Assembly: GCA_025451195.1 (NCBI GenBank)
Contig: JANWKV010000006.1
Location: forward strand, 1 to 62,918
Direction: 5' to 3'
DNA length: 62,918 nt
Origin: Candidatus Microgenomates bacterium
Lineage (GTDB): Bacteria > Patescibacteriota > Microgenomatia > Levybacterales > UBA12049
Below the pieces are notes generated by a model, which had not been told where the DNA came from, did not search any database, and worked only from the letters and a program-made list of their open reading frames with translations. A program made the position numbers and the translations under genes. Positions 1 to 62,918 of this stretch are shown piece by piece. How positions within the stretch are numbered: the first letter of the stretch is position 1; each line of letters begins with the position of its first letter.

Positions 1-2
1 AA

Positions 3-200
3 ACAATCAAAGGATTTGAATCATTTGAACATGCTGATATGTGGCTTAATGGATATTTTTTGAAAAGAAGAATGCAACCGTTTACCGATTGTACAAAACA
101 ATTTGCAAGATTGAATGGCACCGCTTCTTTACAACATTCCGTACATCATCCTAATGCGTATTTTCATGCTTTGGAGTTGATAAAAAAGCGCCCGTTTTGA
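3..200 (+). CDS. 3' end of an unidentified CDS, 5'-truncated by the window edge
   Basis: Frame 3 is open from the window start to TGA at 198-200 (..HSVHHPNAYFHALELIKKRPF*). Absent from the ORF track because it is truncated. No family recognised. Confidence 0.35.
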   Translation, partial: TIKGFESFEHADMWLNGYFLKRRMQPFTDCTKQFARLNGTASLQHSVHHPNAYFHALELIKKRPF

Positions 201-219
201 AACGGTGTGGGTGTGGAGG

Positions 220-304
220 CGGAGGGGGTGGGATTTGAACCCACGGTACCTTACGGTACGGCGGTTTAGTAAACCGCTGCACTAGGCCACTATGCGACCC
301 CTCC
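220..304 (-). tRNA. Type II (long variable arm) tRNA, Ser-like, anticodon loop UUACUAA = anticodon ACU
   Basis: The reverse complement folds as a cloverleaf: acceptor GGAGGGG/CCCCTCC, 3-bp D stem GCA/TGC with GG in the loop, anticodon stem GCGGT/ACCGC, variable arm GTACC-GTAA-GGTAC, T arm GTGGG-TTCAAAT-CCCAC, discriminator G. CCA is not encoded. Total 85 nt. Confidence 0.85.
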
Positions 305-372
305 ATTAAATTCAGAGGAAGTTGCGCCTTGAGGGCGCCCCTCCATTAAATTTTGAAGAACCTGAGTTTTTA

Positions 373-1179
373 TTATACCATCTCAGATTGGTATTTTTGG
401 GTTGTATCTTTTTGCTCCCTGAGTATCTTTATTTTTTGCAAAATACTGTCGATCAAATTTTTTTCCAAATCCGAAAATACATCCTCTTTTTTAGTTTTTG
501 ATTTTTTTATCTTCTCTTTCCAGGAAAACCACTCAGACTCTTTAAGTTTTTTATACTGCCAATCTGTTTTTTGAATCATATTTTCTACTTCTATAAGGAG
601 CATTTCCAACTGTTCTATTGTTTGATCTATCACATTATCGTCAAGATTTTTTTCCAAAGCTCTCAGTGTTTCCAAATCATGCTCTCTGTATGCTTTGTTC
701 AATTTTTTAACAATGTCTTCTCTTTTTGATTTTTCTTCCTTTTCTATTACTAAATCCGGATGAAATTTTACAATCAGTTTTTTCCAAAGTGTTTTTATCT
801 GCAACAGTGTTTTTTTAGAAACCTGTTTTTGAGTCGTTATTATTTGCTCTTTTTCTTCATTTCTTTCCTCTTCTGAGAATAAATCATTGTAAAAAGAATT
901 ACTTTCTTTTTTAATTGCTTCTTCAATGCTTAACCCGTTGTTTAAATTTTCATTAAGGTTTTTTTGCTGCATTATTTCCAGATCCAATTTATTATCTTTT
1001 TCCAAAAGGGCACCTATCCTAACCGAGTATTCGTGCTCTATAAGCATTAGCTCTTCCCTGAGTTTCTCCAGTTTTTCCATTTTCTGCTCAAGGATTTTTT
1101 GTTTTCTCGCAATGGAATCCCTAAGCTGGATTTTTTGCTTTTCTTCTTTTGAAGTTACTGTTTGGACCGCTTTATTCAT
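373..1179 (-). CDS. J-domain (DnaJ-like) protein with long Glu/Lys-rich coiled-coil regions
   Basis: 268 aa ORF. A central KKLIVKFHPDL..KLNKAYREHDLETL segment carries the HPD tripeptide of J domains. The flanks are highly charged and heptad-like. Confidence 0.65.
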   Translation of the reverse strand: MNKAVQTVTSKEEKQKIQLRDSIARKQKILEQKMEKLEKLREELMLIEHEYSVRIGALLEKDNKLDLEIMQQKNLNENLNNGLSIEEAIKKESNSFYNDLFSEEERNEEKEQIITTQKQVSKKTLLQIKTLWKKLIVKFHPDLVIEKEEKSKREDIVKKLNKAYREHDLETLRALEKNLDDNVIDQTIEQLEMLLIEVENMIQKTDWQYKKLKESEWFSWKEKIKKSKTKKEDVFSDLEKNLIDSILQKIKILREQKDTTQKYQSEMV

Positions 1180-1226
1180 AGAGCTGAAGCTAAATCATAC
1201 CACAAAGAGGGGGTTTTTAAAAGGAA

Positions 1227-1610
1227 TTATTTCCCGCCGATAAGCTGAACGAGGTTATTGTCCAAATCGTAAAAGGTTGCAAAATACCTGTCCATTGTTG
1301 GCGCTTTAAATGGTTTTGCTAAAAATTTTACACCGCGGTCTTTTAATATTTTGTACGTTTCTGATACGTGATCAACCACAAAATTAAACATGTGCCTGTG
1401 GATATCCTTATTTTTACCATGAACTTTGGAATGTTTTCCAATCCACAAATATACATTCCCAACCATAAATCCAACGCCTGTGTCATCGGGGTGGTTTAAT
1501 TCTTCCAATATTTTCAAACCCAATTTTTCCTGATACCAGCCAACAAGCGCTTTATAATTATCAGACCAAATAAGAATTGCCGAAATATCTTTTATACCAA
1601 CGTCTTTCAT
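1227..1610 (-). CDS. VOC/glyoxalase-bleomycin-resistance family protein
   Basis: VOC-like beta-alpha-beta pattern (ILIWSDNYKALVGWYQEKLGL.., ..FYDLDNNLVQLIG). Start moved to ATG 1610, which overlaps the upstream stop as ATGA (1607-1610). Confidence 0.7.
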   Translation of the reverse strand: MKDVGIKDISAILIWSDNYKALVGWYQEKLGLKILEELNHPDDTGVGFMVGNVYLWIGKHSKVHGKNKDIHRHMFNFVVDHVSETYKILKDRGVKFLAKPFKAPTMDRYFATFYDLDNNLVQLIGGK

Positions 1611-1951
1611 ATCAAAACGCGGATAAAGTAGTATTCGGAAGGAGAGTCGCCTTCTGCAAGCCATTTATGCATGGCACTGGCAGGTATTATAAAAACATCT
1701 TCCGGAGCATATTCCAAAACTTCGTTTGCGCAAAACACTTTTCCCTCCCCTTTTAAAATAATTCCAATTTCAACATAATTTGGGTGGTTGTGCCAGTCAT
1801 ATTTTTCACCTGGGCGCAAAACTCCTTTTGTTATAGCGTCAATATATTTACTGCCGGTTGTATCTTTAGTTGCCAAAGTTTTTCGTGTGTTTTTTACATT
1901 ATGGATTTCTTCAAACGGAAGATTGTTTATATTTGTTCTGGTAAATTTCAT
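1607..1951 (-). CDS. Cupin domain protein
   Basis: 114 aa. Cupin motifs G-x5-H-x-H (GEKYDWHNHPNYVEIG) and a later ..PASAMHKW. Confidence 0.75.
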   Translation of the reverse strand: MKFTRTNINNLPFEEIHNVKNTRKTLATKDTTGSKYIDAITKGVLRPGEKYDWHNHPNYVEIGIILKGEGKVFCANEVLEYAPEDVFIIPASAMHKWLAEGDSPSEYYFIRVLI

Positions 1952-1998
1952 GATATTCTCCTTATTATAAAGCTTTTATGCTTAATGTAAATGGTTTA

Positions 1999-2580
1999 TT
2001 AAATTTCTACACCAAAGACTTTTAAATCTTTTATAATCTGTTCGTTTGATTTAAAAATAATACCTTTCATGCCAACATTTTCTGCGCCCTCAATATTTGA
2101 CTTTCGATCGTCAATAAAAATACTCTCTTCAGGCTTTACTTCCAGGCGCTTAACGATGATTTTGTAAATTTCCGGTTCCGGTTTAATTGCACCACCAACC
2201 TCGGTTGAAACAACAGTCACGTCAAAATATTTTGGAAGATGATACATTTCAAATAATTTTTCTTTCCATTCCCTTGGAAAATTAGATAAAAATCCTGTTT
2301 TGTATTTTTTATGTAAATGTGAAATGTAATTTAGAAGTTGAGTATTAAGAGTAAACATAGAAAACATTTCTTTTTCTATTTGCGCTGTGTCTTTCCCGGA
2401 TGCTTTACTTAATTCCAAAAGTAATTCTTGAGTTGAAATCTCTGTGCTGTCTACTTTCTTTGACAAATCCATAAAATGGATTTCTTTTTGAGAAATATCC
2501 AAAATATTTTTGTATAACCAATTCCAGTAGCCCTCCCCAACAATAACCCCTGCAAAATCAAAAATTACAGCTTTTATCAT
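1999..2580 (-). CDS. HAD-superfamily hydrolase (subfamily IA-like)
   Basis: N-terminal DxD-type motif IKAVIFDFAGVI and C-terminal IFIDDRKSNIEGAENVGMKGI. Confidence 0.8.
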   Translation of the reverse strand: MIKAVIFDFAGVIVGEGYWNWLYKNILDISQKEIHFMDLSKKVDSTEISTQELLLELSKASGKDTAQIEKEMFSMFTLNTQLLNYISHLHKKYKTGFLSNFPREWKEKLFEMYHLPKYFDVTVVSTEVGGAIKPEPEIYKIIVKRLEVKPEESIFIDDRKSNIEGAENVGMKGIIFKSNEQIIKDLKVFGVEI

Positions 2581-3164
2581 AACTTATTTATTTTGTGATA
2601 AATACTTGGGATATTTTCTCTACCGTATTTTAAAGCTTTTGCCATCCAGATTAACTCACCGTATGCTCTTTTAATTCTGCGAATATATCCTTCATCTATT
2701 ATTGTCTCGTCTTTATTGAATAGGTTTTGCACCTGGGGAAAATAAACATCGGAAAATGTTACTACCATTCCCATTTCCCGGACAGTTGGGACAAGTTCTT
2801 CAATTGCACGTGCTCCTCCAAAAATTCCATTTGAAACTCCTGCAAAAGCAACAGGCTTATGAATGTAATTTTGCAACTCGCTATCTAACATTCGTTTTAA
2901 ACTCCCAGGGAAACTGTGATTATATTCCGGAGTTACAATAAAAAATCCATCTGCCCTTTTTGTTATCTCTGAATACCTTGGGTCTTTATTTTCCAGGTCA
3001 TTGCCGTCATATGGAAAATTGTAATTCTGAGGATCGACTAACTCAACTTCAATTTCCTCAATTTCCTGCCCTATTTTAGTAACAAGGTTTGCTACTTTTA
3101 TAGATTCCCTTTTGGGCCGCGTTGTGCCTAGCAAAATTGGAATAAATAATTTTTCCATAATCAT
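2577..3164 (-). CDS. NAD(P)H-dependent FMN reductase family protein
   Basis: LLGTTRPKRES.. N-terminus and FIVTPEYNHSFPGSLKRMLD signature. ATGA overlaps at both ends (2577-2580, 3161-3164). Confidence 0.8.
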   Translation of the reverse strand: MIMEKLFIPILLGTTRPKRESIKVANLVTKIGQEIEEIEVELVDPQNYNFPYDGNDLENKDPRYSEITKRADGFFIVTPEYNHSFPGSLKRMLDSELQNYIHKPVAFAGVSNGIFGGARAIEELVPTVREMGMVVTFSDVYFPQVQNLFNKDETIIDEGYIRRIKRAYGELIWMAKALKYGRENIPSIYHKINKL

Positions 3165-3712
3165 ATTTCATTCTGAACTTGTTTCAGAAGTTTTACCAAC
3201 TTTTCTCTCCAAAATGCCTGAATTTCTTTTGCTTGTTTTTGAGTTGGAATTTTTTCATGTCCAACTGCAACTTGTGATTTACCTTCTCCTTTTGAATAGA
3301 ACCCAACATCTACTCGAGTTTTCCCATCCGACCATTTTATTCGCATTGATTTATCTTTTGTTGCTTTTGTAATAGTAAATTTTTCCGAAAGCCACTGTTT
3401 TCTTTTTTTCCCATCTTCCCAAAAGCTGTAAAGAATATTTATAGGTACAGGAACTGTTTTTGATGCACCAACCTGAAACCCGCCAGAGTTTTGACTATCA
3501 ATTCTTAATCCTTTTGCTTTTTCGTATCCAACTGTTACCATTTGCGACCACCAACCGCTTTTTAAATAATTATCATTAACGAATTTTGCTATTTCTTTGT
3601 GAGGCTTTTGAAAAAGCATTTCTTTGTCTAAAATGACAATCCATTCGTCCCAGGTTTTACCGGTTGCCTTCTTAACCGATTCGGAAAACATTCCGTTTAC
3701 AATTTCTGCCAT
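3161..3712 (-). CDS. Hypothetical protein (helical N-terminal module with WWSQMVTVGYEKAKGLR motif, beta-rich C-terminal half)
   Basis: 183 aa ORF and first gene of the 3712->1227 overlap-coupled operon. Family not confidently recognised. Confidence 0.6.
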   Translation of the reverse strand: MAEIVNGMFSESVKKATGKTWDEWIVILDKEMLFQKPHKEIAKFVNDNYLKSGWWSQMVTVGYEKAKGLRIDSQNSGGFQVGASKTVPVPINILYSFWEDGKKRKQWLSEKFTITKATKDKSMRIKWSDGKTRVDVGFYSKGEGKSQVAVGHEKIPTQKQAKEIQAFWREKLVKLLKQVQNEI

Positions 3713-3788
3713 AAAACAATTATAACAAAATACAATATGGAAAATGTTGTATTAATGCAATTTTAATTGCGAATGGTACAATGGATAT

Positions 3789-4238
3789 GTGAAAGCATTA
3801 CTTGATTTCTTTAAAAAAAATTCATTGCTTTTTATCTTCCTGACTCCATGGATTGTTGACACATTTGTTACTCTTTTAGGACAAGACGAAAGCTTCTGGC
3901 ACGGGTCGCTTTTTATAAACGAGGCACATCCTATTTATCATTATTTACTAACACTTGGCCCTATACCTTTCATTATGGGTAATGTGGTGGAGCTTTCGAT
4001 TGTTTATTTTTTTGTTAAAATTTTGCCAAGACCAATAAATCTAATGCTTGCTCTTGGATACGGGACAGGCACTGTTTGGTCTTCGAGCAGTTGGACATAC
4101 ACCATTTTAAGTAAATTTTTACCGGGTCAGGAAGTAAATGCGTTTTATTATGACTGCATCTATTTAATTCTAATGGGGATAATTGCGGGTTTTTGCGTTA
4201 ATTTATATTTTGAAAGTGTTTTTAAGAAGAAAAAATAA
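3789..4238 (+). CDS. Hypothetical integral membrane protein (about 4 TM)
   Basis: 149 aa hydrophobic ORF with a GTG start. The extended -10 TGGTACAAT (3774-3782) ends 6 nt upstream. Confidence 0.55.
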   Translation: MKALLDFFKKNSLLFIFLTPWIVDTFVTLLGQDESFWHGSLFINEAHPIYHYLLTLGPIPFIMGNVVELSIVYFFVKILPRPINLMLALGYGTGTVWSSSSWTYTILSKFLPGQEVNAFYYDCIYLILMGIIAGFCVNLYFESVFKKKK

Positions 4239-4241
4239 ATC

Positions 4242-4910
4242 CTACATTTTTACAACTTTTGAAACAAGGTTATCTCCAATTTTTTCAACCTTTACAAAAA
4301 AATTAAATTTATCAAACATCATGCTGTAATGGAAATCCTCTTCCGGAAGAAATGTAACCCCCGGGTCTAAAAAAAGCTGTCCGCCTTTGGTAAGACGCAT
4401 TGCCTGTACAATTTCTTTTTTGTTTATGGTCTTTTCTTGCAGCATATCGGATAAGTAATCAGCAAATAGCATATCTTCCGGATCTGTTGAGACAATTGAA
4501 ACAAGACTTGGATTTTGTTTTTGAATATGCAAAACAATTGCAGATCCTGTTACAAAACTACCAAAGATTAGCTCTTTTGCGTTTATTGCCCTAACCAACC
4601 CTTGTGTTCCCTGTGAACTTCTGTGAACAATTGTTTTACCTGATAAATCAATTTTAGAAATTTCAAATGGAGAATTACCAAAATCAAATCCTTTTATTTT
4701 AATCGCTTTATTCTCACCCATTAGTAAATATTTTGGATTTTCTTTTTTTAATGCAAAAGCTTCTTCCGCTGTTGCGACAGGCAAGATTTGTTTTGCGCCT
4801 TTGTAAAAAGCGAAAGCTTCTGTTGTTGCGGCGCGTAAAATATCTATAACAACTACTACTCCTTTCGCTTTAACTGCATTTGGAACTCCGTAATATTTTT
4901 GTATTTTCAT
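4242..4910 (-). CDS. 2-phosphosulfolactate phosphatase (ComB) family protein
   Basis: VVVIDILRAATT near the N-terminus and GFDFGNSP motif, typical of the ComB family. Confidence 0.7.
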   Translation of the reverse strand: MKIQKYYGVPNAVKAKGVVVVIDILRAATTEAFAFYKGAKQILPVATAEEAFALKKENPKYLLMGENKAIKIKGFDFGNSPFEISKIDLSGKTIVHRSSQGTQGLVRAINAKELIFGSFVTGSAIVLHIQKQNPSLVSIVSTDPEDMLFADYLSDMLQEKTINKKEIVQAMRLTKGGQLFLDPGVTFLPEEDFHYSMMFDKFNFFVKVEKIGDNLVSKVVKM

Positions 4911-4934
4911 GTGGAAATTTTCTTAAAGGGGAAA

Positions 4935-5336
4935 TTAACTAAATTTTTCATAGCCTAAAATAATAAAATAGACTAAAACAGGAAGATATAAAAATCCAAC
5001 AAAAGAAGAACTACTTTCCTGTGATGCACCTATTTGAGAAGAAATCTGTGTCACATAAAATATTGCCAACGTAAAAATTCCGGTCAAAATGCATGAATAT
5101 ACGTAGAGTATTACTCTCCAAACATTCCATTTATATTTTTTATACTCAATAATAATAACAATAAGAAAAATTGCAATTGGTGACAAAGAGAATATACCGG
5201 CAACCGGATCTTGAGCCGAATCAGAACTACTGCCTGTTGGAATAAGAGTAAAAAGAGTTAGAAACAAAAGCATAAAAGTCGAATAACCCCAAAGGGCGGT
5301 TCTCAAAAGCGCAAATTCCTTATTATTATTTTTCAT
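4935..5336 (-). CDS. Hypothetical integral membrane protein (about 4 TM)
   Basis: 133 aa hydrophobic ORF. No family recognised. Confidence 0.5.
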   Translation of the reverse strand: MKNNNKEFALLRTALWGYSTFMLLFLTLFTLIPTGSSSDSAQDPVAGIFSLSPIAIFLIVIIIEYKKYKWNVWRVILYVYSCILTGIFTLAIFYVTQISSQIGASQESSSSFVGFLYLPVLVYFIILGYEKFS

Positions 5337-5404
5337 CTTTATTAAGAGTATTCAAATGAAACAAAAAAGTAAAGTCAAATCATAAAGGTGTTTCCAAAAT
5401 TTAA

Positions 5405-5433
5405 TTGACAGTTTTATAAAAAAAATCTATGTT
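5405..5433 (+). promoter_or_regulatory. Sigma70-type promoter TTGACA-17-TATGTT
   Basis: TTGACA at 5405-5410, a 17-nt spacer, TATGTT at 5428-5433. The ATG at 5440 lies 6 nt downstream, so the mRNA is probably leaderless. Confidence 0.5.
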
Positions 5434-5439
5434 ATGGAT

Positions 5440-5574
5440 ATGATTGTCAAAAAGAAAGACGGATACTATGTTCTTTCCGGAAAAACTAAACGCAATTTAG
5501 GTGGTCCATATAAAACCAAACAAGAAGCGGCAAAAAGATTAAGACAAGTAGAATTTTTTAAACATCAAAAATGA
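5440..5574 (+). CDS. Small basic protein (44 aa; MIVKKKDGYYVLSGKTKRNLGGPYKTKQEAAKRLRQVEFFKHQK)
   Basis: Below the ORF-track size cutoff. A canonical promoter lies directly upstream. Its stop overlaps the next ATG as ATGA (5571-5574). An alternative start is ATG 5434. Confidence 0.5.
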   Translation: MIVKKKDGYYVLSGKTKRNLGGPYKTKQEAAKRLRQVEFFKHQK

Positions 5575-6788
5575 AAATAAGAAATATACTAATAATTGTC
5601 TTGATATTAATTGCGGGTATATATTTATTTTTTAAGACTCCTAAAACAACACATACTCCTCAAGCATTGCAAAATCAAACAACAACAGTTTTGTCTAATT
5701 CAACAGCAAAACAAAATACTCAATCTATAAAATATATTTCTGCAGGAGCGAGTCCAAATATCCCTCTAAATTTACCAGGTGATTTTACAATCCACATTTT
5801 TGCAACCGGTCTTGGAACTGCGCGCGATTTACAATTTAGCCCAGGTGGAACTCTTATAGTTTCTAATCCATCGGGAAATAGCGTCTATGCACTACCTGAT
5901 AAAAATAATGACGGAGTTGCGGATGAAATTAAACCTATCATCAGCGGGGAAAATCATGTTCACGGACTTGCTTTTTATAACGGCAAATTATTTATTGCGG
6001 ACGTAGATAAGGTTGTAAGGTATAACTGGAATGAAACAACTTTAACCGCGACAAAAGATAAAGTTCTTTTTACCCTTCCGGAAAATGAAGACCACAACAA
6101 CCGCTCATTGATTTTTACTTCGGACGGAAAATTATTTATTTCACTCGGGTCAACGTGTAATATTTGCCGTCAGTCACCAACTGTTGGCGGATCAGTATTA
6201 GCATCTGATGCTAATGGTACTCCTCCAAAAGTTTTTGCAACCGGACTCAGAAATTCTCCGTTTTTTGCAATTAATCCTAAGACTAAAGACATTTGGGCAA
6301 CAGAAATGGGAAGGGATTATTTAGGAGATAATACTCCCCCTGACGAAATTAATATTTTATATGAAAGCAAAAATTACGGCTGGCCTAATTGCTATGGAAA
6401 TAAAATTCATGATACAAATTTTGACGGAATAAATCCTGACAATTGTGGAAATACCGAACCTCCAATTTACCAAATCCCCGCACACTCTGCCCCACTCGGA
6501 TTAACTTTTATTAATTCTTCCCAGTTTCCAGAAGACTGGCAGGGCGATTTGCTTGTTGCCTACCACGGTTCTTGGAATCGGTCTGTTGCAACCGGTTATA
6601 AAGTTGTGCACCTAAAAGTAAATGGAAATACAATAACCGGCTCCGATGATTTCCTTACCGGGTTTTTACAAGGAACAACGCAAAATTCAAGTTTGGGCAG
6701 GCCTGTTGATTTAACTTTTGATAAGTATGGTAATCTTTATTTATCCGACGACAAGTCGGGAAATGTTTACATAATCCAGAAAAAATAG
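5571..6788 (+). CDS. PQQ-dependent sugar (glucose/sorbosone) dehydrogenase-like beta-propeller, membrane anchored
   Basis: N-terminal TM segment, then GLRNSPFFAINP..DIWATEMGRDYLGDNTPPDEINIL..GKNYGWPNCYG, typical of the soluble glucose dehydrogenase family. Confidence 0.8.
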   Translation: MKIRNILIIVLILIAGIYLFFKTPKTTHTPQALQNQTTTVLSNSTAKQNTQSIKYISAGASPNIPLNLPGDFTIHIFATGLGTARDLQFSPGGTLIVSNPSGNSVYALPDKNNDGVADEIKPIISGENHVHGLAFYNGKLFIADVDKVVRYNWNETTLTATKDKVLFTLPENEDHNNRSLIFTSDGKLFISLGSTCNICRQSPTVGGSVLASDANGTPPKVFATGLRNSPFFAINPKTKDIWATEMGRDYLGDNTPPDEINILYESKNYGWPNCYGNKIHDTNFDGINPDNCGNTEPPIYQIPAHSAPLGLTFINSSQFPEDWQGDLLVAYHGSWNRSVATGYKVVHLKVNGNTITGSDDFLTGFLQGTTQNSSLGRPVDLTFDKYGNLYLSDDKSGNVYIIQKK

Positions 6789-6851
6789 AAATTGCTTTTG
6801 TTGTTTCTAAATTTTAAAGATTATATCTACTCCTCCAACAGTAATTACAAG

Positions 6852-6860
6852 TGGTATAAT
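6852..6860 (+). promoter_or_regulatory. Extended -10 element TGGTATAAT
   Basis: TGGTATAAT ends 6 nt before GTG 6867. The same TGGTAnnAT pattern recurs at 3774, 15151, 20416, c1194 and c13306. Confidence 0.45.
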
Positions 6861-6866
6861 CTTTAA

Positions 6867-7745
6867 GTGAAAATAAAAAAACCCAATATCCTCAAACGTC
6901 TCATGTTTCAAAAAGGTCAGAAAATAATTACTCTACCCTCAATGAAAAAATTAGGAATTATAAACGGAATGTCTATTGGTAAGGGTGTAAAAAATATGGC
7001 GGAAAGATTTGAGCCAAACAATATTGATGATGTAAGACAAAGAAATAGTGATTTTTTAACTGCCATTGGAGCATCATCTTTGTCTTTGGGATTCTTAATG
7101 ACTAAGACGATTCGTGGACAGTCTCCAATTGTAGATATTTCTAAAGACATGGTTAAAGAATATAAACAGAAAACAAAAGATTTTGAAAATGTTTTGGAAA
7201 ATACGGAAGCAATGATAACAACAGAGCCTGTTCCGCTTATCGCAAAACTTGCTGATTGTTTTTCGGCAGTTATTTATTCAAAAACTGGTAAAGGAAAAAA
7301 GATTCTAGCACTTTTACACTTAAGTCGCGACCAGGTAGATAATTTATTAATTGGAAAAGTTATTGAGCATTTGACGATTAAGTTTAATTGTAATCAAAAT
7401 GAAATGGTTATCGGTATTTTTCCGGGAATGGGAAAACCTTATCATACGATATCCTTAAAAGACAAAGACAAATTTATTATTGAAAAAAATTGGAAGGGAT
7501 TTATGGAAAAATCTGGGGACGGTAAAAAGATTATTCTTGATTCTTTAGGAAATATAATTAACCAATTTGAGAAATCAGGAATTAGACCGGAAAATATAGA
7601 GGCTTACGGTTATTCAGATGAGGTTGATACGTTCACTTTAGCACGAAAAGGCTTTGCCTTTTCTAATAGATATTCAACAAGTACCAGTCAGCCTGAAAAA
7701 AACGGCCGTAATCTAGTTGTCGTACAATTACCAAAAATTGTTTAG
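6867..7745 (+). CDS. YfiH/PgeF (DUF152, polyphenol-oxidase-like) family protein, divergent
   Basis: LGIINGMS..DDVRQRN..LTAIG N-terminal pattern and KLADCFSAVIY..ALLHLSRDQV, resembling the Cys/His motifs of the family. The start is uncertain (GTG 6867 or ATG 6903). Confidence 0.5.
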   Translation: MKIKKPNILKRLMFQKGQKIITLPSMKKLGIINGMSIGKGVKNMAERFEPNNIDDVRQRNSDFLTAIGASSLSLGFLMTKTIRGQSPIVDISKDMVKEYKQKTKDFENVLENTEAMITTEPVPLIAKLADCFSAVIYSKTGKGKKILALLHLSRDQVDNLLIGKVIEHLTIKFNCNQNEMVIGIFPGMGKPYHTISLKDKDKFIIEKNWKGFMEKSGDGKKIILDSLGNIINQFEKSGIRPENIEAYGYSDEVDTFTLARKGFAFSNRYSTSTSQPEKNGRNLVVVQLPKIV

Positions 7746-7774
7746 AAACTTTAGAAGATTTTATTACCTTAAAA

Positions 7775-9548
<1,774 letters not shown>

Positions 9549-9842
9549 TTAACTTACAATCGCGAGTATGTCTTCCTGGCTAATTAGAGTCCATTCTTCC
9601 GCGCCAGCACCCATTTTTATTTCATTTCCTCCCCATTTTTTGTACATAACTTTGTCACCAATTTTTACAACCATTGGGTGCAAATCACCTTTTGGTCCTA
9701 TTTTCCCTTTACCAACTGCTTTTACAACTCCAATCTGTGGTTTTTCTTTTGCGCTGTCGGGTAAAATAATACCCGATGCAGTTTTTGTTTCTGCTTCCAG
9801 TGGGGCAACCAAAACATTATCAAATAACGGTGTAACTTTCAT
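9549..9842 (-). CDS. groES: Co-chaperonin GroES (Cpn10)
   Basis: MKVTPLFDNVLVAPLEAETKTASGIILPDSAKEKPQIGVVKAVG.. The start is set at ATG 9842; the longer ORF to 9875 runs through the CIRCE-like site. Confidence 0.93.
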   Translation of the reverse strand: MKVTPLFDNVLVAPLEAETKTASGIILPDSAKEKPQIGVVKAVGKGKIGPKGDLHPMVVKIGDKVMYKKWGGNEIKMGAGAEEWTLISQEDILAIVS

Positions 9843-9868
9843 AAAAATTGTGGACAATCTCCTTAAAA

Positions 9869-9895
9869 AAATCACTCTTGCGAGATGATTGCTAA
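9869..9895 (-). promoter_or_regulatory. CIRCE-like inverted repeat (putative HrcA operator)
   Basis: The minus strand reads TTAGCAATC-N9-GAGTGATTT, against consensus TTAGCACTC-N9-GAGTGCTAA (14/18). It sits between the groES promoter and the start codon. Confidence 0.6.
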
Positions 9896-9924
9896 TTTAT
9901 ACCATTTTATATTTTTTTTTGCAA
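9896..9924 (-). promoter_or_regulatory. groESL promoter TTGCAA-17-TATAAA
   Basis: On the minus strand: TTGCAA (9919-9924), a 17-nt spacer ending in TGG, then TATAAA (9896-9901) directly abutting the CIRCE-like repeat. Confidence 0.6.
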
Positions 9925-10022
9925 TAACCTATAGAAAAGTGATTGAGTTTGAAAAGCTTGACAGAGTATATGTACTCCTTTAGCATAGACTTAAGCCCTT
10001 AATTTGGGCGGGTTTTGCTGTT

Positions 10023-10100
10023 TATACTACTCATACTTGATTTTGCAAAAAAAATTGATGAGATCAAAATCAAGTAATCGGGTACTATACACTATTTGCA
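10023..10100 (+). repeat. Conserved long-hairpin element, copy A
   Basis: TACTTGATTTTG (10034-10045) pairs with CAAAATCAAGTA (10065-10076) around a 19-nt loop. Conserved flanks ACTCA.. and ..ATCGGGTACTATACACTATTTGCA. Two further copies at 53113-53187 (+) and 20353-20430 (-). Confidence 0.75.
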
Positions 10101-10120
10101 AACCTGAGTTAGCTAAGTAT

Positions 10121-11329
10121 ATGAAACGACTTTTTATCCTGGGATTTGTTTTTGTACTTCTGTTGGCAATCCCGCTTACACTTTTTCTACTTGGGGAGCA
10201 AACAAAAACGAGAAGCGGCGCATCCCCTGCAACCAGATTATCATTTGTACCGGCAAGTAAAGATGTTAACGTTGGCGATGCATTTAGCCTTGATGTAAGC
10301 CTTAATCCAGGCACCAGTGGAACACCAAATGTTATTTCCTTCATTAACCTGAATATTCAGTACTCAAGCAATCTGGCACTTGATACAACCAAAGGAGATA
10401 ATAATAGCGGAATTACAATTCATCCTGTGAATGGTAAGGCATTGGTAATTCTAACTCCGCTTTCCGCTCCCCAATGTGGAGCCGCGACTTGCTTAGTTAC
10501 TTTGTCTTTAGGTGTAAACCCTGGAGATCAGGGAATTCAAACTGTTATTCCGGCTCTTATTACTCTTTATATGGTTGCGCAAAGCGCTTCGGATCCAAAC
10601 AACCAAAGTACAATTGATTTGAGTTCATCAAAAATTTATTCAACAGGCCAGAACGACCAACCAAGTAACAACGTATTAACAGGAGCGGATCCAGCTACAA
10701 TCAACGTTACTGCACCAAGCACAACTCCAAGTCCATCTGTTACCGATAGTCCTACTCCGGCAGGAGGAGAAACACCAACCGACACGCCTGTACCCGGTGG
10801 AGGAGGAAATCCAACGGATACACCAACCACTGTACCAGGATCTACAACAGGAACTCCTCAAGCAAGCGGAACACCCACCTGCACAAGTCTTGCTGTAGAT
10901 AATTTAAATGGTAATGCCCCTCTTACGGTTAACTTTACTACAACCGGAAACGATGCAGATGGTTCTGTCAGTAAAATAACCTACAATTTTGGAGACGGAC
11001 AAGTTCAGGATATAACAAGCGGCAGCGGCATTGGCACAACAGTTGTGAATTCTCAAGTAGCACATACTTATAATTCCGACGGAACATATACAGCAAGTTC
11101 TGCAATTACAGACGGTGGCGGCGCGGTAAGTGATCCTGGCGCTTGTACCCAAACAATTACAGTAGGCTCTGGCGGAGGCACTTCTACGCCAAGCGCAACA
11201 ATGATTGCAAAAGCACCAACCGCAACGCCAACAATTCCATCAAGCGGACCTGGTGAAACAATTGTTAATGTTGGTATACTAGGCGGAGTGTTGTCGGTAC
11301 TTGGCGCAATACTTATCTTTGCATTATAA
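10121..11329 (+). CDS. Secreted surface protein with Pro/Thr/Gly linker, PKD-like domain and C-terminal hydrophobic anchor
   Basis: Signal peptide MKRLFILGFVFVLLLAIPL. PKD-like NAPLTVNFTTTGNDADGSVSKITYNFGDGQ..AHTYNSDGTYT. C-terminus IPSSGPGE plus a TM segment. The start is moved from 10004 to ATG 10121. Confidence 0.75.
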   Translation: MKRLFILGFVFVLLLAIPLTLFLLGEQTKTRSGASPATRLSFVPASKDVNVGDAFSLDVSLNPGTSGTPNVISFINLNIQYSSNLALDTTKGDNNSGITIHPVNGKALVILTPLSAPQCGAATCLVTLSLGVNPGDQGIQTVIPALITLYMVAQSASDPNNQSTIDLSSSKIYSTGQNDQPSNNVLTGADPATINVTAPSTTPSPSVTDSPTPAGGETPTDTPVPGGGGNPTDTPTTVPGSTTGTPQASGTPTCTSLAVDNLNGNAPLTVNFTTTGNDADGSVSKITYNFGDGQVQDITSGSGIGTTVVNSQVAHTYNSDGTYTASSAITDGGGAVSDPGACTQTITVGSGGGTSTPSATMIAKAPTATPTIPSSGPGETIVNVGILGGVLSVLGAILIFAL

Positions 11330-11339
11330 TGCATCAACT

Positions 11340-11401
11340 AAATCACAAGCCCCAATGACCAATGTCCAACAAATTTTCGTTGGAACTTAATTTTGTGATT
11401 T
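11340..11401. terminator. Nested hairpins between convergent genes (putative bidirectional terminator)
   Basis: AAATCACAA (11340-11348) pairs with TTGTGATTT (11393-11401), enclosing CCAAC-N8-GTTGG (11366-11383). Confidence 0.4.
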
Positions 11402-11427
11402 GAGATTTGTAACTTGGGATTTGAGTT

Positions 11428-13188
11428 CTATTTACTTTCAATCATTGAAAATAGCGCCTCTTGGGGAATTTCTACTTTACTGATTGTAAACATTTTTGAT
11501 TTGCCTTTTTTCTGTGCTTCCAGCAATTTATCTTTTCTTGTTCTGTCTCCGCCACTCATCTTTGCCAAAACATCTTTTCTAAATGGGGAAATTTCCTCTC
11601 TTGATAAAATTCTTCCCCCAATTCCTGCCTGAATAACCTGTCTGTATTGTTGTCTGGGGAGTGCGTCTTTTAATTTTTTAGCCTTTGTCCTGGCAATCTG
11701 TTCTGATTCGTCTTTATACGCAAATTCCGACAAAACATCAATCGGATTATCGTTAATTTTTACTTCTATATTAACCAAGTCCGCGCTTTTATATTCTGTT
11801 AATTCGTAATCTATGCTTGCAAAACCGGCTGTAACCGATTTTAAGTCCGGCGACAGGCCGTGTATAAACTGACTGTAAGGCATGTCATATTCCAAAATAA
11901 CATTTGTATCCTGATATTCCATATGCAACATTTGACCGCGCTTTTTTTGGCAAACTGTCATTACAGCACCCAAATATTCCTGCGGAACGTGTATTGTTAA
12001 ATGCATATACGGCTCTTTGTATTTGAGTTCTCCTCCCGGGGCCTTTTCTTCTTCATATAATACGTGAGGAAGTGTAAATAAAGGTTGCAATTGAAATTCT
12101 CTTACTAATCTTTCCCTGAAGATATCAGCGTGCAAAAGACCTAAAAAACCTATCCTGAATCCGCTTCCCAAAAATGCGGAATATTCATCGTTGTATGTAA
12201 TTGATGCGTCAATAAGCGTTAATTTTTGGATTGCCTCCCTAAGAGGCACTAATTCATCTGTTGATTTTGGATATACGCCAAAAAATACCATTGGCTTTGG
12301 TGTTTTATACCCCGGTAGTGGTTCAATCTTAAATTTTGAAGCTTGAAGTTTGAATTCGGATATCGTATCTCCAACTCTGACAAGCCTGATATCTTTTATA
12401 CCGGTTACAATATAACCGATTTCTCCCGCGGAAAGTTCTCCCGAAGAAACAAGATTTGGAGTAAAATACCCAACATCAATTGCATTGGTTTTTCTTTTTG
12501 TCTGCAATAATTCTATTTGGTTATTTGTAGAAATTTTTCCGTCAACTATTCTAACAAATGCTACAACCCCTCGGTGTTCATCGTAAACTGCATCAAAAAT
12601 AAGAGCCCTTAAAGAACTTTCCAAATTGCCGGAAGGGGCTGGAATTTTTTCAATTGATGTTTCCAGTAACTCTTTTACACCAAGACCTGTTTTTGCAGAA
12701 ATCAAATGCATTTCCTCTTCTTTAAAACCAAGTGCAATTAGCTGTTTAACAACGCCATCTACATTTGCTCCTTCCAAATCAATTTTATTTATTGCCGGAA
12801 TTATAATTAAGTTTTCTTTTTTGGCTGCCCTAAAATGTGCAATTGTTTGAGCCTGAACCCCTTTTGTTGCGTCAACAAGTAAAATTACTCCTTCGCAGCA
12901 GGCAAGGGTACGTGAGACTTCGTAGGAAAAATCAACATGACCGGGCGTATCTATAAGGTTAAGCATGTATTGCTGACCGTTTAGAAAATATTTCATCCGG
13001 ACAGGTGCAAGTTTTATTGTAATTCCACGTTCACGAGAAATTGGGTTCTGGTCTAAAAACTGCTCTTTCTTTTCTAGTTTGTTTTTATCAATCGTTCCTG
13101 TTATTTCCAAAAATCTGTCGGAAAGAGTTGATTTCCCATGGTCAATGTGGGCAATAATGGCAAAATTCCTTATATTATCTTTATTCAT
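11428..13188 (-). CDS. lepA: Translation elongation factor 4 (LepA)
   Basis: IRNFAIIAHIDHGKSTLSDRFLE.., DTPGHVDF, NKIDL GTPase motifs and a LepA-type C-terminal domain. Confidence 0.96.
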   Translation of the reverse strand: MNKDNIRNFAIIAHIDHGKSTLSDRFLEITGTIDKNKLEKKEQFLDQNPISRERGITIKLAPVRMKYFLNGQQYMLNLIDTPGHVDFSYEVSRTLACCEGVILLVDATKGVQAQTIAHFRAAKKENLIIIPAINKIDLEGANVDGVVKQLIALGFKEEEMHLISAKTGLGVKELLETSIEKIPAPSGNLESSLRALIFDAVYDEHRGVVAFVRIVDGKISTNNQIELLQTKRKTNAIDVGYFTPNLVSSGELSAGEIGYIVTGIKDIRLVRVGDTISEFKLQASKFKIEPLPGYKTPKPMVFFGVYPKSTDELVPLREAIQKLTLIDASITYNDEYSAFLGSGFRIGFLGLLHADIFRERLVREFQLQPLFTLPHVLYEEEKAPGGELKYKEPYMHLTIHVPQEYLGAVMTVCQKKRGQMLHMEYQDTNVILEYDMPYSQFIHGLSPDLKSVTAGFASIDYELTEYKSADLVNIEVKINDNPIDVLSEFAYKDESEQIARTKAKKLKDALPRQQYRQVIQAGIGGRILSREEISPFRKDVLAKMSGGDRTRKDKLLEAQKKGKSKMFTISKVEIPQEALFSMIESK

Positions 13189-13374
13189 AGTATTGAAGTC
13201 CCGTATTTACGACATTTTGAGGCAAGAATACAGATCTTGAGATCAACGAGCAAAGTTACTGGGACAAAATTCCTAATGTATTTTTTATCCATATTTGGTA
13301 AATGGATTGTACCATACCCTTCTCAAATGAAAATGCGGTAAGAAGAGTGCAAGCGTAAAAATATAAATAAGAAT

Positions 13375-15105
13375 TTATGAAGGTTTAAAATGTGCAGGGT
13401 CAATTGTTTCTTCTGTTTTTCCAAGTATTTCTCTCCAATTACCCAGTTTTTTAAACATAAGTAAAAATGTTTTTGCCTCTTTTACGTTAAAAAGCCAGGT
13501 AAGAAAAATGTAAAGGGAGAGACCGGCGAAAGACGAAATCCCTGTTAGAATTAAAAGATTAATTGTTTTTGTTGTGTCAAAAACCAAACGGTCTAAAAGT
13601 TTTATTGGTACGTATAAGGTAAAAGCGGTAAAGAGAGTTGCAACAAAAATTTTTAAGAGAGGTGAAAAAAGGGCGGATATGTTAAATCCATTCGTCTTTT
13701 TACCTAGAATAACAAATAAAATAACGAACTGGAAAATACTTGTAATTGTATATGCGGCGGCAATTCCACCTGTTCCAAAATCAACAATAAATTCCCCTCT
13801 CCAAAATCCGTTAAAAAATCCGTAAGGTATTACCCCTTGGTGTAATCCCGACCGGTAAATAACAATCGATAATGCACTTAGAATTAGCATCATTACTGTT
13901 GAGATTGTCCCGACAATAAGCGGGGTTTTTGTATCATGCAGTGCATAATATGCGCGTGAAACAAGATAGATTAAAGCTTGCGCGAAAAGAGAAATGGAAA
14001 AAATACCAAGAGTCCTACCCGTTTCAACTGTTGCCGGCCAGTCGAAAAGTGATGCTCCATAAATAAGTCTGACAATTGGAATACGAAGAACTAAAAACAA
14101 AACCGAGATTGGCAGAATCAAATACATCATTTCGTAAAAACTGGTTAGAAAAGTTTCTTTGAATAAAACTAAGTTTTCTCTTTGACGCGATAAAACCGGA
14201 AAAGCAGCCTGTGCTATTGTTTGACCAAATAAAACAACAGGCGCAAAAGCCAAAGTTTGCGCATAATCAAAAATAACATAATTTCTCCCCGGATCTTCTA
14301 AAAAAGAAACAAGAGTGACTGTAATTAAAATCCCAATCTGAAAAATTGCTATAGAGATAGTCCGGGGCCACATGAGATGAAACACTTCTTTTATTCCTTC
14401 CGTATGAAAAAAATCTGCAGGATGAAAATAAAAACCAATTTTTTTTAAAAATGGTAATTGAATTAAAACGAAAATAAACGCGCCAATTACAACTCCCCAC
14501 GCTGCCGAAAATATGCCGGTACTACCCGAAAGAAGCAGAATACCGATAATAATACCTAAATTGTATGTTGCTGCCGCTATTCCGGGAATAAAAAAGTGGT
14601 TATAAGACTGCAAAATTGCAGATAAAAAACTTCCGATAATAAATAGAAGCTCTCCTAGTATTATTATCCTCATTAAATTAGCCATAAGCATAATTTCGTG
14701 TTCTGTGAATCCGGGTGCAATCACATATGAGAAAAAATTTGCAAAGACAAACAAAACTACTCCAACAATAAAAAACACGACAAGGCTTAACGATAAAAGT
14801 GTTGATGCAAATATCTGCCCTTCTTTTTCCCTGTTTTTAACTAGGTAATTTGAGAAAACGGGAATAAAGGCACTCGAAAGCGCTCCGGCAATAATAATCT
14901 GGAAAAGTGAATCAGGAAGTCTTGATGATGCTAAATATATACCAAGAGTGTTAGACGCCCCAAAAATTGCAACAAGAAGGCGTTGTCTGACAAGCCCAAG
15001 CACTTGGGAAAAAATAACAGTAGCCATTATTACAAATGCCGCGGAAAGGATATTTGTTTGCCTTTTTAGCAAAAGGCTTAACCCTTTTTTGAAAATATCG
15101 TTCAT
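13375..15105 (-). CDS. murJ: Lipid II flippase MurJ/MviN
   Basis: 576 aa polytopic protein. N-terminus ..SAAFVIMATVIFSQVLGLVRQRLLVAIFGASNTLGIYLASSRLPD is typical of MurJ. Confidence 0.88.
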   Translation of the reverse strand: MNDIFKKGLSLLLKRQTNILSAAFVIMATVIFSQVLGLVRQRLLVAIFGASNTLGIYLASSRLPDSLFQIIIAGALSSAFIPVFSNYLVKNREKEGQIFASTLLSLSLVVFFIVGVVLFVFANFFSYVIAPGFTEHEIMLMANLMRIIILGELLFIIGSFLSAILQSYNHFFIPGIAAATYNLGIIIGILLLSGSTGIFSAAWGVVIGAFIFVLIQLPFLKKIGFYFHPADFFHTEGIKEVFHLMWPRTISIAIFQIGILITVTLVSFLEDPGRNYVIFDYAQTLAFAPVVLFGQTIAQAAFPVLSRQRENLVLFKETFLTSFYEMMYLILPISVLFLVLRIPIVRLIYGASLFDWPATVETGRTLGIFSISLFAQALIYLVSRAYYALHDTKTPLIVGTISTVMMLILSALSIVIYRSGLHQGVIPYGFFNGFWRGEFIVDFGTGGIAAAYTITSIFQFVILFVILGKKTNGFNISALFSPLLKIFVATLFTAFTLYVPIKLLDRLVFDTTKTINLLILTGISSFAGLSLYIFLTWLFNVKEAKTFLLMFKKLGNWREILGKTEETIDPAHFKPS

Positions 15106-15130
15106 AAATTGCGAAAATTTCCCAGTGAGC

Positions 15131-15159
15131 TTGTTTTTTACAGTATAGCATGGTAAAAT
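15131..15159 (+). promoter_or_regulatory. rpsT promoter TTGTTT-17-(TGG)TAAAAT, leaderless configuration
   Basis: TTGTTT at 15131-15136, TGG at 15151-15153, TAAAAT at 15154-15159. The ATG at 15166 is 6 nt downstream and there is no Shine-Dalgarno sequence. Confidence 0.55.
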
Positions 15160-15165
15160 TATCTT

Positions 15166-15498
15166 ATGCCAGTAATAAAATCAGCAAAGAAAAAGCTGCG
15201 TGCAGACAAAAAGCGAACAGCTCAAAATAAAGGTGTTAAGATTTTGGTGAAAGAATTAGTTAAAAAAGCAAAAGCCTCCAAATCAGAAAAGGCAATAAAA
15301 GAAGCTGTTGTTGCAATAGATAAAGCTGCAAAGAAAAATATTTTCCACAAAAATAAAGCCGCAAGGTTTAAATCTACTCTTGCAAAACTTTTGTCAGGAA
15401 AATCTAAAACAGTTACACAACCGTCTACGTTAAAAGCAAAAAAATCTGCAAAACCTCCTGTTAAAAAAACCTCATCCAAAAAAGCAAAGAAAGCCTAA
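15166..15498 (+). CDS. rpsT: 30S ribosomal protein S20 with Lys-rich C-terminal extension
   Basis: MPVIKSAKKKLRADKKRTAQNKGVK.. is the canonical S20 N-terminus. There is a tail of about 25 aa, KAKKSAKPPVKKTSSKKAKKA. Confidence 0.9.
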   Translation: MPVIKSAKKKLRADKKRTAQNKGVKILVKELVKKAKASKSEKAIKEAVVAIDKAAKKNIFHKNKAARFKSTLAKLLSGKSKTVTQPSTLKAKKSAKPPVKKTSSKKAKKA

Positions 15499-15505
15499 TT
15501 CTTTA

Positions 15506-16048
15506 ATGAAAGTTATTTTTATTCCCGGCAATGGCGGGGGAAGTCCTCAAGACAATTGGTTTCCATACTTAAAAAGAGAACTTGAAAAATTAGGCGTTGA
15601 GGTTATTGCCCAAGAATTCCCGGATAATGATTTGGCAAGGGAGATTTTTTGGATTCCCTATATTAAAAATGAGCTTAATGCGGACGAGACTACGATTCTA
15701 ATTGGACACTCCTCAGGCGCGGTTGCAGCAATGCGTTTTGCAGAAAAGAATAAAATTTCTGGTTCGGTCTTGGTTGCATCTTACTATACTGATTTAAATG
15801 ATGAAAAGGAAAAACTTAGCGGTTATTTTAACCGTGATTGGAATTGGGAAGTAATACGGAATAATCAAAAGTGGGTTATTCAATTTGCATCTTATGATGA
15901 CCCGTGGATTCCGATTGAGCAACCCCGTTTTATTCACAAAAAACTCAAAAGTGAGTATTTTGAATTTAAAAATAAAGGACATTTTGGCGGTGATTACAAA
16001 AAACTGGAATTCCCCGAGCTACTTGACGCGATAAAAAAACACCTCTAA
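15506..16048 (+). CDS. Alpha/beta serine hydrolase, YdeN/RBBP9-like
   Basis: 180 aa. IFIPGNGGGSPQDNWFPYL.. and the nucleophile elbow GHSSG. Confidence 0.65.
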   Translation: MKVIFIPGNGGGSPQDNWFPYLKRELEKLGVEVIAQEFPDNDLAREIFWIPYIKNELNADETTILIGHSSGAVAAMRFAEKNKISGSVLVASYYTDLNDEKEKLSGYFNRDWNWEVIRNNQKWVIQFASYDDPWIPIEQPRFIHKKLKSEYFEFKNKGHFGGDYKKLEFPELLDAIKKHL

Positions 16049-16064
16049 AAAACATTAATTTTCT

Positions 16065-16093
16065 TTGACAAAAGCTCTTAAACACCCTATGCT
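16065..16093 (+). promoter_or_regulatory. Promoter TTGACA-17-TATGCT upstream of the pilN-like operon
   Basis: TTGACA at 16065-16070 and TATGCT at 16088-16093. The ATG at 16103 is 9 nt downstream. Confidence 0.5.
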
Positions 16094-16102
16094 AAAATAG
16101 CC

Positions 16103-16648
16103 ATGAATACGGCTTCTATTAACCTAATTAGAGGTAGAAAACCTCATTTTTTTGATCACTTTGTCGGCTGGGCATTAACTGTTGGGCGGGTTGTTGTAAT
16201 AGCTGTTGAGGGAATTGCACTTGCTGCTTTTTTGTACAGGTTTGGCTTAGACCGACAACTTATTGACCTACATGACAAAATTGCATCCGAGCAAAATATT
16301 GTAAAATTTTTACAAAAAAATGAAAATGTATACAGAAATTTTCAGAACAGGCTTTCTTTATCCAGTAATATTTTATCTGTTCAGGACCAAACACTTAAAT
16401 CGTTTAAAGATATCAGTAAATTAATTCCCTCCGATATGTCTGTTCAGACTCTTTTATTCTCACAGGAAAATATGAAACTGGAAGCAACAATGCAGTCGGT
16501 TAACACCTTTACAACATTTATTGACAAATTAAAAACATATCCGACAGTCGACAGCATTTCTATAGATAGAATTGAAAATAGGACATCGTCCGGGACCATA
16601 TCAATAACACTTACCGCAACGTTTAAGAAACCTAATACACAAATATGA
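16103..16648 (+). CDS. PilN-like type IV pilus assembly protein
   Basis: N-terminal SINLIRG (INLL-type PilN motif), a single TM segment, a coiled coil, then an alpha/beta C-terminal domain. Confidence 0.5.
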   Translation: MNTASINLIRGRKPHFFDHFVGWALTVGRVVVIAVEGIALAAFLYRFGLDRQLIDLHDKIASEQNIVKFLQKNENVYRNFQNRLSLSSNILSVQDQTLKSFKDISKLIPSDMSVQTLLFSQENMKLEATMQSVNTFTTFIDKLKTYPTVDSISIDRIENRTSSGTISITLTATFKKPNTQI

Positions 16649-17286
16649 GCAGATTTTCAACAAATTTTTTAAGATCTTTGAGCCTTCCTAAAAATCTTAA
16701 CCTAATGGTTACATTTCCAAGATTAAAAGAGGAAAAAACAAGATCATATGCGGCATTTGTAATGACACTTTTGGCAATTATCATTTTTGGTTTTTTTGCC
16801 ATTAATCCAACTTTAGGAACAATTATAGAACTGAATAAAGAACTCGCGGACAGCAAATACGTGGACCAGCAATTTGTTGAAAAAATATCAAATCTGGCAT
16901 CTCTTCAGGCAAGCTATACAAAATTAACAAATGACATACCTATTGTTTTAGACGCTGTTCCGTCTGCTCCGGATATCCCAACGTTTCTAGCTCAAGTTCA
17001 GTCAGTTGCAACGGTAACGGATATACAACTTTCCAGACTGCAGGTGCAACCTGTTGACATTTCAAATGCCCCCCAGCCCGCGTCAAGCTTTTTGTCTTTT
17101 TCTTTTTCTATCGTTGCTTCAGGAACAAAAGACCAGGCGGATAATTTTGTCGATGGTATTTCAAACTTTGACAGACTCATAACTGTAGATAATATTTCGA
17201 TCGCAAGTCAAAAAGACAGTGGAGATCTGGGATCTGGAACAATATTATTAAACATCAAAGGAAGGGCGTATTTTAAAAGTTTATAG
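16645..17286 (+). CDS. PilO-like type IV pilus assembly protein
   Basis: ATGA overlap with the upstream gene. TM segment, coiled coil (LNKELADSKYVDQQFVEKISNLASLQ), then a ferredoxin-like C-terminal domain. Confidence 0.45.
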   Translation: MSRFSTNFLRSLSLPKNLNLMVTFPRLKEEKTRSYAAFVMTLLAIIIFGFFAINPTLGTIIELNKELADSKYVDQQFVEKISNLASLQASYTKLTNDIPIVLDAVPSAPDIPTFLAQVQSVATVTDIQLSRLQVQPVDISNAPQPASSFLSFSFSIVASGTKDQADNFVDGISNFDRLITVDNISIASQKDSGDLGSGTILLNIKGRAYFKSL

Positions 17287-17288
17287 TT

Positions 17289-17657
17289 ATGAAGCAAAAA
17301 GATATTGTTTTTTTACTTATTTCATCAGTTATACTTACCTTAGCGTGGATTATTTTTACAATTATCCATAAAGGCATTTCTTCAACAATTGCACCTGTTA
17401 CAAGCGAACAAATAACTGCTATAAAACCTGATTTCGATAATAAAACAATTTCGGAATTGGTAAGACGTCATAATGGTGCACCGGCTTTTTCACTTTCAAC
17501 TCCAAGCTCATCAACTTCTGCAGAGGAAACACTGCAGCCAACACCTACTGTTATATCCCAAACACCTACTCCAATTCCAACTGGCCCTGTTTCTTTGATA
17601 ACCCAAACCCCCAACATAAATGAAAATCAAGCTTCAACCGGAGGAAATACCCAGTGA
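17289..17657 (+). CDS. Membrane-anchored Pro/Thr/Ser-rich protein
   Basis: 122 aa. N-terminal TM segment followed by a low-complexity STP-rich tail. Confidence 0.5.
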   Translation: MKQKDIVFLLISSVILTLAWIIFTIIHKGISSTIAPVTSEQITAIKPDFDNKTISELVRRHNGAPAFSLSTPSSSTSAEETLQPTPTVISQTPTPIPTGPVSLITQTPNINENQASTGGNTQ

Positions 17658-19087
17658 TTACAAAACAAACATTTTGGGATAAAAAAATTCCAACCCTACT
17701 TGGGCTTTTATTAATTATTGTAGGAATAGGTACAACAACTTATCTTGCACAAATCGGAATAATCCCATTTATCGGAGCATCGCCTGGAGATAATCCAAAG
17801 AATATCCGCGTTACCAACGTCTCCGACACATCTTTTACAGTAACTTATACAACCGATGAAAGTGCTGTCGGGTCTGTATCTGTAACAAGCGGATCGTCTC
17901 AACAATTATTTTTAGACGATAGGGATAACACAAACACACCACTTCCACATTTTCTGCATAGCATTACGGTAAAGAATTTACAACCTAAAACTGTTGTTTC
18001 TTTTTCTATTCTGTCGGGCAAATCAACTTACTTAAATAAAGATGTTCCATTTACACAAACCACAGGAGATAAAATTAATCAAACCCCCACTTCTGCGGAT
18101 GATCTCCCAGTGACAGGAAAGGTAGTTGATTCGGGTGGAGAAACTCCTCCCGAAACTCTACTTTATATAACAACAGACGGAGGACAAACTATTTCCACTT
18201 TTACAAACCCTGCCGGATTATATGCAACTCCACTTTTAATAAGAAGCGCCGACCTTTCATCTTTTATAAATTTCAACGACACTTCCAAAATACAACTGCT
18301 GGCTGTTGGAATAAATGGCCAACAATCGCAAGTTATATTTTTTGCAAATTCTTCAAATCCCGTACCAACAATTACTTTATCTCAAAATTATGATTTTACT
18401 CAAAGCGAAACTCCAATCGCAAGCGGATCTGCTCTCCCGGTTGGATTTCCATCATTTGGTCTCGATACTACAATTATTGCAAGTGAAAGTCCAAAAATTG
18501 ATGTTCCTCAGCAAAACGAAACATTTGTAGATCCAAGACCAGTTCTTCACGGCAAGGTGCTTCCAAATGAAGTTGTTTCAATTTCGATTCATTCGGATGA
18601 CAAAATTTCAACAACAGTTAAGGCAGATCAATACGGCAACTGGACATATCAGCCGCCAAATGGTTTATCGCCAGGCGCGCACACAATTAGCATTACGTCA
18701 AAAGACCAAAATGGTATATTAAAAACTGTTCAATCGGTGTTTACAATTTTAGAGTCCGGCACTCAGGTAGCTGAAGCTGCAACTCCGTCTGCAACACTTA
18801 CGCCCAGACCCCCAACCTCAACACCCTTACCACCTTCTCTGACACCTACTCCTACCAAAATAAGTCCTCAATTAACGCCGGGCGCATCTGCTTCCCCAGT
18901 TCTAACCGCTACTCCAACTCTTTCGCCAACAAATTCTGTTGTTTCCGAAACATCTGTTCCTAAAACCAGTCCAACAAAAGAAATCCCCAGTGCAGGAAGT
19001 GAATATGGAGTTTTTGGCAGCATTGTCGGTATAGCGGCAACATTTTTTGGAATAGCAGTTATCTTTTTTACCCATATACCATTATGA
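17654..19087 (+). CDS. Surface protein with FN3-like and Ig-like domains, N- and C-terminal TM segments
   Basis: GTGA overlap with the upstream gene. NIRVTNVSDTSFTVTYTTDESAVGSVSV is FN3-like and VSISIHSDD..YGNWTYQPPNGLSPGAHTISITSKD is Ig-like. PT-rich linker. C-terminus IPSAGSE plus a TM segment. Confidence 0.7.
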   Translation: MITKQTFWDKKIPTLLGLLLIIVGIGTTTYLAQIGIIPFIGASPGDNPKNIRVTNVSDTSFTVTYTTDESAVGSVSVTSGSSQQLFLDDRDNTNTPLPHFLHSITVKNLQPKTVVSFSILSGKSTYLNKDVPFTQTTGDKINQTPTSADDLPVTGKVVDSGGETPPETLLYITTDGGQTISTFTNPAGLYATPLLIRSADLSSFINFNDTSKIQLLAVGINGQQSQVIFFANSSNPVPTITLSQNYDFTQSETPIASGSALPVGFPSFGLDTTIIASESPKIDVPQQNETFVDPRPVLHGKVLPNEVVSISIHSDDKISTTVKADQYGNWTYQPPNGLSPGAHTISITSKDQNGILKTVQSVFTILESGTQVAEAATPSATLTPRPPTSTPLPPSLTPTPTKISPQLTPGASASPVLTATPTLSPTNSVVSETSVPKTSPTKEIPSAGSEYGVFGSIVGIAATFFGIAVIFFTHIPL

Positions 19088-20355
19088 AAATAGCAATAAT
19101 TGGTGCCGGTTTTACCGGACTTGCCGCTGGTTTTACCCTTTCCAAAAAAGGACATAATGTTTTTTTATTTGAAAAAAGAGAAAATCCCGGCGGACTTGCT
19201 TTAGGTTTTAAAAAACCAAACTGGCAATGGAGTCTTGAAGAATATTACCATCACTGGTTTACAAACGACCACAACGTATTGTCTGTTGCGAAGGAAATAA
19301 AATACCCCGTTTTTATAAAACGGCCAAAAACATCTGTCTTTGTAGATAACGAAATTTTTCAACTTGATTCACCTTTTAAACTTCTTGAATTTCCAAAACT
19401 CAAACTTCTGGACAGATTAAGAATGGCAATGGTTTTGGGAATGCTTAAATCCGATCCTTTCTGGAAACCTTTTGAAAAAGTAAAAGCGGAAACGGTTTTA
19501 AAAAAAGCAATGGGAGAACGCGGCTATAAAAAAATCTGGGAACCTCAACTGTCCAATAAGTTTGGCGAATTTGCCAAAGATATATCTTTGGCCTGGTTTT
19601 GGGCAAGGGTTGTAAAAAGAACTTCAAGTCTTGCTTATCCAGAGGGCGGATTTTTGGAATTTGCAAAAAAATTTGCTGAAGAGATAGAAAAACTAAATGG
19701 CAAAATTATTTACGGTGCCAATGTAGCAGGCATTGAAAATGTTGAAGGAAAAATAAGTCTTGGAAAAGAATACGGATTATTTGACAAAGTTATTGTTACA
19801 CTTCCCGGATTTGCGTTTACAAAAATTTGCAAAAATTTGCCTGAGTCTTATATAAAAACCCTGACATCTCTGCAAGGCCTGGGAGCGCAAACTTTGGTGA
19901 TTAGGCTGTCAAATCAATTTTTAACAGATAATACCTATTGGCTTAGCATTTGCGAAAAAGCCAATGTAACTGCAATTGTTGAGCATACAAATTTTATGGA
20001 TAAAAAATATTATGACAATGAACATATTGTTTATTTAGGTAATTATTTGCCAAGAGGGCATAAGTATTTTTCCATGACTGAAAAAGATCTTCTTTTGGAA
20101 TTTGATCCGCTTTTAAAAAGACTTAATAAGGATTACAAAAAACATTTAATCGGCGCCGATCTTTTTACAACTCCTTTTGCACAACCTATTATTCCAATTA
20201 ATTATTCACGCATTATGCCCCCGATTAAAACTCCTATCAAAAACGTATACCTTGCAAATATACAACAGGTTTATCCCTGGGATAGGGGCACAAATTATGC
20301 AGTGGAATTGGGACAAAAAGTTGCAGATTATATATTCCTTAAAACAGATTTATAA
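19084..20355 (+). CDS. FAD-dependent oxidoreductase (amine-oxidase / protoporphyrinogen-oxidase-like fold)
   Basis: MKIAIIGAGFTGLAAGFTL..LFEKRENPGGLA dinucleotide-binding motif. ATGA overlap with the upstream gene. Confidence 0.8.
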   Translation: MKIAIIGAGFTGLAAGFTLSKKGHNVFLFEKRENPGGLALGFKKPNWQWSLEEYYHHWFTNDHNVLSVAKEIKYPVFIKRPKTSVFVDNEIFQLDSPFKLLEFPKLKLLDRLRMAMVLGMLKSDPFWKPFEKVKAETVLKKAMGERGYKKIWEPQLSNKFGEFAKDISLAWFWARVVKRTSSLAYPEGGFLEFAKKFAEEIEKLNGKIIYGANVAGIENVEGKISLGKEYGLFDKVIVTLPGFAFTKICKNLPESYIKTLTSLQGLGAQTLVIRLSNQFLTDNTYWLSICEKANVTAIVEHTNFMDKKYYDNEHIVYLGNYLPRGHKYFSMTEKDLLLEFDPLLKRLNKDYKKHLIGADLFTTPFAQPIIPINYSRIMPPIKTPIKNVYLANIQQVYPWDRGTNYAVELGQKVADYIFLKTDL

Positions 20356-20430
20356 ATAACATATAATACCCAATTACTTGCTTTTACAAATCATGGCACA
20401 AAATCAAGTATGAGTGGTATATTATTACTC
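20353..20430 (-). repeat. Conserved long-hairpin element, copy C (inverted orientation)
   Basis: TACTTGCTTTTA (20375-20386) and CAAAATCAAGTA (20399-20410) flank a 12-nt loop. The reverse complement aligns with copies A and B across both arms and flanks. It overlaps the stop codon at 20353-20355. Confidence 0.7.
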
Positions 20431-22068
20431 ATGAAAATGAATAAGAGAATAATTATTTCAGGCAGTACATTTCTTCTTATTACTTTTATCTGTATAGGTT
20501 TTATTTTGAGATTTTATAATATTGATTGGGGCGACCCTTTTTATTTTCATCCTGACGAGCGGAATGTTGCATCAAGCATAACTCAACTCATATTCCCAAC
20601 ACAATTTAATCCGCATTTTTTTGCATATGGATCGCTACCAATATATCTTGTTTTTTTCCTGGGTCTTATTACAAATTTTTTTAGGCAAACGACCGTTTCT
20701 TTCCAACAGGCTATTATTCTTATGCGCGTTTTTGCGGCTGTTCTATCGGTCCTTATTATTCCCTCAATTTTTTATATAACTAAAAAAACAACAGATAATA
20801 AAACAGCTGCTGTTTTTGCCGCAGGACTCTCTACTTTTAGCGTTGGATTTATTCAATTTGCCCATTTTGGAACTTTTGAAATGTGGCTAACTTTTTTAGG
20901 ACTATGGCTTTTTTATTTTTGTTACAAAATTACAAGATATGGTAATTTTACAGACACAATTGTCGCAGGAATCTTAAGCGGACTTTTAGTTGGTACAAAA
21001 ATATCGGGACTTGTTCTTGTACCAATACCGTTTATTTGTATTTTATATTTTGCATTTTTGAAAAAGAAATATTTTTCAATCGGGTTTCTTGAAAGCGCAA
21101 TGCATATTTTTACATATTGTTTTTTTCTTGGAGCAGTATATTTACTTACCAATCCGTATGTTTTGTTGGATACAAAATCATTTTTAGATAGCATGCATTA
21201 CGAAACAACAGTGGCAACAGGTGCTCTTCCTGTTTTTTATACTGGGGAATTTTTTAACGCGAAACCTGTACTTTTCCAACTCCTTCATGTCTATCCATTT
21301 TTGCTTAATCCTTTTGTTACCATAATATTTATTTTAAGTTTTTTTTATACAATTTTTATGGCAATAAAAACAAGAAAGCAGCATCTTGTTTTACTTCTTG
21401 TTTTCTTTGTTTTACTTTTTTTCTCCCAGGCAATTCTTTTTGTAAAATGGACAAGATATATGCTGCCTACTTTACCTTTTGCTTACCTTATTATTTCAAT
21501 CCCTCTTCTTGACGTAGTTAAAGGTAAATATATGTCTAAATTTACCGCTCTCTCTTTAACTGCTTGTTTTATCATTATTGGTTTAATTTACGGATTTCTA
21601 TATACATATATTGCATATGGTAGAGAAGATACCAGACTTTCCGCTTTGGATTTTGCAAAAACATCCGTACCTTTTCAGGCAAATATTTTAAGTGAAGTTT
21701 ATGATTTGGGAATTGTCCCATTTAACAGCAGTTATCCTCATATTTCGCTTTTTAATTTTTATGATTTGGATAACAACGGCGCTCTTTCGGACAATGATTT
21801 AAAAACGGCGTTGTCACAATCCGACTATATTATTTTACCAAGTCAAAGAATATTAAAACCAAGACTTTTAAACCCGGCAAAATTTCCAAGCGGGAGTATG
21901 TTTTATCAAAGTCTTTTTAACGGATCTTTAGGTTACCGGCAAATTTATCAAACGCCTTGCGATATTCTTTGTAGAATTGTTTATCTTAATGATCCTGTAT
22001 TTTCTTTGGAGGAAACCGCAACTGTTTTTGACCGGCCAACACTATACATATTTAAAAAAATACAATGA
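20431..22068 (+). CDS. GT-C fold membrane glycosyltransferase (ArnT/PMT_2, family 39-like)
   Basis: Polytopic. NIDWGDPFYFHPDERNVA loop motif after TM1. The start is moved to ATG 20431, outside the repeat element. Confidence 0.72.
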   Translation: MKMNKRIIISGSTFLLITFICIGFILRFYNIDWGDPFYFHPDERNVASSITQLIFPTQFNPHFFAYGSLPIYLVFFLGLITNFFRQTTVSFQQAIILMRVFAAVLSVLIIPSIFYITKKTTDNKTAAVFAAGLSTFSVGFIQFAHFGTFEMWLTFLGLWLFYFCYKITRYGNFTDTIVAGILSGLLVGTKISGLVLVPIPFICILYFAFLKKKYFSIGFLESAMHIFTYCFFLGAVYLLTNPYVLLDTKSFLDSMHYETTVATGALPVFYTGEFFNAKPVLFQLLHVYPFLLNPFVTIIFILSFFYTIFMAIKTRKQHLVLLLVFFVLLFFSQAILFVKWTRYMLPTLPFAYLIISIPLLDVVKGKYMSKFTALSLTACFIIIGLIYGFLYTYIAYGREDTRLSALDFAKTSVPFQANILSEVYDLGIVPFNSSYPHISLFNFYDLDNNGALSDNDLKTALSQSDYIILPSQRILKPRLLNPAKFPSGSMFYQSLFNGSLGYRQIYQTPCDILCRIVYLNDPVFSLEETATVFDRPTLYIFKKIQ

Positions 22069-23783
22069 TATTTAAAAGATATAAACTTTTACTTCTTTTG
22101 ATTATTATCCTGGGATTTATTGCGCGGGTGTTTGGATTTAATTGGGACAGCTTTTCACACCTGCATCCGGATGAAAGGGCGATTACTCTTTTTGCGCTTC
22201 CTTTGCATTTTCCAAATAGTATTTCCGAATTCCTTTCTCCTGCAAGCCCTTTAAATACCCATTTTTTTGCATATGGAAATTTTCCGGTATATTTTCTTAA
22301 AATAATCAGCATTATATGCGGGAATTTTAACCCTTTCCTAGCAACATATGACGGAATGAATCTTTTAGGAAGAATAACTTCCGCGCTTTTTGATACAGGG
22401 ACAATTATTGTTGTCTTTTTTACCGGGAGAAAATTATTCAATGAATATGTCGGAATTTTGGCTGCTTTTTTCTACTGTGTAAGCGTCATGGCTATTCAAA
22501 CAAGCCATTTTTACGCGGTTGACACGCTTCTTACATTTTTTGTAAGTCTTACACTTTTCCTGCTACTCTTGTTTTATACACACCCAACCAAAAAAAAGGC
22601 AATATTTATTGGCATATCTTTTGGGATGAGTGTTGCGACAAAAAATAGCGCGCTTGCTCTTTTGGCACCAATTTTTACAACGATTGGTATTGATTTTTTT
22701 CTTATTTTTCTTAAAAGCCCCCATAGAATTTCTATATGGGGACCGCATGTCCCAAAAGTTGTTAAAACTCTTTTAACAGATGGAATTATTATTGGAGTTT
22801 TTGCAGTTTGTGTTTTTCTTTTTTGGGAACCTTATTTTTTAATAGACAATGCAAATTTTTGGTCACAAACGCAACAACAGGCCCAGATGACACACGATGC
22901 ATTTACCTTTCCCTATACGTTGCAATATGTTGGAATAATTCCCTACTGGTATGAGTTAAAAAATATTTTTCTATGGGGGCAGGGGCCAATGATTGCCATT
23001 ATTTCTTTCATGGGGATAATATATGGCACGTGGATTTCTATTTTTAAGAAAAAATTTGATAAATGGGCAACAGAATTGATTATTTTAATTTTTTTCTGGT
23101 CATATTTTTTTGTTGTCGGACATTTTGCGATTGGATTTATGCGCTATATGTTGCCTGTTTATCCAATTTTGTGTTTGTTTGGAGGACTTTTATTTTGGGA
23201 ATCAATGATAACTTTATACGTTCACATTAAAAATAAATTTTTTGTTTTTACACTTTTTGTTGCGGTTTTTATAATGTTTCTCATCTGGCCAATTGCATTT
23301 TTGCAAATTTACACAAAACCAAATACCAGAATTTCTGCTTCTAAATGGATTAATACCGTTATTCCCGCGGGTGCAACACTAAGCATTGAGCATTGGGACG
23401 ACAGTCTTCCTCTATACGGCCAGGATAAATATAACATGCAAACTTTAACTTTGTATGATCCGGACACGCCGGAAAAATGGCAAACAATTAATCAGCAGTT
23501 GGCAAAAACAGACTATATAATAATCGCGTCCAACCGTCTTTATGTTCCGCTTCAAAAATTAACCGATTGTAAAAAATTGCCTCCTGACAGATGTTATACT
23601 CAAACTGCAAATTACTACAAAAAGCTTTTTGCAGGAGAGTTAAACTTTAATCTGGTTGCGGAATTTGCAGTTTATCCGACAATTCCTTTTTTTAATATTC
23701 CAATTGACGACCAGTCTGCGGACGAATCATTTACAGTTTACGACCATCCTAAAATAATGATTTTTCAGAAAAATACCTACTAG
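22065..23783 (+). CDS. GT-C fold membrane glycosyltransferase (ArnT/PMT_2-like), paralog
   Basis: ATGA overlap with the upstream gene. NWDSFSHLHPDERAIT loop motif parallels the upstream gene. 572 aa, polytopic. Confidence 0.72.
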   Translation: MIFKRYKLLLLLIIILGFIARVFGFNWDSFSHLHPDERAITLFALPLHFPNSISEFLSPASPLNTHFFAYGNFPVYFLKIISIICGNFNPFLATYDGMNLLGRITSALFDTGTIIVVFFTGRKLFNEYVGILAAFFYCVSVMAIQTSHFYAVDTLLTFFVSLTLFLLLLFYTHPTKKKAIFIGISFGMSVATKNSALALLAPIFTTIGIDFFLIFLKSPHRISIWGPHVPKVVKTLLTDGIIIGVFAVCVFLFWEPYFLIDNANFWSQTQQQAQMTHDAFTFPYTLQYVGIIPYWYELKNIFLWGQGPMIAIISFMGIIYGTWISIFKKKFDKWATELIILIFFWSYFFVVGHFAIGFMRYMLPVYPILCLFGGLLFWESMITLYVHIKNKFFVFTLFVAVFIMFLIWPIAFLQIYTKPNTRISASKWINTVIPAGATLSIEHWDDSLPLYGQDKYNMQTLTLYDPDTPEKWQTINQQLAKTDYIIIASNRLYVPLQKLTDCKKLPPDRCYTQTANYYKKLFAGELNFNLVAEFAVYPTIPFFNIPIDDQSADESFTVYDHPKIMIFQKNTY

Positions 23784-23794
23784 GTTTTGCATAA

Positions 23795-24508
23795 TTATTT
23801 TGAAACGTATTTTATTAACTCCCAAATAGTAGAAAGACCATACTCAACGGATCTTTTAAAATTAATGCTTGATGCATCGGGAAAATATTTTGTCGGAATT
23901 GCAATTTCTCCAATTCTTAGCTTATGAGATCTTGCCGAGATTAAAAATTGCTGGTCGAAAACAAAATCATCTGAAAATGTTTTAAACGGAATTTTTTCCA
24001 AAGCCCTTTTTGTATATGCTCTATAACCGGAATGATACTCGGACAAATTAAGTCCCAATGTAATATTTTCTATAAGGGTTAGCATTCTGTTAAATAAATA
24101 TTTGTAAATTGGCATCCCGCCACTTAGCGCTCCTTCTCTTGTTTGCATGCGGCTGCCAAGCATTACATCAAAATAACCTTGTTTGATGGGTTCTATTAAA
24201 AGAGGCAGAAGCTTTGGGTCATATTGGTAATCGGGATGAAGCATAACTACAATATCTGCTTTTTCCTTTAAGGCTTCTGTATAGCATGTTTTCTGATTGC
24301 CTCCATAACCCTTGTTTTTTGGGTGGACAATTGTTTTAAGCCCTAATTTTTTAGAAACATTTACTGTTTTGTCACGGCTGCAATCGTCAACAACAATAAC
24401 GCTGTCAAAACTGCCTTTTGGAATTTCCTTATACGTTTTTTCAATTGTTTTCTCCGCATTGTAAGCAGGCATTACAACAACGACTTTTTGTTTTTTCATC
24501 AGTTGCAT
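23795..24508 (-). CDS. GT2 family glycosyltransferase (polyprenyl-phosphate sugar synthase-like, DPM1/ArnC type)
   Basis: VVVMPAYNAEKTIEKTYKEIP..VIVVDDCSRDKT..; a short soluble GT-A domain. Confidence 0.88.
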   Translation of the reverse strand: MQLMKKQKVVVVMPAYNAEKTIEKTYKEIPKGSFDSVIVVDDCSRDKTVNVSKKLGLKTIVHPKNKGYGGNQKTCYTEALKEKADIVVMLHPDYQYDPKLLPLLIEPIKQGYFDVMLGSRMQTREGALSGGMPIYKYLFNRMLTLIENITLGLNLSEYHSGYRAYTKRALEKIPFKTFSDDFVFDQQFLISARSHKLRIGEIAIPTKYFPDASSINFKRSVEYGLSTIWELIKYVSK

Positions 24509-24541
24509 GGTATCTCAAACTTATGCAATTATCAATAATGT

Positions 24542-26128
24542 ATGGAGTTTTTTATGATTTTAGGCTTACTAAGAAAATATTTTAATATTATTCTAATATT
24601 TTTGGTAATTACTTTAGGATTTTCACTTAGAATATATAATTTAGGTAATAATCCAGCGGGATTTTTCTGTGATGAGGCTTCTATTGGTTATAACGCCTAT
24701 ACAATTATAACTTCAGGGGCAGACGAATATGGAACGCCGTTTCCTATTTTTTTTCGCGCATTTGGAGAATATAAAAGCCCAATAGAAATTTATAGTACCG
24801 CACCTTTTGTTGGTATCTTTGGATTGAGTGAATTTTCAACTCGGTTACCATCTACCATATATGGGATTCTCTCAATTATAGCTATTTATTTTCTTGCAAA
24901 AGAAATGTTTATAAGGCACAGAGAAGATAATTTTATTGCAATCTTTTCAATGTTTTTTCTTGCAATCTCGCCTTGGTCTATTCAATTTAGCAGAGTTTCC
25001 CTAGAAGGCTTAATGGCATTTGTATTCTTTACAACGTTTGGTTTATTTCTTTTCTTAAAAGCACAAAGCAAACCAAATCTCTTCATTTTATCCGTTATTT
25101 CTTTTACATTGGCTCTATATAGTTACTTTCCTGCAAGAATTTTTATTCCCCTCTTTTGTCTTGGACTTATCGGATTACATTTTAAATTCTTTCTGCAGTA
25201 TAAAAAACAAGTGCTTTACAGCGCAATACTGCTTTTACTGTTATTAATACCTTTTTTAATGAATAATCTTTCTCTTGACGGCTTAGCAAGATGGCAGCAG
25301 GTCAGTGTTTTCTACCATCCTCCTAAAAATGAGTCTATAGTTCAGCACATTACTTCTGATTATTTTCAACATTTTTCCGCTGATTTTCTTTTCTTAAAAG
25401 GCGACATAGATATGTCTGGCCAATTTATTACCAGACATTCTGTGAGAGGAATTGGAGAATTATATTTATTTCAACTCCCTTTAATCCTTGCGGGAATTTT
25501 TCATTTGTTTAAAAAAAGAAAGAAGCTTTTCTATATTTTTTTACTCTGGATCATTTTATACCCTACAGGGAGCATGTTCACCCTTGACAATACTCCTCAG
25601 GCAACGAGATCAATTATAGGAGTTGCACCTTTTCAAATATTAACCGCTGTTGGCCTTGAATACCTACTCGAATTATTTATAAAACTTGATCTTGTTGCAA
25701 AAACTAAATATATATTGCATCTCACATTTACTTTTATAATTGGTCTTTTAATAGTCCTTTCGTTTACAAGTTATCTTATTTTATATTTCTCTTCTTATCC
25801 AAATTATTCGTCTGATTTTTGGGGATGGCAATATGGGGCAAGAGACATAGTCCAGTATTTTGCAACAAATGAGCAGAAATATGATGAAGAAATTATGGCA
25901 CCGGAATTTAATGCTCCGGAAATCTTCTTTAAATTTTATGCACCAAATGATTGTGTAAAATGCAAAGTCGGCCTACCGGATAAGCTATATGATCCTAATA
26001 AAAAGCAGCTTTTTGCACTTACGCCTGATTATTTAAAAAATAATCCGGAGTGGAATTTTGAACCTCTTGAAAAAATTTATTATCCTAATGGCACCATTGC
26101 CTTTCTTATTGGTGAAATAGTACAATAA
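24542..26128 (+). CDS. GT-C fold membrane glycosyltransferase (ArnT/PMT_2-like), third paralog
   Basis: NNPAGFFCDEASIGYNAYTI first-loop DE motif. 528 aa, polytopic. Confidence 0.72.
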   Translation: MEFFMILGLLRKYFNIILIFLVITLGFSLRIYNLGNNPAGFFCDEASIGYNAYTIITSGADEYGTPFPIFFRAFGEYKSPIEIYSTAPFVGIFGLSEFSTRLPSTIYGILSIIAIYFLAKEMFIRHREDNFIAIFSMFFLAISPWSIQFSRVSLEGLMAFVFFTTFGLFLFLKAQSKPNLFILSVISFTLALYSYFPARIFIPLFCLGLIGLHFKFFLQYKKQVLYSAILLLLLLIPFLMNNLSLDGLARWQQVSVFYHPPKNESIVQHITSDYFQHFSADFLFLKGDIDMSGQFITRHSVRGIGELYLFQLPLILAGIFHLFKKRKKLFYIFLLWIILYPTGSMFTLDNTPQATRSIIGVAPFQILTAVGLEYLLELFIKLDLVAKTKYILHLTFTFIIGLLIVLSFTSYLILYFSSYPNYSSDFWGWQYGARDIVQYFATNEQKYDEEIMAPEFNAPEIFFKFYAPNDCVKCKVGLPDKLYDPNKKQLFALTPDYLKNNPEWNFEPLEKIYYPNGTIAFLIGEIVQ

Positions 26129-26133
26129 CATCT

Positions 26134-27177
26134 ATGGGAAAGTCTGTTCTAATAACCGGTGGCGCAGGATTTTTGGGCTGCCACCTTTCAAGACTTTTCC
26201 TTAAAAAGGGCTTAAAAGTAATTCAATATGACCTTGCTCCTCTTGATGCCAAAGATCTTATAGGAAAAGTTGAGTATGTTAACGGCGATATTTTGGATAA
26301 AGAAAAACTAACCAAAGCTTTAAAAAATGTTGATTTTGTTGTCCATGCCGCCGCCGCCCTCCCAATCCAGCTTAAAAAAGAAACAATTTATAGCGTGAAT
26401 ATAGATGGTACAAAAAATGTTTTAGAATGCGCCTTTTCCCAAAAAATTAAACGGCTGGTATTTATTTCTTCAACCGCTGTTTATGGAATTCCGCGAACAT
26501 TACCGGAGCCCGAAACAGCGCCAATTGACCCGATTGGTTTTTACGGGGAGTCAAAAGTAGCAGGCGAAAAATTATGTCTTGAGTTTGAAAAAAAAGGACT
26601 CCAGATAAATATTATCAGGCCAAAAACATTTTTGGGGCCTGAAAGGCTTGGTGTTTTTCAACTTTGGTTTGAAGCAATATACACCGGCAAACCTGTTTTT
26701 ATATTAGGAAGTGGTAATAATAAATACCAACTTCTTTCGGTTTCGGATGTATCCGGTGCTATTTTTAAAGCATTGGAAGAAAAAGTACATGGCGAGATTT
26801 TTAATATTGGGGCGGAAAAATTTGGCACATGGAGAGAAGATTTAGGGTCTGTAATTTCTTTTGCTAAATCCAAATCAAGGATTTTTTCTTTTCCCGTACT
26901 TCCCTCCCAGATTATTTTGGCGACTTTGGAAAAACTGGGCCTTTCACCAATTGCCGCCTGGCATTACAAAACTTTGCCTGTTGACTCGTATGTTTCTATA
27001 GAAAAAGCAAAAAAACTTTTAAAATGGTCGCCTGTTAAATCAAACAGTGAGCTTCTAATAGAAAGTTACGATTGGTATGCAAAACACAGAAGTGAAATTA
27101 TCGGTAAAAAAGGAATAACACATAGGGTGGGATGGAATTTTGGAATATTAGACTGGGCAGGAAAAATATTTAAATGA
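26134..27177 (+). CDS. NAD-dependent epimerase/dehydratase (extended SDR)
   Basis: VLITGGAGFLGCHL Rossmann motif and YGESKVAGE catalytic YxxxK. Confidence 0.9.
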   Translation: MGKSVLITGGAGFLGCHLSRLFLKKGLKVIQYDLAPLDAKDLIGKVEYVNGDILDKEKLTKALKNVDFVVHAAAALPIQLKKETIYSVNIDGTKNVLECAFSQKIKRLVFISSTAVYGIPRTLPEPETAPIDPIGFYGESKVAGEKLCLEFEKKGLQINIIRPKTFLGPERLGVFQLWFEAIYTGKPVFILGSGNNKYQLLSVSDVSGAIFKALEEKVHGEIFNIGAEKFGTWREDLGSVISFAKSKSRIFSFPVLPSQIILATLEKLGLSPIAAWHYKTLPVDSYVSIEKAKKLLKWSPVKSNSELLIESYDWYAKHRSEIIGKKGITHRVGWNFGILDWAGKIFK

Positions 27178-27719
27178 ATATTGGTTTTGATTTTGACAAA
27201 GTAATTATTGATTACCCGCCTCTTGTACCAAATTGGATAATCGACAAGTTTTATAAAGAACGGGACAATGATGAATTGATATACAGAATTCCTGGAAAAC
27301 CTGAGCAATTACTCAGAACCCTAACCCATCTTCCGCCATTTAGGCACCCAATCAAAGAAAATCTAAATGCAGTTAAAGATTTGGCAGATAAAAACGAACA
27401 TGATTTATACATAATTTCCAGCAGATTTGGTTTTTTAAAAAATCTTACAGAAACACTTACAAAAAAACTGCAACTGGAAAAAATATTCAAAAGGATGTAT
27501 TTTAACTACAATAACGAACAGCCGCATTATTTTAAAAACAGGATTGTAAAAGAATTAAATATCCAAAGGTATATAGATGATGATTTATCGCTTCTAAAAT
27601 TTTTGTCAAAAGAAAATCCCAAAACAATTTTCTTTTGGTTAAATAATTCTGTTAATAAAAAACTCTCTGATAATTTACACGCGTTAACAGATATTAAAGA
27701 CGTAGAAAAAGAGATATGA
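27174..27719 (+). CDS. HAD-like hypothetical protein
   Basis: ATGA overlap with the upstream gene. N-terminal IGFDFDKVII resembles the HAD DxD motif. The family call is weak. Confidence 0.4.
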   Translation: MNIGFDFDKVIIDYPPLVPNWIIDKFYKERDNDELIYRIPGKPEQLLRTLTHLPPFRHPIKENLNAVKDLADKNEHDLYIISSRFGFLKNLTETLTKKLQLEKIFKRMYFNYNNEQPHYFKNRIVKELNIQRYIDDDLSLLKFLSKENPKTIFFWLNNSVNKKLSDNLHALTDIKDVEKEI

Positions 27720-29929
27720 CAATTACTGATTTTTCCGCTGTTTTTTACTGGTGGCTTGTTTTTTTCGTTTTGGGAATTATTTTTTTGCCGTTTTGCTCAA
27801 TGCTTTTTAATAAATTTTTTGACAAGGGTTATATTTTCTCAAAAGTAATAGGCATTATCGCAGTTTCTTATCTTATACTGGTTTTGGGTGAAGTTCATAT
27901 TTTGCCTTTTACGTATCTTTCGCTTATTGCCGTAATCGGGCTTTTCGGGATTTTAAATTTTTCCCTTTTGTACTATAAAAAACAAAGTTTATTTGATATA
28001 AAAAGCCTAAGAATCTTCGCAGGAGAAGAATTAATTTTTCTTGCGGGACTTTTATTCTGGTCAACAGTAAGAGCACACCAACCAGATATTCAGGGGCTTG
28101 AAAAATACATGGATTTTGGATTTGTTAATTCAATCCTTAGAAGTACATATTTTCCCCCCGCTGATATGTGGTATCCGCCGTTTCCAATTAATTATTATTA
28201 CTTTGGCCATTTGACAACAGCGGTTGTTACTATTTTGTCTAACATTCCATCCCATGTTTCATATAATCTTATGATTTCAACTCTTTTTGCGTTTTGTTTT
28301 TCATGCGGATTTTCAGTTAGCGCAAACTTTATGCATATTTTTTTACAAAAAGACTCTGATAAAAAAGACAAAAATCAAACACGAAAAAATAACGCATTAA
28401 CAACCTTTTTATCTTTTAAAACAAAATTTATTATTTTTATATCGGGAATTTTGGGAGCATTTCTTCTTTCACTGGGTGGAAATTTACATACGGTTTACGC
28501 ATTTTTTAAGCCATACGATGTTGAAAATGTTGTCCCGTTTTGGAAGTTAACTTTTTTGCCACAAAATTTTCCAAACGCGTACTGGTATCCAAACGCAACA
28601 AGGTTTATTTATCACACAATACATGAATTCCCAATATATTCTTTTGTAGTTTCCGATTTGCATGGACATGTACTCGATATTCCCTTCGTATTTTTAACAA
28701 TCTCTTCGCTTTTTATACTTTTTCTAAAAAGGGGAAAACCAATCCATCCCATATGGACAATTGGCATCGGCTTCTTACTTGCAATAATGTATATGACTAA
28801 TGCATGGGATGGTGCAATTTACATGCTTTTGGCGGGACTTGTTTATTTTACAAATGTTTTGCCCGATGCAAAAAATTTATCTTTTTTTGACAGGCTTTTT
28901 AATACAAAGCATATTCTTAAAACTATCTATTACCTTTTAATAACATTTGTAAGTTTTTTTGTTTTTTCCCTTCCTTTCTCTGTGTTTTTCAAACCGTTTG
29001 CATCTCAAATTGGAGTGATGTGTGCACCTGCCTTTTTAACAAACATTGGCCATTTGGGACCATTATTATTTGAGGTAAACCATTGCGAGCATTCTCCATT
29101 ATACCAACTTTTAATACTTCACGGGTTTTGGTTTTTCTGGTTTTTCGGGTTTGTTATTTTTCTTTTTATAAAGCGCAAAGAACAGGAATTAAAACAAGCG
29201 GATTTTTTTGTAATTCTGCTTGGAATTTTATCTACAATTCTTATAATTATTCCTGAGTTTGTTTATCTTAAAGATATATATCCTACATATTACCGTGCGA
29301 ATACAATGTTTAAGCTGGTTTACCAATCGTTTATGATGTTTGCGGTATCTTGCGGTTACATTGTTGTACGATTTGCAATTTTAAAAAAGAAAAGCATTTT
29401 ACTTTGGATATACAGCCTGATTGGAATTTTTCTTTTCTTTTTTGTTGGAATTTATCCGTTTTTTGCAATCGGATCTTATTACAACAACCTTAACACCTAT
29501 TATGGACTTGAAGGATTAAACTATATTAAAAACACTTATCCAAACGACTACCTGGCGATTTCCTGGATTAACTCCCATATTAAAGGCCAACCTGTTATTT
29601 TGGAAGCTCAAGGCGATTCCTACACCGACTATGCAAGAGTCAGCGCAAATACGGGCTTACCTACGGTTTTGGGATGGACTGTGCACGAATGGTTATGGAG
29701 AGGAAGCTATGATCCATTGCCCGAAAGGATTAATGACATTCAAAGACTCTATGAAACACAAGACCTTGGAGTTGCCAAAGGCCTAATCAAAAAATACAAT
29801 ATCTCCTTGATTTTTATTGGGGATCTGGAAAAGAAAAAATATACAAATCTTAATGAAGGAAAGTTTAAGAAACTGGGAAAAATTATTTATCAAAACAAGA
29901 CCACAACTATTTACCAGGTAGCATTCTAA
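27716..29929 (+). CDS. DUF2298 (Chlor_Arch_YYY) large polytopic membrane protein, GT-C-like
   Basis: 737 aa. The PINYYYFGHL motif gives the YYY family its name. ATGA overlap with the upstream gene. Confidence 0.78.
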   Translation: MTITDFSAVFYWWLVFFVLGIIFLPFCSMLFNKFFDKGYIFSKVIGIIAVSYLILVLGEVHILPFTYLSLIAVIGLFGILNFSLLYYKKQSLFDIKSLRIFAGEELIFLAGLLFWSTVRAHQPDIQGLEKYMDFGFVNSILRSTYFPPADMWYPPFPINYYYFGHLTTAVVTILSNIPSHVSYNLMISTLFAFCFSCGFSVSANFMHIFLQKDSDKKDKNQTRKNNALTTFLSFKTKFIIFISGILGAFLLSLGGNLHTVYAFFKPYDVENVVPFWKLTFLPQNFPNAYWYPNATRFIYHTIHEFPIYSFVVSDLHGHVLDIPFVFLTISSLFILFLKRGKPIHPIWTIGIGFLLAIMYMTNAWDGAIYMLLAGLVYFTNVLPDAKNLSFFDRLFNTKHILKTIYYLLITFVSFFVFSLPFSVFFKPFASQIGVMCAPAFLTNIGHLGPLLFEVNHCEHSPLYQLLILHGFWFFWFFGFVIFLFIKRKEQELKQADFFVILLGILSTILIIIPEFVYLKDIYPTYYRANTMFKLVYQSFMMFAVSCGYIVVRFAILKKKSILLWIYSLIGIFLFFFVGIYPFFAIGSYYNNLNTYYGLEGLNYIKNTYPNDYLAISWINSHIKGQPVILEAQGDSYTDYARVSANTGLPTVLGWTVHEWLWRGSYDPLPERINDIQRLYETQDLGVAKGLIKKYNISLIFIGDLEKKKYTNLNEGKFKKLGKIIYQNKTTTIYQVAF

Positions 29930-29935
29930 ATATAG

Positions 29936-31081
29936 CTAGTCCGATTTCGTCGGAAGAGGGGCAATAATCGGCATAGGAGAAATCCCCGGGGTTGGAGCTA
30001 TATTACATGCTCCGTATTTAAGTTCACAGGATATAAATGCCTGGATTTCCGAAAAATTTTGGTCGCCAACTCTTGGGAGCAAAACAAAAAGGTTTCCATA
30101 TGAAGTTTGTTCCGTGCTGTCTATTAAAAGTCCGGGTAAGCCCGGAGTTGAATTTCCATCGTCAATAACCGCTGTTTGTATCTTTGCCCCTTTGATTTTT
30201 TGGAAAAGATTAATAAAGGGTAAAAAATCTTCCTGTGGGATATCGGTATCAACACTGTCTTTAATAATATTATAAAGTCCGATAAGTTTTGGCGGGTTCA
30301 AAAGAATGCCAAGAGACAATACTTTTGTCCTGAATGCCTCAATCACTTCCTGTTGCCTACGAGACCTTGCAAAGTCCGAACCTTCCGACCCCACACCATG
30401 TCTAGACCTCACAAACTCAAGTGCTGTTATGCCGTCCATATGTTGTAACCCTGCATCCACGTGTAAGTGTTTATACCTGCACGGGAAAAAATCCCAAAAA
30501 AGTTGATCTGCAGATGCAGTTGCCGTAAAAGCTTGAATTTCTTCAGGACTGTGATCACAAGTTGCCTCCTCTTGTCCGTCTATCGGATAGTGATAATCGT
30601 CAAGGGTATTTTTAACATTCACATCAATTCCTCCAATTAAATCGACAGCTTTAACAAATCCTCCAAAATCTATGCGGAATCCATAGTGAATAGGTTGGGA
30701 AGTAATGCTACTTACAACAGCTTTTGCCAAAACCAATCCTTTATTATTTTTATCCTGCCCGTCCGCATAAGCCTGGTTAATTTTTTCTCCGCTGTCTCCC
30801 AAACTTGCAATCCACAAATCTCTGGGAAGAGAAATAAGATTAATTGTATTCTTCTTTGCATTAATGCTGGCCAATATAATTGTATCCGTTAAATTTGGCC
30901 CGTCATGGGTCCCTCCTCCTGTCCCCAAAAGAAGAATATTTGTTCTACCGTCTGTCTCTTGTAAGTCAGAATTTCTATGCAAAATAATGTTTGTTGCGGC
31001 AGGAAAAATATTCTTTGGAAAAAAAACAAAGATAACAAGAGCAACAAAAAGAATAAAAACAATGATTAATTTCTTAGACAT
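29936..31081 (-). CDS. LytR-CpsA-Psr (LCP) family glycopolymer ligase
   Basis: N-terminal TM segment, then NILLLGTGGGTHDGPNLTDTIILASIN..INLISLPRDLW. Confidence 0.88.
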   Translation of the reverse strand: MSKKLIIVFILFVALVIFVFFPKNIFPAATNIILHRNSDLQETDGRTNILLLGTGGGTHDGPNLTDTIILASINAKKNTINLISLPRDLWIASLGDSGEKINQAYADGQDKNNKGLVLAKAVVSSITSQPIHYGFRIDFGGFVKAVDLIGGIDVNVKNTLDDYHYPIDGQEEATCDHSPEEIQAFTATASADQLFWDFFPCRYKHLHVDAGLQHMDGITALEFVRSRHGVGSEGSDFARSRRQQEVIEAFRTKVLSLGILLNPPKLIGLYNIIKDSVDTDIPQEDFLPFINLFQKIKGAKIQTAVIDDGNSTPGLPGLLIDSTEQTSYGNLFVLLPRVGDQNFSEIQAFISCELKYGACNIAPTPGISPMPIIAPLPTKSD

Positions 31082-31802
31082 TTATAGCAATTTGGAAAAA
31101 TTCGGGGGTTATGGATTTTGCGCCAACTAATACTCCATCAAAATTAGTTTGCAATTGATTGTTTCTGGTAAATTCCCAAACATTTTCCGCGTTTACACTT
31201 CCCCCGTATAAAAGAGATATTTTTTGCCCCCGGGCTTCCAATCTCTTCCTAATTTCCCTCCCAATAAATTCCACATCTATTGGATTTGCCGGAACTCCTC
31301 CGCTAACCGCGCTGATGGCGCTTGGAGGCTCATATGCAACAATTTCGACTCCTTCCGGGACTTCTTCATAGACTGTTTGTACACAAAATATTGGTGTTAT
31401 GCCATTCTGCAAAGAAATTTTAACTTTCTCATTTAGAAATTGATAAGTTTCTCCATGCTCGCGTCTTCTTTCGGAATGTCCAATGATCGCAAAAGAAACC
31501 CCATATGAATTTTTTAATGTTTCTGCTGCTTCGTCTCCGGTATGCGCACCCGGCGGAAATGCGGAAACATCCTGGACTCCAAGATGAATAAAATCTTTTG
31601 CGCTCTCCGTACTGTCAACCGCCTGCTTTGTCTCCAAAAGCATACTGTAAGATGGGCAAACAATAAGTACTGTCTCTCTAACTTTCTCGCTATCAGCTTT
31701 TAATATTGCTGTTTTTTGCACACCCACTTCTTTTACCCATTCTCGTGGCGGTTGTTTTAAAAGATAGGTTTTCCAATTGGCTACAACAAATATTTTCTTC
31801 AT
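31074..31802 (-). CDS. tpiA: Triosephosphate isomerase
   Basis: VVANWKTY, GAHTGD, IIGHSERR, YGGSV motifs. Confidence 0.92.
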   Translation of the reverse strand: MKKIFVVANWKTYLLKQPPREWVKEVGVQKTAILKADSEKVRETVLIVCPSYSMLLETKQAVDSTESAKDFIHLGVQDVSAFPPGAHTGDEAAETLKNSYGVSFAIIGHSERRREHGETYQFLNEKVKISLQNGITPIFCVQTVYEEVPEGVEIVAYEPPSAISAVSGGVPANPIDVEFIGREIRKRLEARGQKISLLYGGSVNAENVWEFTRNNQLQTNFDGVLVGAKSITPEFFQIAINV

Positions 31803-31941
31803 GTGTATGCTAAAATAGTTTCATTGTCATCTCGAGTTTGCTAAACCGATTTGGTGCAAGCTGGAATCAAAATTTTCCCTTACTTCCATTATTGTAAAGG
31901 TTTTGACCCAAGTCCGGAATGGCAATAACTAATTATATCCT

Positions 31942-33774
31942 ATGCAACAATTTCTTCTCAAGGACTTAAACGATAAACAGCTTGAAGCTGTTAATAATAC
32001 AGACGGGCCAATGATTATTCTGGCAGGTGCGGGCAGTGGTAAAACGCGGGTACTTACGTATAAAGTCATGTTTCTATTGGAAAGCATGCATGTTTTTTCT
32101 GAAAATATCCTGATGGTTACTTTTACCAACAAGGCGGCAAACGAAATGAAAGAAAGAATTAATAAGTTCTTACCGACAACAAATAAACCTCTTATAACAA
32201 CATTTCACGCGCTTTGTGCGAAAATCCTTAGAATTGATGGTAAATATATCGGTTTGTCGCCAAAATTTATAATTTATGACAGTCAGGACCAAATTGACGC
32301 AATAAAACAGGCTATGGAAAAATTGGGAATTTCCCAAAAAGAATACAAGCCAGGAGCAATACTTGGGACAATTTCTTCTGCAAAAAACGAATTGATTACA
32401 TACAGTGAATTTGAAGGCTTGGCAAGAGGACATTTTCAGGAAATTGCATCTGCTGTTTACAACACTTACCAGAATATTTTAAAAGAAAATCAGGCTTTGG
32501 ATTTTGACGATTTAATAATGGACGTAGTTACTCTTTTTAATAAAAATCCAGAAATACTTTTTAAATATCAGGATAAGTTCCATTATATTCTTGTTGATGA
32601 ATATCAGGATACAAATAAAGCGCAATATGTTCTAACAAAACTCTTAGCAGATAAATGGCAAAACATATGTGTTGTAGGTGATTTTTCCCAAAGTATTTAC
32701 TCATGGCGGGGTGCGGATTTCAGAAATTTGTCAAAGTTTAAAGAGGATTTTAAAAACACAAAAACATTTGAACTTTCTCAGAATTACCGTTCAACTCAAA
32801 AAATTTTAGACGGCGCATCTTCTGTTATAAAACGAAATACCACCCATCCGGTTTTATCGCTCTGGACGGAAAACCCAAACGGCGAAGACATAACAATTTA
32901 TGAAGCAGGAAACGAACAGGAGGAAGCAATTTTTATTGTAAATTTTATTAAACAACACGGGGAAAACAATCTGGCGGATATTGCAATACTGTACAGAACA
33001 AATGCTCAATCCAGAGTTTTGGAAGAAGTGTTTTTGCATTATGGTATACCTTATATTTTAGTTGGAGGAACAAGATTCTACGAAAGAAAAGAAGTAAAAG
33101 ACGTACTCTCTTATCTTAGGCTAATTGCCAATCCAACGGATTCTGTTTCCCTAAAAAGAGTTGAAAAACTTGGAAAAGGAAGGTTTAAGAAGTTTTTGGA
33201 GTTTCAGGAAAGTATTGCCAAATCAGATAATTTAACTACTTTAGAACTTTTAGACAACACTTTGCAAGAAACAGGTTATCTTGAACTTTATGACGAGCAT
33301 GATGAAGACGACCGCGACAGACTTGAAAACATAAAAGAACTCCGCTCGGTTGCAACAACATTTTCGGATTTAACGCAGTTCTTGGAAAACGTTGCCTTGG
33401 TCGAACAGGAATATATGCCCGATAAAAAATTAAATGAAGATGATAGAAATGCTGTTACTCTAATGACACTTCACGGTGCAAAAGGTTTGGAGTTTCCGAT
33501 TGTATTTATGATTGGCATGGAAGAAGGACTTTTCCCCCACAGCAGGTCTTTGATGGATAGGAATGAACTTGAAGAAGAAAGAAGACTTGCATATGTTGGA
33601 ATGACGCGGGCAATGCAAAAATTATTTTTGTCGTATGCCAGAAAAAGGCTTTTTTTTGGCAACCGAACAACCGGTATTATTTCCCGCTTTATAATGGAAC
33701 TGCCCGAAGAAGTTTTGCAGAATAACTTAAGCCAACAAAGCGAACCTGAAGATCAGGGACCTGATTATTTATAA
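31942..33774 (+). CDS. pcrA: UvrD/PcrA-type ATP-dependent DNA helicase (short, 610 aa)
   Basis: LNDKQLEAV..ILAGAGSGKTRVLTYKV (motif I), VDEYQDTN (motif II), QNYRST, TLHGAKGLEF, AYVGMTRA. Confidence 0.9.
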   Translation: MQQFLLKDLNDKQLEAVNNTDGPMIILAGAGSGKTRVLTYKVMFLLESMHVFSENILMVTFTNKAANEMKERINKFLPTTNKPLITTFHALCAKILRIDGKYIGLSPKFIIYDSQDQIDAIKQAMEKLGISQKEYKPGAILGTISSAKNELITYSEFEGLARGHFQEIASAVYNTYQNILKENQALDFDDLIMDVVTLFNKNPEILFKYQDKFHYILVDEYQDTNKAQYVLTKLLADKWQNICVVGDFSQSIYSWRGADFRNLSKFKEDFKNTKTFELSQNYRSTQKILDGASSVIKRNTTHPVLSLWTENPNGEDITIYEAGNEQEEAIFIVNFIKQHGENNLADIAILYRTNAQSRVLEEVFLHYGIPYILVGGTRFYERKEVKDVLSYLRLIANPTDSVSLKRVEKLGKGRFKKFLEFQESIAKSDNLTTLELLDNTLQETGYLELYDEHDEDDRDRLENIKELRSVATTFSDLTQFLENVALVEQEYMPDKKLNEDDRNAVTLMTLHGAKGLEFPIVFMIGMEEGLFPHSRSLMDRNELEEERRLAYVGMTRAMQKLFLSYARKRLFFGNRTTGIISRFIMELPEEVLQNNLSQQSEPEDQGPDYL

Positions 33775-33777
33775 CTT

Positions 33778-34875
33778 ATGTGGCAAGATATTACTGAAAA
33801 AGAAAAAAATGAATTTAACGATATAGCAATTCATCCATTGCAATCTTACGAATGGGGAGAGTTTAGAAAAAAAACAGGAATAAAAGTAGTAAGAAGAGGT
33901 TTTTATGATGGGAAAAGGTTAAAAGAAATTTTCCAACTAACAATTCATAAAATTCCCTATACGAAATTTGCCATTGGCTATTTGCCAAAAGGGACAACGC
34001 CTTCAAAAGAATTAATTCTGGAACTCAAAAAAATCGGCAAAGAGAATAATTGTATTTTTATTCAGCTGGAACCAAACATTGTAAATGATAAAGGATTAAG
34101 GATAGGCGATAAACAAGAAAAAAATTTATCTTTAATCATTAATCATTTATCATTAATCCCATCTGCTCATCCTCTTTTTACAAAATATACATTCCAACTT
34201 GATTTAATAAGAAGTGAAGAAGAATTATTAAAACAAATGAGTCAGAAAACCCGTTATAACATTAAAGTTGCGCAAAAACATAACGTAATGATTAAAGAAG
34301 AAAATTCGGAAAAAGCTTTTAAAGAATACCTTAAATTAACTAAAGAAACTACAAACCGCCAGGGATTTTTTGCGCATACCCCTGCATATCATAGAAAAAT
34401 GTGGGAAACCCTAAAGATTAATGATAAAAGATTAAGGATAAAGGATAAACAAATTAATCATTCATCATTAATCATTAATCCTTTTAATTCTCTTTCCGCC
34501 CATCTTTTTGTTGCATATTACAAAAATATTGCATTAACAACGTGGATTTTATTTATTTTTAAAGACACTCTTTATTATCCATACGGTGCATCATCAAGTG
34601 AGCATCGTGAAACAATGGCTAGTAACCTTATGATGTGGGAAACAATTAAATATGGGAAAAAATTAGGGCTTAAAACTTTTGACATGTGGGGAAGTTTGGG
34701 TGAAAACCCAAATCCCAAAGACCCGTGGTTTGGATTCCATAGGTTTAAACAGGGTTATGGCCCGAAGCTTGTTGAATTTGTAGGAAGCTATGATTTAATT
34801 ATTAATCCACTTCTCTACCAAGGATATAAAATTGCCGATAAACTCAGAGGAATATTTCTTTCTCTAAAAAGATAA
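33778..34875 (+). CDS. FemAB-family peptidoglycan interpeptide-bridge aminoacyltransferase, carrying two in-frame repeat insertions
   Basis: ..LYYPYGASSSEHRETMASNLMMWETIKYGKKLGLKTFDMWG..FHRFKQGYGPK is typical of FemAB proteins. Repeats at 34084-34159 and 34420-34481. Confidence 0.78.
   Translation: MWQDITEKEKNEFNDIAIHPLQSYEWGEFRKKTGIKVVRRGFYDGKRLKEIFQLTIHKIPYTKFAIGYLPKGTTPSKELILELKKIGKENNCIFIQLEPNIVNDKGLRIGDKQEKNLSLIINHLSLIPSAHPLFTKYTFQLDLIRSEEELLKQMSQKTRYNIKVAQKHNVMIKEENSEKAFKEYLKLTKETTNRQGFFAHTPAYHRKMWETLKINDKRLRIKDKQINHSSLIINPFNSLSAHLFVAYYKNIALTTWILFIFKDTLYYPYGASSSEHRETMASNLMMWETIKYGKKLGLKTFDMWGSLGENPNPKDPWFGFHRFKQGYGPKLVEFVGSYDLIINPLLYQGYKIADKLRGIFLSLKR
34084..34159. repeat. AT-rich imperfect palindromic repeat inside the FemAB CDS, copy 1
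   Basis: AATGATAAAGGATTAAGGATAGGCGATAAAC..TTTATCTTTAATCATTAATCATTTATCATTAATCC. Translated in frame as NDKGLRIGDKQEKNLSLIINHLSLI. Confidence 0.65.
34420..34481. repeat. AT-rich imperfect palindromic repeat inside the FemAB CDS, copy 2
   Basis: AATGATAAAAGATTAAGGATAAAGGATAAACAAATTAATCATTCATCATTAATCATTAATCC. Translated in frame as NDKRLRIKDKQINHSSLIIN. Confidence 0.65.
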
Positions 34876-34878
34876 AAT

Positions 34879-35445
34879 TTACCCTAATCGTGCTCTTGCA
34901 CCAGCTCTCATTAACCTAGCTTGCCTAACTTGACTGAAAGTATTTTGTACCTTTCTCGCAAAGACTTCATCTGACATACCTTCAGGCACATATCCAGGGT
35001 GCATAAATGGTATCACTCCCCAATTTGCTTGCCTGGGAACATTATCGCTACTCCGCTTTGCCATCAGGCCAATAAATGGTTCTAAACCATTACTTTTTGC
35101 TGTTATAAAAAGTTCTCTCGCTTCTTCTGACAAATTGTTCGCTAATAGATTATCCCCTAGAGTTGTGGGAAGCCCAGTTTGAATAAGAAGGTCAAAAGAT
35201 TCTAAATCTGTAGTTACCAAATATCTATCTAATCTTAAAAGATGTTCATTTCTTTCGTAATCATACTCTTGCCTGTTAAATGGACTTCCTCCTTCAACAA
35301 ACCCAGCTACATATTCCGTTGTAGACAATTCGCCCTCTGAAAGAACGCCTATCGTTGTATCACTTGCTTTTTGAGCAGCAGATACCATTTCTGCGACGCT
35401 TAATTCTCTTGCATGAGGCGGTCTATGACCCTCGTTTATCCACAT
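34879..35445 (-). CDS. Hypothetical protein with atypically high G+C (orphan)
   Basis: 188 aa ORF with no motif recognised. 27/60 G+C in its last 60 nt versus 16/60 at the start of the neighbouring gene. A strong promoter lies directly upstream. Confidence 0.6.
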   Translation of the reverse strand: MWINEGHRPPHARELSVAEMVSAAQKASDTTIGVLSEGELSTTEYVAGFVEGGSPFNRQEYDYERNEHLLRLDRYLVTTDLESFDLLIQTGLPTTLGDNLLANNLSEEARELFITAKSNGLEPFIGLMAKRSSDNVPRQANWGVIPFMHPGYVPEGMSDEVFARKVQNTFSQVRQARLMRAGARARLG

Positions 35446-35453
35446 TATCCTAT

Positions 35454-35482
35454 ATTATACTCTGTGCTTAAACAATTTTCAA
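35454..35482 (-). promoter_or_regulatory. Promoter TTGAAA-17-TATAAT for the orphan gene
   Basis: On the minus strand: TTGAAA (35477-35482), a 17-nt spacer, TATAAT (35454-35459). The ATG at 35445 is 8 nt downstream. Confidence 0.55.
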
Positions 35483-35580
35483 ATTGTCTTCAGTGAGGAC
35501 TTTCGCGAAATTTGTTCTCTTCTGGCATCAGAAATTCTAGATTCTCTTTAAATAAGTACCTGCCAGAATTCACCATTTTT

Positions 35581-36135
35581 TTATCTAATCATTTTATACA
35601 CAAAAATCTTATTTTTACTGTCGTGTTTAGTAAGTTTAAGTTTTCCGTTAAACATTTCAACTGGCATTGGGTAAATATAGCTTACAAATAAGGCTCCTTT
35701 TTTTACTTCTTTTAAGAATTTTGGAGTTAAGCGCTTTAATGCATTAGGAATTAGATAAATAAAAAATACGTCTGCTTTGCTTAAATCTATATTAAAAAAA
35801 TTGTCCCTCACCAGTGTTACTTGGTCACTTAATTTCCATCGCCAGTTAATATTTATCCAGGCATTTACAAAGCGGAGGGGATCAATTTCTATTCCGGCGC
35901 AAGGCGCGCCAAATTCTTTTGCGGCAATTCCAATTGCCGTCCCTGTGCCGCACCCTAAGTCATAAACAATTGTTTTTTTACTAACTTTTCCTACCTCACA
36001 CATTCGCCTTGCAATATTTGGCTTGGTTGTCCAAAAAGGCGCCCAAGGACTGTCAGGCGGCCAAACCATGGACAAAACTAAAAGAAGAAGAATTATTACA
36101 GTAAGAATAATTGCGTTAATAAGTATAAATTCCAT
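35581..36135 (-). CDS. Membrane-anchored class I SAM-dependent methyltransferase
   Basis: N-terminal TM segment (ILINAIILTVIILLLLVLSMV), then motif I VYDLGCGTGTAIG and a post-I acidic GIEID. Confidence 0.75.
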   Translation of the reverse strand: MEFILINAIILTVIILLLLVLSMVWPPDSPWAPFWTTKPNIARRMCEVGKVSKKTIVYDLGCGTGTAIGIAAKEFGAPCAGIEIDPLRFVNAWININWRWKLSDQVTLVRDNFFNIDLSKADVFFIYLIPNALKRLTPKFLKEVKKGALFVSYIYPMPVEMFNGKLKLTKHDSKNKIFVYKMIR

Positions 36136-36165
36136 ACCTGATAGCCTAACATATTGGAAAATTTT

Positions 36166-36471
36166 TTAATAGACAACTTTACCGATTATTTGACTTTTTT
36201 TTATCCACCCAAATATTCTGCTGTCTGTACTTTCTTTATTATTATCACCAAGAACGTAGAGTAAATCCTTTTTTATTTTATTGATTCTTTTGATTATTAA
36301 ATTTCCGTTTCTCGGATCTTTTAGAACAATAACATCTTGAACATTTAGAGAACATAAGAACCATTTCTTTTGCACTAAAACTTTTCCTTTATTTTTATAT
36401 TTAGGATTCATACTGTTCCCGAAAATTTTAAACACCACAATCGGTGAAATACAAAATAAAAAATCAAACAT
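36166..36471 (-). CDS. sodX: Ni-SOD maturation protease (SodX, S26 signal-peptidase-like)
   Basis: GNSMNP catalytic-Ser motif and VLGDNNKESTDSRIFGWI. Located immediately downstream of sodN. Confidence 0.72.
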   Translation of the reverse strand: MFDFLFCISPIVVFKIFGNSMNPKYKNKGKVLVQKKWFLCSLNVQDVIVLKDPRNGNLIIKRINKIKKDLLYVLGDNNKESTDSRIFGWIKKSQIIGKVVY

Positions 36472-36536
36472 AGTTTTTTTATTTTAACAAAACTAACAAA
36501 ACATTTGATTATTTGTTTATTGAATTAATGGATTAT

Positions 36537-37007
36537 TTACGGGGTATAAGTAACAATCTCACCTTTTGTAGGGTATAAAGATGGAACTCTTTTTGGTGTA
36601 ACATTTTTTGTTTTATAAAAAATTTCTGAAATTTGTAAAACTTTATCAACCAAATCCTGGGCTTTTTGTATGTCTACGGCTTGACGGGTTGCAATTGAAA
36701 GCTTTACTGCATCAGCCAAAAGACCTTTAAGATTGGGAAATTTATCAAAATGTTCGGGCTTAAAATAATCATTTTCCAAAGTGCCTAACTCTTCTTCCAC
36801 TTTTCCACCATGCTCTTCTTTAACATGGACAACTCTTGCAATATCGTGCATAGAGTCTTTTTCGCCTAAAAGTTGAGTCATTCTAAGTACAGTATGTGCG
36901 GCAATTTGTGCAGGCGTAGGATCATAAATTCCACACGGAATATCACAATGAGCATAAACTGCTTTGAATGGAAGGTTATTAACTAGAAACTGAATTACTC
37001 TTTTCAT
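36537..37007 (-). CDS. sodN: Nickel superoxide dismutase precursor
   Basis: A propeptide is followed by HCDIPCGIYDP, the Ni-hook motif (His-Cys-x-x-Pro-Cys-Gly-x-Tyr). Confidence 0.9.
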   Translation of the reverse strand: MKRVIQFLVNNLPFKAVYAHCDIPCGIYDPTPAQIAAHTVLRMTQLLGEKDSMHDIARVVHVKEEHGGKVEEELGTLENDYFKPEHFDKFPNLKGLLADAVKLSIATRQAVDIQKAQDLVDKVLQISEIFYKTKNVTPKRVPSLYPTKGEIVTYTP

Positions 37008-37056
37008 AAAATTAGATTAGTTTTTTTTCTAATAAATGTCAAGCCTTTCTCAGTTC

Positions 37057-37084
37057 TTGATTCAAAAAAAATTTGCTGTATAAT
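37057..37084 (+). promoter_or_regulatory. Promoter TTGATT-16-TATAAT abutting the PEP carboxylase ORF
   Basis: TTGATT at 37057-37062 and TATAAT at 37079-37084. The ATG at 37090 is 5 nt downstream. Confidence 0.5.
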
Positions 37085-37089
37085 ATCCA

Positions 37090-38622
37090 ATGCCCAAACA
37101 ATTTTGCCTTGGGCTTACTATGAGAAAAATTCCGGCAACAATGGCAACGCAACACCCCGACCATGCAAGTATTCCTTACTGGCATGATAAAGCACTTATT
37201 AAAACTCAGGACGAGGCAGAAGAAGCGTATCTTTCTTTTTCAGAGTTAAATATTCCGGAATACAAATGGGACTGGGAAGGAAAACTTGTTGATGAGGCGG
37301 TTTTGGAAAGGCTTTTTGGAAAATATTTCTCTTTTTTTAAAACTAAACCTCTGGGAGTTGAAACGTTTTTAACTTTCAGATTGCCTAATCCAAAAGTAGA
37401 AACCGAATTCAGAATGGGTCGCGCATTTATGAATCTTGCAAGCGCTGCAAGCATTGCAAAACATTTTAATCTGCCTACTCCTCCACTTTTTGAAGTTATT
37501 TTACCAATGACGGAAACTCCTGAAGAAATTTTGGCAATTCAGGTTGCATTTCAGGAAATGCACAACTTAAAACATCCTATGTATAGGCTGGAACATATTT
37601 TAACCAATCTCCGCATTATTCCACTTTTTGAGCAAGTTTCAACAATAATGAGAGCAGATGCAATCCTTAAAAAATATCTGGAAATGTATAAAAAGGAATT
37701 TAAAAAACTCCCTCCTTATATGCGCCCGTATGTTGCCAGAAGCGACCCTGCCTTAAACTCTGGAATGGTTGCAACAGTACTGGCCATTAAAATTGCCCTT
37801 TCCCGTTTTAGAAAACTGGAGGAAAAATTAAAAATTCCACTTTTCCCGATTATTGGTGCCGCGGCACTTCCTTTTAGAGGCGGAATAACACCAGATAATG
37901 TTGAGGATTTTGCCAACGAATATAAAGGAATCCGCACAACAACAATCCAGAGCGCGTTCCGTTACGATTACAAAAAAACACAAGTCAAAAAAGCAGTAGA
38001 AAAACTGGAAGAACTTTTCCCAAAACAAAAGGCATTAATTATTTCAAGCGCCGAAAAAAGAAAACTGCAAAAAATCATTCATGTGTTTGAAAATTGTTAC
38101 CAACAAACAATCGAAAAATTTGCACCCCTTATAAATAAAATTGCGCTGGATCTTCCAAAAAGGCGTGAACGCGTCCAACACATTGGCCTTTTTGGATATT
38201 CAAGGGGAGTTGGGAAAATAAGACTTCCAAGAGCAATCTCATTTACCGCCGCATTATATTCAATTGGTATTCCACCCGAACTTATAGGAACAGGCAGGGG
38301 AATTGCATATGTTAGAAAAAATCAATTTTTGCCGCTTTTAGAAAAATACTATGTAAATTTAAGATCTGATCATAAACGAGCAGGAGGATTTTTAAATAAA
38401 GAAAATCTTATGGATTTATCTAAAACAATTCCTGAGGCAAAAAATATTTTGCAAGACGTAAAAGAAATAGAAAATTATCTTGGGATTGAATTCAAACCGA
38501 CTACAAAAGAACAAAAAAAACATTTAATTTTATCAACAAAAATTTATAAAAAATTCAAAAAAAATGATTCAATTGAAAAATTAATTGAACAAGCTGCAAT
38601 TCTTAGAAAAAGTCTTGGATAA
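37090..38622 (+). CDS. ppcA: Archaeal-type phosphoenolpyruvate carboxylase (PEPcase type 2)
   Basis: About 500 aa. N-terminal IPATMATQHPD motif characteristic of the archaeal-type enzyme. The start is ATG 37090 (leaderless geometry) or ATG 37120. Confidence 0.8.
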   Translation: MPKQFCLGLTMRKIPATMATQHPDHASIPYWHDKALIKTQDEAEEAYLSFSELNIPEYKWDWEGKLVDEAVLERLFGKYFSFFKTKPLGVETFLTFRLPNPKVETEFRMGRAFMNLASAASIAKHFNLPTPPLFEVILPMTETPEEILAIQVAFQEMHNLKHPMYRLEHILTNLRIIPLFEQVSTIMRADAILKKYLEMYKKEFKKLPPYMRPYVARSDPALNSGMVATVLAIKIALSRFRKLEEKLKIPLFPIIGAAALPFRGGITPDNVEDFANEYKGIRTTTIQSAFRYDYKKTQVKKAVEKLEELFPKQKALIISSAEKRKLQKIIHVFENCYQQTIEKFAPLINKIALDLPKRRERVQHIGLFGYSRGVGKIRLPRAISFTAALYSIGIPPELIGTGRGIAYVRKNQFLPLLEKYYVNLRSDHKRAGGFLNKENLMDLSKTIPEAKNILQDVKEIENYLGIEFKPTTKEQKKHLILSTKIYKKFKKNDSIEKLIEQAAILRKSLG

Positions 38623-38670
38623 TTTCTCTTGACAATATTATTAAACAGTGCTACAAAAGTAGATACAAGT

Positions 38671-38964
38671 ATGTCCTCCAAGTCTGTTCCTCTAATAATC
38701 TTTATTATTGTAATGGTTGCCCTTATTGCAGGGCTTCTTTTGTATAAAAAACAATCTCCAACAATGCAAACGCCCCAGGTTGCGCAAAATCAGGAGCCAA
38801 CTGCGGTACCAACAGTTAGTAATCCAAATGCTCTTCCAACAGGTACAAGCGACGCGCAACTTGACCAGGATACCCAAACAATTGACCAAAGCATGACATC
38901 CTTGGACAGCGATCTAAACAGCGTAGACCAGGGATTAAGTGATAAGGAAACAAATTTACAATAA
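38671..38964 (+). CDS. Membrane-anchored Gln/Asp/Ser-rich hypothetical protein
   Basis: MSSKSVPLIIFIIVMVALIAGLLLY TM segment followed by a low-complexity tail. The start is set at ATG 38671. Confidence 0.5.
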   Translation: MSSKSVPLIIFIIVMVALIAGLLLYKKQSPTMQTPQVAQNQEPTAVPTVSNPNALPTGTSDAQLDQDTQTIDQSMTSLDSDLNSVDQGLSDKETNLQ

Positions 38965-38965
38965 C

Positions 38966-39817
38966 ATGAACGCGAAAAAAATTATTATTTCGGCAATTAT
39001 TATGATTGTTGCGCTTTTCCCCCAATCTATTGGCCGTGCTGTTGCACAAACAACGCCTGATACTACAACTAATACAACAACCAACATTACAGCTGCAGTA
39101 ACGCAAAATCCTAAAAAATTGGTTGCCCAGGATACACGCGTTGCCAACCTAAAACAAAGGGCGGACACGGAAATCGCCAGAAGAGTTGATTCGTTAACCG
39201 ATATTAATACCAAAATTTCAACAATCAAACATATTACAAGTACGCAAAAATCCACTTTTACATCAGCGGTTTCCGCAGAAATTAATAATCTTAATACTTT
39301 AAAAACAAAAATTGATGCTGATACCGACATTACAACTTTAAGAACCGATGTAAAATCTATAGTTGATTCCTACCGCGTTTATGTCGTATTTCTCCCTCAA
39401 CTGCGGATGATTGTTGCGTCTGATAAAATTCTTAACATTACCGATACAATGAACGACTTTGCAACCAAACTTGCGTCACGTATTGCGGCAGCAGAAAATG
39501 CAGGAGCCGCGACTACCGATATAACATCTATGCAGATGCTTTTGACCGATATGCAGCAAAAAATTTCAAATGCGGTTGTACAGGCTAATAATGTTATTAC
39601 AACAGTTTCGGGATTAACTCCAACCGGTTATCCGGGAAATAAAACTTCTTTGCAGTCAGGGAGAACTATGCTCCAAACAGCACGTCAGGATTTAACTACT
39701 GCTATGCAGGATGCAAAAAAGATTATTCAAGATCTTAAAAGCCTTAAAACAACCAATACCACAACTTCTTCAACCAGTCCTACTTTAGTACCGGTTAGTC
39801 CCACTCCTTCTTCTTAA
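38966..39817 (+). CDS. Secreted all-helical hypothetical protein
   Basis: Signal peptide MNAKKIIISAIIMIVALFPQSIGRAVAQ followed by long helical repeats. The start is set at ATG 38966, just after the upstream stop. Confidence 0.6.
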   Translation: MNAKKIIISAIIMIVALFPQSIGRAVAQTTPDTTTNTTTNITAAVTQNPKKLVAQDTRVANLKQRADTEIARRVDSLTDINTKISTIKHITSTQKSTFTSAVSAEINNLNTLKTKIDADTDITTLRTDVKSIVDSYRVYVVFLPQLRMIVASDKILNITDTMNDFATKLASRIAAAENAGAATTDITSMQMLLTDMQQKISNAVVQANNVITTVSGLTPTGYPGNKTSLQSGRTMLQTARQDLTTAMQDAKKIIQDLKSLKTTNTTTSSTSPTLVPVSPTPSS

Positions 39818-39822
39818 ATATC

Positions 39823-41598
39823 TCAGAAGATAATTCTGGCTCCACCTAATTCATCATAATCAAAGGGATGTTCATGGTGAATTGATCCAATAAGAATTCT
39901 ATTCTTCCTGATCTTAAATTTTTTCGCGATTAAATCAATCGCGTGTGGCCCAAATTGCTCGTCTAAAAAAACAGGCTCAATATTAAAATCCGGATAAACT
40001 CCCGCCCGTTTTAGAGCGGGTAATATTTCTTCTGTTAATTCCTGAAATTTTTTTATATTTCTTTTTGGCCGTAATTCTTCATTGTTATCACATTGTACTA
40101 AATAAATATGATGACCAATCTCATTTGTATCTATGTATTTTAAAATTTTATAAAGTCTATTTAGATGATGGAAAAATACCACAAATGTTCCTTTTCCCGT
40201 AAGATCCTCATACCATCGTGCTATTATTTTATTAACAGCCGGAACTGTACGAGTAGCCCTTATCATAAACCGCAAAACATAATCTATATAAATTGTCCCA
40301 AATACTAGAATAATTGCGGGGACAAAATAAGTAAGAAAATAATCCAGATTAACAGGATTTAACCTTATGTTACCGATAATCCCTGCTGCTGTTGACAAAA
40401 ACGCAATAATAACAAATGCAAGAGGTGCCTGATAAGTCCTTTTAAGATCCTTCCTTGTTTCCCGCATAATCAAATTTCCAAGCGCAAATAACGTCATAAC
40501 GCAAAGGAATGCAATTGTATATACTCCTACCAAAGAAAGTAAATTTCCCTTAGTAACTAGTAGTATTGAAGAACACAAAAGGAAAAATGCAACTATAATA
40601 TAAGGATACGAACCCTTTTTATTTACTTTTGCTAAAGGTTCGGGGAAACATCCGTCTGTTGTCATACGGAAAATTAGTCCGCTTACTCCGACAAAAGCAG
40701 TTAATACAGCACCGGCAAGTACCAACATTGCATCAATTACAACTATTGTTTGAAAAATATCCCCTCCCATTGCGAGTGCTGTGTTAGAAAGCAGAAAATC
40801 CTGAGTTTTAAGAATTGAGCCAAAAGGCATAACATTTAAAACGATAAGGGCAATAAGAGGATTAAATATCGTAACGCCTATCAGCATGTTTCGAAGGGTT
40901 TTCCTAAAAACTCCTCTTTGCTGTTCTTCTACAAAATTGGCGGAACTTTCAAATCCGGAAACACCAAGAAGTGATGCTGCAAATCCAAAAAAGAGGGCTG
41001 GGAATAAACCTCCAAGTCTGGTTATTAGCGGAATTGAAGAGTGTAAATTTGCATTAAGGAATGAGTGTCCACCGTGTAATACGTAAAAAAGACCAAATAA
41101 GGAAAATGCAGAAAGGACAACTATGTGGAAAGAAAAAATTCCAAGTGCAACTTTTGCAGAATCTTTAATGCCCGATATTACAAGACCTGCAAAAAGCGCA
41201 AGAAGAGCAACCGTCAAAGGTATAATCGGCACACGAAGCATTGAATCCAAATATTGTATTGCCGATTCGCCAGATATTACGGCGGTTGCTATGTAGGATA
41301 AAATGGTCATCGTACCCGCAACTGCAGCCGCATTTTTGGTAGTTGCATTAAGTAAACAATTGTATGCGCCGCCGTTGGTAGGTAATGCCTCAACAACTTC
41401 AGTATAAACCGATTTATAAAAAAACAAGACGCCGCCAATTACCGCAAGAACAATTGGCGCCAGTATGCCGGCATAAACAATTGCTATTCCGGAAACATAA
41501 AAAGTGGAGCTTAAAATGTCATTTCCGCAAATTGCAGTTGCAAACCATTGATTAAGACGTGTATGCTGCTTTACTTTACCGGGATTATCTTTACTCAT
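39823..41598 (-). CDS. APC-superfamily amino acid/cation permease with C-terminal cytoplasmic domain
   Basis: About 12 TM segments. N-terminal WFATAICGNDILSSTFYVSG. Soluble tail of about 140 aa. Confidence 0.78.
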   Translation of the reverse strand: MSKDNPGKVKQHTRLNQWFATAICGNDILSSTFYVSGIAIVYAGILAPIVLAVIGGVLFFYKSVYTEVVEALPTNGGAYNCLLNATTKNAAAVAGTMTILSYIATAVISGESAIQYLDSMLRVPIIPLTVALLALFAGLVISGIKDSAKVALGIFSFHIVVLSAFSLFGLFYVLHGGHSFLNANLHSSIPLITRLGGLFPALFFGFAASLLGVSGFESSANFVEEQQRGVFRKTLRNMLIGVTIFNPLIALIVLNVMPFGSILKTQDFLLSNTALAMGGDIFQTIVVIDAMLVLAGAVLTAFVGVSGLIFRMTTDGCFPEPLAKVNKKGSYPYIIVAFFLLCSSILLVTKGNLLSLVGVYTIAFLCVMTLFALGNLIMRETRKDLKRTYQAPLAFVIIAFLSTAAGIIGNIRLNPVNLDYFLTYFVPAIILVFGTIYIDYVLRFMIRATRTVPAVNKIIARWYEDLTGKGTFVVFFHHLNRLYKILKYIDTNEIGHHIYLVQCDNNEELRPKRNIKKFQELTEEILPALKRAGVYPDFNIEPVFLDEQFGPHAIDLIAKKFKIRKNRILIGSIHHEHPFDYDELGGARIIF

Positions 41599-41618
41599 AC
41601 TACATTTTAAATTTTTCT

Positions 41619-41654
41619 ATAAAACAAAAAAATAAATCCGAGAAAATCCCGGAT
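41619..41654 (-). terminator. Rho-independent terminator downstream of the LUD-domain gene
   Basis: The minus strand reads ATCCG-GGATTTTCT-CGGAT followed by TTATTTTTTTGTTTTAT. Confidence 0.55.
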
Positions 41655-41741
41655 ACGTGTATTATAAATATGTGTTTTACAATTTTCAATAAGGAGTTGT
41701 TACTTTTTGACAACAATCTGAAAAGAGGCTGAATTAAAAAT

Positions 41742-42365
41742 TTAGAACCCCAATAATTCTTTTACAAAAATTATATGAAGGCGACCGGTTACAAGTTCTT
41801 TATTTATAATTAGTAATTTACTAACGTTGCTATTCCAACTATCCGGCAACCCATAAGCTTTACGGGAGCGTTTTGATTCCAAGGGCAGAACATATTCGTA
41901 AATTCTTTTCATGCCTTCATCAAAATCTTTAACAATTTTTTGTGTACCAACAACCCAAATTACATGTGCGGATGCATATGCATACGCCGGCAACTGACTG
42001 CCTGTATTTGAGGCTATAACTACACGCCCGTCTTGTGTTACTGCATGCACACTGCCAACCGTATATTCCGGTGCTGCGCCTAATTTTTGCATTTTTAGAG
42101 AATCTGTTTGCCTATTCATTGCATTAAGTTTTTGTCTGACCGAATCGTATTTCCCGGATTCGTTTATTTCTTTTGGGATACCGATTGTATCAAGGGTTAC
42201 AGATGTCATTGTCATCACTTCTTTCTTTTCAGGAACAAGCGATAAAACTTTCTGCTTTGCCTCATCCCCGTTTTCGGCAACTTCTGCTGTTATTCCATTT
42301 TTAGATAGGGAATCTATTGTTTTTTTTATTACATCATCTGCCGGAAGAGTTGTCCATTTATCCAT
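41742..42365 (-). CDS. LUD-domain (YkgG/LutC-like, DUF162) protein
   Basis: 207 aa. The overall pattern (..SVTLDTIGI.. , ..GSVHAVTQDGRVVIASNTGSQL..) resembles the lactate-utilisation LUD family. Confidence 0.6.
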   Translation of the reverse strand: MDKWTTLPADDVIKKTIDSLSKNGITAEVAENGDEAKQKVLSLVPEKKEVMTMTSVTLDTIGIPKEINESGKYDSVRQKLNAMNRQTDSLKMQKLGAAPEYTVGSVHAVTQDGRVVIASNTGSQLPAYAYASAHVIWVVGTQKIVKDFDEGMKRIYEYVLPLESKRSRKAYGLPDSWNSNVSKLLIINKELVTGRLHIIFVKELLGF

Positions 42366-42393
42366 AAATTCATATTAACATTAATGCTTCATT

Positions 42394-42410
42394 TTGTAAA
42401 GTAGTTACAA
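42394..42410. promoter_or_regulatory. Operator-like near-palindrome TTGTAAAGTAGTTACAA in the LUD/hxlR divergent region
   Basis: A 19/20 identical core (TTGTAAAGTAsTTACAAAA) recurs at 52582-52601. It is followed by a 9-bp inverted repeat ACAAAAAGT..ACTTTTTGT (42407-42437). Confidence 0.5.
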
Positions 42411-42451
42411 AAAGTATAGTAATTTTTGACTTTTTGTAGTATAATCCCATT

Positions 42452-42754
42452 ATGGATAACCCTTGCGGTATTGCAAAAACATTAAAAATAATCGGAAGTA
42501 AATGGTCTATGCTCATTTTGCATAATCTTTTTGACGGCAAAAAGAGATTTGGAGAATTACAAAGGCATTTAGAAAAAATTAGTCCAAAAACGCTGTCAAT
42601 AAGACTTCAGGAACTTGAAAAAGAAGGAATTATAGAAAAGAAAATATTTGCCGAAATTCCACTACATGTGGAATACAGCTTAACTCCAAAAGGAAAATCT
42701 CTTCAAGAGATTTTTAAACAAATGGATAAATGGGGACTGAGTTCGGATTGCTAA
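42452..42754 (+). CDS. HxlR/DUF24 (YodB-like) winged-helix transcriptional regulator
   Basis: NPCGIAKTLKIIGSKWSMLILHNLFDGKKRFGELQRHL..ISPKTLSIRLQELEKEGII, with the conserved N-terminal Cys. TATAAT (42440-42445) ends 6 nt before the ATG. Confidence 0.9.
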   Translation: MDNPCGIAKTLKIIGSKWSMLILHNLFDGKKRFGELQRHLEKISPKTLSIRLQELEKEGIIEKKIFAEIPLHVEYSLTPKGKSLQEIFKQMDKWGLSSDC

Positions 42755-42757
42755 GCA

Positions 42758-42934
42758 TTAGGATTTTCTTACCATATCAAGCAAAATCACTGCCACGCAA
42801 ATTATTAACCCGAGCCATGCCATACCCAGAGACGGAATAATAGAAACCGCTAAAATTCCAAGACCAAAACCGAAAAGGCTATGCATAATAACATGCGGTG
42901 TAAAACACGCTTTCATTTTTTTATCCATTTTCAT
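42758..42934 (-). CDS. Small 2-TM membrane protein
   Basis: MKMDKKMKACFTPHVIMHSLFGFGLGILAVSIIPSLGMAWLGLIICVAVILLD.. The start is uncertain (42934, 42928 or 42970). Confidence 0.4.
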   Translation of the reverse strand: MKMDKKMKACFTPHVIMHSLFGFGLGILAVSIIPSLGMAWLGLIICVAVILLDMVRKS

Positions 42935-43056
42935 TACCTTCCGTCCCAGATTTGTTAATTCAGATAGCAAGGTCAGGCCAAATCTTTAAATTTACGTGCG
43001 CCTTACTTTCTTTTTTACTTTTAATTAGTGTAACAAATATTTGTTATAATTTGTTT

Positions 43057-43626
43057 GTGGAAGATCTAAACAGGAAAAGTGTTAATTTAGAAACAGCAAC
43101 GCTTGGAGGCGGATGTTTTTGGTGTACCGAAGCAATTTTCAGAAGACTTAATGGTGTTATTTCTGTTATGCCCGGGTTTTCCGGCGGTAAAAAAGAAACC
43201 GCAAATTACGACAGAATCCATTCCGGCACAACAGGGCATGCGGAATCAATTCAGATTGAATTTGACCCTACTCTAATTCCTTTTGAAAAAATTTTGGATG
43301 TTTTTTGGCACACACACAATCCAACCACATTAAACAAGCAAGGAGCAGATGAAGGCACGGAATATAGATCTGTTATTTTTTACCATGATGAAAAACAAAA
43401 AGAAATAGCGGAGAAATCAAAAAAAAAGGTGGAACAATCCCGTCTTTATAAAGAACCTATTGTAACCGAAATTTCTCCGTTTACAGGATTTTATCCTGCG
43501 GACGCACACCACAGGGAGTTTTATGAGAAAAACAAAAACAGCCCGTACTGTACATTTGTGATTGATCCGAAAATTCAAAAACTTTTAAAAGAATTCGGAA
43601 AAGATGTAAAAGAAGAATACAAATAG
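43057..43626 (+). CDS. msrA: Peptide-methionine (S)-S-oxide reductase MsrA
   Basis: ATLGGGCFWCTEAIF active-site motif and GHAESIQIEFDP. The start is uncertain (GTG 43057, or TTG 42952 with a hydrophobic extension). Confidence 0.9.
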   Translation: MEDLNRKSVNLETATLGGGCFWCTEAIFRRLNGVISVMPGFSGGKKETANYDRIHSGTTGHAESIQIEFDPTLIPFEKILDVFWHTHNPTTLNKQGADEGTEYRSVIFYHDEKQKEIAEKSKKKVEQSRLYKEPIVTEISPFTGFYPADAHHREFYEKNKNSPYCTFVIDPKIQKLLKEFGKDVKEEYK

Positions 43627-43630
43627 CGGA

Positions 43631-44179
43631 CTAGATTTTTCTTTTAAGTTTTTCTTTGTAAATAATCATTCCAAATCCCAAAGCAATCATTATAATCCAG
43701 GCAAGGCTGATTTGCTTCATTAATGAATCTTCCCTTTTTTCAACTTCCCGTAGCGATCTTCCTGCCAAAACAAAACCAGAATTTTGTCCTTTAAAATGCA
43801 CTATAACTGTGGCTATTCTTATGCCGTTTTCCGGCTGCCAGGTAATTCTGTCTTCTTGATTTTTTTTCACATAATCAAAAACTCCGCTTGGGGGAACAGG
43901 GATTTTTCCGTTGAGTAGGCCTGAGGATTGAATTGGTAAATCATTATCATTATATGTAATAAGAAATGGGGAAATGCTTGTTATTAAATTAACTTTTGGT
44001 GCAAAAAGTGCTTGGGGCATTTCATTTATAGATAGTTCTACTGCCCCATCTTCTGCCATTTGGATTTGTGGATCATTTGCACTTTGGCGAATGTCTTGTT
44101 GGACGGCAATATAAACCAAACCGCAAACAAAAGTCGTGAAGATTATTAAAATAACAAACAAAAAGAAGCTTTTTCTCAT
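43631..44179 (-). CDS. Hypothetical bitopic-hairpin membrane protein (TM, about 130-aa outside domain, TM)
   Basis: 182 aa with hydrophobic segments at both ends. 18 nt downstream of the AAA gene. Confidence 0.55.
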   Translation of the reverse strand: MRKSFFLFVILIIFTTFVCGLVYIAVQQDIRQSANDPQIQMAEDGAVELSINEMPQALFAPKVNLITSISPFLITYNDNDLPIQSSGLLNGKIPVPPSGVFDYVKKNQEDRITWQPENGIRIATVIVHFKGQNSGFVLAGRSLREVEKREDSLMKQISLAWIIMIALGFGMIIYKEKLKRKI

Positions 44180-44197
44180 AAGTAAAGTATAACACTA

Positions 44198-45352
44198 TTA
44201 ATTACGCCTTCCAAAATATCCGCTTGATGTTTGGGAGTATGGACGGCTTCCTTCCATACCTCTTTTTACAGATCTGTCTTCCTCTTCTCTCATCTCATCA
44301 GCCAATGCAGTCATTTCTTCGGCTGATACAACAGACAAAGACAATCCCTCGGGGTGAATTTTAAGATATTCATCCAAATCTTCGATTTTTGCATCATCTA
44401 AAAGTTTTTGAAGCTTAATTGCAGCAAGCCTTGTTGCCCTTTTTATTAAACGGGCTAATTGGTCACCGCTAAATCCTTCTGTTGATCGTGCAACCTGTTG
44501 CCAATATTCTTCCTGATGTTTTATTTTTTCTTCTTGTGATAAATCGCCTGCCGGTATATCTGCAAAAATTGGCGCACCGTAACCTGCTTCTTCTGATGCT
44601 TTTCTTATTCTATCTCTATGAATTGTCAATATTTCTATTCTGTCTTCCTCATTTGGATTTGGTACTTCAATTTTTCTTCCAAAACGTCTTCTTGCTGCAG
44701 GATCCATTCCATCCGGCCTGTTTGTGGCACCAATAACATAAATCTGCTCATTATTTTCATGTGCTCCATCCATCTCTGTAAGAAGCGCGGAAAGAGCTGT
44801 TGTATGCATACTGTGACTTGTTGGTCCGTCCCTGTCCATAAAAAGTCCGTCTGCTTCGTCAAAGAAAATAATAACCGGCCTTCCTGACTCTTGGGAAAGT
44901 TTTCTTGCAAGTACAAAAAGTGCTTTTATGTTTTGAGGGGTTTCATTTACCCATTTGCTTGCCAAATCCTGATAATTAACAATTATCACAATCGCCCCAG
45001 TCTCTCCAACCAATGCTCTTGCCAATTCAGTTTTCCCGTTACCGCTTGGTCCCCATAAAAGATATCCTCTGTCTACCTGTGCGCTAACAGCAAGATGAAC
45101 TTTTGATCCTTTAATAATAGTTGCTAATTCTTGCAGTGCTTCTTTTGCCTTTTTATTACCCCCAATATCTGCAAAAGTCCTATCCGATTGTTCAACTACC
45201 GTAACTTTTGACCTAATATCCGATTCTTCTTCTTTTTTTCCAAAATTAAAAAGTTTACCAAAATCGTTGGATAAAATCCCTTTTATTTTTTCTTCCTTTA
45301 AGCCCGTTTCTCCTTCTGGAGAAAAAGGTTTTTCAATTACTTCTTCTGCCAT
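44198..45352 (-). CDS. Classical-clade AAA+ ATPase (FtsH/Cdc48-like single AAA module, no TM or protease domain)
   Basis: Walker A GPSGNGKT, Walker B IIFFDEADGL, ATNRPDGMDPAARRRFGRKIEVPNP (second region of homology). Confidence 0.85.
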   Translation of the reverse strand: MAEEVIEKPFSPEGETGLKEEKIKGILSNDFGKLFNFGKKEEESDIRSKVTVVEQSDRTFADIGGNKKAKEALQELATIIKGSKVHLAVSAQVDRGYLLWGPSGNGKTELARALVGETGAIVIIVNYQDLASKWVNETPQNIKALFVLARKLSQESGRPVIIFFDEADGLFMDRDGPTSHSMHTTALSALLTEMDGAHENNEQIYVIGATNRPDGMDPAARRRFGRKIEVPNPNEEDRIEILTIHRDRIRKASEEAGYGAPIFADIPAGDLSQEEKIKHQEEYWQQVARSTEGFSGDQLARLIKRATRLAAIKLQKLLDDAKIEDLDEYLKIHPEGLSLSVVSAEEMTALADEMREEEDRSVKRGMEGSRPYSQTSSGYFGRRN

Positions 45353-45358
45353 ATATTC

Positions 45359-45386
45359 CTTTCCATACTCATTTGAGTATGGAAAG
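45359..45386. promoter_or_regulatory. Perfect 13-bp inverted repeat CTTTCCATACTCA-TT-TGAGTATGGAAAG
   Basis: It begins 7 nt upstream of the AAA ATPase start. On the minus-strand mRNA the 3' arm contains the only SD-like GGAAAGGA. Confidence 0.6.
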
Positions 45387-45453
45387 ATTTTATATCAACA
45401 GGCAAAATTGTACTTGATATTTTCCTTACAAACTACTAACAATTAGTATACTT

Positions 45454-46074
45454 ATGGTTATTCCAACAATAACTTATCAAGAAAAACTTTGGAGAAAAGG
45501 GCTCTTAAATATTGCGGGAGTGGACGAGGTTGGCCGCGGTCCCTTGGCAGGTCCCGTAATGGCAGCTGCAGTTGTTATAAATAACAAAAATCAGGTTGTA
45601 AAATCTGTTAGAGACAGCAAATTAATGAGTAGCTATCAAAGGGAAAAAGTTTTTTTAGAGATTTGTGATAAATCTTCAGCATTTGGAATAGGAAAAGTCG
45701 AAGCCCTTGAAATTGATAAAATTGGAATCCATGTTGCGACAAAAAAAGCTATGCTTAAAGCATTAATTGAAGTTGAAAAAAAATTGAGACAAAAATTAGA
45801 TTATGTTTTGGTAGACGGATCAAAAACAATGCCTCTTGAAAGTTTCCCACATGAAAGAATATTAAAGGGCGGACTTTATCATTATTCTATTGCTTGTGCT
45901 TCTGTTATTGCAAAAGTTACAAGAGACCGGCTAATGGAAAAATTGGCGGAATTTTATCCGGAGTATAATTTTGAAAAACATGCCGGATATGGAACAGCAA
46001 TCCACTTACAAAGAATAAAACAATTTGGTCCATGCCCAATCCATAGAATGTCTTTTGCCCCACTAAAAAAATAA
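45454..46074 (+). CDS. rnhB: Ribonuclease HII
   Basis: AGVDEVGRGPLAGPV catalytic motif, ..LVDG.., ..SIACASVIAKVTRD.. Confidence 0.92.
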   Translation: MVIPTITYQEKLWRKGLLNIAGVDEVGRGPLAGPVMAAAVVINNKNQVVKSVRDSKLMSSYQREKVFLEICDKSSAFGIGKVEALEIDKIGIHVATKKAMLKALIEVEKKLRQKLDYVLVDGSKTMPLESFPHERILKGGLYHYSIACASVIAKVTRDRLMEKLAEFYPEYNFEKHAGYGTAIHLQRIKQFGPCPIHRMSFAPLKK

Positions 46075-46099
46075 ATTAATTTTTAAACGCAAAACCAGC

Positions 46100-46116
46100 C
46101 GGATATGAAATATCCG
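46100..46116. terminator. Hairpin CGGATAT-GAA-ATATCCG between convergent genes
   Basis: 7-bp stem followed by T-rich ACTGATTTATTTCC on the plus strand and preceded by an A-rich tract. Confidence 0.5.
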
Positions 46117-46144
46117 ACTGATTTATTTCCTGTCTTTAACGATC

Positions 46145-46603
46145 TTATTGAGTTGGTGACGGCGAGCCGGATGCTCGACCAAATCTCATTTCCGGATTTA
46201 ATTGAATATTTTGAGCTGTTACTGACCCGTCTGAATTTTGTGTTCCGACGACCGCAACTGTTTCTCCTGTTTTAAGATCATTTTTTGTTCCCGGTGCAAA
46301 CTTGTTAATAGAAGTACTGCTGGAAACTATGACTATTTTTGTGCTTCCGTCTGTCATTTTTACTGTAATACCGGTTGCATCACTACTTATGATTTGTCCG
46401 ATAACAGGGCGTGCTCCACCTGTGCCGGCGCCGCCAAATCTACTTCCTGAGCCTGCACCGCCAAAACCACCTTGTCTTGAAATAAATGTCCCATTTCCAC
46501 CAAATCTTGGCTGTGATTTTTGATATTGCATGCCTCCAAAAAATCCCGCTCCTAATGCAACAACGGCAACAATTATGGTTATAATAATTGCATTTTTCTT
46601 CAT
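46145..46603 (-). CDS. Secreted Gly-rich protein with C-terminal beta domain (DUF5666-like)
   Basis: Start at ATG 46603, preceded by GGAGGTG. TM/signal segment, RFGG/GGFGG repeats, then ITVKMTDGSTKIVIVSS..GETVAVVGTQNSDGSVTAQNIQL. Confidence 0.6.
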   Translation of the reverse strand: MKKNAIIITIIVAVVALGAGFFGGMQYQKSQPRFGGNGTFISRQGGFGGAGSGSRFGGAGTGGARPVIGQIISSDATGITVKMTDGSTKIVIVSSSTSINKFAPGTKNDLKTGETVAVVGTQNSDGSVTAQNIQLNPEMRFGRASGSPSPTQ

Positions 46604-46698
46604 ATTTTCACCTCCTATCTCTAAATATTTATTTATAGATTGCATAGGATGCCGAATATTCTTTTGAGTATTCGGCACCCTTCTTTTTTTCGAATTTT

Positions 46699-46797
46699 TT
46701 ATTCATCTCTTAACGCTTCAATTGGAAAAAGATTGGCCGCTTTTTGGGCCGGCCCGCCTGCCAATGCAATCAAAATATTGTTTATGCAAATTATTAT
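46699..46797 (-). pseudogene. 3'-terminal remnant of a second FtsX/MacB-type permease gene
   Basis: The minus-strand frame reads ..NILIALAGGPAQKAANLFPIEALRDE*, matching the C-terminus of the adjacent permease (..GWYPARKAANLSPIEALRYE*). Only about 33 codons remain. G+C is locally high. Confidence 0.6.
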
Positions 46798-46798
46798 C

Positions 46799-48022
46799 TT
46801 ATTCATATCGCAATGCTTCTATGGGAGATAGATTTGCGGCTTTGCGGGCAGGATACCATCCAAATAGAATTCCTATTCCACCAGATACAACTATTGCCAA
46901 AACAACCGCAAACCAAGAAAGTACAAAAGGCAAATGTAAAACAAACAATGAAAGTACATAGGATATCGCAATTCCCAAAACCATACCAATAATTCCTCCG
47001 ACAAAAGTTAAAATAATTGCTTCAACTAAAAATTGTGTAATGATTGTTTTTTTCATCGCACCAAGTGCTTTACGCAAGCCTATTTCTCTTATTCTTTCTG
47101 TTACTGTAACAAGCATGATATTCATAATTCCAATTCCACCTACTAAAAGAGATATTGCTGCAATACCTGACAAAAGTGTTGTAAAAGTACCTGTTACCTG
47201 ATCTGCGGCTCCTAAAATATCTGATTGGGACAAAATACTAAAATCCGCTTTTGCCGGATCAGATAATTTGTGTTGAGCCAGCAAAAAATACCCTGCTTCA
47301 TTTTCCGCATTTGTCATAACACCTGAAGATTTTGCCTGCACCGCAATACTGCTTAAATAATCAACTCCAAATATTTGTTTTTGTGCTGTCTGAAGCGGAA
47401 TAAAAATAGTATCATCCGGATTTTGGAAACCGCTGCCTCCTTTACTAACAGTTACACCAACAACGTGAAATGCAATCCTATTTATACGAATGGTTTGACC
47501 TAAAGGATCTGCACCATTAAAAAGATCGGAAACTACTTGAGGGCCGAGTACCGCATCCTTAGCTAAAGAGCTATTTTCCTGATCTGTGATAAAAGTACCT
47601 TCACTAAGAGAAACATTATGAACTGTTTGGTAGGCTGAAGTAACCCCGATTACATTTGTGTTTGTGTTTGCTCCTCCTGCTGTAACCTGCGAACGTTTGG
47701 AAAATTCCGGAGAAATATTTTGAATATCAGGAATTGATTTGGAAGCAATCATTGATGTTGCATCTGCATAGGTAAGCGACTCACCAGATCCCGCGGCTTG
47801 TCTTATTCCTCCTGTTGTTTGTGCCCCGGGCAATACTGTTAACAAGTTTGAGCCAAGCGACTGGATTTGCGATTGCACAGACTGTTGGCTTGCCTGACCT
47901 AAAGAAATTAATGCAATAACACTGCTAATTCCTATAACAATACCAAGCATTGCAAGGCTGGTTCGTAATTTATTTACCGTTAGGGTTTGCAGACTTTCGG
48001 TAATTGTTTCAAAAAGTTCCAT
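46799..48022 (-). CDS. ABC transporter permease, MacB/FtsX family
   Basis: N-terminal TM segment, large periplasmic domain, C-terminal FtsX 3-TM bundle ending ..PARKAANLSPIEALRYE. Confidence 0.88.
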   Translation of the reverse strand: MELFETITESLQTLTVNKLRTSLAMLGIVIGISSVIALISLGQASQQSVQSQIQSLGSNLLTVLPGAQTTGGIRQAAGSGESLTYADATSMIASKSIPDIQNISPEFSKRSQVTAGGANTNTNVIGVTSAYQTVHNVSLSEGTFITDQENSSLAKDAVLGPQVVSDLFNGADPLGQTIRINRIAFHVVGVTVSKGGSGFQNPDDTIFIPLQTAQKQIFGVDYLSSIAVQAKSSGVMTNAENEAGYFLLAQHKLSDPAKADFSILSQSDILGAADQVTGTFTTLLSGIAAISLLVGGIGIMNIMLVTVTERIREIGLRKALGAMKKTIITQFLVEAIILTFVGGIIGMVLGIAISYVLSLFVLHLPFVLSWFAVVLAIVVSGGIGILFGWYPARKAANLSPIEALRYE

Positions 48023-48026
48023 AAAG

Positions 48027-48767
48027 TTATTGCTCTACCTGCATTATCTTTTTTGAGATTTTTTGATGTTTATTTATCTCATCTTTTATTATTTTCCCGT
48101 CTTTGATATGAATAATTCTTTTTGCATGCTCTGCAATATCTGGTTCGTGTGTAATCATAACAATTGTGTGTCCTTGTTTGTTTATATCTTGGAAAATAGA
48201 CATTACCTCTTCTGCCTGAGCAGATGCAATATTGCCTGTAGGTTCATCAGCCAAAAGCATTGCAGGATTCATAACAAGAGCCCTAGCTATTGCAACGCGT
48301 TGTTGTTGGCCTCCGGAAATTTGATTTGATGTATGAGACAACCTGTGACCAAGGCCAACCATTTCTAAATATTTAGTTGCAATTTCTTTTCGTTTTTCAA
48401 GAGAAATTCCTCCATAGCGCATAGGAAGCATTACATTCTGCAAAATTGTTGTTCTTGGGAGTAAATTAAATGCCTGAAAAATAAAACCTATTTTTTTGTT
48501 TCTAATTACAGCCAACTGATCGTCCGTAAGTTTTTCAACATTCTCACCATCAAGGATATATATTCCGCTTGTCGGAGTGTCTAACGCTCCAAGAATATGC
48601 ATGAGTGTCGATTTACCACTTCCAGATGGGCCCATAATGGCAACAAAATCTCCATGATCGATGGTAAAGCTTACATCACTAAGAGCAATTGTTTCCATTG
48701 CTTCTGTTTTGTAAATTTTAGAAATATGAGAAACTTGAATCGCTGCATTTGATTTTATGGATTTCAT
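48027..48767 (-). CDS. ABC transporter ATP-binding protein (MacB/LolD type)
   Basis: Walker [10 protein letters not shown], signature [15 protein letters not shown], Walker B LLADEPTG. The start is set at ATG 48767, after the upstream stop. Confidence 0.92.
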
Positions 48768-48774
48768 TAACTTA

Positions 48775-50112
48775 CTATCCGCCCCCGCCTCTTCCCCCAC
48801 CACCTCCGGCTCTGATAACAGCTCCGCCTCCACCAAACCCTGCATTTCCACCAAATAGACTCCTGCTAAAAGGTGATGCTGAAGATGAAGAACCGGTTTG
48901 CCCTGTTGCTACGAATCCAACAACCACAACGTCTCCTTCAATTAGCCCGGATGTAATTTCTGTGTCTGTATCCGAAGTATCTCCTGTTGTTACGGGAACT
49001 ATTGTTATCTGACCATTTTTCAAAACCCTAACCGTGGACTGACCATTAGACGACTGGACAGCAGCCGTAGGTACAGTAAGCACATTATCTTTTACAGAAG
49101 TAATAATATTAACAGTTGCGCTCATATTGGGAAGAATTTTATCATTTGGGACGTCTAGGACAATTGTTGCGGGATAAGTTGTAACACCTGATGAAACAAC
49201 TCCACCAGTATCAATTCCGGAAACTATACCTGTAAATGTAAGGTCCGGGAATGCATCAAGAGTTATTGTTGCTTTTTGTCCTGACTCTACTTTTGTAACG
49301 TCTGTTTCAGAAAGCGACGCGCTTATAACTGGTGCTCCTCCCGTTTGGATACTCGCAACTGGCTGAGATGTAACGGTATTACTATTGCTGTTTGTTGATG
49401 ATGTAATTTGTAAACCCGGTGTAATAACAATATCCGATATTGTTCCAGACTGTGGAGCAGTAATTGTTGCAGACGTTGCTTGATACGAGAGCCACGCGGA
49501 AGTTAGTGCGGCTTGAGCCTGATTAATTACACCTTGTTGATTGGTGTAGTTGGATTCCGCCTGAAGCCAAGCCGCATTTTCTTCAATGTACACGGGGTCT
49601 GCTTTATCCTGATCAGTTGGATTTGCAATACCCCTATCTGTAACAAACGCCTGATTTGTCTTAAATAATGTCACCTGCAAAGAATTTAATTGCGCTTTTG
49701 CGGAATTTAAATTGTTTTGCGCGGAAATATAACTTGCATATGCTTGCGCCTGAAGTTTTGCTCCATCGGTATCTAAAGTCATATCCGCAATTGTTTCACC
49801 GGCTGTAACTTTATCGCCGGCTTTCACATAAACATGATTTATAACCCCACTTGCCTGAGTTGTTATTTCAACTCTATTCGACGCAACAACTTGGCCGGAT
49901 TCCGAAACGCTTGAAATTAGTGTCCCTTTAGTAGCGGTTGCTGTTTGGTATTGAGGAGTAGAACTACCTTGCCCGAATATTTTTGTGAAAGCAAAATATA
50001 AAACAGCTATTATAATAACAGCTGTTATAATTTTTTTTACTAAAGAAAGTTTCCAGAACCAATTGATTAAACCAGTAAAAAATCTAAAAAGGTTTCCAAA
50101 TAAATTCATCAT
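48775..50112 (-). CDS. Periplasmic adaptor (HlyD/MacA-like membrane fusion protein) with poly-Gly C-terminal tail
   Basis: N-terminal TM segment, lipoyl-like and coiled-coil segments, beta-barrel domains. The tail is FGGNAGFGGGGAVIRAGGGGGRGGGG. Confidence 0.8.
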   Translation of the reverse strand: MMNLFGNLFRFFTGLINWFWKLSLVKKIITAVIIIAVLYFAFTKIFGQGSSTPQYQTATATKGTLISSVSESGQVVASNRVEITTQASGVINHVYVKAGDKVTAGETIADMTLDTDGAKLQAQAYASYISAQNNLNSAKAQLNSLQVTLFKTNQAFVTDRGIANPTDQDKADPVYIEENAAWLQAESNYTNQQGVINQAQAALTSAWLSYQATSATITAPQSGTISDIVITPGLQITSSTNSNSNTVTSQPVASIQTGGAPVISASLSETDVTKVESGQKATITLDAFPDLTFTGIVSGIDTGGVVSSGVTTYPATIVLDVPNDKILPNMSATVNIITSVKDNVLTVPTAAVQSSNGQSTVRVLKNGQITIVPVTTGDTSDTDTEITSGLIEGDVVVVGFVATGQTGSSSSASPFSRSLFGGNAGFGGGGAVIRAGGGGGRGGGG

Positions 50113-50150
50113 TGCAATAGTATACTAAAGCAGCTTAAATAATGCTGAGA

Positions 50151-51194
50151 TCAAACTGCCGGAATAAAAACAGTAAAAGTTGTTTTCTTACCGGGAATAC
50201 TTGTTACCGAAATTTGACCATTGTGAGATTCAATAATTTTTTTAGCAATCGATAAGCCCAAGCCGTATCCCGGGACATCTGTTTTTGATCTTGATTTATT
50301 TGCCCTATAAAATCTGTCGAAAATGTGAGGTAAATCTTCCTTTGCAATTCCCATTCCAAAGTCTGTAACTGAAACTTCTATCATATTTTGTTGTTTTTTT
50401 GATTGGATAGAAATTTTTTCATTTTCTTTACTATACTTTATAGCATTATCAAGCAGAATAACAAATAATTCCTTAACTCTGTCAGAAACTGCTGATATTT
50501 TTTCGTCTTTAATTTTTTTCTCAATTGTAATTTGTTTTTTTAAAGCTAAAGATTCCACTTTTTTTATAGCAGCATTGACTATTTCTAAAAGGGAATTTTC
50601 TTTCATGTTTTCAATTGTTATCTCTTTTCCATTTTGAGCAAGTTCCAAAAGATTGTCAGAAAGTGCCTGAAGCCCAACTACTTCTTCCAAATTACTTTCC
50701 AAAAGTTTTTTTGCATCCATAACATCTATTGATTTGTCTCTTAAGCCTACTTCTATTTCTGTTCTTAGAGACGTTAAAGGCGTCCTAAGTTCGTGTGATG
50801 CATCGGTTATAAACCTGTTTTGTTCGTCAACCATTTTTTTAATTGGAACAAGTGTTCTGCCCGCTAAAAAATATCCTGCCAGAGAAGAAATAATAAGAAT
50901 TACAATATTAATTCCAATTAAATCTATAATAACCCTTGCTCTAGCTTCCTGCATAACGTCCGGCTCTGGTTTTTCAGGCAAAGAAATTATGTCATCTTGC
51001 CATGGAAATGGTTGCAGCATATGGATTTGCAATTGGGGATTTTCTATCCGGAATTTTTGTAAACGTAAAATCCGGTCGAATTCACGGTTTGCGCCAAGGA
51101 AAATAAATGCGCTAAAAGCAATGCTGATTATCATGATAATCAGCAAATACCAGGCGGTAAGTTTTAATCTGGCTTTTTCAAAATGATCAAACAT
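50151..51194 (-). CDS. Sensor histidine kinase (HisKA + HATPase_c)
   Basis: Two TM segments, H-box FITDASHELRTPLTSL, N/G boxes (LLDNAIKYS, DFGMGI, GYGLGLSIAK). Confidence 0.9.
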   Translation of the reverse strand: MFDHFEKARLKLTAWYLLIIMIISIAFSAFIFLGANREFDRILRLQKFRIENPQLQIHMLQPFPWQDDIISLPEKPEPDVMQEARARVIIDLIGINIVILIISSLAGYFLAGRTLVPIKKMVDEQNRFITDASHELRTPLTSLRTEIEVGLRDKSIDVMDAKKLLESNLEEVVGLQALSDNLLELAQNGKEITIENMKENSLLEIVNAAIKKVESLALKKQITIEKKIKDEKISAVSDRVKELFVILLDNAIKYSKENEKISIQSKKQQNMIEVSVTDFGMGIAKEDLPHIFDRFYRANKSRSKTDVPGYGLGLSIAKKIIESHNGQISVTSIPGKKTTFTVFIPAV

Positions 51195-51268
51195 ATTAAT
51201 CTGTAAAGTGAAAAATTCTTATATTTTTAGATATGAACAAAGTTCCTTAATTTTGAATTTTGAACTTA
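51195..51268. repeat. Short AAGTTCAAAATTCAAAATTAAGG-type AT-rich intercistronic spacer
   Basis: On the minus strand, directly after the response-regulator stop: TAAGTTCAAAATTCAAAATTAAGGAAC.., resembling the spacers at 9449-9548 and 58416-58539. Confidence 0.4.
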
Positions 51269-51940
51269 TTAACCTATTCTATACCCAAATCCCCGTGCGG
51301 TTTTAAGAAGCGGTTTTTCTTTGGGGAAATTTCTATCTATTTTTGTCCGCAAGTATCCAATAAACACCTCTAATGTATTTGGCAAAATATTTGCGTCATA
51401 ACTCCACACGTGGGAAATAATTTGGTTTTTGGTTACAATTTTACCTGAATTTTTTAGAAGGTATTCCAAAAGTGCAAACTCTTTAGCGGAAAGTTTTATT
51501 TGTTTTCCACCTCTCGTAACTTCGAATGTTTCCGTATTTAAAGTAAGGCTATCAACAGACAGCGTTGTTTGGGCAATTTCCTGAGGTCTTCTGGATAATG
51601 CCTTTACACGGGCCAGTAATTCTTCAAACGAGAAGGGCTTTGTTAAGTAATCGTCTGCTCCACTGTTTAACCCTTCCACCCTGTCTGCAATTTGTCCTTT
51701 AGCGGTTAGCATAAGAATTGGGATATGGTTATTGTTTTTTCTTATTCTTTTACAAATTTCCACCCCGTCCATCCCGGGAAGAAGTCTGTCAAGAATAATT
51801 ACATCGTAACCATCTTCTGAGGACATATCAAACCCTGTTGTTCCGTCATAACAAACATCAACAATAAAATTTTCCTGCTGCAATCCAATTTTGATTGCGT
51901 TGGCAATTTTATGTTCGTCTTCGATAAGTAATATTTTCAT
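51269..51940 (-). CDS. OmpR-family response regulator
   Basis: MKILLIEDE.., DVIILDRLLPGMDG, KP.. receiver motifs. C-terminal winged helix ..ARGFGYRI. Confidence 0.92.
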   Translation of the reverse strand: MKILLIEDEHKIANAIKIGLQQENFIVDVCYDGTTGFDMSSEDGYDVIILDRLLPGMDGVEICKRIRKNNNHIPILMLTAKGQIADRVEGLNSGADDYLTKPFSFEELLARVKALSRRPQEIAQTTLSVDSLTLNTETFEVTRGGKQIKLSAKEFALLEYLLKNSGKIVTKNQIISHVWSYDANILPNTLEVFIGYLRTKIDRNFPKEKPLLKTARGFGYRIG

Positions 51941-52017
51941 ATTTAAACTTTTTATTAACAAGCAGGATTATAACATTTAATTGCTGAAAACCAACTGAGG
52001 CGTATGTAATCGTATTC

Positions 52018-52551
52018 TTACTGGACAATGAGTGTTCCCCACATGCCTTTTTCCCTGTGTCCGGGTATTGCACAGTAGAAGACAAATGAACCTGTTTTAC
52101 TTGCAGTAAAAGTTGCTGTTTCTGTCTGACCAGATGTGCTTGTTGGCATATTGACTCCCAATTCGTCGATTTTTAGATTATGTACTCCTCCGCCATTTGT
52201 AAAATTAAAAGTAACAGAATCCCCTTTATTTACGGTAATTTTATTTGGCACAAAATAGAAATCTCCTCCTGTAATATTAAATGTTTTTTGCGTTGAGGTT
52301 GTTGACGTACCCTCTATTAACTGTTGTGTTTGTTGATCGCTAGCTGGTGGGGGGGTTACCGCAGTCATTGTCATTGCACCCATTGGAGGCTTTTTCCCAT
52401 TTCCCATCTCTTTTTGCATTCCCTGTTTCTGAGTTGTCATTCCCATTGCAAGTGCAATTTTGGCATTCCGTTCTCTCACAATCCAAAAGCCCTCAACAAT
52501 ACAAACAATTATTAATACTCCTATAATTCCAAACAGAAAGTTTTTGCTCAT
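52018..52551 (-). CDS. Membrane-anchored cupredoxin (plastocyanin/azurin-like) with Met-rich linker
   Basis: C-terminal FYCAIPGHREKGMWGTLIV (Cys-x2-His-x4-Met copper ligands). The linker MGMTTQKQGMQKEMGNGKKPPMGAMTMT is Met-rich. Confidence 0.8.
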   Translation of the reverse strand: MSKNFLFGIIGVLIIVCIVEGFWIVRERNAKIALAMGMTTQKQGMQKEMGNGKKPPMGAMTMTAVTPPPASDQQTQQLIEGTSTTSTQKTFNITGGDFYFVPNKITVNKGDSVTFNFTNGGGVHNLKIDELGVNMPTSTSGQTETATFTASKTGSFVFYCAIPGHREKGMWGTLIVQ

Positions 52552-52581
52552 AGAACATTTTCTATCATATTATAAAAACTA

Positions 52582-52598
52582 TTGTAAAGTACTTACAA
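52582..52598. promoter_or_regulatory. Second copy of the TTGTAAAGTAsTTACAA operator-like motif
   Basis: TTGTAAAGTACTTACAAAA, followed by AAGTATAC as at 42394. Located in the divergent region between the cupredoxin gene and a membrane-protein gene. Confidence 0.5.
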
Positions 52599-52704
52599 AA
52601 TAGAAAGTATACTTTTCCTATTGTATTTTGTGCCCTTCGGGCAAAAAATCAGTCTAGAAGAAGTTATATCCTTACAGGACATGTGCCGAACTCTATAACT
52701 GTGA

Positions 52705-53088
52705 GTGGTATGTTTAATATGCTACACTAAGTCTGTGATAAAACTTATTCCTACAATATATTTTTATCTTTTAAGCTTTATCGGGATTGTTCTTCTCATT
52801 ATCGGAATTTTTACAAGCATTCATTTTATTGTCGGAATAACAGCGTATTCCAAGTATCCCTTACCAAATGGAATAGAAAATCAATGCATGTATTCTATCC
52901 CTCAACTTCCAGTAGGCGAAACTCAACAGCTATTAATCTATAAAGATCAATATGAAAACTGTGTTAATAATTTGGAAGAACAACGGATTTTGACAAAAAA
53001 GCAGGATCTGGAAAAAGCGCTGTCTTTTACTATTGTTGGTTTTTTACTCTTTGGAATACACTTCTACTTTGCCAGAAAACAAAAATAG
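52705..53088 (+). CDS. Hypothetical 2-TM membrane protein
   Basis: 127 aa. The start is uncertain (GTG 52705 or GTG 52735). Confidence 0.45.
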   Translation: MVCLICYTKSVIKLIPTIYFYLLSFIGIVLLIIGIFTSIHFIVGITAYSKYPLPNGIENQCMYSIPQLPVGETQQLLIYKDQYENCVNNLEEQRILTKKQDLEKALSFTIVGFLLFGIHFYFARKQK

Positions 53089-53112
53089 AATCAGCTACAG
53101 TTTCTGTACTAA

Positions 53113-53187
53113 TATATACCACTCATACTTGATTTTGTCCACCATAGGGCACAAAATCAAGTAATCGGGTATTATACACTATTTACA
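53113..53187 (+). repeat. Conserved long-hairpin element, copy B
   Basis: TACTTGATTTTG (53126-53137) pairs with CAAAATCAAGTA (53152-53163) around a 14-nt loop. The flanks ATATACCACTCA.. and ..ATCGGGTATTATACACTATTTACA match copies A and C. Confidence 0.75.
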
Positions 53188-53213
53188 ATGATTAGCTTAA
53201 AGAGTATAGAAAA

Positions 53214-54179
53214 ATGTTAACGCATATTCAACGTAAGAGGGCGAAAAAAAGACTGAATAGATTGATTTTTGTTTCTTTTTTTATTTTAGTTATTGTTGTT
53301 TTTTTTGTATTTAAAAAAACAAATCAAAACAAAATACGGTCAATTGCATCTCCTCTGGCGGTTAAACCAACAGTTACGCTTGCACCTTCACCAACTCCTT
53401 TACAAAATAGTACTAATCTTCAGAAAGTGGTCTCTGATGCATTAAACGGAACACACGGAACCTACGGAATTTCAATTAAAAACATGAAAACCGGAGAAAG
53501 TTATTTTGCCCATCAAACTCACATTTTTAAATCGGGAAGTTTGTATAAGTTGTGGATTATGGCAGTTGTTTTTGAAGACATTAAAGACGGCGACCTTAAA
53601 GATTCTGATATTCTTACTGAATCTGTGCCGGAGTTAAATGAAAAGTTTCAAATTGATCCAACTCTTGCAGAAAAAACAGAAGGAACTATAACATTTTCAG
53701 TAGATGATGCATTAAATCAAATGATTACAATTTCCGATAATTATGCAGCGCTTTTGTTGACAGAAAAAATAGGATTATCCAGCGTTACATCATTTTTAGA
53801 AAAAAATGGATTTACGCAATCTAAAGTCGGCGTTGATGGAAAAGATCCCGTAACAACACCACAAGACATAGCATTATTTTTTGAGAAATTATATAAGGGA
53901 CAAATTATTGATAAAGAGTATTCGGACAAAATGTTGGATCTTTTAAAACAACAGAGATTAAATAGTAAGATTCCAAAATATCTACCTGATGATATTTCTG
54001 TGGCCCATAAAACCGGAGAGTTGGATGAAGACTCTCATGACGCAGGTATTGTATATTCTCCTGGTGGCGATTACATAATTGTTGTTTTATCTGAAAGCGA
54101 CTCGCGTGAGCTGGCAAACGAAAGAATTGCAGATGTATCACAAGCAGTTTATAACTATTTTGTGCCAAGTCAACAATAA
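53214..54179 (+). CDS. Membrane-anchored class A beta-lactamase-like serine hydrolase
   Basis: SxxK (SGSLYK), SDN (ISDNYAA) and KTG (HKTGEL) motifs in the correct order. N-terminal TM segment. Confidence 0.75.
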   Translation: MLTHIQRKRAKKRLNRLIFVSFFILVIVVFFVFKKTNQNKIRSIASPLAVKPTVTLAPSPTPLQNSTNLQKVVSDALNGTHGTYGISIKNMKTGESYFAHQTHIFKSGSLYKLWIMAVVFEDIKDGDLKDSDILTESVPELNEKFQIDPTLAEKTEGTITFSVDDALNQMITISDNYAALLLTEKIGLSSVTSFLEKNGFTQSKVGVDGKDPVTTPQDIALFFEKLYKGQIIDKEYSDKMLDLLKQQRLNSKIPKYLPDDISVAHKTGELDEDSHDAGIVYSPGGDYIIVVLSESDSRELANERIADVSQAVYNYFVPSQQ

Positions 54180-54213
54180 TATTTTTTAAGATTGTTAAAA
54201 AAACCTAAAAATA

Positions 54214-55221
54214 TTAGTTTGATGCAATATTCCAATCACTTTCAAAATCACTAACAAGACTATCAACAACATCACTTTGTAGAATGAGGATTCCAAGTTC
54301 ACGGTTTTTATCCATACTTTGACTCGAGAAATTAACAGACCCAACATATGCTTTTATGCCATCAACCAAAACCAGCTTTGCATGAATATACGGAGAAGAA
54401 AGAGTTTTTACCAATACCCCACTTTTTTCAAGAAGCTCAGCACTACTTTTATTTGCTGAAAGTTGTGAAAAATCCGGAATAATAACTTCAATTTCTTCTG
54501 TTTTCGCTTTTGTTTCAAGAAGAGACAAAATGTCTTTGTCTTGTATTTCTTCCATTTCTATGTCTATCGATTTTGTTGCGCTTTGCAAAAGGCTGGTTAA
54601 TGCGCTTCTGGAATTATCCGGGCTAATAATTAGATCCGTCGAATTTGCAAGGTTTGTTGCTTCACGCTTCCAATCGGAGGTAAAAATAGTTTCTATTTCG
54701 GCAACGTCTTGAGGATTATCATCAATAATGTCGTATTCACGGTTTTTGTTGAATGCTGAGGCCGTAAGATTTTGATTTAAAATAAAGGCTTCAGAGTCAT
54801 CAATAACTATAGATTTTTCATGAGTTAGCGCAAAACTCGAACTAGTCCATTCAACGGAAATGCCTGCTTTCTCAAGTGTTGTCTTTGTTTTTGGATTAAG
54901 ATTTCCTCCACCAAACGGGTGCTCTTCCAGCATTACTTTTACTGTAACACCCTTTTGTTCTGCGCTAATGAGTGCATTGATTACCTGTTTATCCGACAAA
55001 AGATAAACTTCCATATCTATCTCCTGCTCTGCGTTATCTATTGCGTCAACTATTGGCGAATGTCCATTCTGCGGCTCTTCAAAAAATGTGAGGTTATTAC
55101 TTGCACCGAGAACATGCGATGGCTTTGACTGCTGAATGCCCGGATGGTGGAAAATAATATACGCGCAATATACAAGCGCTGTGAGAAAAAATAGGACAGC
55201 ATTTTTCTTAATCCACCCCAC
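54214..55221 (-). CDS. Phospholipase D-superfamily protein (two HKD motifs), membrane anchored
   Basis: THEKSIVIDD and IHAKLVLVDG..GSVNFS motifs. N-terminal TM segment. Confidence 0.85.
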   Translation of the reverse strand: MGWIKKNAVLFFLTALVYCAYIIFHHPGIQQSKPSHVLGASNNLTFFEEPQNGHSPIVDAIDNAEQEIDMEVYLLSDKQVINALISAEQKGVTVKVMLEEHPFGGGNLNPKTKTTLEKAGISVEWTSSSFALTHEKSIVIDDSEAFILNQNLTASAFNKNREYDIIDDNPQDVAEIETIFTSDWKREATNLANSTDLIISPDNSRSALTSLLQSATKSIDIEMEEIQDKDILSLLETKAKTEEIEVIIPDFSQLSANKSSAELLEKSGVLVKTLSSPYIHAKLVLVDGIKAYVGSVNFSSQSMDKNRELGILILQSDVVDSLVSDFESDWNIASN

Positions 55222-55247
55222 ATTTATAGTATAAAAAGAAAAGAGAA

Positions 55248-55997
55248 TTATGTAAACCGTGTTACAATAAAAATAAACAATGCCCCTAGAATAGTTAATG
55301 CAATCATTCTATAAGAACTATGTTTAGAATGTGCTTCTGGGAGTAGATCTGATGCTCCAATGTATAATAAAAATCCTGCAAAAAATCCAAGATAAAGTAC
55401 TAGAACTGATTGGGGAATTTCAAAAATAAGGGTAGACGCTACGCCAACAATTGGAGCAATTGCATCTATGATAAGTAATAATATTGCCTTTTTTGTTGAG
55501 TTCTTATGTGCCAACATTAAAGTAACCGTATTTAATCCGTCTGAAAAGTCGTGAGCAATTACTGCAATTGATACCAAAATCCCAACTTGAGGACTTACAT
55601 GAAATGCAAGTCCTATTCCAACACCGTCAAGAAAGCTATGAAAAGATAAACCCGATGCACTTATTAATCCAACCGTTGGATTCTTGTGAGAGTGTTTTGC
55701 GTATTCTTCTTCATGACCATGATGAATAATTGCGAGCTTTTCAAGAATGTGGATAAGTAAAAATCCACCAACAAGTGCAATTAAAGCACTTGTCACATCA
55801 ATATTGTTTTCATGAGCTATCGAAAAAATTTCTGGCACTATATCAAAAAATGCTACGCCTATTAATATTCCAGCGGTAAAACTCATAATCAAGTGCAATT
55901 TTTCTTTAAATTTAAGGGCAAATAAACCTCCTAAAGAAGTAGAAATAAATGTTAAAAATGATAAAAAAATTGCCTGCATATTATTTTTGACAATCAT
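55248..55997 (-). CDS. ZIP-family divalent metal (zinc) transporter
   Basis: 8-TM pattern with a His-rich loop (IIHHGHEEEYAKHSH) and HDFSDGL-type motif (IAHDFSDGLN). Confidence 0.85.
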   Translation of the reverse strand: MIVKNNMQAIFLSFLTFISTSLGGLFALKFKEKLHLIMSFTAGILIGVAFFDIVPEIFSIAHENNIDVTSALIALVGGFLLIHILEKLAIIHHGHEEEYAKHSHKNPTVGLISASGLSFHSFLDGVGIGLAFHVSPQVGILVSIAVIAHDFSDGLNTVTLMLAHKNSTKKAILLLIIDAIAPIVGVASTLIFEIPQSVLVLYLGFFAGFLLYIGASDLLPEAHSKHSSYRMIALTILGALFIFIVTRFT

Positions 55998-56427
55998 TAC
56001 AAAAGCCGTAAAATTCCAATGAATGACTTTTAACTAAAAATTTATATTTTTTTGCAATTTTCTTTTCAAAATCAGGAATAACAGTGTCCTTTACGTCTTC
56101 TATTTTCCCGCAATTTTGGCAAATTAAATGATGATGTTCACCTTTATTTAATTCGTATCTTGCCTTACCCTCCTGAAATTCCAATTTTTTAAGAAGACCT
56201 TTTTCTACAAAAGAATTTATAATTCTAAAAACCGTAACTCTATCTATTCCCAAATCTTTTTGCAAATGATCTGTTAGGTGCAAAACATCAACTGGTTTAT
56301 CATGGGATTCAAAGAGTTTTAATGTTGCAACTCTGGCGGGAGTTACTCTTAAATTAACTTCTTGAATTTCTTTTTCGCAGTCGTGTTGTTTTAAATCCTG
56401 AACTTGCCGGATGGAAATTTGTTTCAT
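55981..56427 (-). CDS. Fur-family metalloregulator (Zur-like by context)
   Basis: RVTPARVATLKLF.., HHHLICQNCGKIEDV and C-terminal CNDCQK (CxxC pairs). It overlaps the ZIP gene by 17 nt. Confidence 0.82.
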   Translation of the reverse strand: MKQISIRQVQDLKQHDCEKEIQEVNLRVTPARVATLKLFESHDKPVDVLHLTDHLQKDLGIDRVTVFRIINSFVEKGLLKKLEFQEGKARYELNKGEHHHLICQNCGKIEDVKDTVIPDFEKKIAKKYKFLVKSHSLEFYGFCNDCQK

Positions 56428-56441
56428 AAAAACAATTATAC

Positions 56442-56454
56442 GCAACTAAGTTGC
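56442..56454. promoter_or_regulatory. Palindrome GCAACT-A-AGTTGC upstream of the Fur-family gene (candidate auto-operator)
   Basis: Perfect 6-1-6 inverted repeat 15 nt upstream of the ATG at 56427. It does not match a classical Fur/Zur box closely. Confidence 0.3.
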
Positions 56455-56588
56455 ATTTGTCAAGACCAATATGAGTTGTTTGCCACAAGAAATGTAATCT
56501 AGGTCATTGACAAATTTTTAAAAAAGTCGTTGACTAAAATTAGGGGTAAATTTTTTCCCCTTTTGTGTATTTGTATGACATAAATATT

Positions 56589-58415
56589 ATGATCAAATTT
56601 GTCGGAACTGCCCTACAAGACAAACAAACGCTCCTTTTTTATTGTCAAAAAGAAGGTAATGAAATTTTCTTCAAAGCAGTCGGAAGCCAAAATGGACTCG
56701 AATTTTCAGATAAATGTAACTACATATTTGTCTTTGATGAATCTCAAAAAGAAGAACAAAACTTTAATTGGAAGAGTTTTAGGATCGCCCGCCAACATGA
56801 TCAATTTCTTCTTACATATAAATTAGACTCCGAAAAAGACGCGTCTTTATTTGGCGCATTATCCGCAGATTTAATCAGATGGCAAAAAATTGGAAAAATT
56901 GATGAAATTAAAGAAACCGGTACGGTTGTTCCGCTGTTCCAGTTTAACAATAATTATGTAATGTATTTTGGGGAAAAGGATATAAAAATTGCCTCTTCAG
57001 AAGATTTAAAAACATGGAAAACGGAAACAAAAGCCGTCTTAAAATCCAGAAAAGCAAGTTTTGACAGCGGAAATCTTGAAGTCGCAAATGCTTATGTCTT
57101 AAATAACAACATACTATTAATATACTATGTAAAAAAAGAGAAAGACGGAAAAACTTTATACGATGTGGGGGCTGCAATATTTGATAAATCTGATCCGACA
57201 AAACCCATATGGCGCAGTGAAGAGGCAATTTTTGAACACCCGGAAGAAATGGAAAATGAAAAAATGCAGCCTTTTGGAAGCGCAATAAGTGGTGACCGGC
57301 TTATTTTATATTGGTTAATAGGAGAAAATAATTTATTCGCAGTTTCAGTGCCAATCCCAACAACAAGTACCGGCTTAAAACATAAAGTGTTTACCCATAT
57401 AGTTAAAAAATCGGAAAAAAATCCGATTATCGGACCAAACCCTGCTCACCCTTGGGAGTCACGCGCGGCTTTTAACAGCGCCGCAATTTTAGATAACGGA
57501 AAAGTCCATTTTGTATATAGAGCACTTGGAGATAAAGATCTTTCTGTTTTGGGATATGCAGTTAGTAGTGATGGAGTAAATATTGATGAAAGATCTACCG
57601 AACCGATTTATATTCCCCGTGAACCGTTTGAGACACCCGGCGGAAACGCGTTTTCCAGCTTTGCACAACATTTTGCGTCTGGAGGAGGTTATGGGGGGAT
57701 TGAAGATCCAAGAATTACCAGACTCGAAGATAAAATTTATCTGACCTATGTGGCATTTGACGGAGCAAATCCGCCAAGGGTTGCTATGTCTTCTATTCAC
57801 ATTGATGATTTTAGAAAAAAAAACTGGGACAAATGGGAAAAGCCAAAATTAATTTCCGCACCGGGAATGGTTAACAAAAGCGCTGTTATTTTTCCAAGAA
57901 AAATAAGAGGAAAATACGTTATGATGCATAGGGTTTATCCGAATATTCTTATCGATTATTTGGATAATCTGAACTTTAAAGAATATCTTAAAGGCCATTA
58001 TTTTATTCCTCCTAGGAAAAAATTCTGGGACAGCAAGAAAGTAGGAGCAGGTGCACCGCCAATGGAGACAAACGACGGATGGCTTTTAATTTATCAGTCT
58101 GTTGGACACCAGGATTCAAGCAGATATAAGATTGGAGCTATGATGTTGGACCGGGATAACCCGGAAAAAGTTTTGTACAGGACACACACCGCGATTATAG
58201 AACCGAGTGAAAGGTACGAAAATGAAGGGTTTAAAGCTGGAGTTGTATATCCGTGCGGAGCTGTAATTAAAGATAATTCGTTGCATGTATATTATGGCGG
58301 AGCAGACACTGTGGTTTGTGCAGCCAAAGCGGACTTGAATACTTTCTTAAATGAAATGAAAAGAAACAGGGAACCAAAACTAACAAAAGTAACAAGCAGA
58401 CAGTTTGCAAATTAA
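56589..58415 (+). CDS. GH130-like glycosidase/phosphorylase with an additional divergent N-terminal beta-propeller-like half
   Basis: The C-terminal half has NPIIGPNPAHPWESRAAFNSAAI..VHFVYRA..GGIEDPRITRLEDKIYLTYVAFDG..MMLDRDNPEKV..VVYPCGAV..YYGGADT, typical of the GH130 (DUF377) fold. The start is ATG 56589 or GTG 56565. Confidence 0.72.
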   Translation: MIKFVGTALQDKQTLLFYCQKEGNEIFFKAVGSQNGLEFSDKCNYIFVFDESQKEEQNFNWKSFRIARQHDQFLLTYKLDSEKDASLFGALSADLIRWQKIGKIDEIKETGTVVPLFQFNNNYVMYFGEKDIKIASSEDLKTWKTETKAVLKSRKASFDSGNLEVANAYVLNNNILLIYYVKKEKDGKTLYDVGAAIFDKSDPTKPIWRSEEAIFEHPEEMENEKMQPFGSAISGDRLILYWLIGENNLFAVSVPIPTTSTGLKHKVFTHIVKKSEKNPIIGPNPAHPWESRAAFNSAAILDNGKVHFVYRALGDKDLSVLGYAVSSDGVNIDERSTEPIYIPREPFETPGGNAFSSFAQHFASGGGYGGIEDPRITRLEDKIYLTYVAFDGANPPRVAMSSIHIDDFRKKNWDKWEKPKLISAPGMVNKSAVIFPRKIRGKYVMMHRVYPNILIDYLDNLNFKEYLKGHYFIPPRKKFWDSKKVGAGAPPMETNDGWLLIYQSVGHQDSSRYKIGAMMLDRDNPEKVLYRTHTAIIEPSERYENEGFKAGVVYPCGAVIKDNSLHVYYGGADTVVCAAKADLNTFLNEMKRNREPKLTKVTSRQFAN

Positions 58416-58539
58416 AAATTTAAGTTAAAAAATAAAAGTTAAAAGTTAAGGTACTTTCTTTTTATAAACCTCAGTAAAAGTTTTATAAATAAAATACTTT
58501 AATTTTTCATTTTTAATTTTAAATTTTTAACTTACTATT
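58416..58539. repeat. 124-nt AT-rich imperfect palindromic intercistronic spacer (AAGTTAAAA-type arms)
   Basis: The left arm TTAAGTTAAAAAATAAAAGTTAAAAGTTAAGG faces the right arm CTTTAATTTTTCATTTTTAATTTTAAATTTTTAACTTAC. The right arm is near-identical to 9520-9556. Confidence 0.6.
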
Positions 58540-60468
58540 ATGGCAACTTTAACCCGTATTCCGGAAAATCCAATTCTTACACCAAACCCCCAAAACGAAT
58601 GGGAAAAAGAAGCCACATTTAATGGATGTGTTTCCTATGTTGACGGCACATATCATATGGTTTACCGCGCGCTCTCCTCAATGAAAATGCAAAACGGAAT
58701 TAATATGGAAGTTTCTTCAATAGGATATGCAAAGAGCACAGACGGCATACATTTTACCGATAGAACGCAAATAATTTCTCCTACGGAAGACTTCGACATG
58801 TACGGATGCGAAGACCCAAGAATTACCTACATGGATGGAAAATTTTATATCTTTTATACCGCCCTTTCCATGTTTCCCTTTACAGCATATGGAATAAGAC
58901 TCGCCGTTGCAATTACGAAAGATTTTAAAACATTTGAAAAACATCCTGTTACAACGTTTAATTCAAAAGCAATGGGTCTTTTTCCGGAAAAAATCAACGG
59001 TAAGTTTGCAGCCCTTTTAACAATAAACACCGACATGCCGCCTGCCAAAATTGCTTATGCTAACTTTGATAAAGAAGAAGATATGTGGTCGCCGGTTTTT
59101 TGGATGAACTGGTATGAAAATGCAAATAACCATATTATTCATCTTCTCCGTGATATCCGCGACCAGGTAGAACTGGGTTCTCCTCCGATAAAAACAGAAT
59201 ACGGTTGGCTGGTTATGTATTCCTACATTAAAAATTACATGTCAAATGATAAAAAATTTGGAATAGAAGCAGTACTTTTGGATAGTAATGACCCAAGAAT
59301 TATTTTAGGCAGAACCCAACTCCCACTTCTTATGCCGGAAGAAAAATACGAATTGGAAGGAATCGTAGCAAATGTTATTTTTCCATCAGGAGCTCTAATT
59401 AAAGACGATAAACTGATTGTTTATTATGGCGCAGCAGATACTTCTGTTGCTGTTGCATCTATGCACTTAAGCTCTCTTTTAGACCAGATAAAACCAATAG
59501 ATGTCTCAACAATTACAACTTCGAGCCTTAGAAAATTTGTAAGATTTGAGGGGAATCCAATTATTAAATCGGCACTCGAACTTGATTGGCAAAATAAAGC
59601 TGTTTTTAACCCTGCTGCAATTTATGAAGACGGGAAAGTTCATCTTGTGTATAGGGCGCAATCAAAAAGCGGAGTTTCTGTTTTTGGATATGCGTCAAGT
59701 AAAGACGGATTTCATATTGATGAAAATTTGGATAAGCCGATTTATATTCCCCGGGAAAGTTTTGAAAGAAGCACAAAACAAAATGGTAATTCCGGCTGCG
59801 AAGACCCAAGAATTACAAAAATAAATGATAGATTATTTATGACTTATACTGCATATGACGGGGCAAATCCTCCAAGAATCGCGCTTACCTCTATTGCTCT
59901 TGCGGATTTTTTGAAAAAAAATTGGAACTGGGAAAAGCCAAAATTAATTTCCGCGCCCGGAGTCGATGATAAAGATGCATGCATTGTTAAAAAGGTAAAA
60001 GGTGAGGGGTTTGTTGCATTTCATAGACTTGGCAATGTCATTTGGCTTGATTTTTTAAGGGATTTGGATTTTCCCGAAAAGAAATATTTAACAGGCGGAA
60101 TTATCGCTCAGGCCAGAAAAGATAAATGGGACAATATAAAAGTAGGCATTGCCGCACCACCCTTAGAAACCGAAAAGGGCTGGCTGCTACTTTACCATGC
60201 GGTATCTGACCCGGGATTTATGTATAAAGTTGGCGCAATGCTTTTAGATTATGATGACCCAAGACGGATTATTGCCCGCACAGATGAGCCTATTTTGGAG
60301 CCGGAAAAACCATATGAGCTTGAAGGACAAGTTCCGAATGTTGTTTTTCCATGCGGAGCGGTTGTAATAAACGGTACGGTATTTTTGTATTATGGCGGTG
60401 CGGATTCGGTTGTTGGAGTTGCAACAAGTCCTCTATCTACAATACTCAATGTTTTACTGGAGAAATAA
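58540..60468 (+). CDS. Tandem double GH130-like glycosidase/phosphorylase
   Basis: Two complete repeats, each with ..W(E/Q)..A.FN...(V/I)..DG..H(M/L)VYRA.. and GCEDPRIT (YGCEDPRITYMDGKFY; SGCEDPRITKINDRLF), plus terminal YYGGAD(T/S). Confidence 0.75.
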   Translation: MATLTRIPENPILTPNPQNEWEKEATFNGCVSYVDGTYHMVYRALSSMKMQNGINMEVSSIGYAKSTDGIHFTDRTQIISPTEDFDMYGCEDPRITYMDGKFYIFYTALSMFPFTAYGIRLAVAITKDFKTFEKHPVTTFNSKAMGLFPEKINGKFAALLTINTDMPPAKIAYANFDKEEDMWSPVFWMNWYENANNHIIHLLRDIRDQVELGSPPIKTEYGWLVMYSYIKNYMSNDKKFGIEAVLLDSNDPRIILGRTQLPLLMPEEKYELEGIVANVIFPSGALIKDDKLIVYYGAADTSVAVASMHLSSLLDQIKPIDVSTITTSSLRKFVRFEGNPIIKSALELDWQNKAVFNPAAIYEDGKVHLVYRAQSKSGVSVFGYASSKDGFHIDENLDKPIYIPRESFERSTKQNGNSGCEDPRITKINDRLFMTYTAYDGANPPRIALTSIALADFLKKNWNWEKPKLISAPGVDDKDACIVKKVKGEGFVAFHRLGNVIWLDFLRDLDFPEKKYLTGGIIAQARKDKWDNIKVGIAAPPLETEKGWLLLYHAVSDPGFMYKVGAMLLDYDDPRRIIARTDEPILEPEKPYELEGQVPNVVFPCGAVVINGTVFLYYGGADSVVGVATSPLSTILNVLLEK

Positions 60469-60604
60469 GCGCCTCAACTTTCATCTACCTAAAAATAACG
60501 ATAAGGGAATTAAAAAAACCTGCATGCTTAAATGGTTAGATGGTTAAATGATCGCGATAAATTTAGCCATTCATTACTTATTTTGCTACACTATAAATAG
60601 TATT

Positions 60605-61444
60605 ATGATCTTTCAGAAAAAATTTATTTTTTTGTTTGGGTTTATTTCTCTTTTGTTTTTGTTTTTTTTTAAACCAAATATTTCTTTTGCCCAAACGGCA
60701 ACACCAACAGTTTCGATTACCACACCAACTCTTTCTTCCTCAAGTAGCGCCGCGACCATGGGCGTTGCAACTTTTGTACAGGTAAAAGACGTAAATCTTA
60801 AAGACGGAACAGTAATTTCATCCGCTGATAATGGAGCAATAGCAACTGATGTTTCTTATGATTCTCAAGTTTTGGGAGTTATCGCAAAAGACGCGGCAAT
60901 ACTTTTAAATTCCGGAGGTTCGGCAAACAGTCTTCCTGTCATATCTGTAGGCAATGTTTATGTTTTGGTTTCGACCAAAGACGGCGTAATAAAAAAAGGT
61001 GATCTTTTAACAAGTTCGACAATTCCGGGGGTTGCTGTAAAAGCGGTAAGGTCAGGCTATGTCTTAGGAACTGCTTTGGAAGGTTATGACAATCCTGATC
61101 CAAAAAAAATAGATACCATAGTTGCCGATTTGAATTTACATTATTTTAATTCAAAACCGACTTTTCCGGGAACGCTGTCCGATTTATTTAAATTTATTGT
61201 TTTATCAACCAAAGAAGATCCGACTCCAATATTTAAAGACATTGTTGCTGCCCTTGTAGTTTTGGGATCTTTTGTTTTGGCATTTTTAACATTTGGAAGA
61301 GCAGCTGCAAAAGGAGTTGAGGCACTCGGTAGAAACCCCGCGGCAAGCAGAATTATTCATTTGGGGATAATTTTTAACGTAACAATTGTAGGGTTGATTA
61401 TTATTGCCGGCATGACCGTTGCTTTTCTTATTTTAAGACTATAA
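60605..61444 (+). CDS. Secreted protein anchored by a C-terminal ATP-synthase subunit-c-like two-helix hairpin
   Basis: Signal peptide MIFQKKFIFLFGFISLLFLFFF..SFAQ and a domain of about 210 aa. The C-terminus is ..VVLGSFVLAFLTFGRAAAKGVEALGRNPAASRIIHLGIIFNVTIVGLIIIAGMTVAFLILRL. The start is set at ATG 60605 (TATAAA ends 7 nt upstream). Confidence 0.7.
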   Translation: MIFQKKFIFLFGFISLLFLFFFKPNISFAQTATPTVSITTPTLSSSSSAATMGVATFVQVKDVNLKDGTVISSADNGAIATDVSYDSQVLGVIAKDAAILLNSGGSANSLPVISVGNVYVLVSTKDGVIKKGDLLTSSTIPGVAVKAVRSGYVLGTALEGYDNPDPKKIDTIVADLNLHYFNSKPTFPGTLSDLFKFIVLSTKEDPTPIFKDIVAALVVLGSFVLAFLTFGRAAAKGVEALGRNPAASRIIHLGIIFNVTIVGLIIIAGMTVAFLILRL

Positions 61445-61472
61445 ACCGTGCAAAATTATTATATTATCCCCA

Positions 61473-62363
61473 ATGAAAATAGGTAAGAAAGTTCTTGAAG
61501 CAATTAATGATGCAAGAATAAAACGCCCATTATGGTATAAAAAATACCATGCCTCAGGATTTTCAGATTTAATTCACGGATTTATTTTATCTGTTGCAAT
61601 ATTTTTTCTATTGATTGGTTTTTTAAAAATTTTATTGCCGGTTAGCGCAGAAACCGGAGTGGAAACTACAATAACACAGTCAATTTATCCTAATAAACTG
61701 GGTGTTAGCGCACCGCTGTATTTATATTTTTCACCAATTGTTTCCAACATTTTCAGTTGGCAAAACTCAACCTCTATATTGGATAATATTATTTTATCTA
61801 ACACCAGAAACGGGGAAACAAGTTGGACGGTTAGCGTAATATGTAGTGGTTTTTCAGCAATAAATCAACCAGTAAAACTACATGGGTTAAATGATACTTT
61901 AACTTCCGGCGGGGAATATACAAATCCTAAAGGAGGAATATACACAATTACTATTACCAAAGGCGGCAATACGGGTATTGCACAGTTCAATGTTAAAGGC
62001 ATGGAGGACCAAAACGGGACAACGGGAACAAATGTCCTAATTGGGACAAGAGGATTAACTGCAACCTTTGCTCCTGCAAAATATGTAACAGGCGATTCAT
62101 GGGAAATCCGTGTTGACACAATTCCTGTTTCTAATTTAACGGTAACACCGCGTGGCTTAACATTGTTGTCGGGCAAATCGGTAAATGCTCATTTGGGACC
62201 AAGCCATACTTTTTTAAACAGAAACGACCCGGCAACTATATTAGTTGTACCGCTTGGCCTATTTGGTAATAGCTATTCAACCAGTTTGTTTCTCTCCTTA
62301 AGAATTCCACCATTTACATATGCCAACAAATACAGGGCTGTATTGTCTATAACATCCGAATAG
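61473..62363 (+). CDS. Signal-anchored beta-rich surface protein, WxL-like
   Basis: N-terminal ..KRPLWYKKY.. plus a TM segment. NTRNGETSWTVSVICSGFS and C-terminal ..YANKYRAVLSITSE resemble the two motif regions of WxL domains. Paralog of the next gene. Confidence 0.45.
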   Translation: MKIGKKVLEAINDARIKRPLWYKKYHASGFSDLIHGFILSVAIFFLLIGFLKILLPVSAETGVETTITQSIYPNKLGVSAPLYLYFSPIVSNIFSWQNSTSILDNIILSNTRNGETSWTVSVICSGFSAINQPVKLHGLNDTLTSGGEYTNPKGGIYTITITKGGNTGIAQFNVKGMEDQNGTTGTNVLIGTRGLTATFAPAKYVTGDSWEIRVDTIPVSNLTVTPRGLTLLSGKSVNAHLGPSHTFLNRNDPATILVVPLGLFGNSYSTSLFLSLRIPPFTYANKYRAVLSITSE

Positions 62364-62425
62364 TTTGTTATGGCTTTTTATTTGGCTTGACACATTAAAA
62401 TTTTTATGTGTACGATAAAGTGCCA

Positions 62426-62918
62426 ATGGATATTAAAAAAATTTTAAATGATATAAAACATACAGAAACTAAGTGGTATAAAGATTACTGCAAATGGATA
62501 AATCATGGAAGATTTCATTTGCTCATTTTTATTATTTCTTTTATTATTATTGCTACCGGTTTTACAAATGTTTTTTTCCAAATAGTTAAATTATTTACTA
62601 TTGAAAAAGCATATGGCTCTACAACTCACGTGTCACAAGACGTAATAGGAGGAAGTCTAACAATATCCAATTCCGGAGATCAATCTTTAAGTCCGGTTAG
62701 CGTTTCAACCGTTTCCCAAAATTCAACTGGAAGTCTTGGAACAATTACCGTAACCGATGATACAGGTACAGGTAACGGTTGGAATGCAACTGCAACTTCC
62801 ACAGATTTTTATAAAGTTAACTCTGCTGTTAAAACATCTGGAAGTAACAGTACCGTTACAACAGATGGAACAAGCACATATGTAAATGGTTCGGGCACAA
62901 GTCTTAACGGAGATATTT
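62426..62918 (+). CDS. Signal-anchored WxL-like surface protein, 3'-truncated by the window edge
   Basis: ATG 62426 is open to the window end. N-terminal ..TETKWYKDY.. plus a TM segment. LGTITVTDDTGTGNGWNATATSTDFY resembles the first WxL motif region. Not in the ORF track. Confidence 0.5.
   Translation, partial: MDIKKILNDIKHTETKWYKDYCKWINHGRFHLLIFIISFIIIATGFTNVFFQIVKLFTIEKAYGSTTHVSQDVIGGSLTISNSGDQSLSPVSVSTVSQNSTGSLGTITVTDDTGTGNGWNATATSTDFYKVNSAVKTSGSNSTVTTDGTSTYVNGSGTSLNGDI

Follow-up and report, generated by a model that had tools for sequence, protein, structure and literature searches.

An 87-95-nt hairpin repeat dispersed in a Patescibacteria contig is probably a TA-targeting, non-autonomous miniature transposable element (MITE)

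The stretch of DNA analyzed here (the window, 62,918 nt) is a Patescibacteria (CPR) contig with a GC content of 35.6% and 5.6% intergenic DNA. Its GroEL has at most 80% identity to any of 5.8 billion proteins, the best matches belonging to groundwater Patescibacteria and Levybacteria-type MAGs. Pfam comparison of the 64 window ORFs identified housekeeping genes together with many envelope genes, including MurJ, PilN/PilO, three PMT_2 glycosyltransferases, LytR and FemAB. The three PMT_2-type genes lie at 20431-26128 along with a GT2 gene and a DUF2298 gene, and two tandem GH130-family phosphorylase genes occupy 56565-60468. At 36166-37007, a nickel superoxide dismutase gene (Sod_Ni) adjoins a short S26/S24-type peptidase gene, which we take to be the usual sodN-sodX maturation pair. 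A 69-nt inverted repeat composed of AATGAT/AAGGAT-type short repeats (34090-34158 and 34416-34484; 74% complementary, arms 257 nt apart) is situated inside a FemAB-like ORF (33778-34875), between its two Pfam-matched parts. Two AT-rich palindromic spacers, the 100-nt groES-groEL spacer (9457-9560; 63-71 nt long in the related loci L002 and L008, and 1 nt in L055) and the spacer between the two GH130 genes (58409-58538), share 35-44-nt stretches with 80-89% identity, which could be a low-complexity coincidence or a second spacer repeat.

Three copies of a hairpin-forming repeat, designated A, B and C, are found in the window. Their parts, with the flanking TA dinucleotides included, and the promoter preceding copy A are:

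9958-9986, plus strand: sigma-70-like promoter of the PKD gene, TTGACA-N17-TAGCAT, outside the element and conserved in relatives
10023-10121, plus strand: copy A with flanking TA at 10023-24 and 10120-21; element proper 10025-10119 (95 nt)
10023-10045, plus strand: left arm of copy A, TA followed by TACTACTCATACTTGATTTTG; stem half TACTTGATTTTG at 10034-10045
10046-10064, plus strand: variable loop of copy A, 19 nt
10065-10089, plus strand: right arm of copy A, CAAAATCAAGTAATCGGGTACTATA, which repeats the left arm imperfectly in inverted orientation
10090-10121, plus strand: tail of copy A, CACTATTTGCAAACCTGAGTTAGCTAAGTA followed by TA; unpaired, inside the repeat unit, matching copy D (see below) at 29/32 positions
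53115-53208, plus strand: copy B with flanking TA at 53115-16 and 53207-08; element proper 53117-53206 (90 nt)
53115-53137, 53138-53151, 53152-53176 and 53177-53208, plus strand: arm, loop, arm and tail of copy B
20329 or 20331 to 20421, minus strand: copy C, inverted; arm 20421-20399, loop 20398-20387, arm 20386-20362, tail from 20361 to 20331 or 20329

Copy A lies in the 245-nt spacer between groES and a PKD-domain gene, and its second flanking TA straddles the start of that gene, combining the T at -1 with the A (+1) of the ATG. Copy B starts 26 nt past the stop codon of a DUF5671 gene and ends 5 nt upstream of the ATG (53214) of a beta-lactamase-family gene. The 75-nt gap between an FAD-oxidoreductase gene and a PMT_2 glycosyltransferase gene consists entirely of copy C. 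The oxidoreductase ORF extends into the tail of this copy, from which its final 8 codons and stop are derived (DYIFLKTDL, then stop). Owing to a (TA)3 run, the tail end of copy C is ambiguous by 2 nt; our preferred reading places the element at 20333-20419 (87 nt), with TA at 20331-32 and 20420-21. The longest PMT_2 ORF at this site starts at ATG 20410 inside copy C, and comparison with the related locus L049 suggests that the true start is 20437, or possibly 20431. Upstream of groES, a CIRCE-like inverted repeat, ATCACTC-N9-GATTGCTAA, is present at 9870-9897, and ATCACTT..AAGTGA(T/C)TGCTAA is found at the same position in L002, L008 and L055; it is probably a variant of the HrcA-type heat-shock operator.

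An earlier reading of the window, made from the sequence only, had placed three copies at these sites, and inspection, arm counts and a covariance model all agree with it. The left-arm 17-mer ACTCATACTTGATTTTG occurs exactly three times in the window (shuffle mean 0.41) and the right-arm 25-mer three times at ≤3 mismatches (shuffle mean 0.00), counts that were reached in 0/100 dinucleotide shuffles, and the three copies are not explained by chance. We also derived a covariance model from the three copies and searched all 62,918 nt of the window with it, filters off. The copies themselves obtained 90-95 bits and no other copy emerged, the remaining sequence reaching ≤16 bits except for the same palindromes on the opposite strand. 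Syntenic housekeeping genes surround the copies, which are 10 and 33 kb apart.

A hairpin-only pattern scanned over 185,579 species-representative genomes gave 27 matches, 26 of which the covariance model identified as unrelated AT-rich hairpins (≤31 bits). The remaining match (L040) is a fourth copy, D, in GCA_025449795.1 (Candidatus Paceibacterota CRAIB_MAG45), scoring 78 bits with all flanks present and showing 86% identity to copy A over 100 nt, to window position 10121 (blastn). Copy D is located between the 23S-5S rRNA genes and rpsA in about 930 nt of ORF-free DNA, with no start codon adjacent; in the surrounding locus (L046), this DNA without a credible ORF extends from ORF 5191-5787 to rpsA. 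In viral contigs, the five matches to the hairpin-only pattern were all unrelated AT-rich hairpins (≤31 bits), and viral scans with the arm and with the flank yielded nothing related. The exact arm-plus-flank pattern had 0 matches in GTDB representative genomes and one in JGI metagenomes, which lay inside an ORF and was rejected as chance. Plasmid and phage collections contained no match to the element, and in one sequencing run holding the copy D contig no contig fell on it. The known copies number four, three in the window and one in GCA_025449795.1.

The DNA compared from these two assemblies has no genes in common, and a GroEL match considered as a bridge between the two genomes was rejected, as it came from another assembly. 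A 26-nt sequence, GATTTGAGATTTGTAACTTGGGATTT, located between the convergent PKD and lepA genes (window 11397-11422), recurs with one difference (T in the window, A there) in the 23S rRNA gene span of GCA_025449795.1, and the motifs AATCACAAG and CAATGACCAA nearby are likewise common to window 11341-11425 and L046 4150-4220; this second shared sequence may represent another small repeat family or close kinship of the organisms. Within L046 284-6715, the 23S rRNA gene in question has a span of 4.4 kb with a LAGLIDADG endonuclease ORF at 2763-3257, and thus contains intron-type insertions.

The repeat unit had initially been described as about 75 nt long, ending near 10100. Blastn against copy D and the four-copy alignment gave instead 87-95 nt, to 10119-10121 (the A of ATG) in copy A. 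All four copies begin with TAC directly after a TA and finish with (G/A)TA directly before another TA. Because the alignment shares TATAC...(G/A)TATA but no similarity further out, the boundaries can be set inside the two outer TA dinucleotides, and on this alignment the repeat unit is TAC...(G/A)TA with TA on either side; the left flank reads (T/A)TA in all copies. From left to right, the unit comprises the left arm (21 nt), the loop (12-19 nt), the inverted right arm (25 nt) and the tail (29-30 nt), amounting to 95 nt in A, 92 nt in D, 90 nt in B and 87 nt in C. The inverted pair (23/25 nt, about 20 matches) is asymmetrically placed, its right member being internal with the 30-nt tail beyond, and the right and left termini of the unit match over only ~3-7 nt (TAC...GTA plus partial TCAT). 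Outer ATACC/GGTAT pairing and the TTAGCT..AAG..TAT similarity of A and B, which falls within the longer unit, both reported previously, are present in the alignment, and the loop lengths of 19, 14 and 12 nt were also borne out. The loops had been called unrelated, which is not wholly the case: the A and D loops agree at 12/19 positions and those of B and C share a CCAT core. These two loose subfamilies, A+D and B+C, fit descent from different source copies. No reading frame common to the copies was seen, and the only ATG within A falls in the variable loop.

As first described, the 12-bp stem TACTTGATTTTG/CAAAATCAAGTA is perfect in copies A and B and carries one A-G mismatch and one G-U pair in copy C. 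The hairpins fold with -18.4 to -21.5 kcal/mol and z-scores of -2.0 to -3.9, the A and B folds being more stable than 200/200 shuffles; for the transcribed strand of copy C, the fold has z = -1.1. Conservation along the unit is uneven. Across the six copy pairs, identity amounts to 22-23/23 in the left arm, 20-24/25 in the right arm, 20-29 of 32-36 in the tail and 6-12 of 15-19 in the loop, and the arms are 92-100% identical between copies compared with 30-60% for the loops (arms versus rest of the unit, p = 1.6e-5 for the single pair B-C). In the four-copy alignment, compensatory change was found at 0/17 predicted stem pairs, and beyond the stem the conserved arms extend over another ~11 bases that pair weakly or not at all. 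Since all variation is one-sided or pair-breaking, the arms are conserved as sequence, a pattern that looks like that of transposase-binding inverted repeats and not like the signature of RNA structure. In keeping with the initial statement that no known RNA family was recognized, an Rfam search at the gathering threshold matched only a tRNA at 220-304 in the window, and permissive scans of A and B returned only sub-threshold miRNA and sRNA noise.

The sequence-only reading had suggested a comparison of orthologous loci, and relatives are free of the element at sites A, C and D, the three sites compared, all in lineages other than the species itself. The order PKD gene, groES, groEL is kept in four related lineages (L002-type, L008-type, L055 and L056), and a model search found no element at this locus in L002-L013, L055 and L056. 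In L002, L008 and L055, the PKD gene is preceded by the promoter TTGACA-N18-TACGAT, with the ATG 17-18 nt past the -10 box; the corresponding distance in the window is 134 nt, with 36 nt and then the element. As the conserved promoter lies upstream, copy A falls within the PKD 5' leader. L002, L008 and L055 each have a T immediately before the ATG, creating a TA exactly at the junction between this T and the ATG, where copy A is flanked in the window.

At site C, the element is missing from L049, the closest relative (79% amino-acid identity in the oxidoreductase versus ~65% for others), and from L050. The oxidoreductase stop overlaps the next start (ATGA) in L049, and the two genes are separated by a 13-nt gap in L050, which has the same synteny (S20, PilO, Big_13, oxidoreductase, PMT, PMT); the intergenic distance is -4 to +13 nt in the relatives versus 75 nt in the window. 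Excision of 89 nt (the 87-nt element and one TA) restores the gene end GAT TAT ATT ATT ACT CAT GAA AAT GAA TAA, which aligns codon by codon with its L049 counterpart, CTA ATT TCT AAA GAA AAC GCA TGA, and fits the C-terminal pattern A-(D/N)-(H/Y)-I-(T/L)-K of the orthologues. An alternative excision of 91 nt, allowed by the 2-nt boundary ambiguity, would create an ATGA overlap; this model was replaced by the 89-nt model after the codon-level comparison with orthologues, and an insertion at C is clear under either length. Site D was empty in two rpsA relatives. Absence from these syntenic sites in relatives shows the copies to be insertions.

All three window copies end ≤10 nt from a start codon, an arrangement for which a rough estimate based on pre-insertion spacer lengths gives a chance of a few percent, leaving room for target preference or selection. 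The proposed association with start codons of envelope genes stands for these three copies but does not extend to copy D, with its ORF-free surroundings. Because so little of the window is intergenic, the association with start codons is largely forced, and because the window is rich in envelope and glycan functions, envelope-related neighbors of all three window copies are unsurprising; the link to envelope genes is probably incidental. A sigma-70-like promoter scan picked up the conserved promoter upstream of the PKD gene but found no promoter toward the downstream gene inside A or B and no more than expected by chance around C, with one opposite-strand match overlapping the last four bases of B. 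The outward-facing -10-like boxes noted earlier are present as letters, but they lack a -35 partner, and no promoter-like match is common to the copies. Terminator-like sites were absent from the three scanned regions, and no T-run was seen after either arm.

We consider the element to be a non-autonomous, TA-targeting bacterial MITE of 87-95 nt, of the Correia/RUP/ERIC kind, with a probability of roughly 0.7. Bacterial MITEs are defined as elements of <200 bp with inverted repeats, TA termini, target-site duplication and stem-loop transcripts (PMC2229807). Here, all four copies are small and non-coding, they are dispersed and absent from orthologous sites in relatives, they form a stable stem-loop, and TA is found on both sides in 4/4 copies, the empty sites for comparison being those of other lineages. 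A miniature mobile element was among the options initially raised, and what was observed speaks for it: repetition at dispersed, non-homologous loci, one of them in another assembly, with defined unit boundaries, absence at syntenic sites, TA flanks, and a conservation that is far stronger in the arms than in the interior and shows no covariation.

According to this MITE reading, a transposase encoded elsewhere would recognize the arms and act in trans, inserting the element at TA dinucleotides with duplication of the TA; in view of the TA flanks, an enzyme of the IS630/Tc1-mariner type would be the obvious candidate. The arms would stay near-identical while the interior drifts, because only lineages with intact arms would keep moving. 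Folding would follow from two imperfect inverted arms of ~23-25 nt lying almost back to back, the hairpin being a by-product of two inverted binding sites 12-19 nt apart. Once inserted, copies would be carried on neighboring transcripts, A in the PKD 5' leader and B and C between co-directional genes, where the hairpin may have incidental effects on mRNA stability or translation. Several points weigh against the MITE reading or qualify it. The element is asymmetric, with the strong inverted repeat internal on the right, which would be unusual if cleavage took place at the arm ends, and the TA flanks may belong to the element rather than be a duplication. The copies known are only four, and those in the window are all close to start codons. 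No parent IS with these arms was found, and no transposase, integrase or recombinase domain was detected by Pfam in the 64 window ORFs, nor did a transposase appear in the other loci compared.

The main mechanistic rival to a MITE is single-strand hairpin transposition, in which an ssDNA hairpin element, REP/REPIN-RAYT or IS200/IS605-derived, is moved by a Y1 (HUH) transposase and the flanking TA is a target or cleavage motif. The best-conserved feature, a perfect 12-bp stem with a free loop, is in line with this, as are the asymmetry (an unpaired tail and a hairpin close to one end also characterize IS200/IS605 ends), the left flank that always reads (T/A)TA, and the putative status of the TA duplication. 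We nevertheless regard this mechanism as unlikely, given that a GTAG-type REP head is lacking and the window encodes neither RAYT nor TnpA, that the arms run ~11 nt past the stem as an imperfect inverted repeat resembling double-stranded TIRs, that TA occurs on both sides of every copy, and that the 89-nt excision restores the reading frame at C. REP/RAYT membership as such was rejected for a unit of 87-95 nt that starts with TAC, with no Y1 transposase domain among the window ORFs. A cis-acting RNA hairpin selected as an mRNA stabilizer, RNase III site or translational coupling device, and spread by duplication owing to its usefulness to envelope genes, is a somewhat poorer prospect still. 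The window copies do lie in probably transcribed spacers, 0-10 nt from start codons, they fold with -18 to -21 kcal/mol (z -2.0 to -3.9) with conserved stems and free loops, and there is precedent for such effects in ERIC and Correia elements (PMC2229807). Against this, the structured-RNA interpretation that had been offered receives no support, with compensatory change at none of 17 pairs; copy C simply loses a pair (A-G), its G-U corresponds to a C-A mismatch in the strand that is probably transcribed, the fold of that strand is weak, and the copy is inverted relative to A and B and to transcription. Outside the paired region, in the flanks and the tail, it is sequence and not structure that is conserved, copy D is near no ORF start and Rfam has no match; an effect on RNA would, moreover, be a secondary use of a mobile element and not an alternative origin.

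Less probable again is a palindromic operator or divergent promoter pair that serves a transcription factor or alternative sigma factor of an envelope regulon. Such a site would have inverted half-sites conserved in sequence, as seen here, and the neighboring genes (PKD surface protein, beta-lactamase-family protein, PMT_2 glycosyltransferase), the outward-pointing -10-like boxes TGGTATAT and GGGTATTAT, and an OmpR-type two-component pair 1.2 kb from copy B could be accommodated. But the half-site spacing ranges from 12 to 19 nt, a 7-nt variation that a dimeric binder would not tolerate; the sequence-only reading had set both of its options against a simple protein operator. In addition, the corresponding promoters of four related genomes lack the element and keep their own TTGACA-N18-TACGAT, copy C is inserted at an operon junction where the genes of relatives overlap, promoter-like matches are no commoner than in shuffles with the -10-like boxes unpartnered, and copy D has no adjacent gene. 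Several other identities were rejected: an integron attC, as there is no RYYYAAC on the left, GTTRRRY fits only the copy D tail and the copies are 10 and 33 kb apart; a composite transposon or an invertible segment bounded by A and C, which are in opposite orientation, as the intervening 10 kb is syntenic with relatives; and DNA-uptake-sequence pairs, as neither arm occurs alone in the window. Arms that are identical across two assemblies, window copies ending so close to start codons, and the position of copy A between T and ATG raise a more speculative idea, to which we give little credence, namely that the element is more than a passive MITE and is kept by Patescibacteria for its effect as a portable expression module. 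It could act through a protein binding the arms or through a hairpin bringing the upstream stop next to the downstream start; a formal possibility is an extended -10-like box, TGGTATATT, 7 nt before the ATG at 20431, driving a leaderless mRNA. If this were true, insertion would rewire envelope-gene expression in genomes with very few regulators. Horizontal movement of the element between distant Patescibacteria lineages is also a possibility.

Patescibacteria (CPR) genomes are tiny, tightly packed and regarded as poor in mobile DNA, and full-text searches of the literature found no earlier description of MITEs in Patescibacteria. The element would, on its sequence, be a MITE of established type in a phylum without such a description, leaving the general understanding of MITEs unchanged; with three copies in 63 kb, even a genome of this sort would be home to active small non-autonomous transposons. 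At copy C, the insertion split a gene pair that overlaps in the closest relative and rewrote a protein C-terminus, and copy A came to lie precisely at a start codon. Insertions of this kind mislead gene callers, which may over-extend the PMT_2 gene next to copy C, and inflate apparent conserved regulatory motifs; they could also serve as strain markers and flag a transposase encoded elsewhere.

Among known systems, REP sequences and REPINs reportedly resemble the present element in their extragenic location and in a hairpin whose inverted halves are better conserved than the spacer, as Bertels and Rainey are said to have described in 2011. REPs are 20-40 nt long, with a GTAG head, no target duplication and an accompanying RAYT gene; the present element differs in size, and neither the GTAG head nor a RAYT gene was seen with it. 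Its closest analogues are RUP, which depends on IS630-Spn1, Correia/NEMIS and ERIC. RUP of Streptococcus pneumoniae is similar in being ~107 bp long, intergenic, directed to a TA target, without a coding frame and highly conserved between copies (PMC2229807), but its inverted repeats match a known IS630 member, whereas the one pointer from the present element to IS630 is its TA flanks. The Correia/NEMIS elements of Neisseria differ in being full-length palindromes with symmetric ends, compared with the 30-nt unpaired tail outside the right arm here; no sequence similarity was seen, the host phylum is different, and the IHF site and RNase III processing are Correia features. They are alike in being non-coding and ~100-155 bp long, with ~24-bp terminal inverted repeats and TA termini, and in lying beside genes, with which they are co-transcribed, as long hairpins with putative outward promoters (PMC2229807). 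ERIC (IRU) of enterobacteria, at 127 bp, is paired over its whole length and unrelated in sequence, but has TA termini, a target-site duplication and short 7-bp inverted repeats at its outer ends, and resides in transcribed spacers, where its orientation matters for mRNA stability (PMC2229807).

Follow-up and report, generated by a model that had tools for sequence, protein, structure and literature searches.

Gene 1 of the window (the whole 62.9-kb stretch of DNA that was analysed) encodes a fusion of a signal peptide, an extracytoplasmic β-domain and a C-terminal two-helix hairpin, which has the fold and loop register of the F-type ATPase c subunit and lacks its membrane carboxylate. In related Microgenomates this gene occupies the atpE slot at the head of an operon that encodes an F1 with intact catalytic motifs, and its cytoplasmic loop is strongly conserved. 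Altogether, we think it reasonably probable that gene 1 is the Microgenomates version of the c subunit and that it acts as the proton-blind rotor subunit of a repurposed F-type ATPase.

Overall architecture of the gene 1 protein

The positions of the three genes given by the initial annotation, and the C-terminal sequence that it cited for gene 1, are correct (Table 1). An alternative upstream start exists at an ATG at position 60548; the start of the homologues corresponds to 60605. The N-terminus of gene 1 folds into a hydrophobic helix (residues 2-21 of the AlphaFold model), and an [FY]-A-Q motif past the hydrophobic stretch is kept across the homologues; the cleavage site was assigned by the -3/-1 rule. 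The family comprises 659 close homologues, and 368 clusters at 50% identity with E≤1e-30; a cluster look-up with 10 diverse members returned one organism name, Woesebacteria. The fusion of signal peptide, extracytoplasmic domain and hairpin that had been proposed is real and conserved, as the same single ORF is present on hundreds of independent contigs, which rules out a gene-calling or assembly artefact. Upstream of gene 1, the GH130 neighbourhood is kept in many relatives, where a class A PBP often precedes GH130.

Table 1. Coordinates of gene 1, its domains and the neighbouring genes in the window
Feature	Position	Strand	Description
Two tandem double-domain GH130 genes	56565..60468	+	56565-58415 and 58540-60468; Pfam PF04041, E 9e-62 and 2e-107
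Gene 1	60605..61444	+	279 aa; signal peptide, ectodomain and c-subunit-like hairpin; stop 61442-61444
Gene 1 signal peptide	60605..60691	+	aa 1-29; predicted cleavage between SFA and QT
Gene 1 ectodomain	60752..61147	+	aa 50-181; extracytoplasmic, all-β; AlphaFold pLDDT >94
Gene 1 linker	61148..61225	+	aa 182-207; joins ectodomain to membrane; short helix 191-204; invariant P206
Gene 1 TM helix 1	61226..61297	+	aa 208-231; small-residue stripe A215, S222, G226
Gene 1 cytoplasmic loop	61298..61348	+	aa 232-248; G-[VI]-E-A-[LI]-G-R-N-P-[LA]-A
Gene 1 TM helix 2	61349..61441	+	aa 249-279; N258, G269, A273 conserved
Gene 2	61473..62363	+	296 aa; N-terminally anchored WxL-like surface protein
Gene 3	62426 (or 62408)..62918	+	Gene 2 paralogue, cut by the window end; subtype of the L027 homologue that reaches Pfam WxL

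AlphaFold modelling of gene 1 with 20 close homologues gave a pLDDT of 51 and an unusable ectodomain, and modelling with 33 diverse members gave a pLDDT of 85. Structural similarity search using Foldseek with the AlphaFold model revealed that the ectodomain resembles phage decoration, cement and appendage N-terminal proteins. The matches in the PDB include the Pam3 capsid (8hdt_G, E 4e-4), Borrelia phage BB1 (8pkh), TW1 (5wk1_K) and phi29 gp12 (3suc), and 38 matches at E<1e-3 were found in BFVD, the best at 9e-12. The fold is also common to the N-terminal domain of Mtd and to PF23982 (XM1_gp53_minor_capsid), to which the ectodomain has a weak match; identity among the top matches is 20-29%. 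These phage domains are oligomerising structural or adaptor domains; unlike them, the gene 1 ectodomain belongs to a membrane protein, joined to its hairpin, and is encoded in a cellular operon with no capsid or tail context.

A c-subunit-like hairpin and its missing carboxylate

The initial annotation had set the R-N-P loop and the VAFLIL string of gene 1 in register with subunit c, which was borne out by hand counting and by profile alignments. By hand count, R243-N244-P245 corresponds to R41-Q42-P43 of E. coli c and R38-N39-P40 of bovine c, and VAFLIL falls at R+29 to R+34 in both gene 1 and bovine c. The similarity is weak by single-sequence HMM, yet more than chance. The expected match to ATP-synt_C was borne out in part: gene 1 missed the curated cutoff of PF00137 (E 0.31; 11.7 bits against a cutoff of 24, with model positions 2-60 of 60 covered), and the isolated hairpin reached E 0.0011 with the NCBIfam F0F1 c model PRK07159 (19 bits against a cutoff of 122), whereas the family profiles gave significant matches in register. 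Searched against the PDB, a profile of 33 diverse hairpins of the family found F-type c in 11 of 12 matches, in register and with a best E of 5e-4, and hhalign of the hairpin profile against five canonical c sequences gave a probability of 72% and an E of 3.3e-5. A crude c-subunit HMM run over 7645 ORFs of related loci matched the gene 1 family only.

The AlphaFold model confirmed the hairpin topology, with helices 206-243 and 245-278 at a pLDDT of ~92, and Foldseek superimposed the hairpin on c subunits with TM-scores of 0.70-0.86 and an RMSD of 1.4-2.0 Å. The C-terminus of gene 1 is a genuine c-subunit-like hairpin, and the topology of the protein is that of a canonical c subunit with an extra domain on the external N-terminus. 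With subunit c (AtpE; Spirulina c15 2wie, chloroplast c14 3v3c/6fkf, Bacillus PS3 6n2d, bovine c8) it shares the two helices, the outside N- and C-termini, the inside loop, the R-[QN]-P register and a VAFLIL-like C-terminal stretch at equal offset. In the relatives its gene lies, like atpE, directly upstream of atpF(b)-atpH-atpA-atpG-atpD-atpC. Unlike subunit c, the gene 1 family has a signal peptide and an extracytoplasmic extension of ~180 aa, lacks both the membrane carboxylate and the GxGxGxG motif, scores below the curated thresholds and has no adjoining gene for subunit a.

The position of the essential carboxylate, R+20 (D61 in E. coli, E58 in bovine c), is occupied in gene 1 by G263, with T260 and N258 nearby, just as the initial annotation had read it. 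This absence is general, holding for 20/20, 33/33 and 155/155 members across three sets; no Asp or Glu was found at residues 209-230 or 253-279 in any of the 155 non-redundant members. The R+20 column contains V, I, L, F, G, A and T (V51/I49/L26/F8, n=155) and sits ~117° off the conserved face of helix 2. Variability there, on the non-conserved face, would be expected of a helix that meets no subunit a on this side.

The loop is the most conserved segment of the family, with a mean top-residue frequency of 0.73 versus 0.50-0.52 elsewhere. The conservation of the R-N-P loop anticipated for the homologues was found in every set: R243-N244-P245 is invariant in alignments A1 and A2 and in the 155 non-redundant members, the last preselected by G[RK]NP, a filter that kept 268 of 279 proteins. 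In canonical F-ATPases, the R-Q/N-P loop of subunit c touches γ and ε, and by its sequence the gene 1 loop is homologous to this contact.

Helix 1, which ends in F230-G231-R232, follows the consensus RYxxAxLVxxxSxxxGFxxFGR with a single small-residue stripe, and no GxGxGxG packing motif was found in it; because this motif is absent, a c-ring-like assembly is not assured. The buried conserved N258, together with the small-residue stripe, is only suggestive of oligomerisation.

Genomic context: atp operons and WxL-like genes

In the relatives, the gene 1 homologue comes first, in the atpE slot, and is followed by b-δ-α-γ-β-ε. Within the ~10 kb of flanking sequence read on either side, atp genes follow in the same orientation at 43 of the 50 testable loci of species-representative genomes (35 within 300 nt) and on 52 of the 58 testable metagenome contigs (43 within 300 nt). 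The median gap to the b-like gene is ~60 nt in the first set of loci. Such operons range from Levyibacteria to Woesebacteria (Microgenomates, CPR), and their order is kept in members at only 31-36% identity, including Woesebacteria KKQ74999.1. The gene is detached from atp genes at 13/108 testable related loci, which indicates that it can be expressed on its own.

Downstream, the genes called by JGI and NCBI comprise OSCP, ATP-synt_ab, ATP-synt and ATP-synt_DE_N; the b-like gene has a weak PF00430 match (E 1.4e-4), and a δ/OSCP gene is present. One contig (L083) has neither b nor δ. The catalytic motifs of F1 are intact: GGAGVGKT and GERTREG occur in 41/41 β sequences and GDRKTGKT in 41/44 α sequences, and the arginine-finger motif SVTRVG was read in one representative α (L008). 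The earlier statement that gene 1 is not in an atp operon holds for the window, in which tblastn with the relatives' b, δ, α, γ, β and ε found no atp genes and which ends 1.47 kb past gene 1, but not for the gene family.

Neither subunit a nor a canonical c was found within ~10 kb of the gene at about 130 loci, nor in the window. Subunit a was sought by BLASTP with E. coli AtpB, by the R-x-x-[GASC]-N motif in proteins with at least four TM helices, and by Pfam searches with all upstream membrane ORFs that seemed plausible; the latter ORFs were assigned by Pfam to VTT, LytR_C, CAP, DUF4260, pilin and bestrophin-like proteins. Upstream, the neighbouring gene mostly runs in the opposite direction or is GH130/PBP, and two loci (L065 and L066) have "empty" upstream gaps of 0.8-0.9 kb with no ORF able to be subunit a. 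As the members have no membrane carboxylate and no accompanying subunit a gene, a ring of them cannot move H+ or Na+ by the known mechanism. Most likely, the complex hydrolyses ATP as an F-type motor or anchor and would have an output other than an ion gradient.

A conventional ion-coupled F1Fo, with subunit a and a carboxylate-bearing c encoded elsewhere, would still pump H+ or Na+ at the expense of ATP if the gene 1 protein were a minor or accessory part of its rotor, or a factor for ring assembly or regulation. It would then be comparable to the carboxylate-poor c1 of the heteromeric Acetobacterium woodii ring: carboxylate-less hairpins do occur in working rings, and A. woodii c1 (PDB 4bem_J) is among the sequence matches. 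Such a role is nevertheless unlikely: besides the negative searches at about 130 loci and in the window, the gene itself stands where the operon has its one place for c, immediately ahead of b; a helix face in contact with subunit a would not be expected to vary as the outer face of helix 2 does around R+20; and a class-wide split of a and c from b-δ-α-γ-β-ε would be unusual in tiny genomes.

Alternatively, the hairpin might form no rotor ring and serve only as a static tether in the membrane, or be an evolutionary remnant, F1 being merely held at the membrane or Fo decaying in a reduced genome. Something similar has been proposed for Nanoarchaeum, whose A-type ATPase is incomplete. The missing GxGxGxG and the absent stator subunit a are consistent with this alternative, as are the loss of atp adjacency at some loci and the L083 contig. 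It is nonetheless improbable in view of the very strong purifying selection on the hairpin, and above all on its loop, down to ~30% identity; of the F1 catalytic motifs, δ and b, which are intact in nearly all operons; and of N258 and the small-residue stripe, which are typical of specific helix-helix oligomerisation.

Downstream of gene 1 in the window, genes 2 and 3 are paralogues with WYK-x-Y N-termini (WYKKY and WYKDY), as had been proposed, with 26% identity at E 4e-9 and the motif VTDDTGTGNGWNATATSTDF; together with their homologues they align as one family. Their assignment as WxL-like also stands, by way of a relative. The window's gene 2 and truncated gene 3 had no match to PF13731 at E≤10, whereas the homologues in L027 scored 26.2 and 22.5 bits (cutoff 25) and are followed by a gene (12689-13825) for a WxL-interacting protein (PF06030, E 5.9e-15). 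In L064, the corresponding gene (3206-4201) is WxLIP_PGBD. Two features recall the Firmicute Csc clusters (WxL PF13731; WxL-interacting protein/DUF916 PF06030): genes 2 and 3 and their homologues bear TVTDxRGTGxGW, and the WxL genes of L027 and L064 are followed by a WxLIP_PGBD protein with a C-terminal anchor. Unlike their Firmicute counterparts, the CPR WxL-like proteins have an N-terminal cytoplasmic WYKxY tail and a TM anchor. Around genes 1-3, predicted promoter and terminator sites were no more frequent than in shuffled sequence.

On this neighbourhood the initial annotation had built its main proposal, that a c-like hairpin was co-opted outside any ATPase as the oligomeric pedestal of a Csc-like complex with WxL proteins. 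Gene 2 indeed has the same orientation as gene 1 and begins 28 nt past it, the order gene 1-WxL-WxL-WxLIP is repeated in L027 and L064, and no atp genes are visible in the window. However, WxL genes follow gene 1 at only three of about 130 loci (the window, L027 and L064), the usual neighbour being the atp operon, and L063 has a WxL module without gene 1. Moreover, the gene 2 family is tiny (a homologue search gave 4 proteins) and the gene 1 family very large, almost always heading an atp operon, and conservation within gene 1 peaks in the cytoplasmic loop rather than in the ectodomain. The pedestal is thus largely refuted by synteny, and we regard it as very improbable; genes 2 and 3 belong to a distinct Csc-like module that has been inserted behind gene 1, and are not parts of an ATPase. 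In the window, this module would have been inserted right after gene 1, with the rest of the operon separated or displaced, and a gene for a WxL-interacting protein probably follows gene 3 beyond the window end.

A putative repurposed F-type ATPase

For the proton-blind rotor subunit that we favour, the following course can be proposed. The signal peptide would be cleaved to leave the β-domain of ~130 aa outside the membrane, helix 1 would run inward, the invariant G-R-N-P loop would lie in the cytoplasm, and helix 2 would lead back out. The protein would then oligomerise into a rotor-like ring, dock through the conserved loop onto the γ/ε foot of the catalytically intact F1, and display a crown of ectodomains on the cell surface, through which ATP hydrolysis may be coupled to something at the cell surface, by analogy with the mycoplasma systems below. 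Besides the missed curated thresholds, the lack of GxGxGxG in helix 1 and the separation from atp genes at some loci, with none visible in the window, further points stand against this reading: a single-helix b is a poor torque anchor without subunit a, so that a rotary output is proposed with no demonstrated stator, and an atpB/atpE pair or a second genuine F1Fo operon could lie elsewhere in these genomes of ~1 Mb. From the loci covered, we infer that subunit a and canonical c are absent genome-wide where the gene 1 family occurs. A stronger form, which we hold only tentatively, is that Microgenomates genomes encode no subunit a or carboxylate-bearing c at all, and that their sole F-type ATPase is a proton-blind, ATP-driven rotary machine whose ring carries torque or conformational work across the membrane to a surface crown of phage-decoration-like domains.

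The closest analogue appears to be the "F1-like X0" ATPases of mycoplasmas, Types 2 and 3 (PMC3369863), known from the gliding motor (PMC8406192, PMC11864180) and as a partner of MIB-MIP (PMC12994834), which serve gliding and antibody cleavage. As in the CPR operon, genes for α, β, γ and ε are clustered with those for membrane proteins that have no recognisable proton path. The mycoplasmas, too, are genome-reduced and depend on a host, and their ATP hydrolysis serves a task at the cell surface, as may that of the CPR operon. The Type 3 clusters, which are required for a cell-surface function, include a gene for a membrane protein built from a signal peptide, ectodomains and, at the C-terminus, two TM helices (PMC12994834, PMC3369863); the X0 component MMCAP2_0577 (PMC12994834), of this build, can be likened to gene 1 by architecture alone. 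The mycoplasma clusters differ in being extra paralogous sets beside a genuine F1Fo, in lacking b and δ as well as the δ-binding N-terminal helix of α, and in including a 12-TM protein, whereas the CPR operon retains b and δ and its membrane subunit is recognisably derived from c. Carboxylate-less hairpins are also built into the rotor rings of Acetobacterium woodii (c1, 4bem_J) and of the V/A-type duplicated proteolipids; there, the protein or ring always contains carboxylate-bearing hairpins as well and subunit a is present, whereas no carboxylate-bearing partner was found near the gene 1 family.

The arrangement had been called undescribed, which is right only in part: many members are already named "F0F1-type ATP synthase membrane subunit c" by JGI automatic annotation, and in the literature on CPR/Patescibacteria ATP synthases we found no paper on the fusion or on the loss of the carboxylate. 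Neither Jaffe 2020 nor the Amazon MAG paper contained anything useful on ATP synthase subunits.

Why fermentative CPR bacteria have an F-type ATP synthase is a standing puzzle; in the absence of a respiratory chain, the enzyme is usually explained as running in reverse to make a proton gradient (PMC11665869). A large CPR group of ultrasmall bacteria has a rotor subunit without ion binding of a known type, and its operon contains no gene for the proton-channel subunit; nevertheless, the F1 motor, both stalks and the F1-facing rotor loop are under strong selection. The gene 1 family therefore makes a concrete case that an F-type motor bearing an external domain has been uncoupled in nature or put to a new use; the mycoplasma F1-like ATPases are the sole precedents. 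Since COG-based pipelines call these proteins "subunit c", inferences on the energy metabolism of Microgenomates may mislead. If neither subunit a nor a carboxylate-bearing c is present, a rotary ATPase would have been repurposed for an extracellular task across a whole CPR class, and the entry "ATP synthase present" would be wrong in metabolic reconstructions of Microgenomates.

Sequence and conservation of the C-terminal hairpin

Gene 1 encodes a fusion of a signal peptide, an ectodomain and a C-terminal hairpin, hereafter termed c*. An ATG at 60548 is a possible alternative start; however, the starts of homologues match 60605. The C-terminal sequence read in the initial annotation proved correct on checking, as did its resemblance to subunit c of F-type ATP synthases. 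R243-N244-P245 aligns with R41-Q42-P43 of E. coli c and R38-N39-P40 of bovine c. The string VAFLIL lies at R+29 to R+34 in both gene 1 and bovine c, and the carboxylate is indeed missing: G263 sits at R+20, 20 residues after the loop arginine, the position of E. coli D61 and bovine E58.

As a single sequence, gene 1 stays below the HMM thresholds: its match to PF00137 spans nearly the entire model (positions 2-60 of 60) but has an E value of 0.31 and 11.7 bits, with the cutoff at 24, and the isolated hairpin reaches an E value of 0.0011 with the NCBIfam F0F1 c model. In a phmmer search of PDB sequences, c subunits were the top matches of gene 1 (E 0.04-1). A hairpin profile of 33 diverse members retrieved F-type c subunits as 11 of its 12 PDB matches (best E 5e-4); in these alignments R-x-P is in register, and the Glu of subunit c faces a hydrophobic column of the c* family. 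Alignment of the family against five canonical c sequences by hhalign gave a probability of 72% (E 3.3e-5), and a crude HMM of five c sequences matched the c* family alone among 7645 ORFs of related loci. At the sequence level, the c-subunit signal is thus clear once family information is used, though sub-threshold for the single sequence.

The fusion is real and widespread, with 659 proteins at E<=1e-3 in a 90% clustered database, where the organism names are Levyibacteriota. The best 120 of the 659, the window's own protein aside, share 58-71% identity and are mostly ~270 aa long; many homologues are labeled "F0F1-type ATP synthase membrane subunit c" (JGI) or "hypothetical protein" (NCBI). 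A library of 50% representatives yielded 368 clusters at E<=1e-30 and 2740 at E<=1e-10. One named member is Woesebacteria KKQ74999.1, and the GTDB representative loci carrying c* are titled Levyibacteriota, Amesbacteria, Woesebacteria or Patescibacteria group. Many of the GTDB assemblies with a c* operon (loci L008-L059) bear evidently wrong titles, such as "uncultured Gammaproteobacteria", "Methylomirabilota", "Sulfotelmatobacter" and "Eisenbacteria".

Conservation was analyzed in two sets: an alignment of 33 diverse members, which are 30-41% identical to the window protein, and 155 hairpins that remained after a <80% identity filter. Both sets have G-R-N-P without exception, and neither contains an acidic residue (Asp or Glu) anywhere in 209-230 or 253-279. 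In the hairpins, the R+20 column reads V51/I49/L26/F8 and column 258 N144/H9/S2; G269 is kept in 152 of the 155, and conservation extends to I251 and A273. No part of c* is better conserved than the cytoplasmic loop 232-248, whose mean top-residue frequency is 0.73 (ectodomain 0.50, TM1 0.51, TM2 0.52). Helix 1 has one small-residue stripe (A215, S222 and G226) rather than GxGxGxG. The conserved face of helix 2 points ~117 degrees away from position 263, so the side of the helix that would be read by subunit a in a canonical ring is unconstrained in c*. Three members of about 450-540 aa (P0190, P0238 and P0260), and likewise the ORF at 568-2136 of locus L062, carry a ~250-aa N-terminal extension. 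Its first element is an excisionase/MerR-like helix-turn-helix (LSLADAAKAWGVSQDYLRFL...KIGRNWMT), and a TM helix lies between this and the ectodomain and hairpin.

Predicted structure of c* and its genomic surroundings

An AlphaFold model of gene 1, built with an alignment of diverse members, has a pLDDT of 85; its segments are listed below together with the genes of the locus.

Genes at the c* locus and segments of the gene 1 model
Feature	Position	Strand	Description
GH130, tandem double-domain, first	56565-58415	+	PF04041, E 9e-62; upstream of gene 1
GH130, tandem double-domain, second	58540-60468	+	PF04041, E 2e-107; upstream of gene 1
Gene 1 (c*)	60605-61444	+	ORF, 279 aa
Gene 2	61473-62363	+	ORF, 296 aa; begins 28 nt past gene 1
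Gene 3	62426 (or 62408) to window end	+	ORF, incomplete at window edge
Signal-type helix	residues 2-21		AlphaFold model of gene 1
Ser/Thr-rich disordered linker	between signal-type helix and all-beta domain		AlphaFold model of gene 1
All-beta domain	residues 50-181		AlphaFold model of gene 1, pLDDT >94
Short helix	residues 191-204		AlphaFold model of gene 1
Hairpin helices	residues 206-243, 245-278		AlphaFold model of gene 1, pLDDT ~92

Structural similarity search against the PDB using Foldseek revealed that the hairpin resembles c subunits of chloroplast, Spirulina, Bacillus PS3, Chloroflexus, yeast, bovine and mycobacterial origin, with TM-scores of 0.70-0.86 and an RMSD of 1.4-2.0 Å at 16-30% identity. 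Together with the family profile and hhalign, these matches bear out the c-like hairpin. The β domain resembles phage capsid decoration or cement proteins (Pam3 8hdt_G, E 4e-4; Borrelia BB1; TW1) and also the N-terminus of phi29 gp12. Its 38 BFVD matches at E<1e-3 (best 9e-12) are mostly unnamed phage proteins, the few named ones being preneck-appendage barrels, Mtd N-terminal domains and tail proteins; a weak PF23982 match of gene 1 is consistent with these folds. The ectodomain is also found without the hairpin, in three matching stretches of the 4272-aa protein P0212, and hairpin-free ORFs matching gene 1 by BLAST lie near some operons (L065 3560-5932 (-), with faint or weak phage-depolymerase/lyase Pfam matches, and L134 13265-14650 (-)). 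This occurrence apart from the hairpin points to a mobile surface or phage module.

The window has a G+C content of 35.6% and a housekeeping gene content ordinary for CPR. GH130 genes lie directly 5′ of c* in many Levyibacteria-like genomes (L001-L004, L007, L009, L010, L015, L016, L024 and others), either as one gene of ~340 aa or as a tandem pair of double-domain genes of ~610-650 aa; in L001 the two abut, GH130 ending at 10000 and c* starting at 10001. A class A PBP and a Wzy_C protein often precede the GH130 genes. This proximity may reflect an envelope-related functional linkage or the mere gene order of the lineage.

Genes 2 and 3, which share 26% identity (E 4e-9), are distantly related paralogues from a family with very few members. 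The alignment of this family shows two subtypes with a common TVTDxRGTGxGW and a C-terminal YxAxLTxT. Their reading as WxL-like and Csc-like, after the Firmicute cell-surface-complex clusters, is reasonable: the homologues in locus L027 score 26.2 and 22.5 bits against Pfam WxL (cutoff 25) and are followed by a WxL-interacting protein (WxLIP; PF06030, E 5.9e-15), and the order in L064 is gene 1, gene 2, gene 3-like, WxLIP. In L063 the pair is present without gene 1. The WxL module stands on its own, and its insertion behind c* is incidental, seen in three loci: the window, L027 and L064.

c* in the atp operon of relatives

In the first relatives examined, c* lies 0.7-2.4 kb upstream of genes for b-like, OSCP/delta, alpha, gamma, beta and epsilon subunits. 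Among 52 species-representative genome loci, 50 were long enough to test, and 43 of these have atp genes downstream of c* on the same strand, with a gap of <300 nt in 35 and of 0.3-3.3 kb in eight. The same arrangement occurs in 52 of 58 testable loci from a set of 80 JGI metagenome loci with identity down to 36% (gap <300 nt in 43). Because of these downstream atp genes, c* is placed in the atpE slot, as the first gene of the operon in relatives; the gene upstream is on the opposite strand or is GH130/PBP. The exact order c*-b-delta-alpha-gamma-beta-epsilon is found in loci L065 and L066 (the latter from Woesebacteria), whose c* members are at 31-36% identity, and it holds on two short contigs, L060 and L062, up to where they end. 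Complete or nearly complete genomes with the operon include OZ246394.1 (1.61-Mb chromosome), CAZDOJ010000001.1 (1.32 Mb), JGI 3300072978 Ga0613695_000001 (922 kb), CAVRKE010000002.1 (679 kb) and CAYPEN010000001.1 (424 kb). In 13 of the 108 testable loci (seven genome, six metagenome), c* is separated from the atp genes. No atp genes are visible in the window itself, where they either lie past the inserted Csc-like module beyond 62918 or are separated from c*. While the hairpin, the missing carboxylate and the WxL-like neighbors of the initial annotation stand, its proposal of c* as a Csc pedestal outside atp operons is wrong, as c* heads the atp operon in relatives and the WxL module is independent.

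Judged by their motifs, the F1 genes of c* operons look intact and functional: GGAGVGKT and GERTREG are present in 41/41 beta sequences and GDRKTGKT in 41/44 alpha sequences, and SVTRVG, the arginine-finger motif, is seen in one alpha taken as representative (L008). The b-like protein, a weak match to PF00430, combines a single TM helix at the N-terminus with a long coiled coil. It ranges in length from 185 to 281 aa, an odd spread for a peripheral stalk that should be rigid and of constant span, and contains internal coiled-coil repeats (SYQASLKEV... / AHQTSLKQL...; e.g., L008 10817-11608).

Within ~10 kb of flank at each related locus, no subunit a was detected near c* by BLASTP with E. coli AtpB, by a motif and TM screen of flanking ORFs, by Pfam scans of candidate membrane ORFs or in the unannotated gaps inspected, and no canonical c was found. 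Both may be missing from these genomes as a whole. The main alternative, which we consider unlikely, is that a conventional a and c pair is encoded elsewhere, beyond the ~10 kb covered, and that c* would be accessory to the ring, comparable to c1 of A. woodii.

Several loci depart from the common layout. On one metagenome contig (L083 352-5240), alpha begins 2 nt past c* and is followed by gamma, beta and epsilon, without b and delta; the contig may represent a natural variant lacking the stalk or a misassembly. One clade has one to four TPR-like proteins of ~580 aa inserted directly 3′ of c* (L005/L006 10905-12674; L047, L067, L068, L077, L093, L097, L102 and L105); the atp genes come after the insert in L005/L006 and L068, and none occur in the 6.5-10 kb read downstream in L047, L102 and L105. 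Gene calls are unreliable in a stretch upstream of c* in L065, where several small called genes overlap a 964-aa ORF (5776-8670 (-)) that has an HTH at its N-terminus and contains consecutive masked residues (X).

A putative repurposed F-type ATPase

The signal peptide would place the ectodomain outside the membrane, on the external N-terminus of c*; helix 1 would run inward, the loop would lie in the cytoplasm and helix 2 would run outward, which is the canonical c topology with an extra domain. c* is probably the rotor-side membrane partner of the operon's F1, presumably contacting gamma and epsilon, given its operon slot, its fold and a loop facing gamma/epsilon that is extremely well conserved. 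Such a complex would not translocate ions by the known mechanism, because there is no membrane carboxylate anywhere, the outer face of helix 2 is unconstrained and atpB is absent from the operon. A membrane ring, if formed, would expose a crown of oligomerizing, phage-decoration-like domains. We therefore read the c* complex as a repurposed F-type ATPase with a putative ectodomain-bearing membrane ring.

To our knowledge, the sole precedents for a repurposed F-type ATPase are the F1-like X0 ATPases of mycoplasmas. Among these enzymes (PMC3369863), Type 2 drives gliding (PMC8406192, PMC11864180), and Type 3 is needed for the MIB-MIP antibody-cleavage system and includes a protein in which a signal peptide and ectodomains precede two C-terminal TM helices (PMC12994834). 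In contrast to the mycoplasma systems, the CPR operon retains b and delta, its hairpin is recognisably c-derived and, as far as seen in ~10 kb of flank per locus, it is the primary atp operon and not an additional set. A full-text literature search found no description of the c* fusion or of a carboxylate-less c subunit in CPR. Automatic COG annotation already names the protein "subunit c", and c* is thus silently counted as a normal atpE. Altogether, c* represents a new membrane-sector variant of the F-type ATPase that is conserved across Microgenomates, and the system is of high interest for CPR bioenergetics and the evolution of rotary motors.
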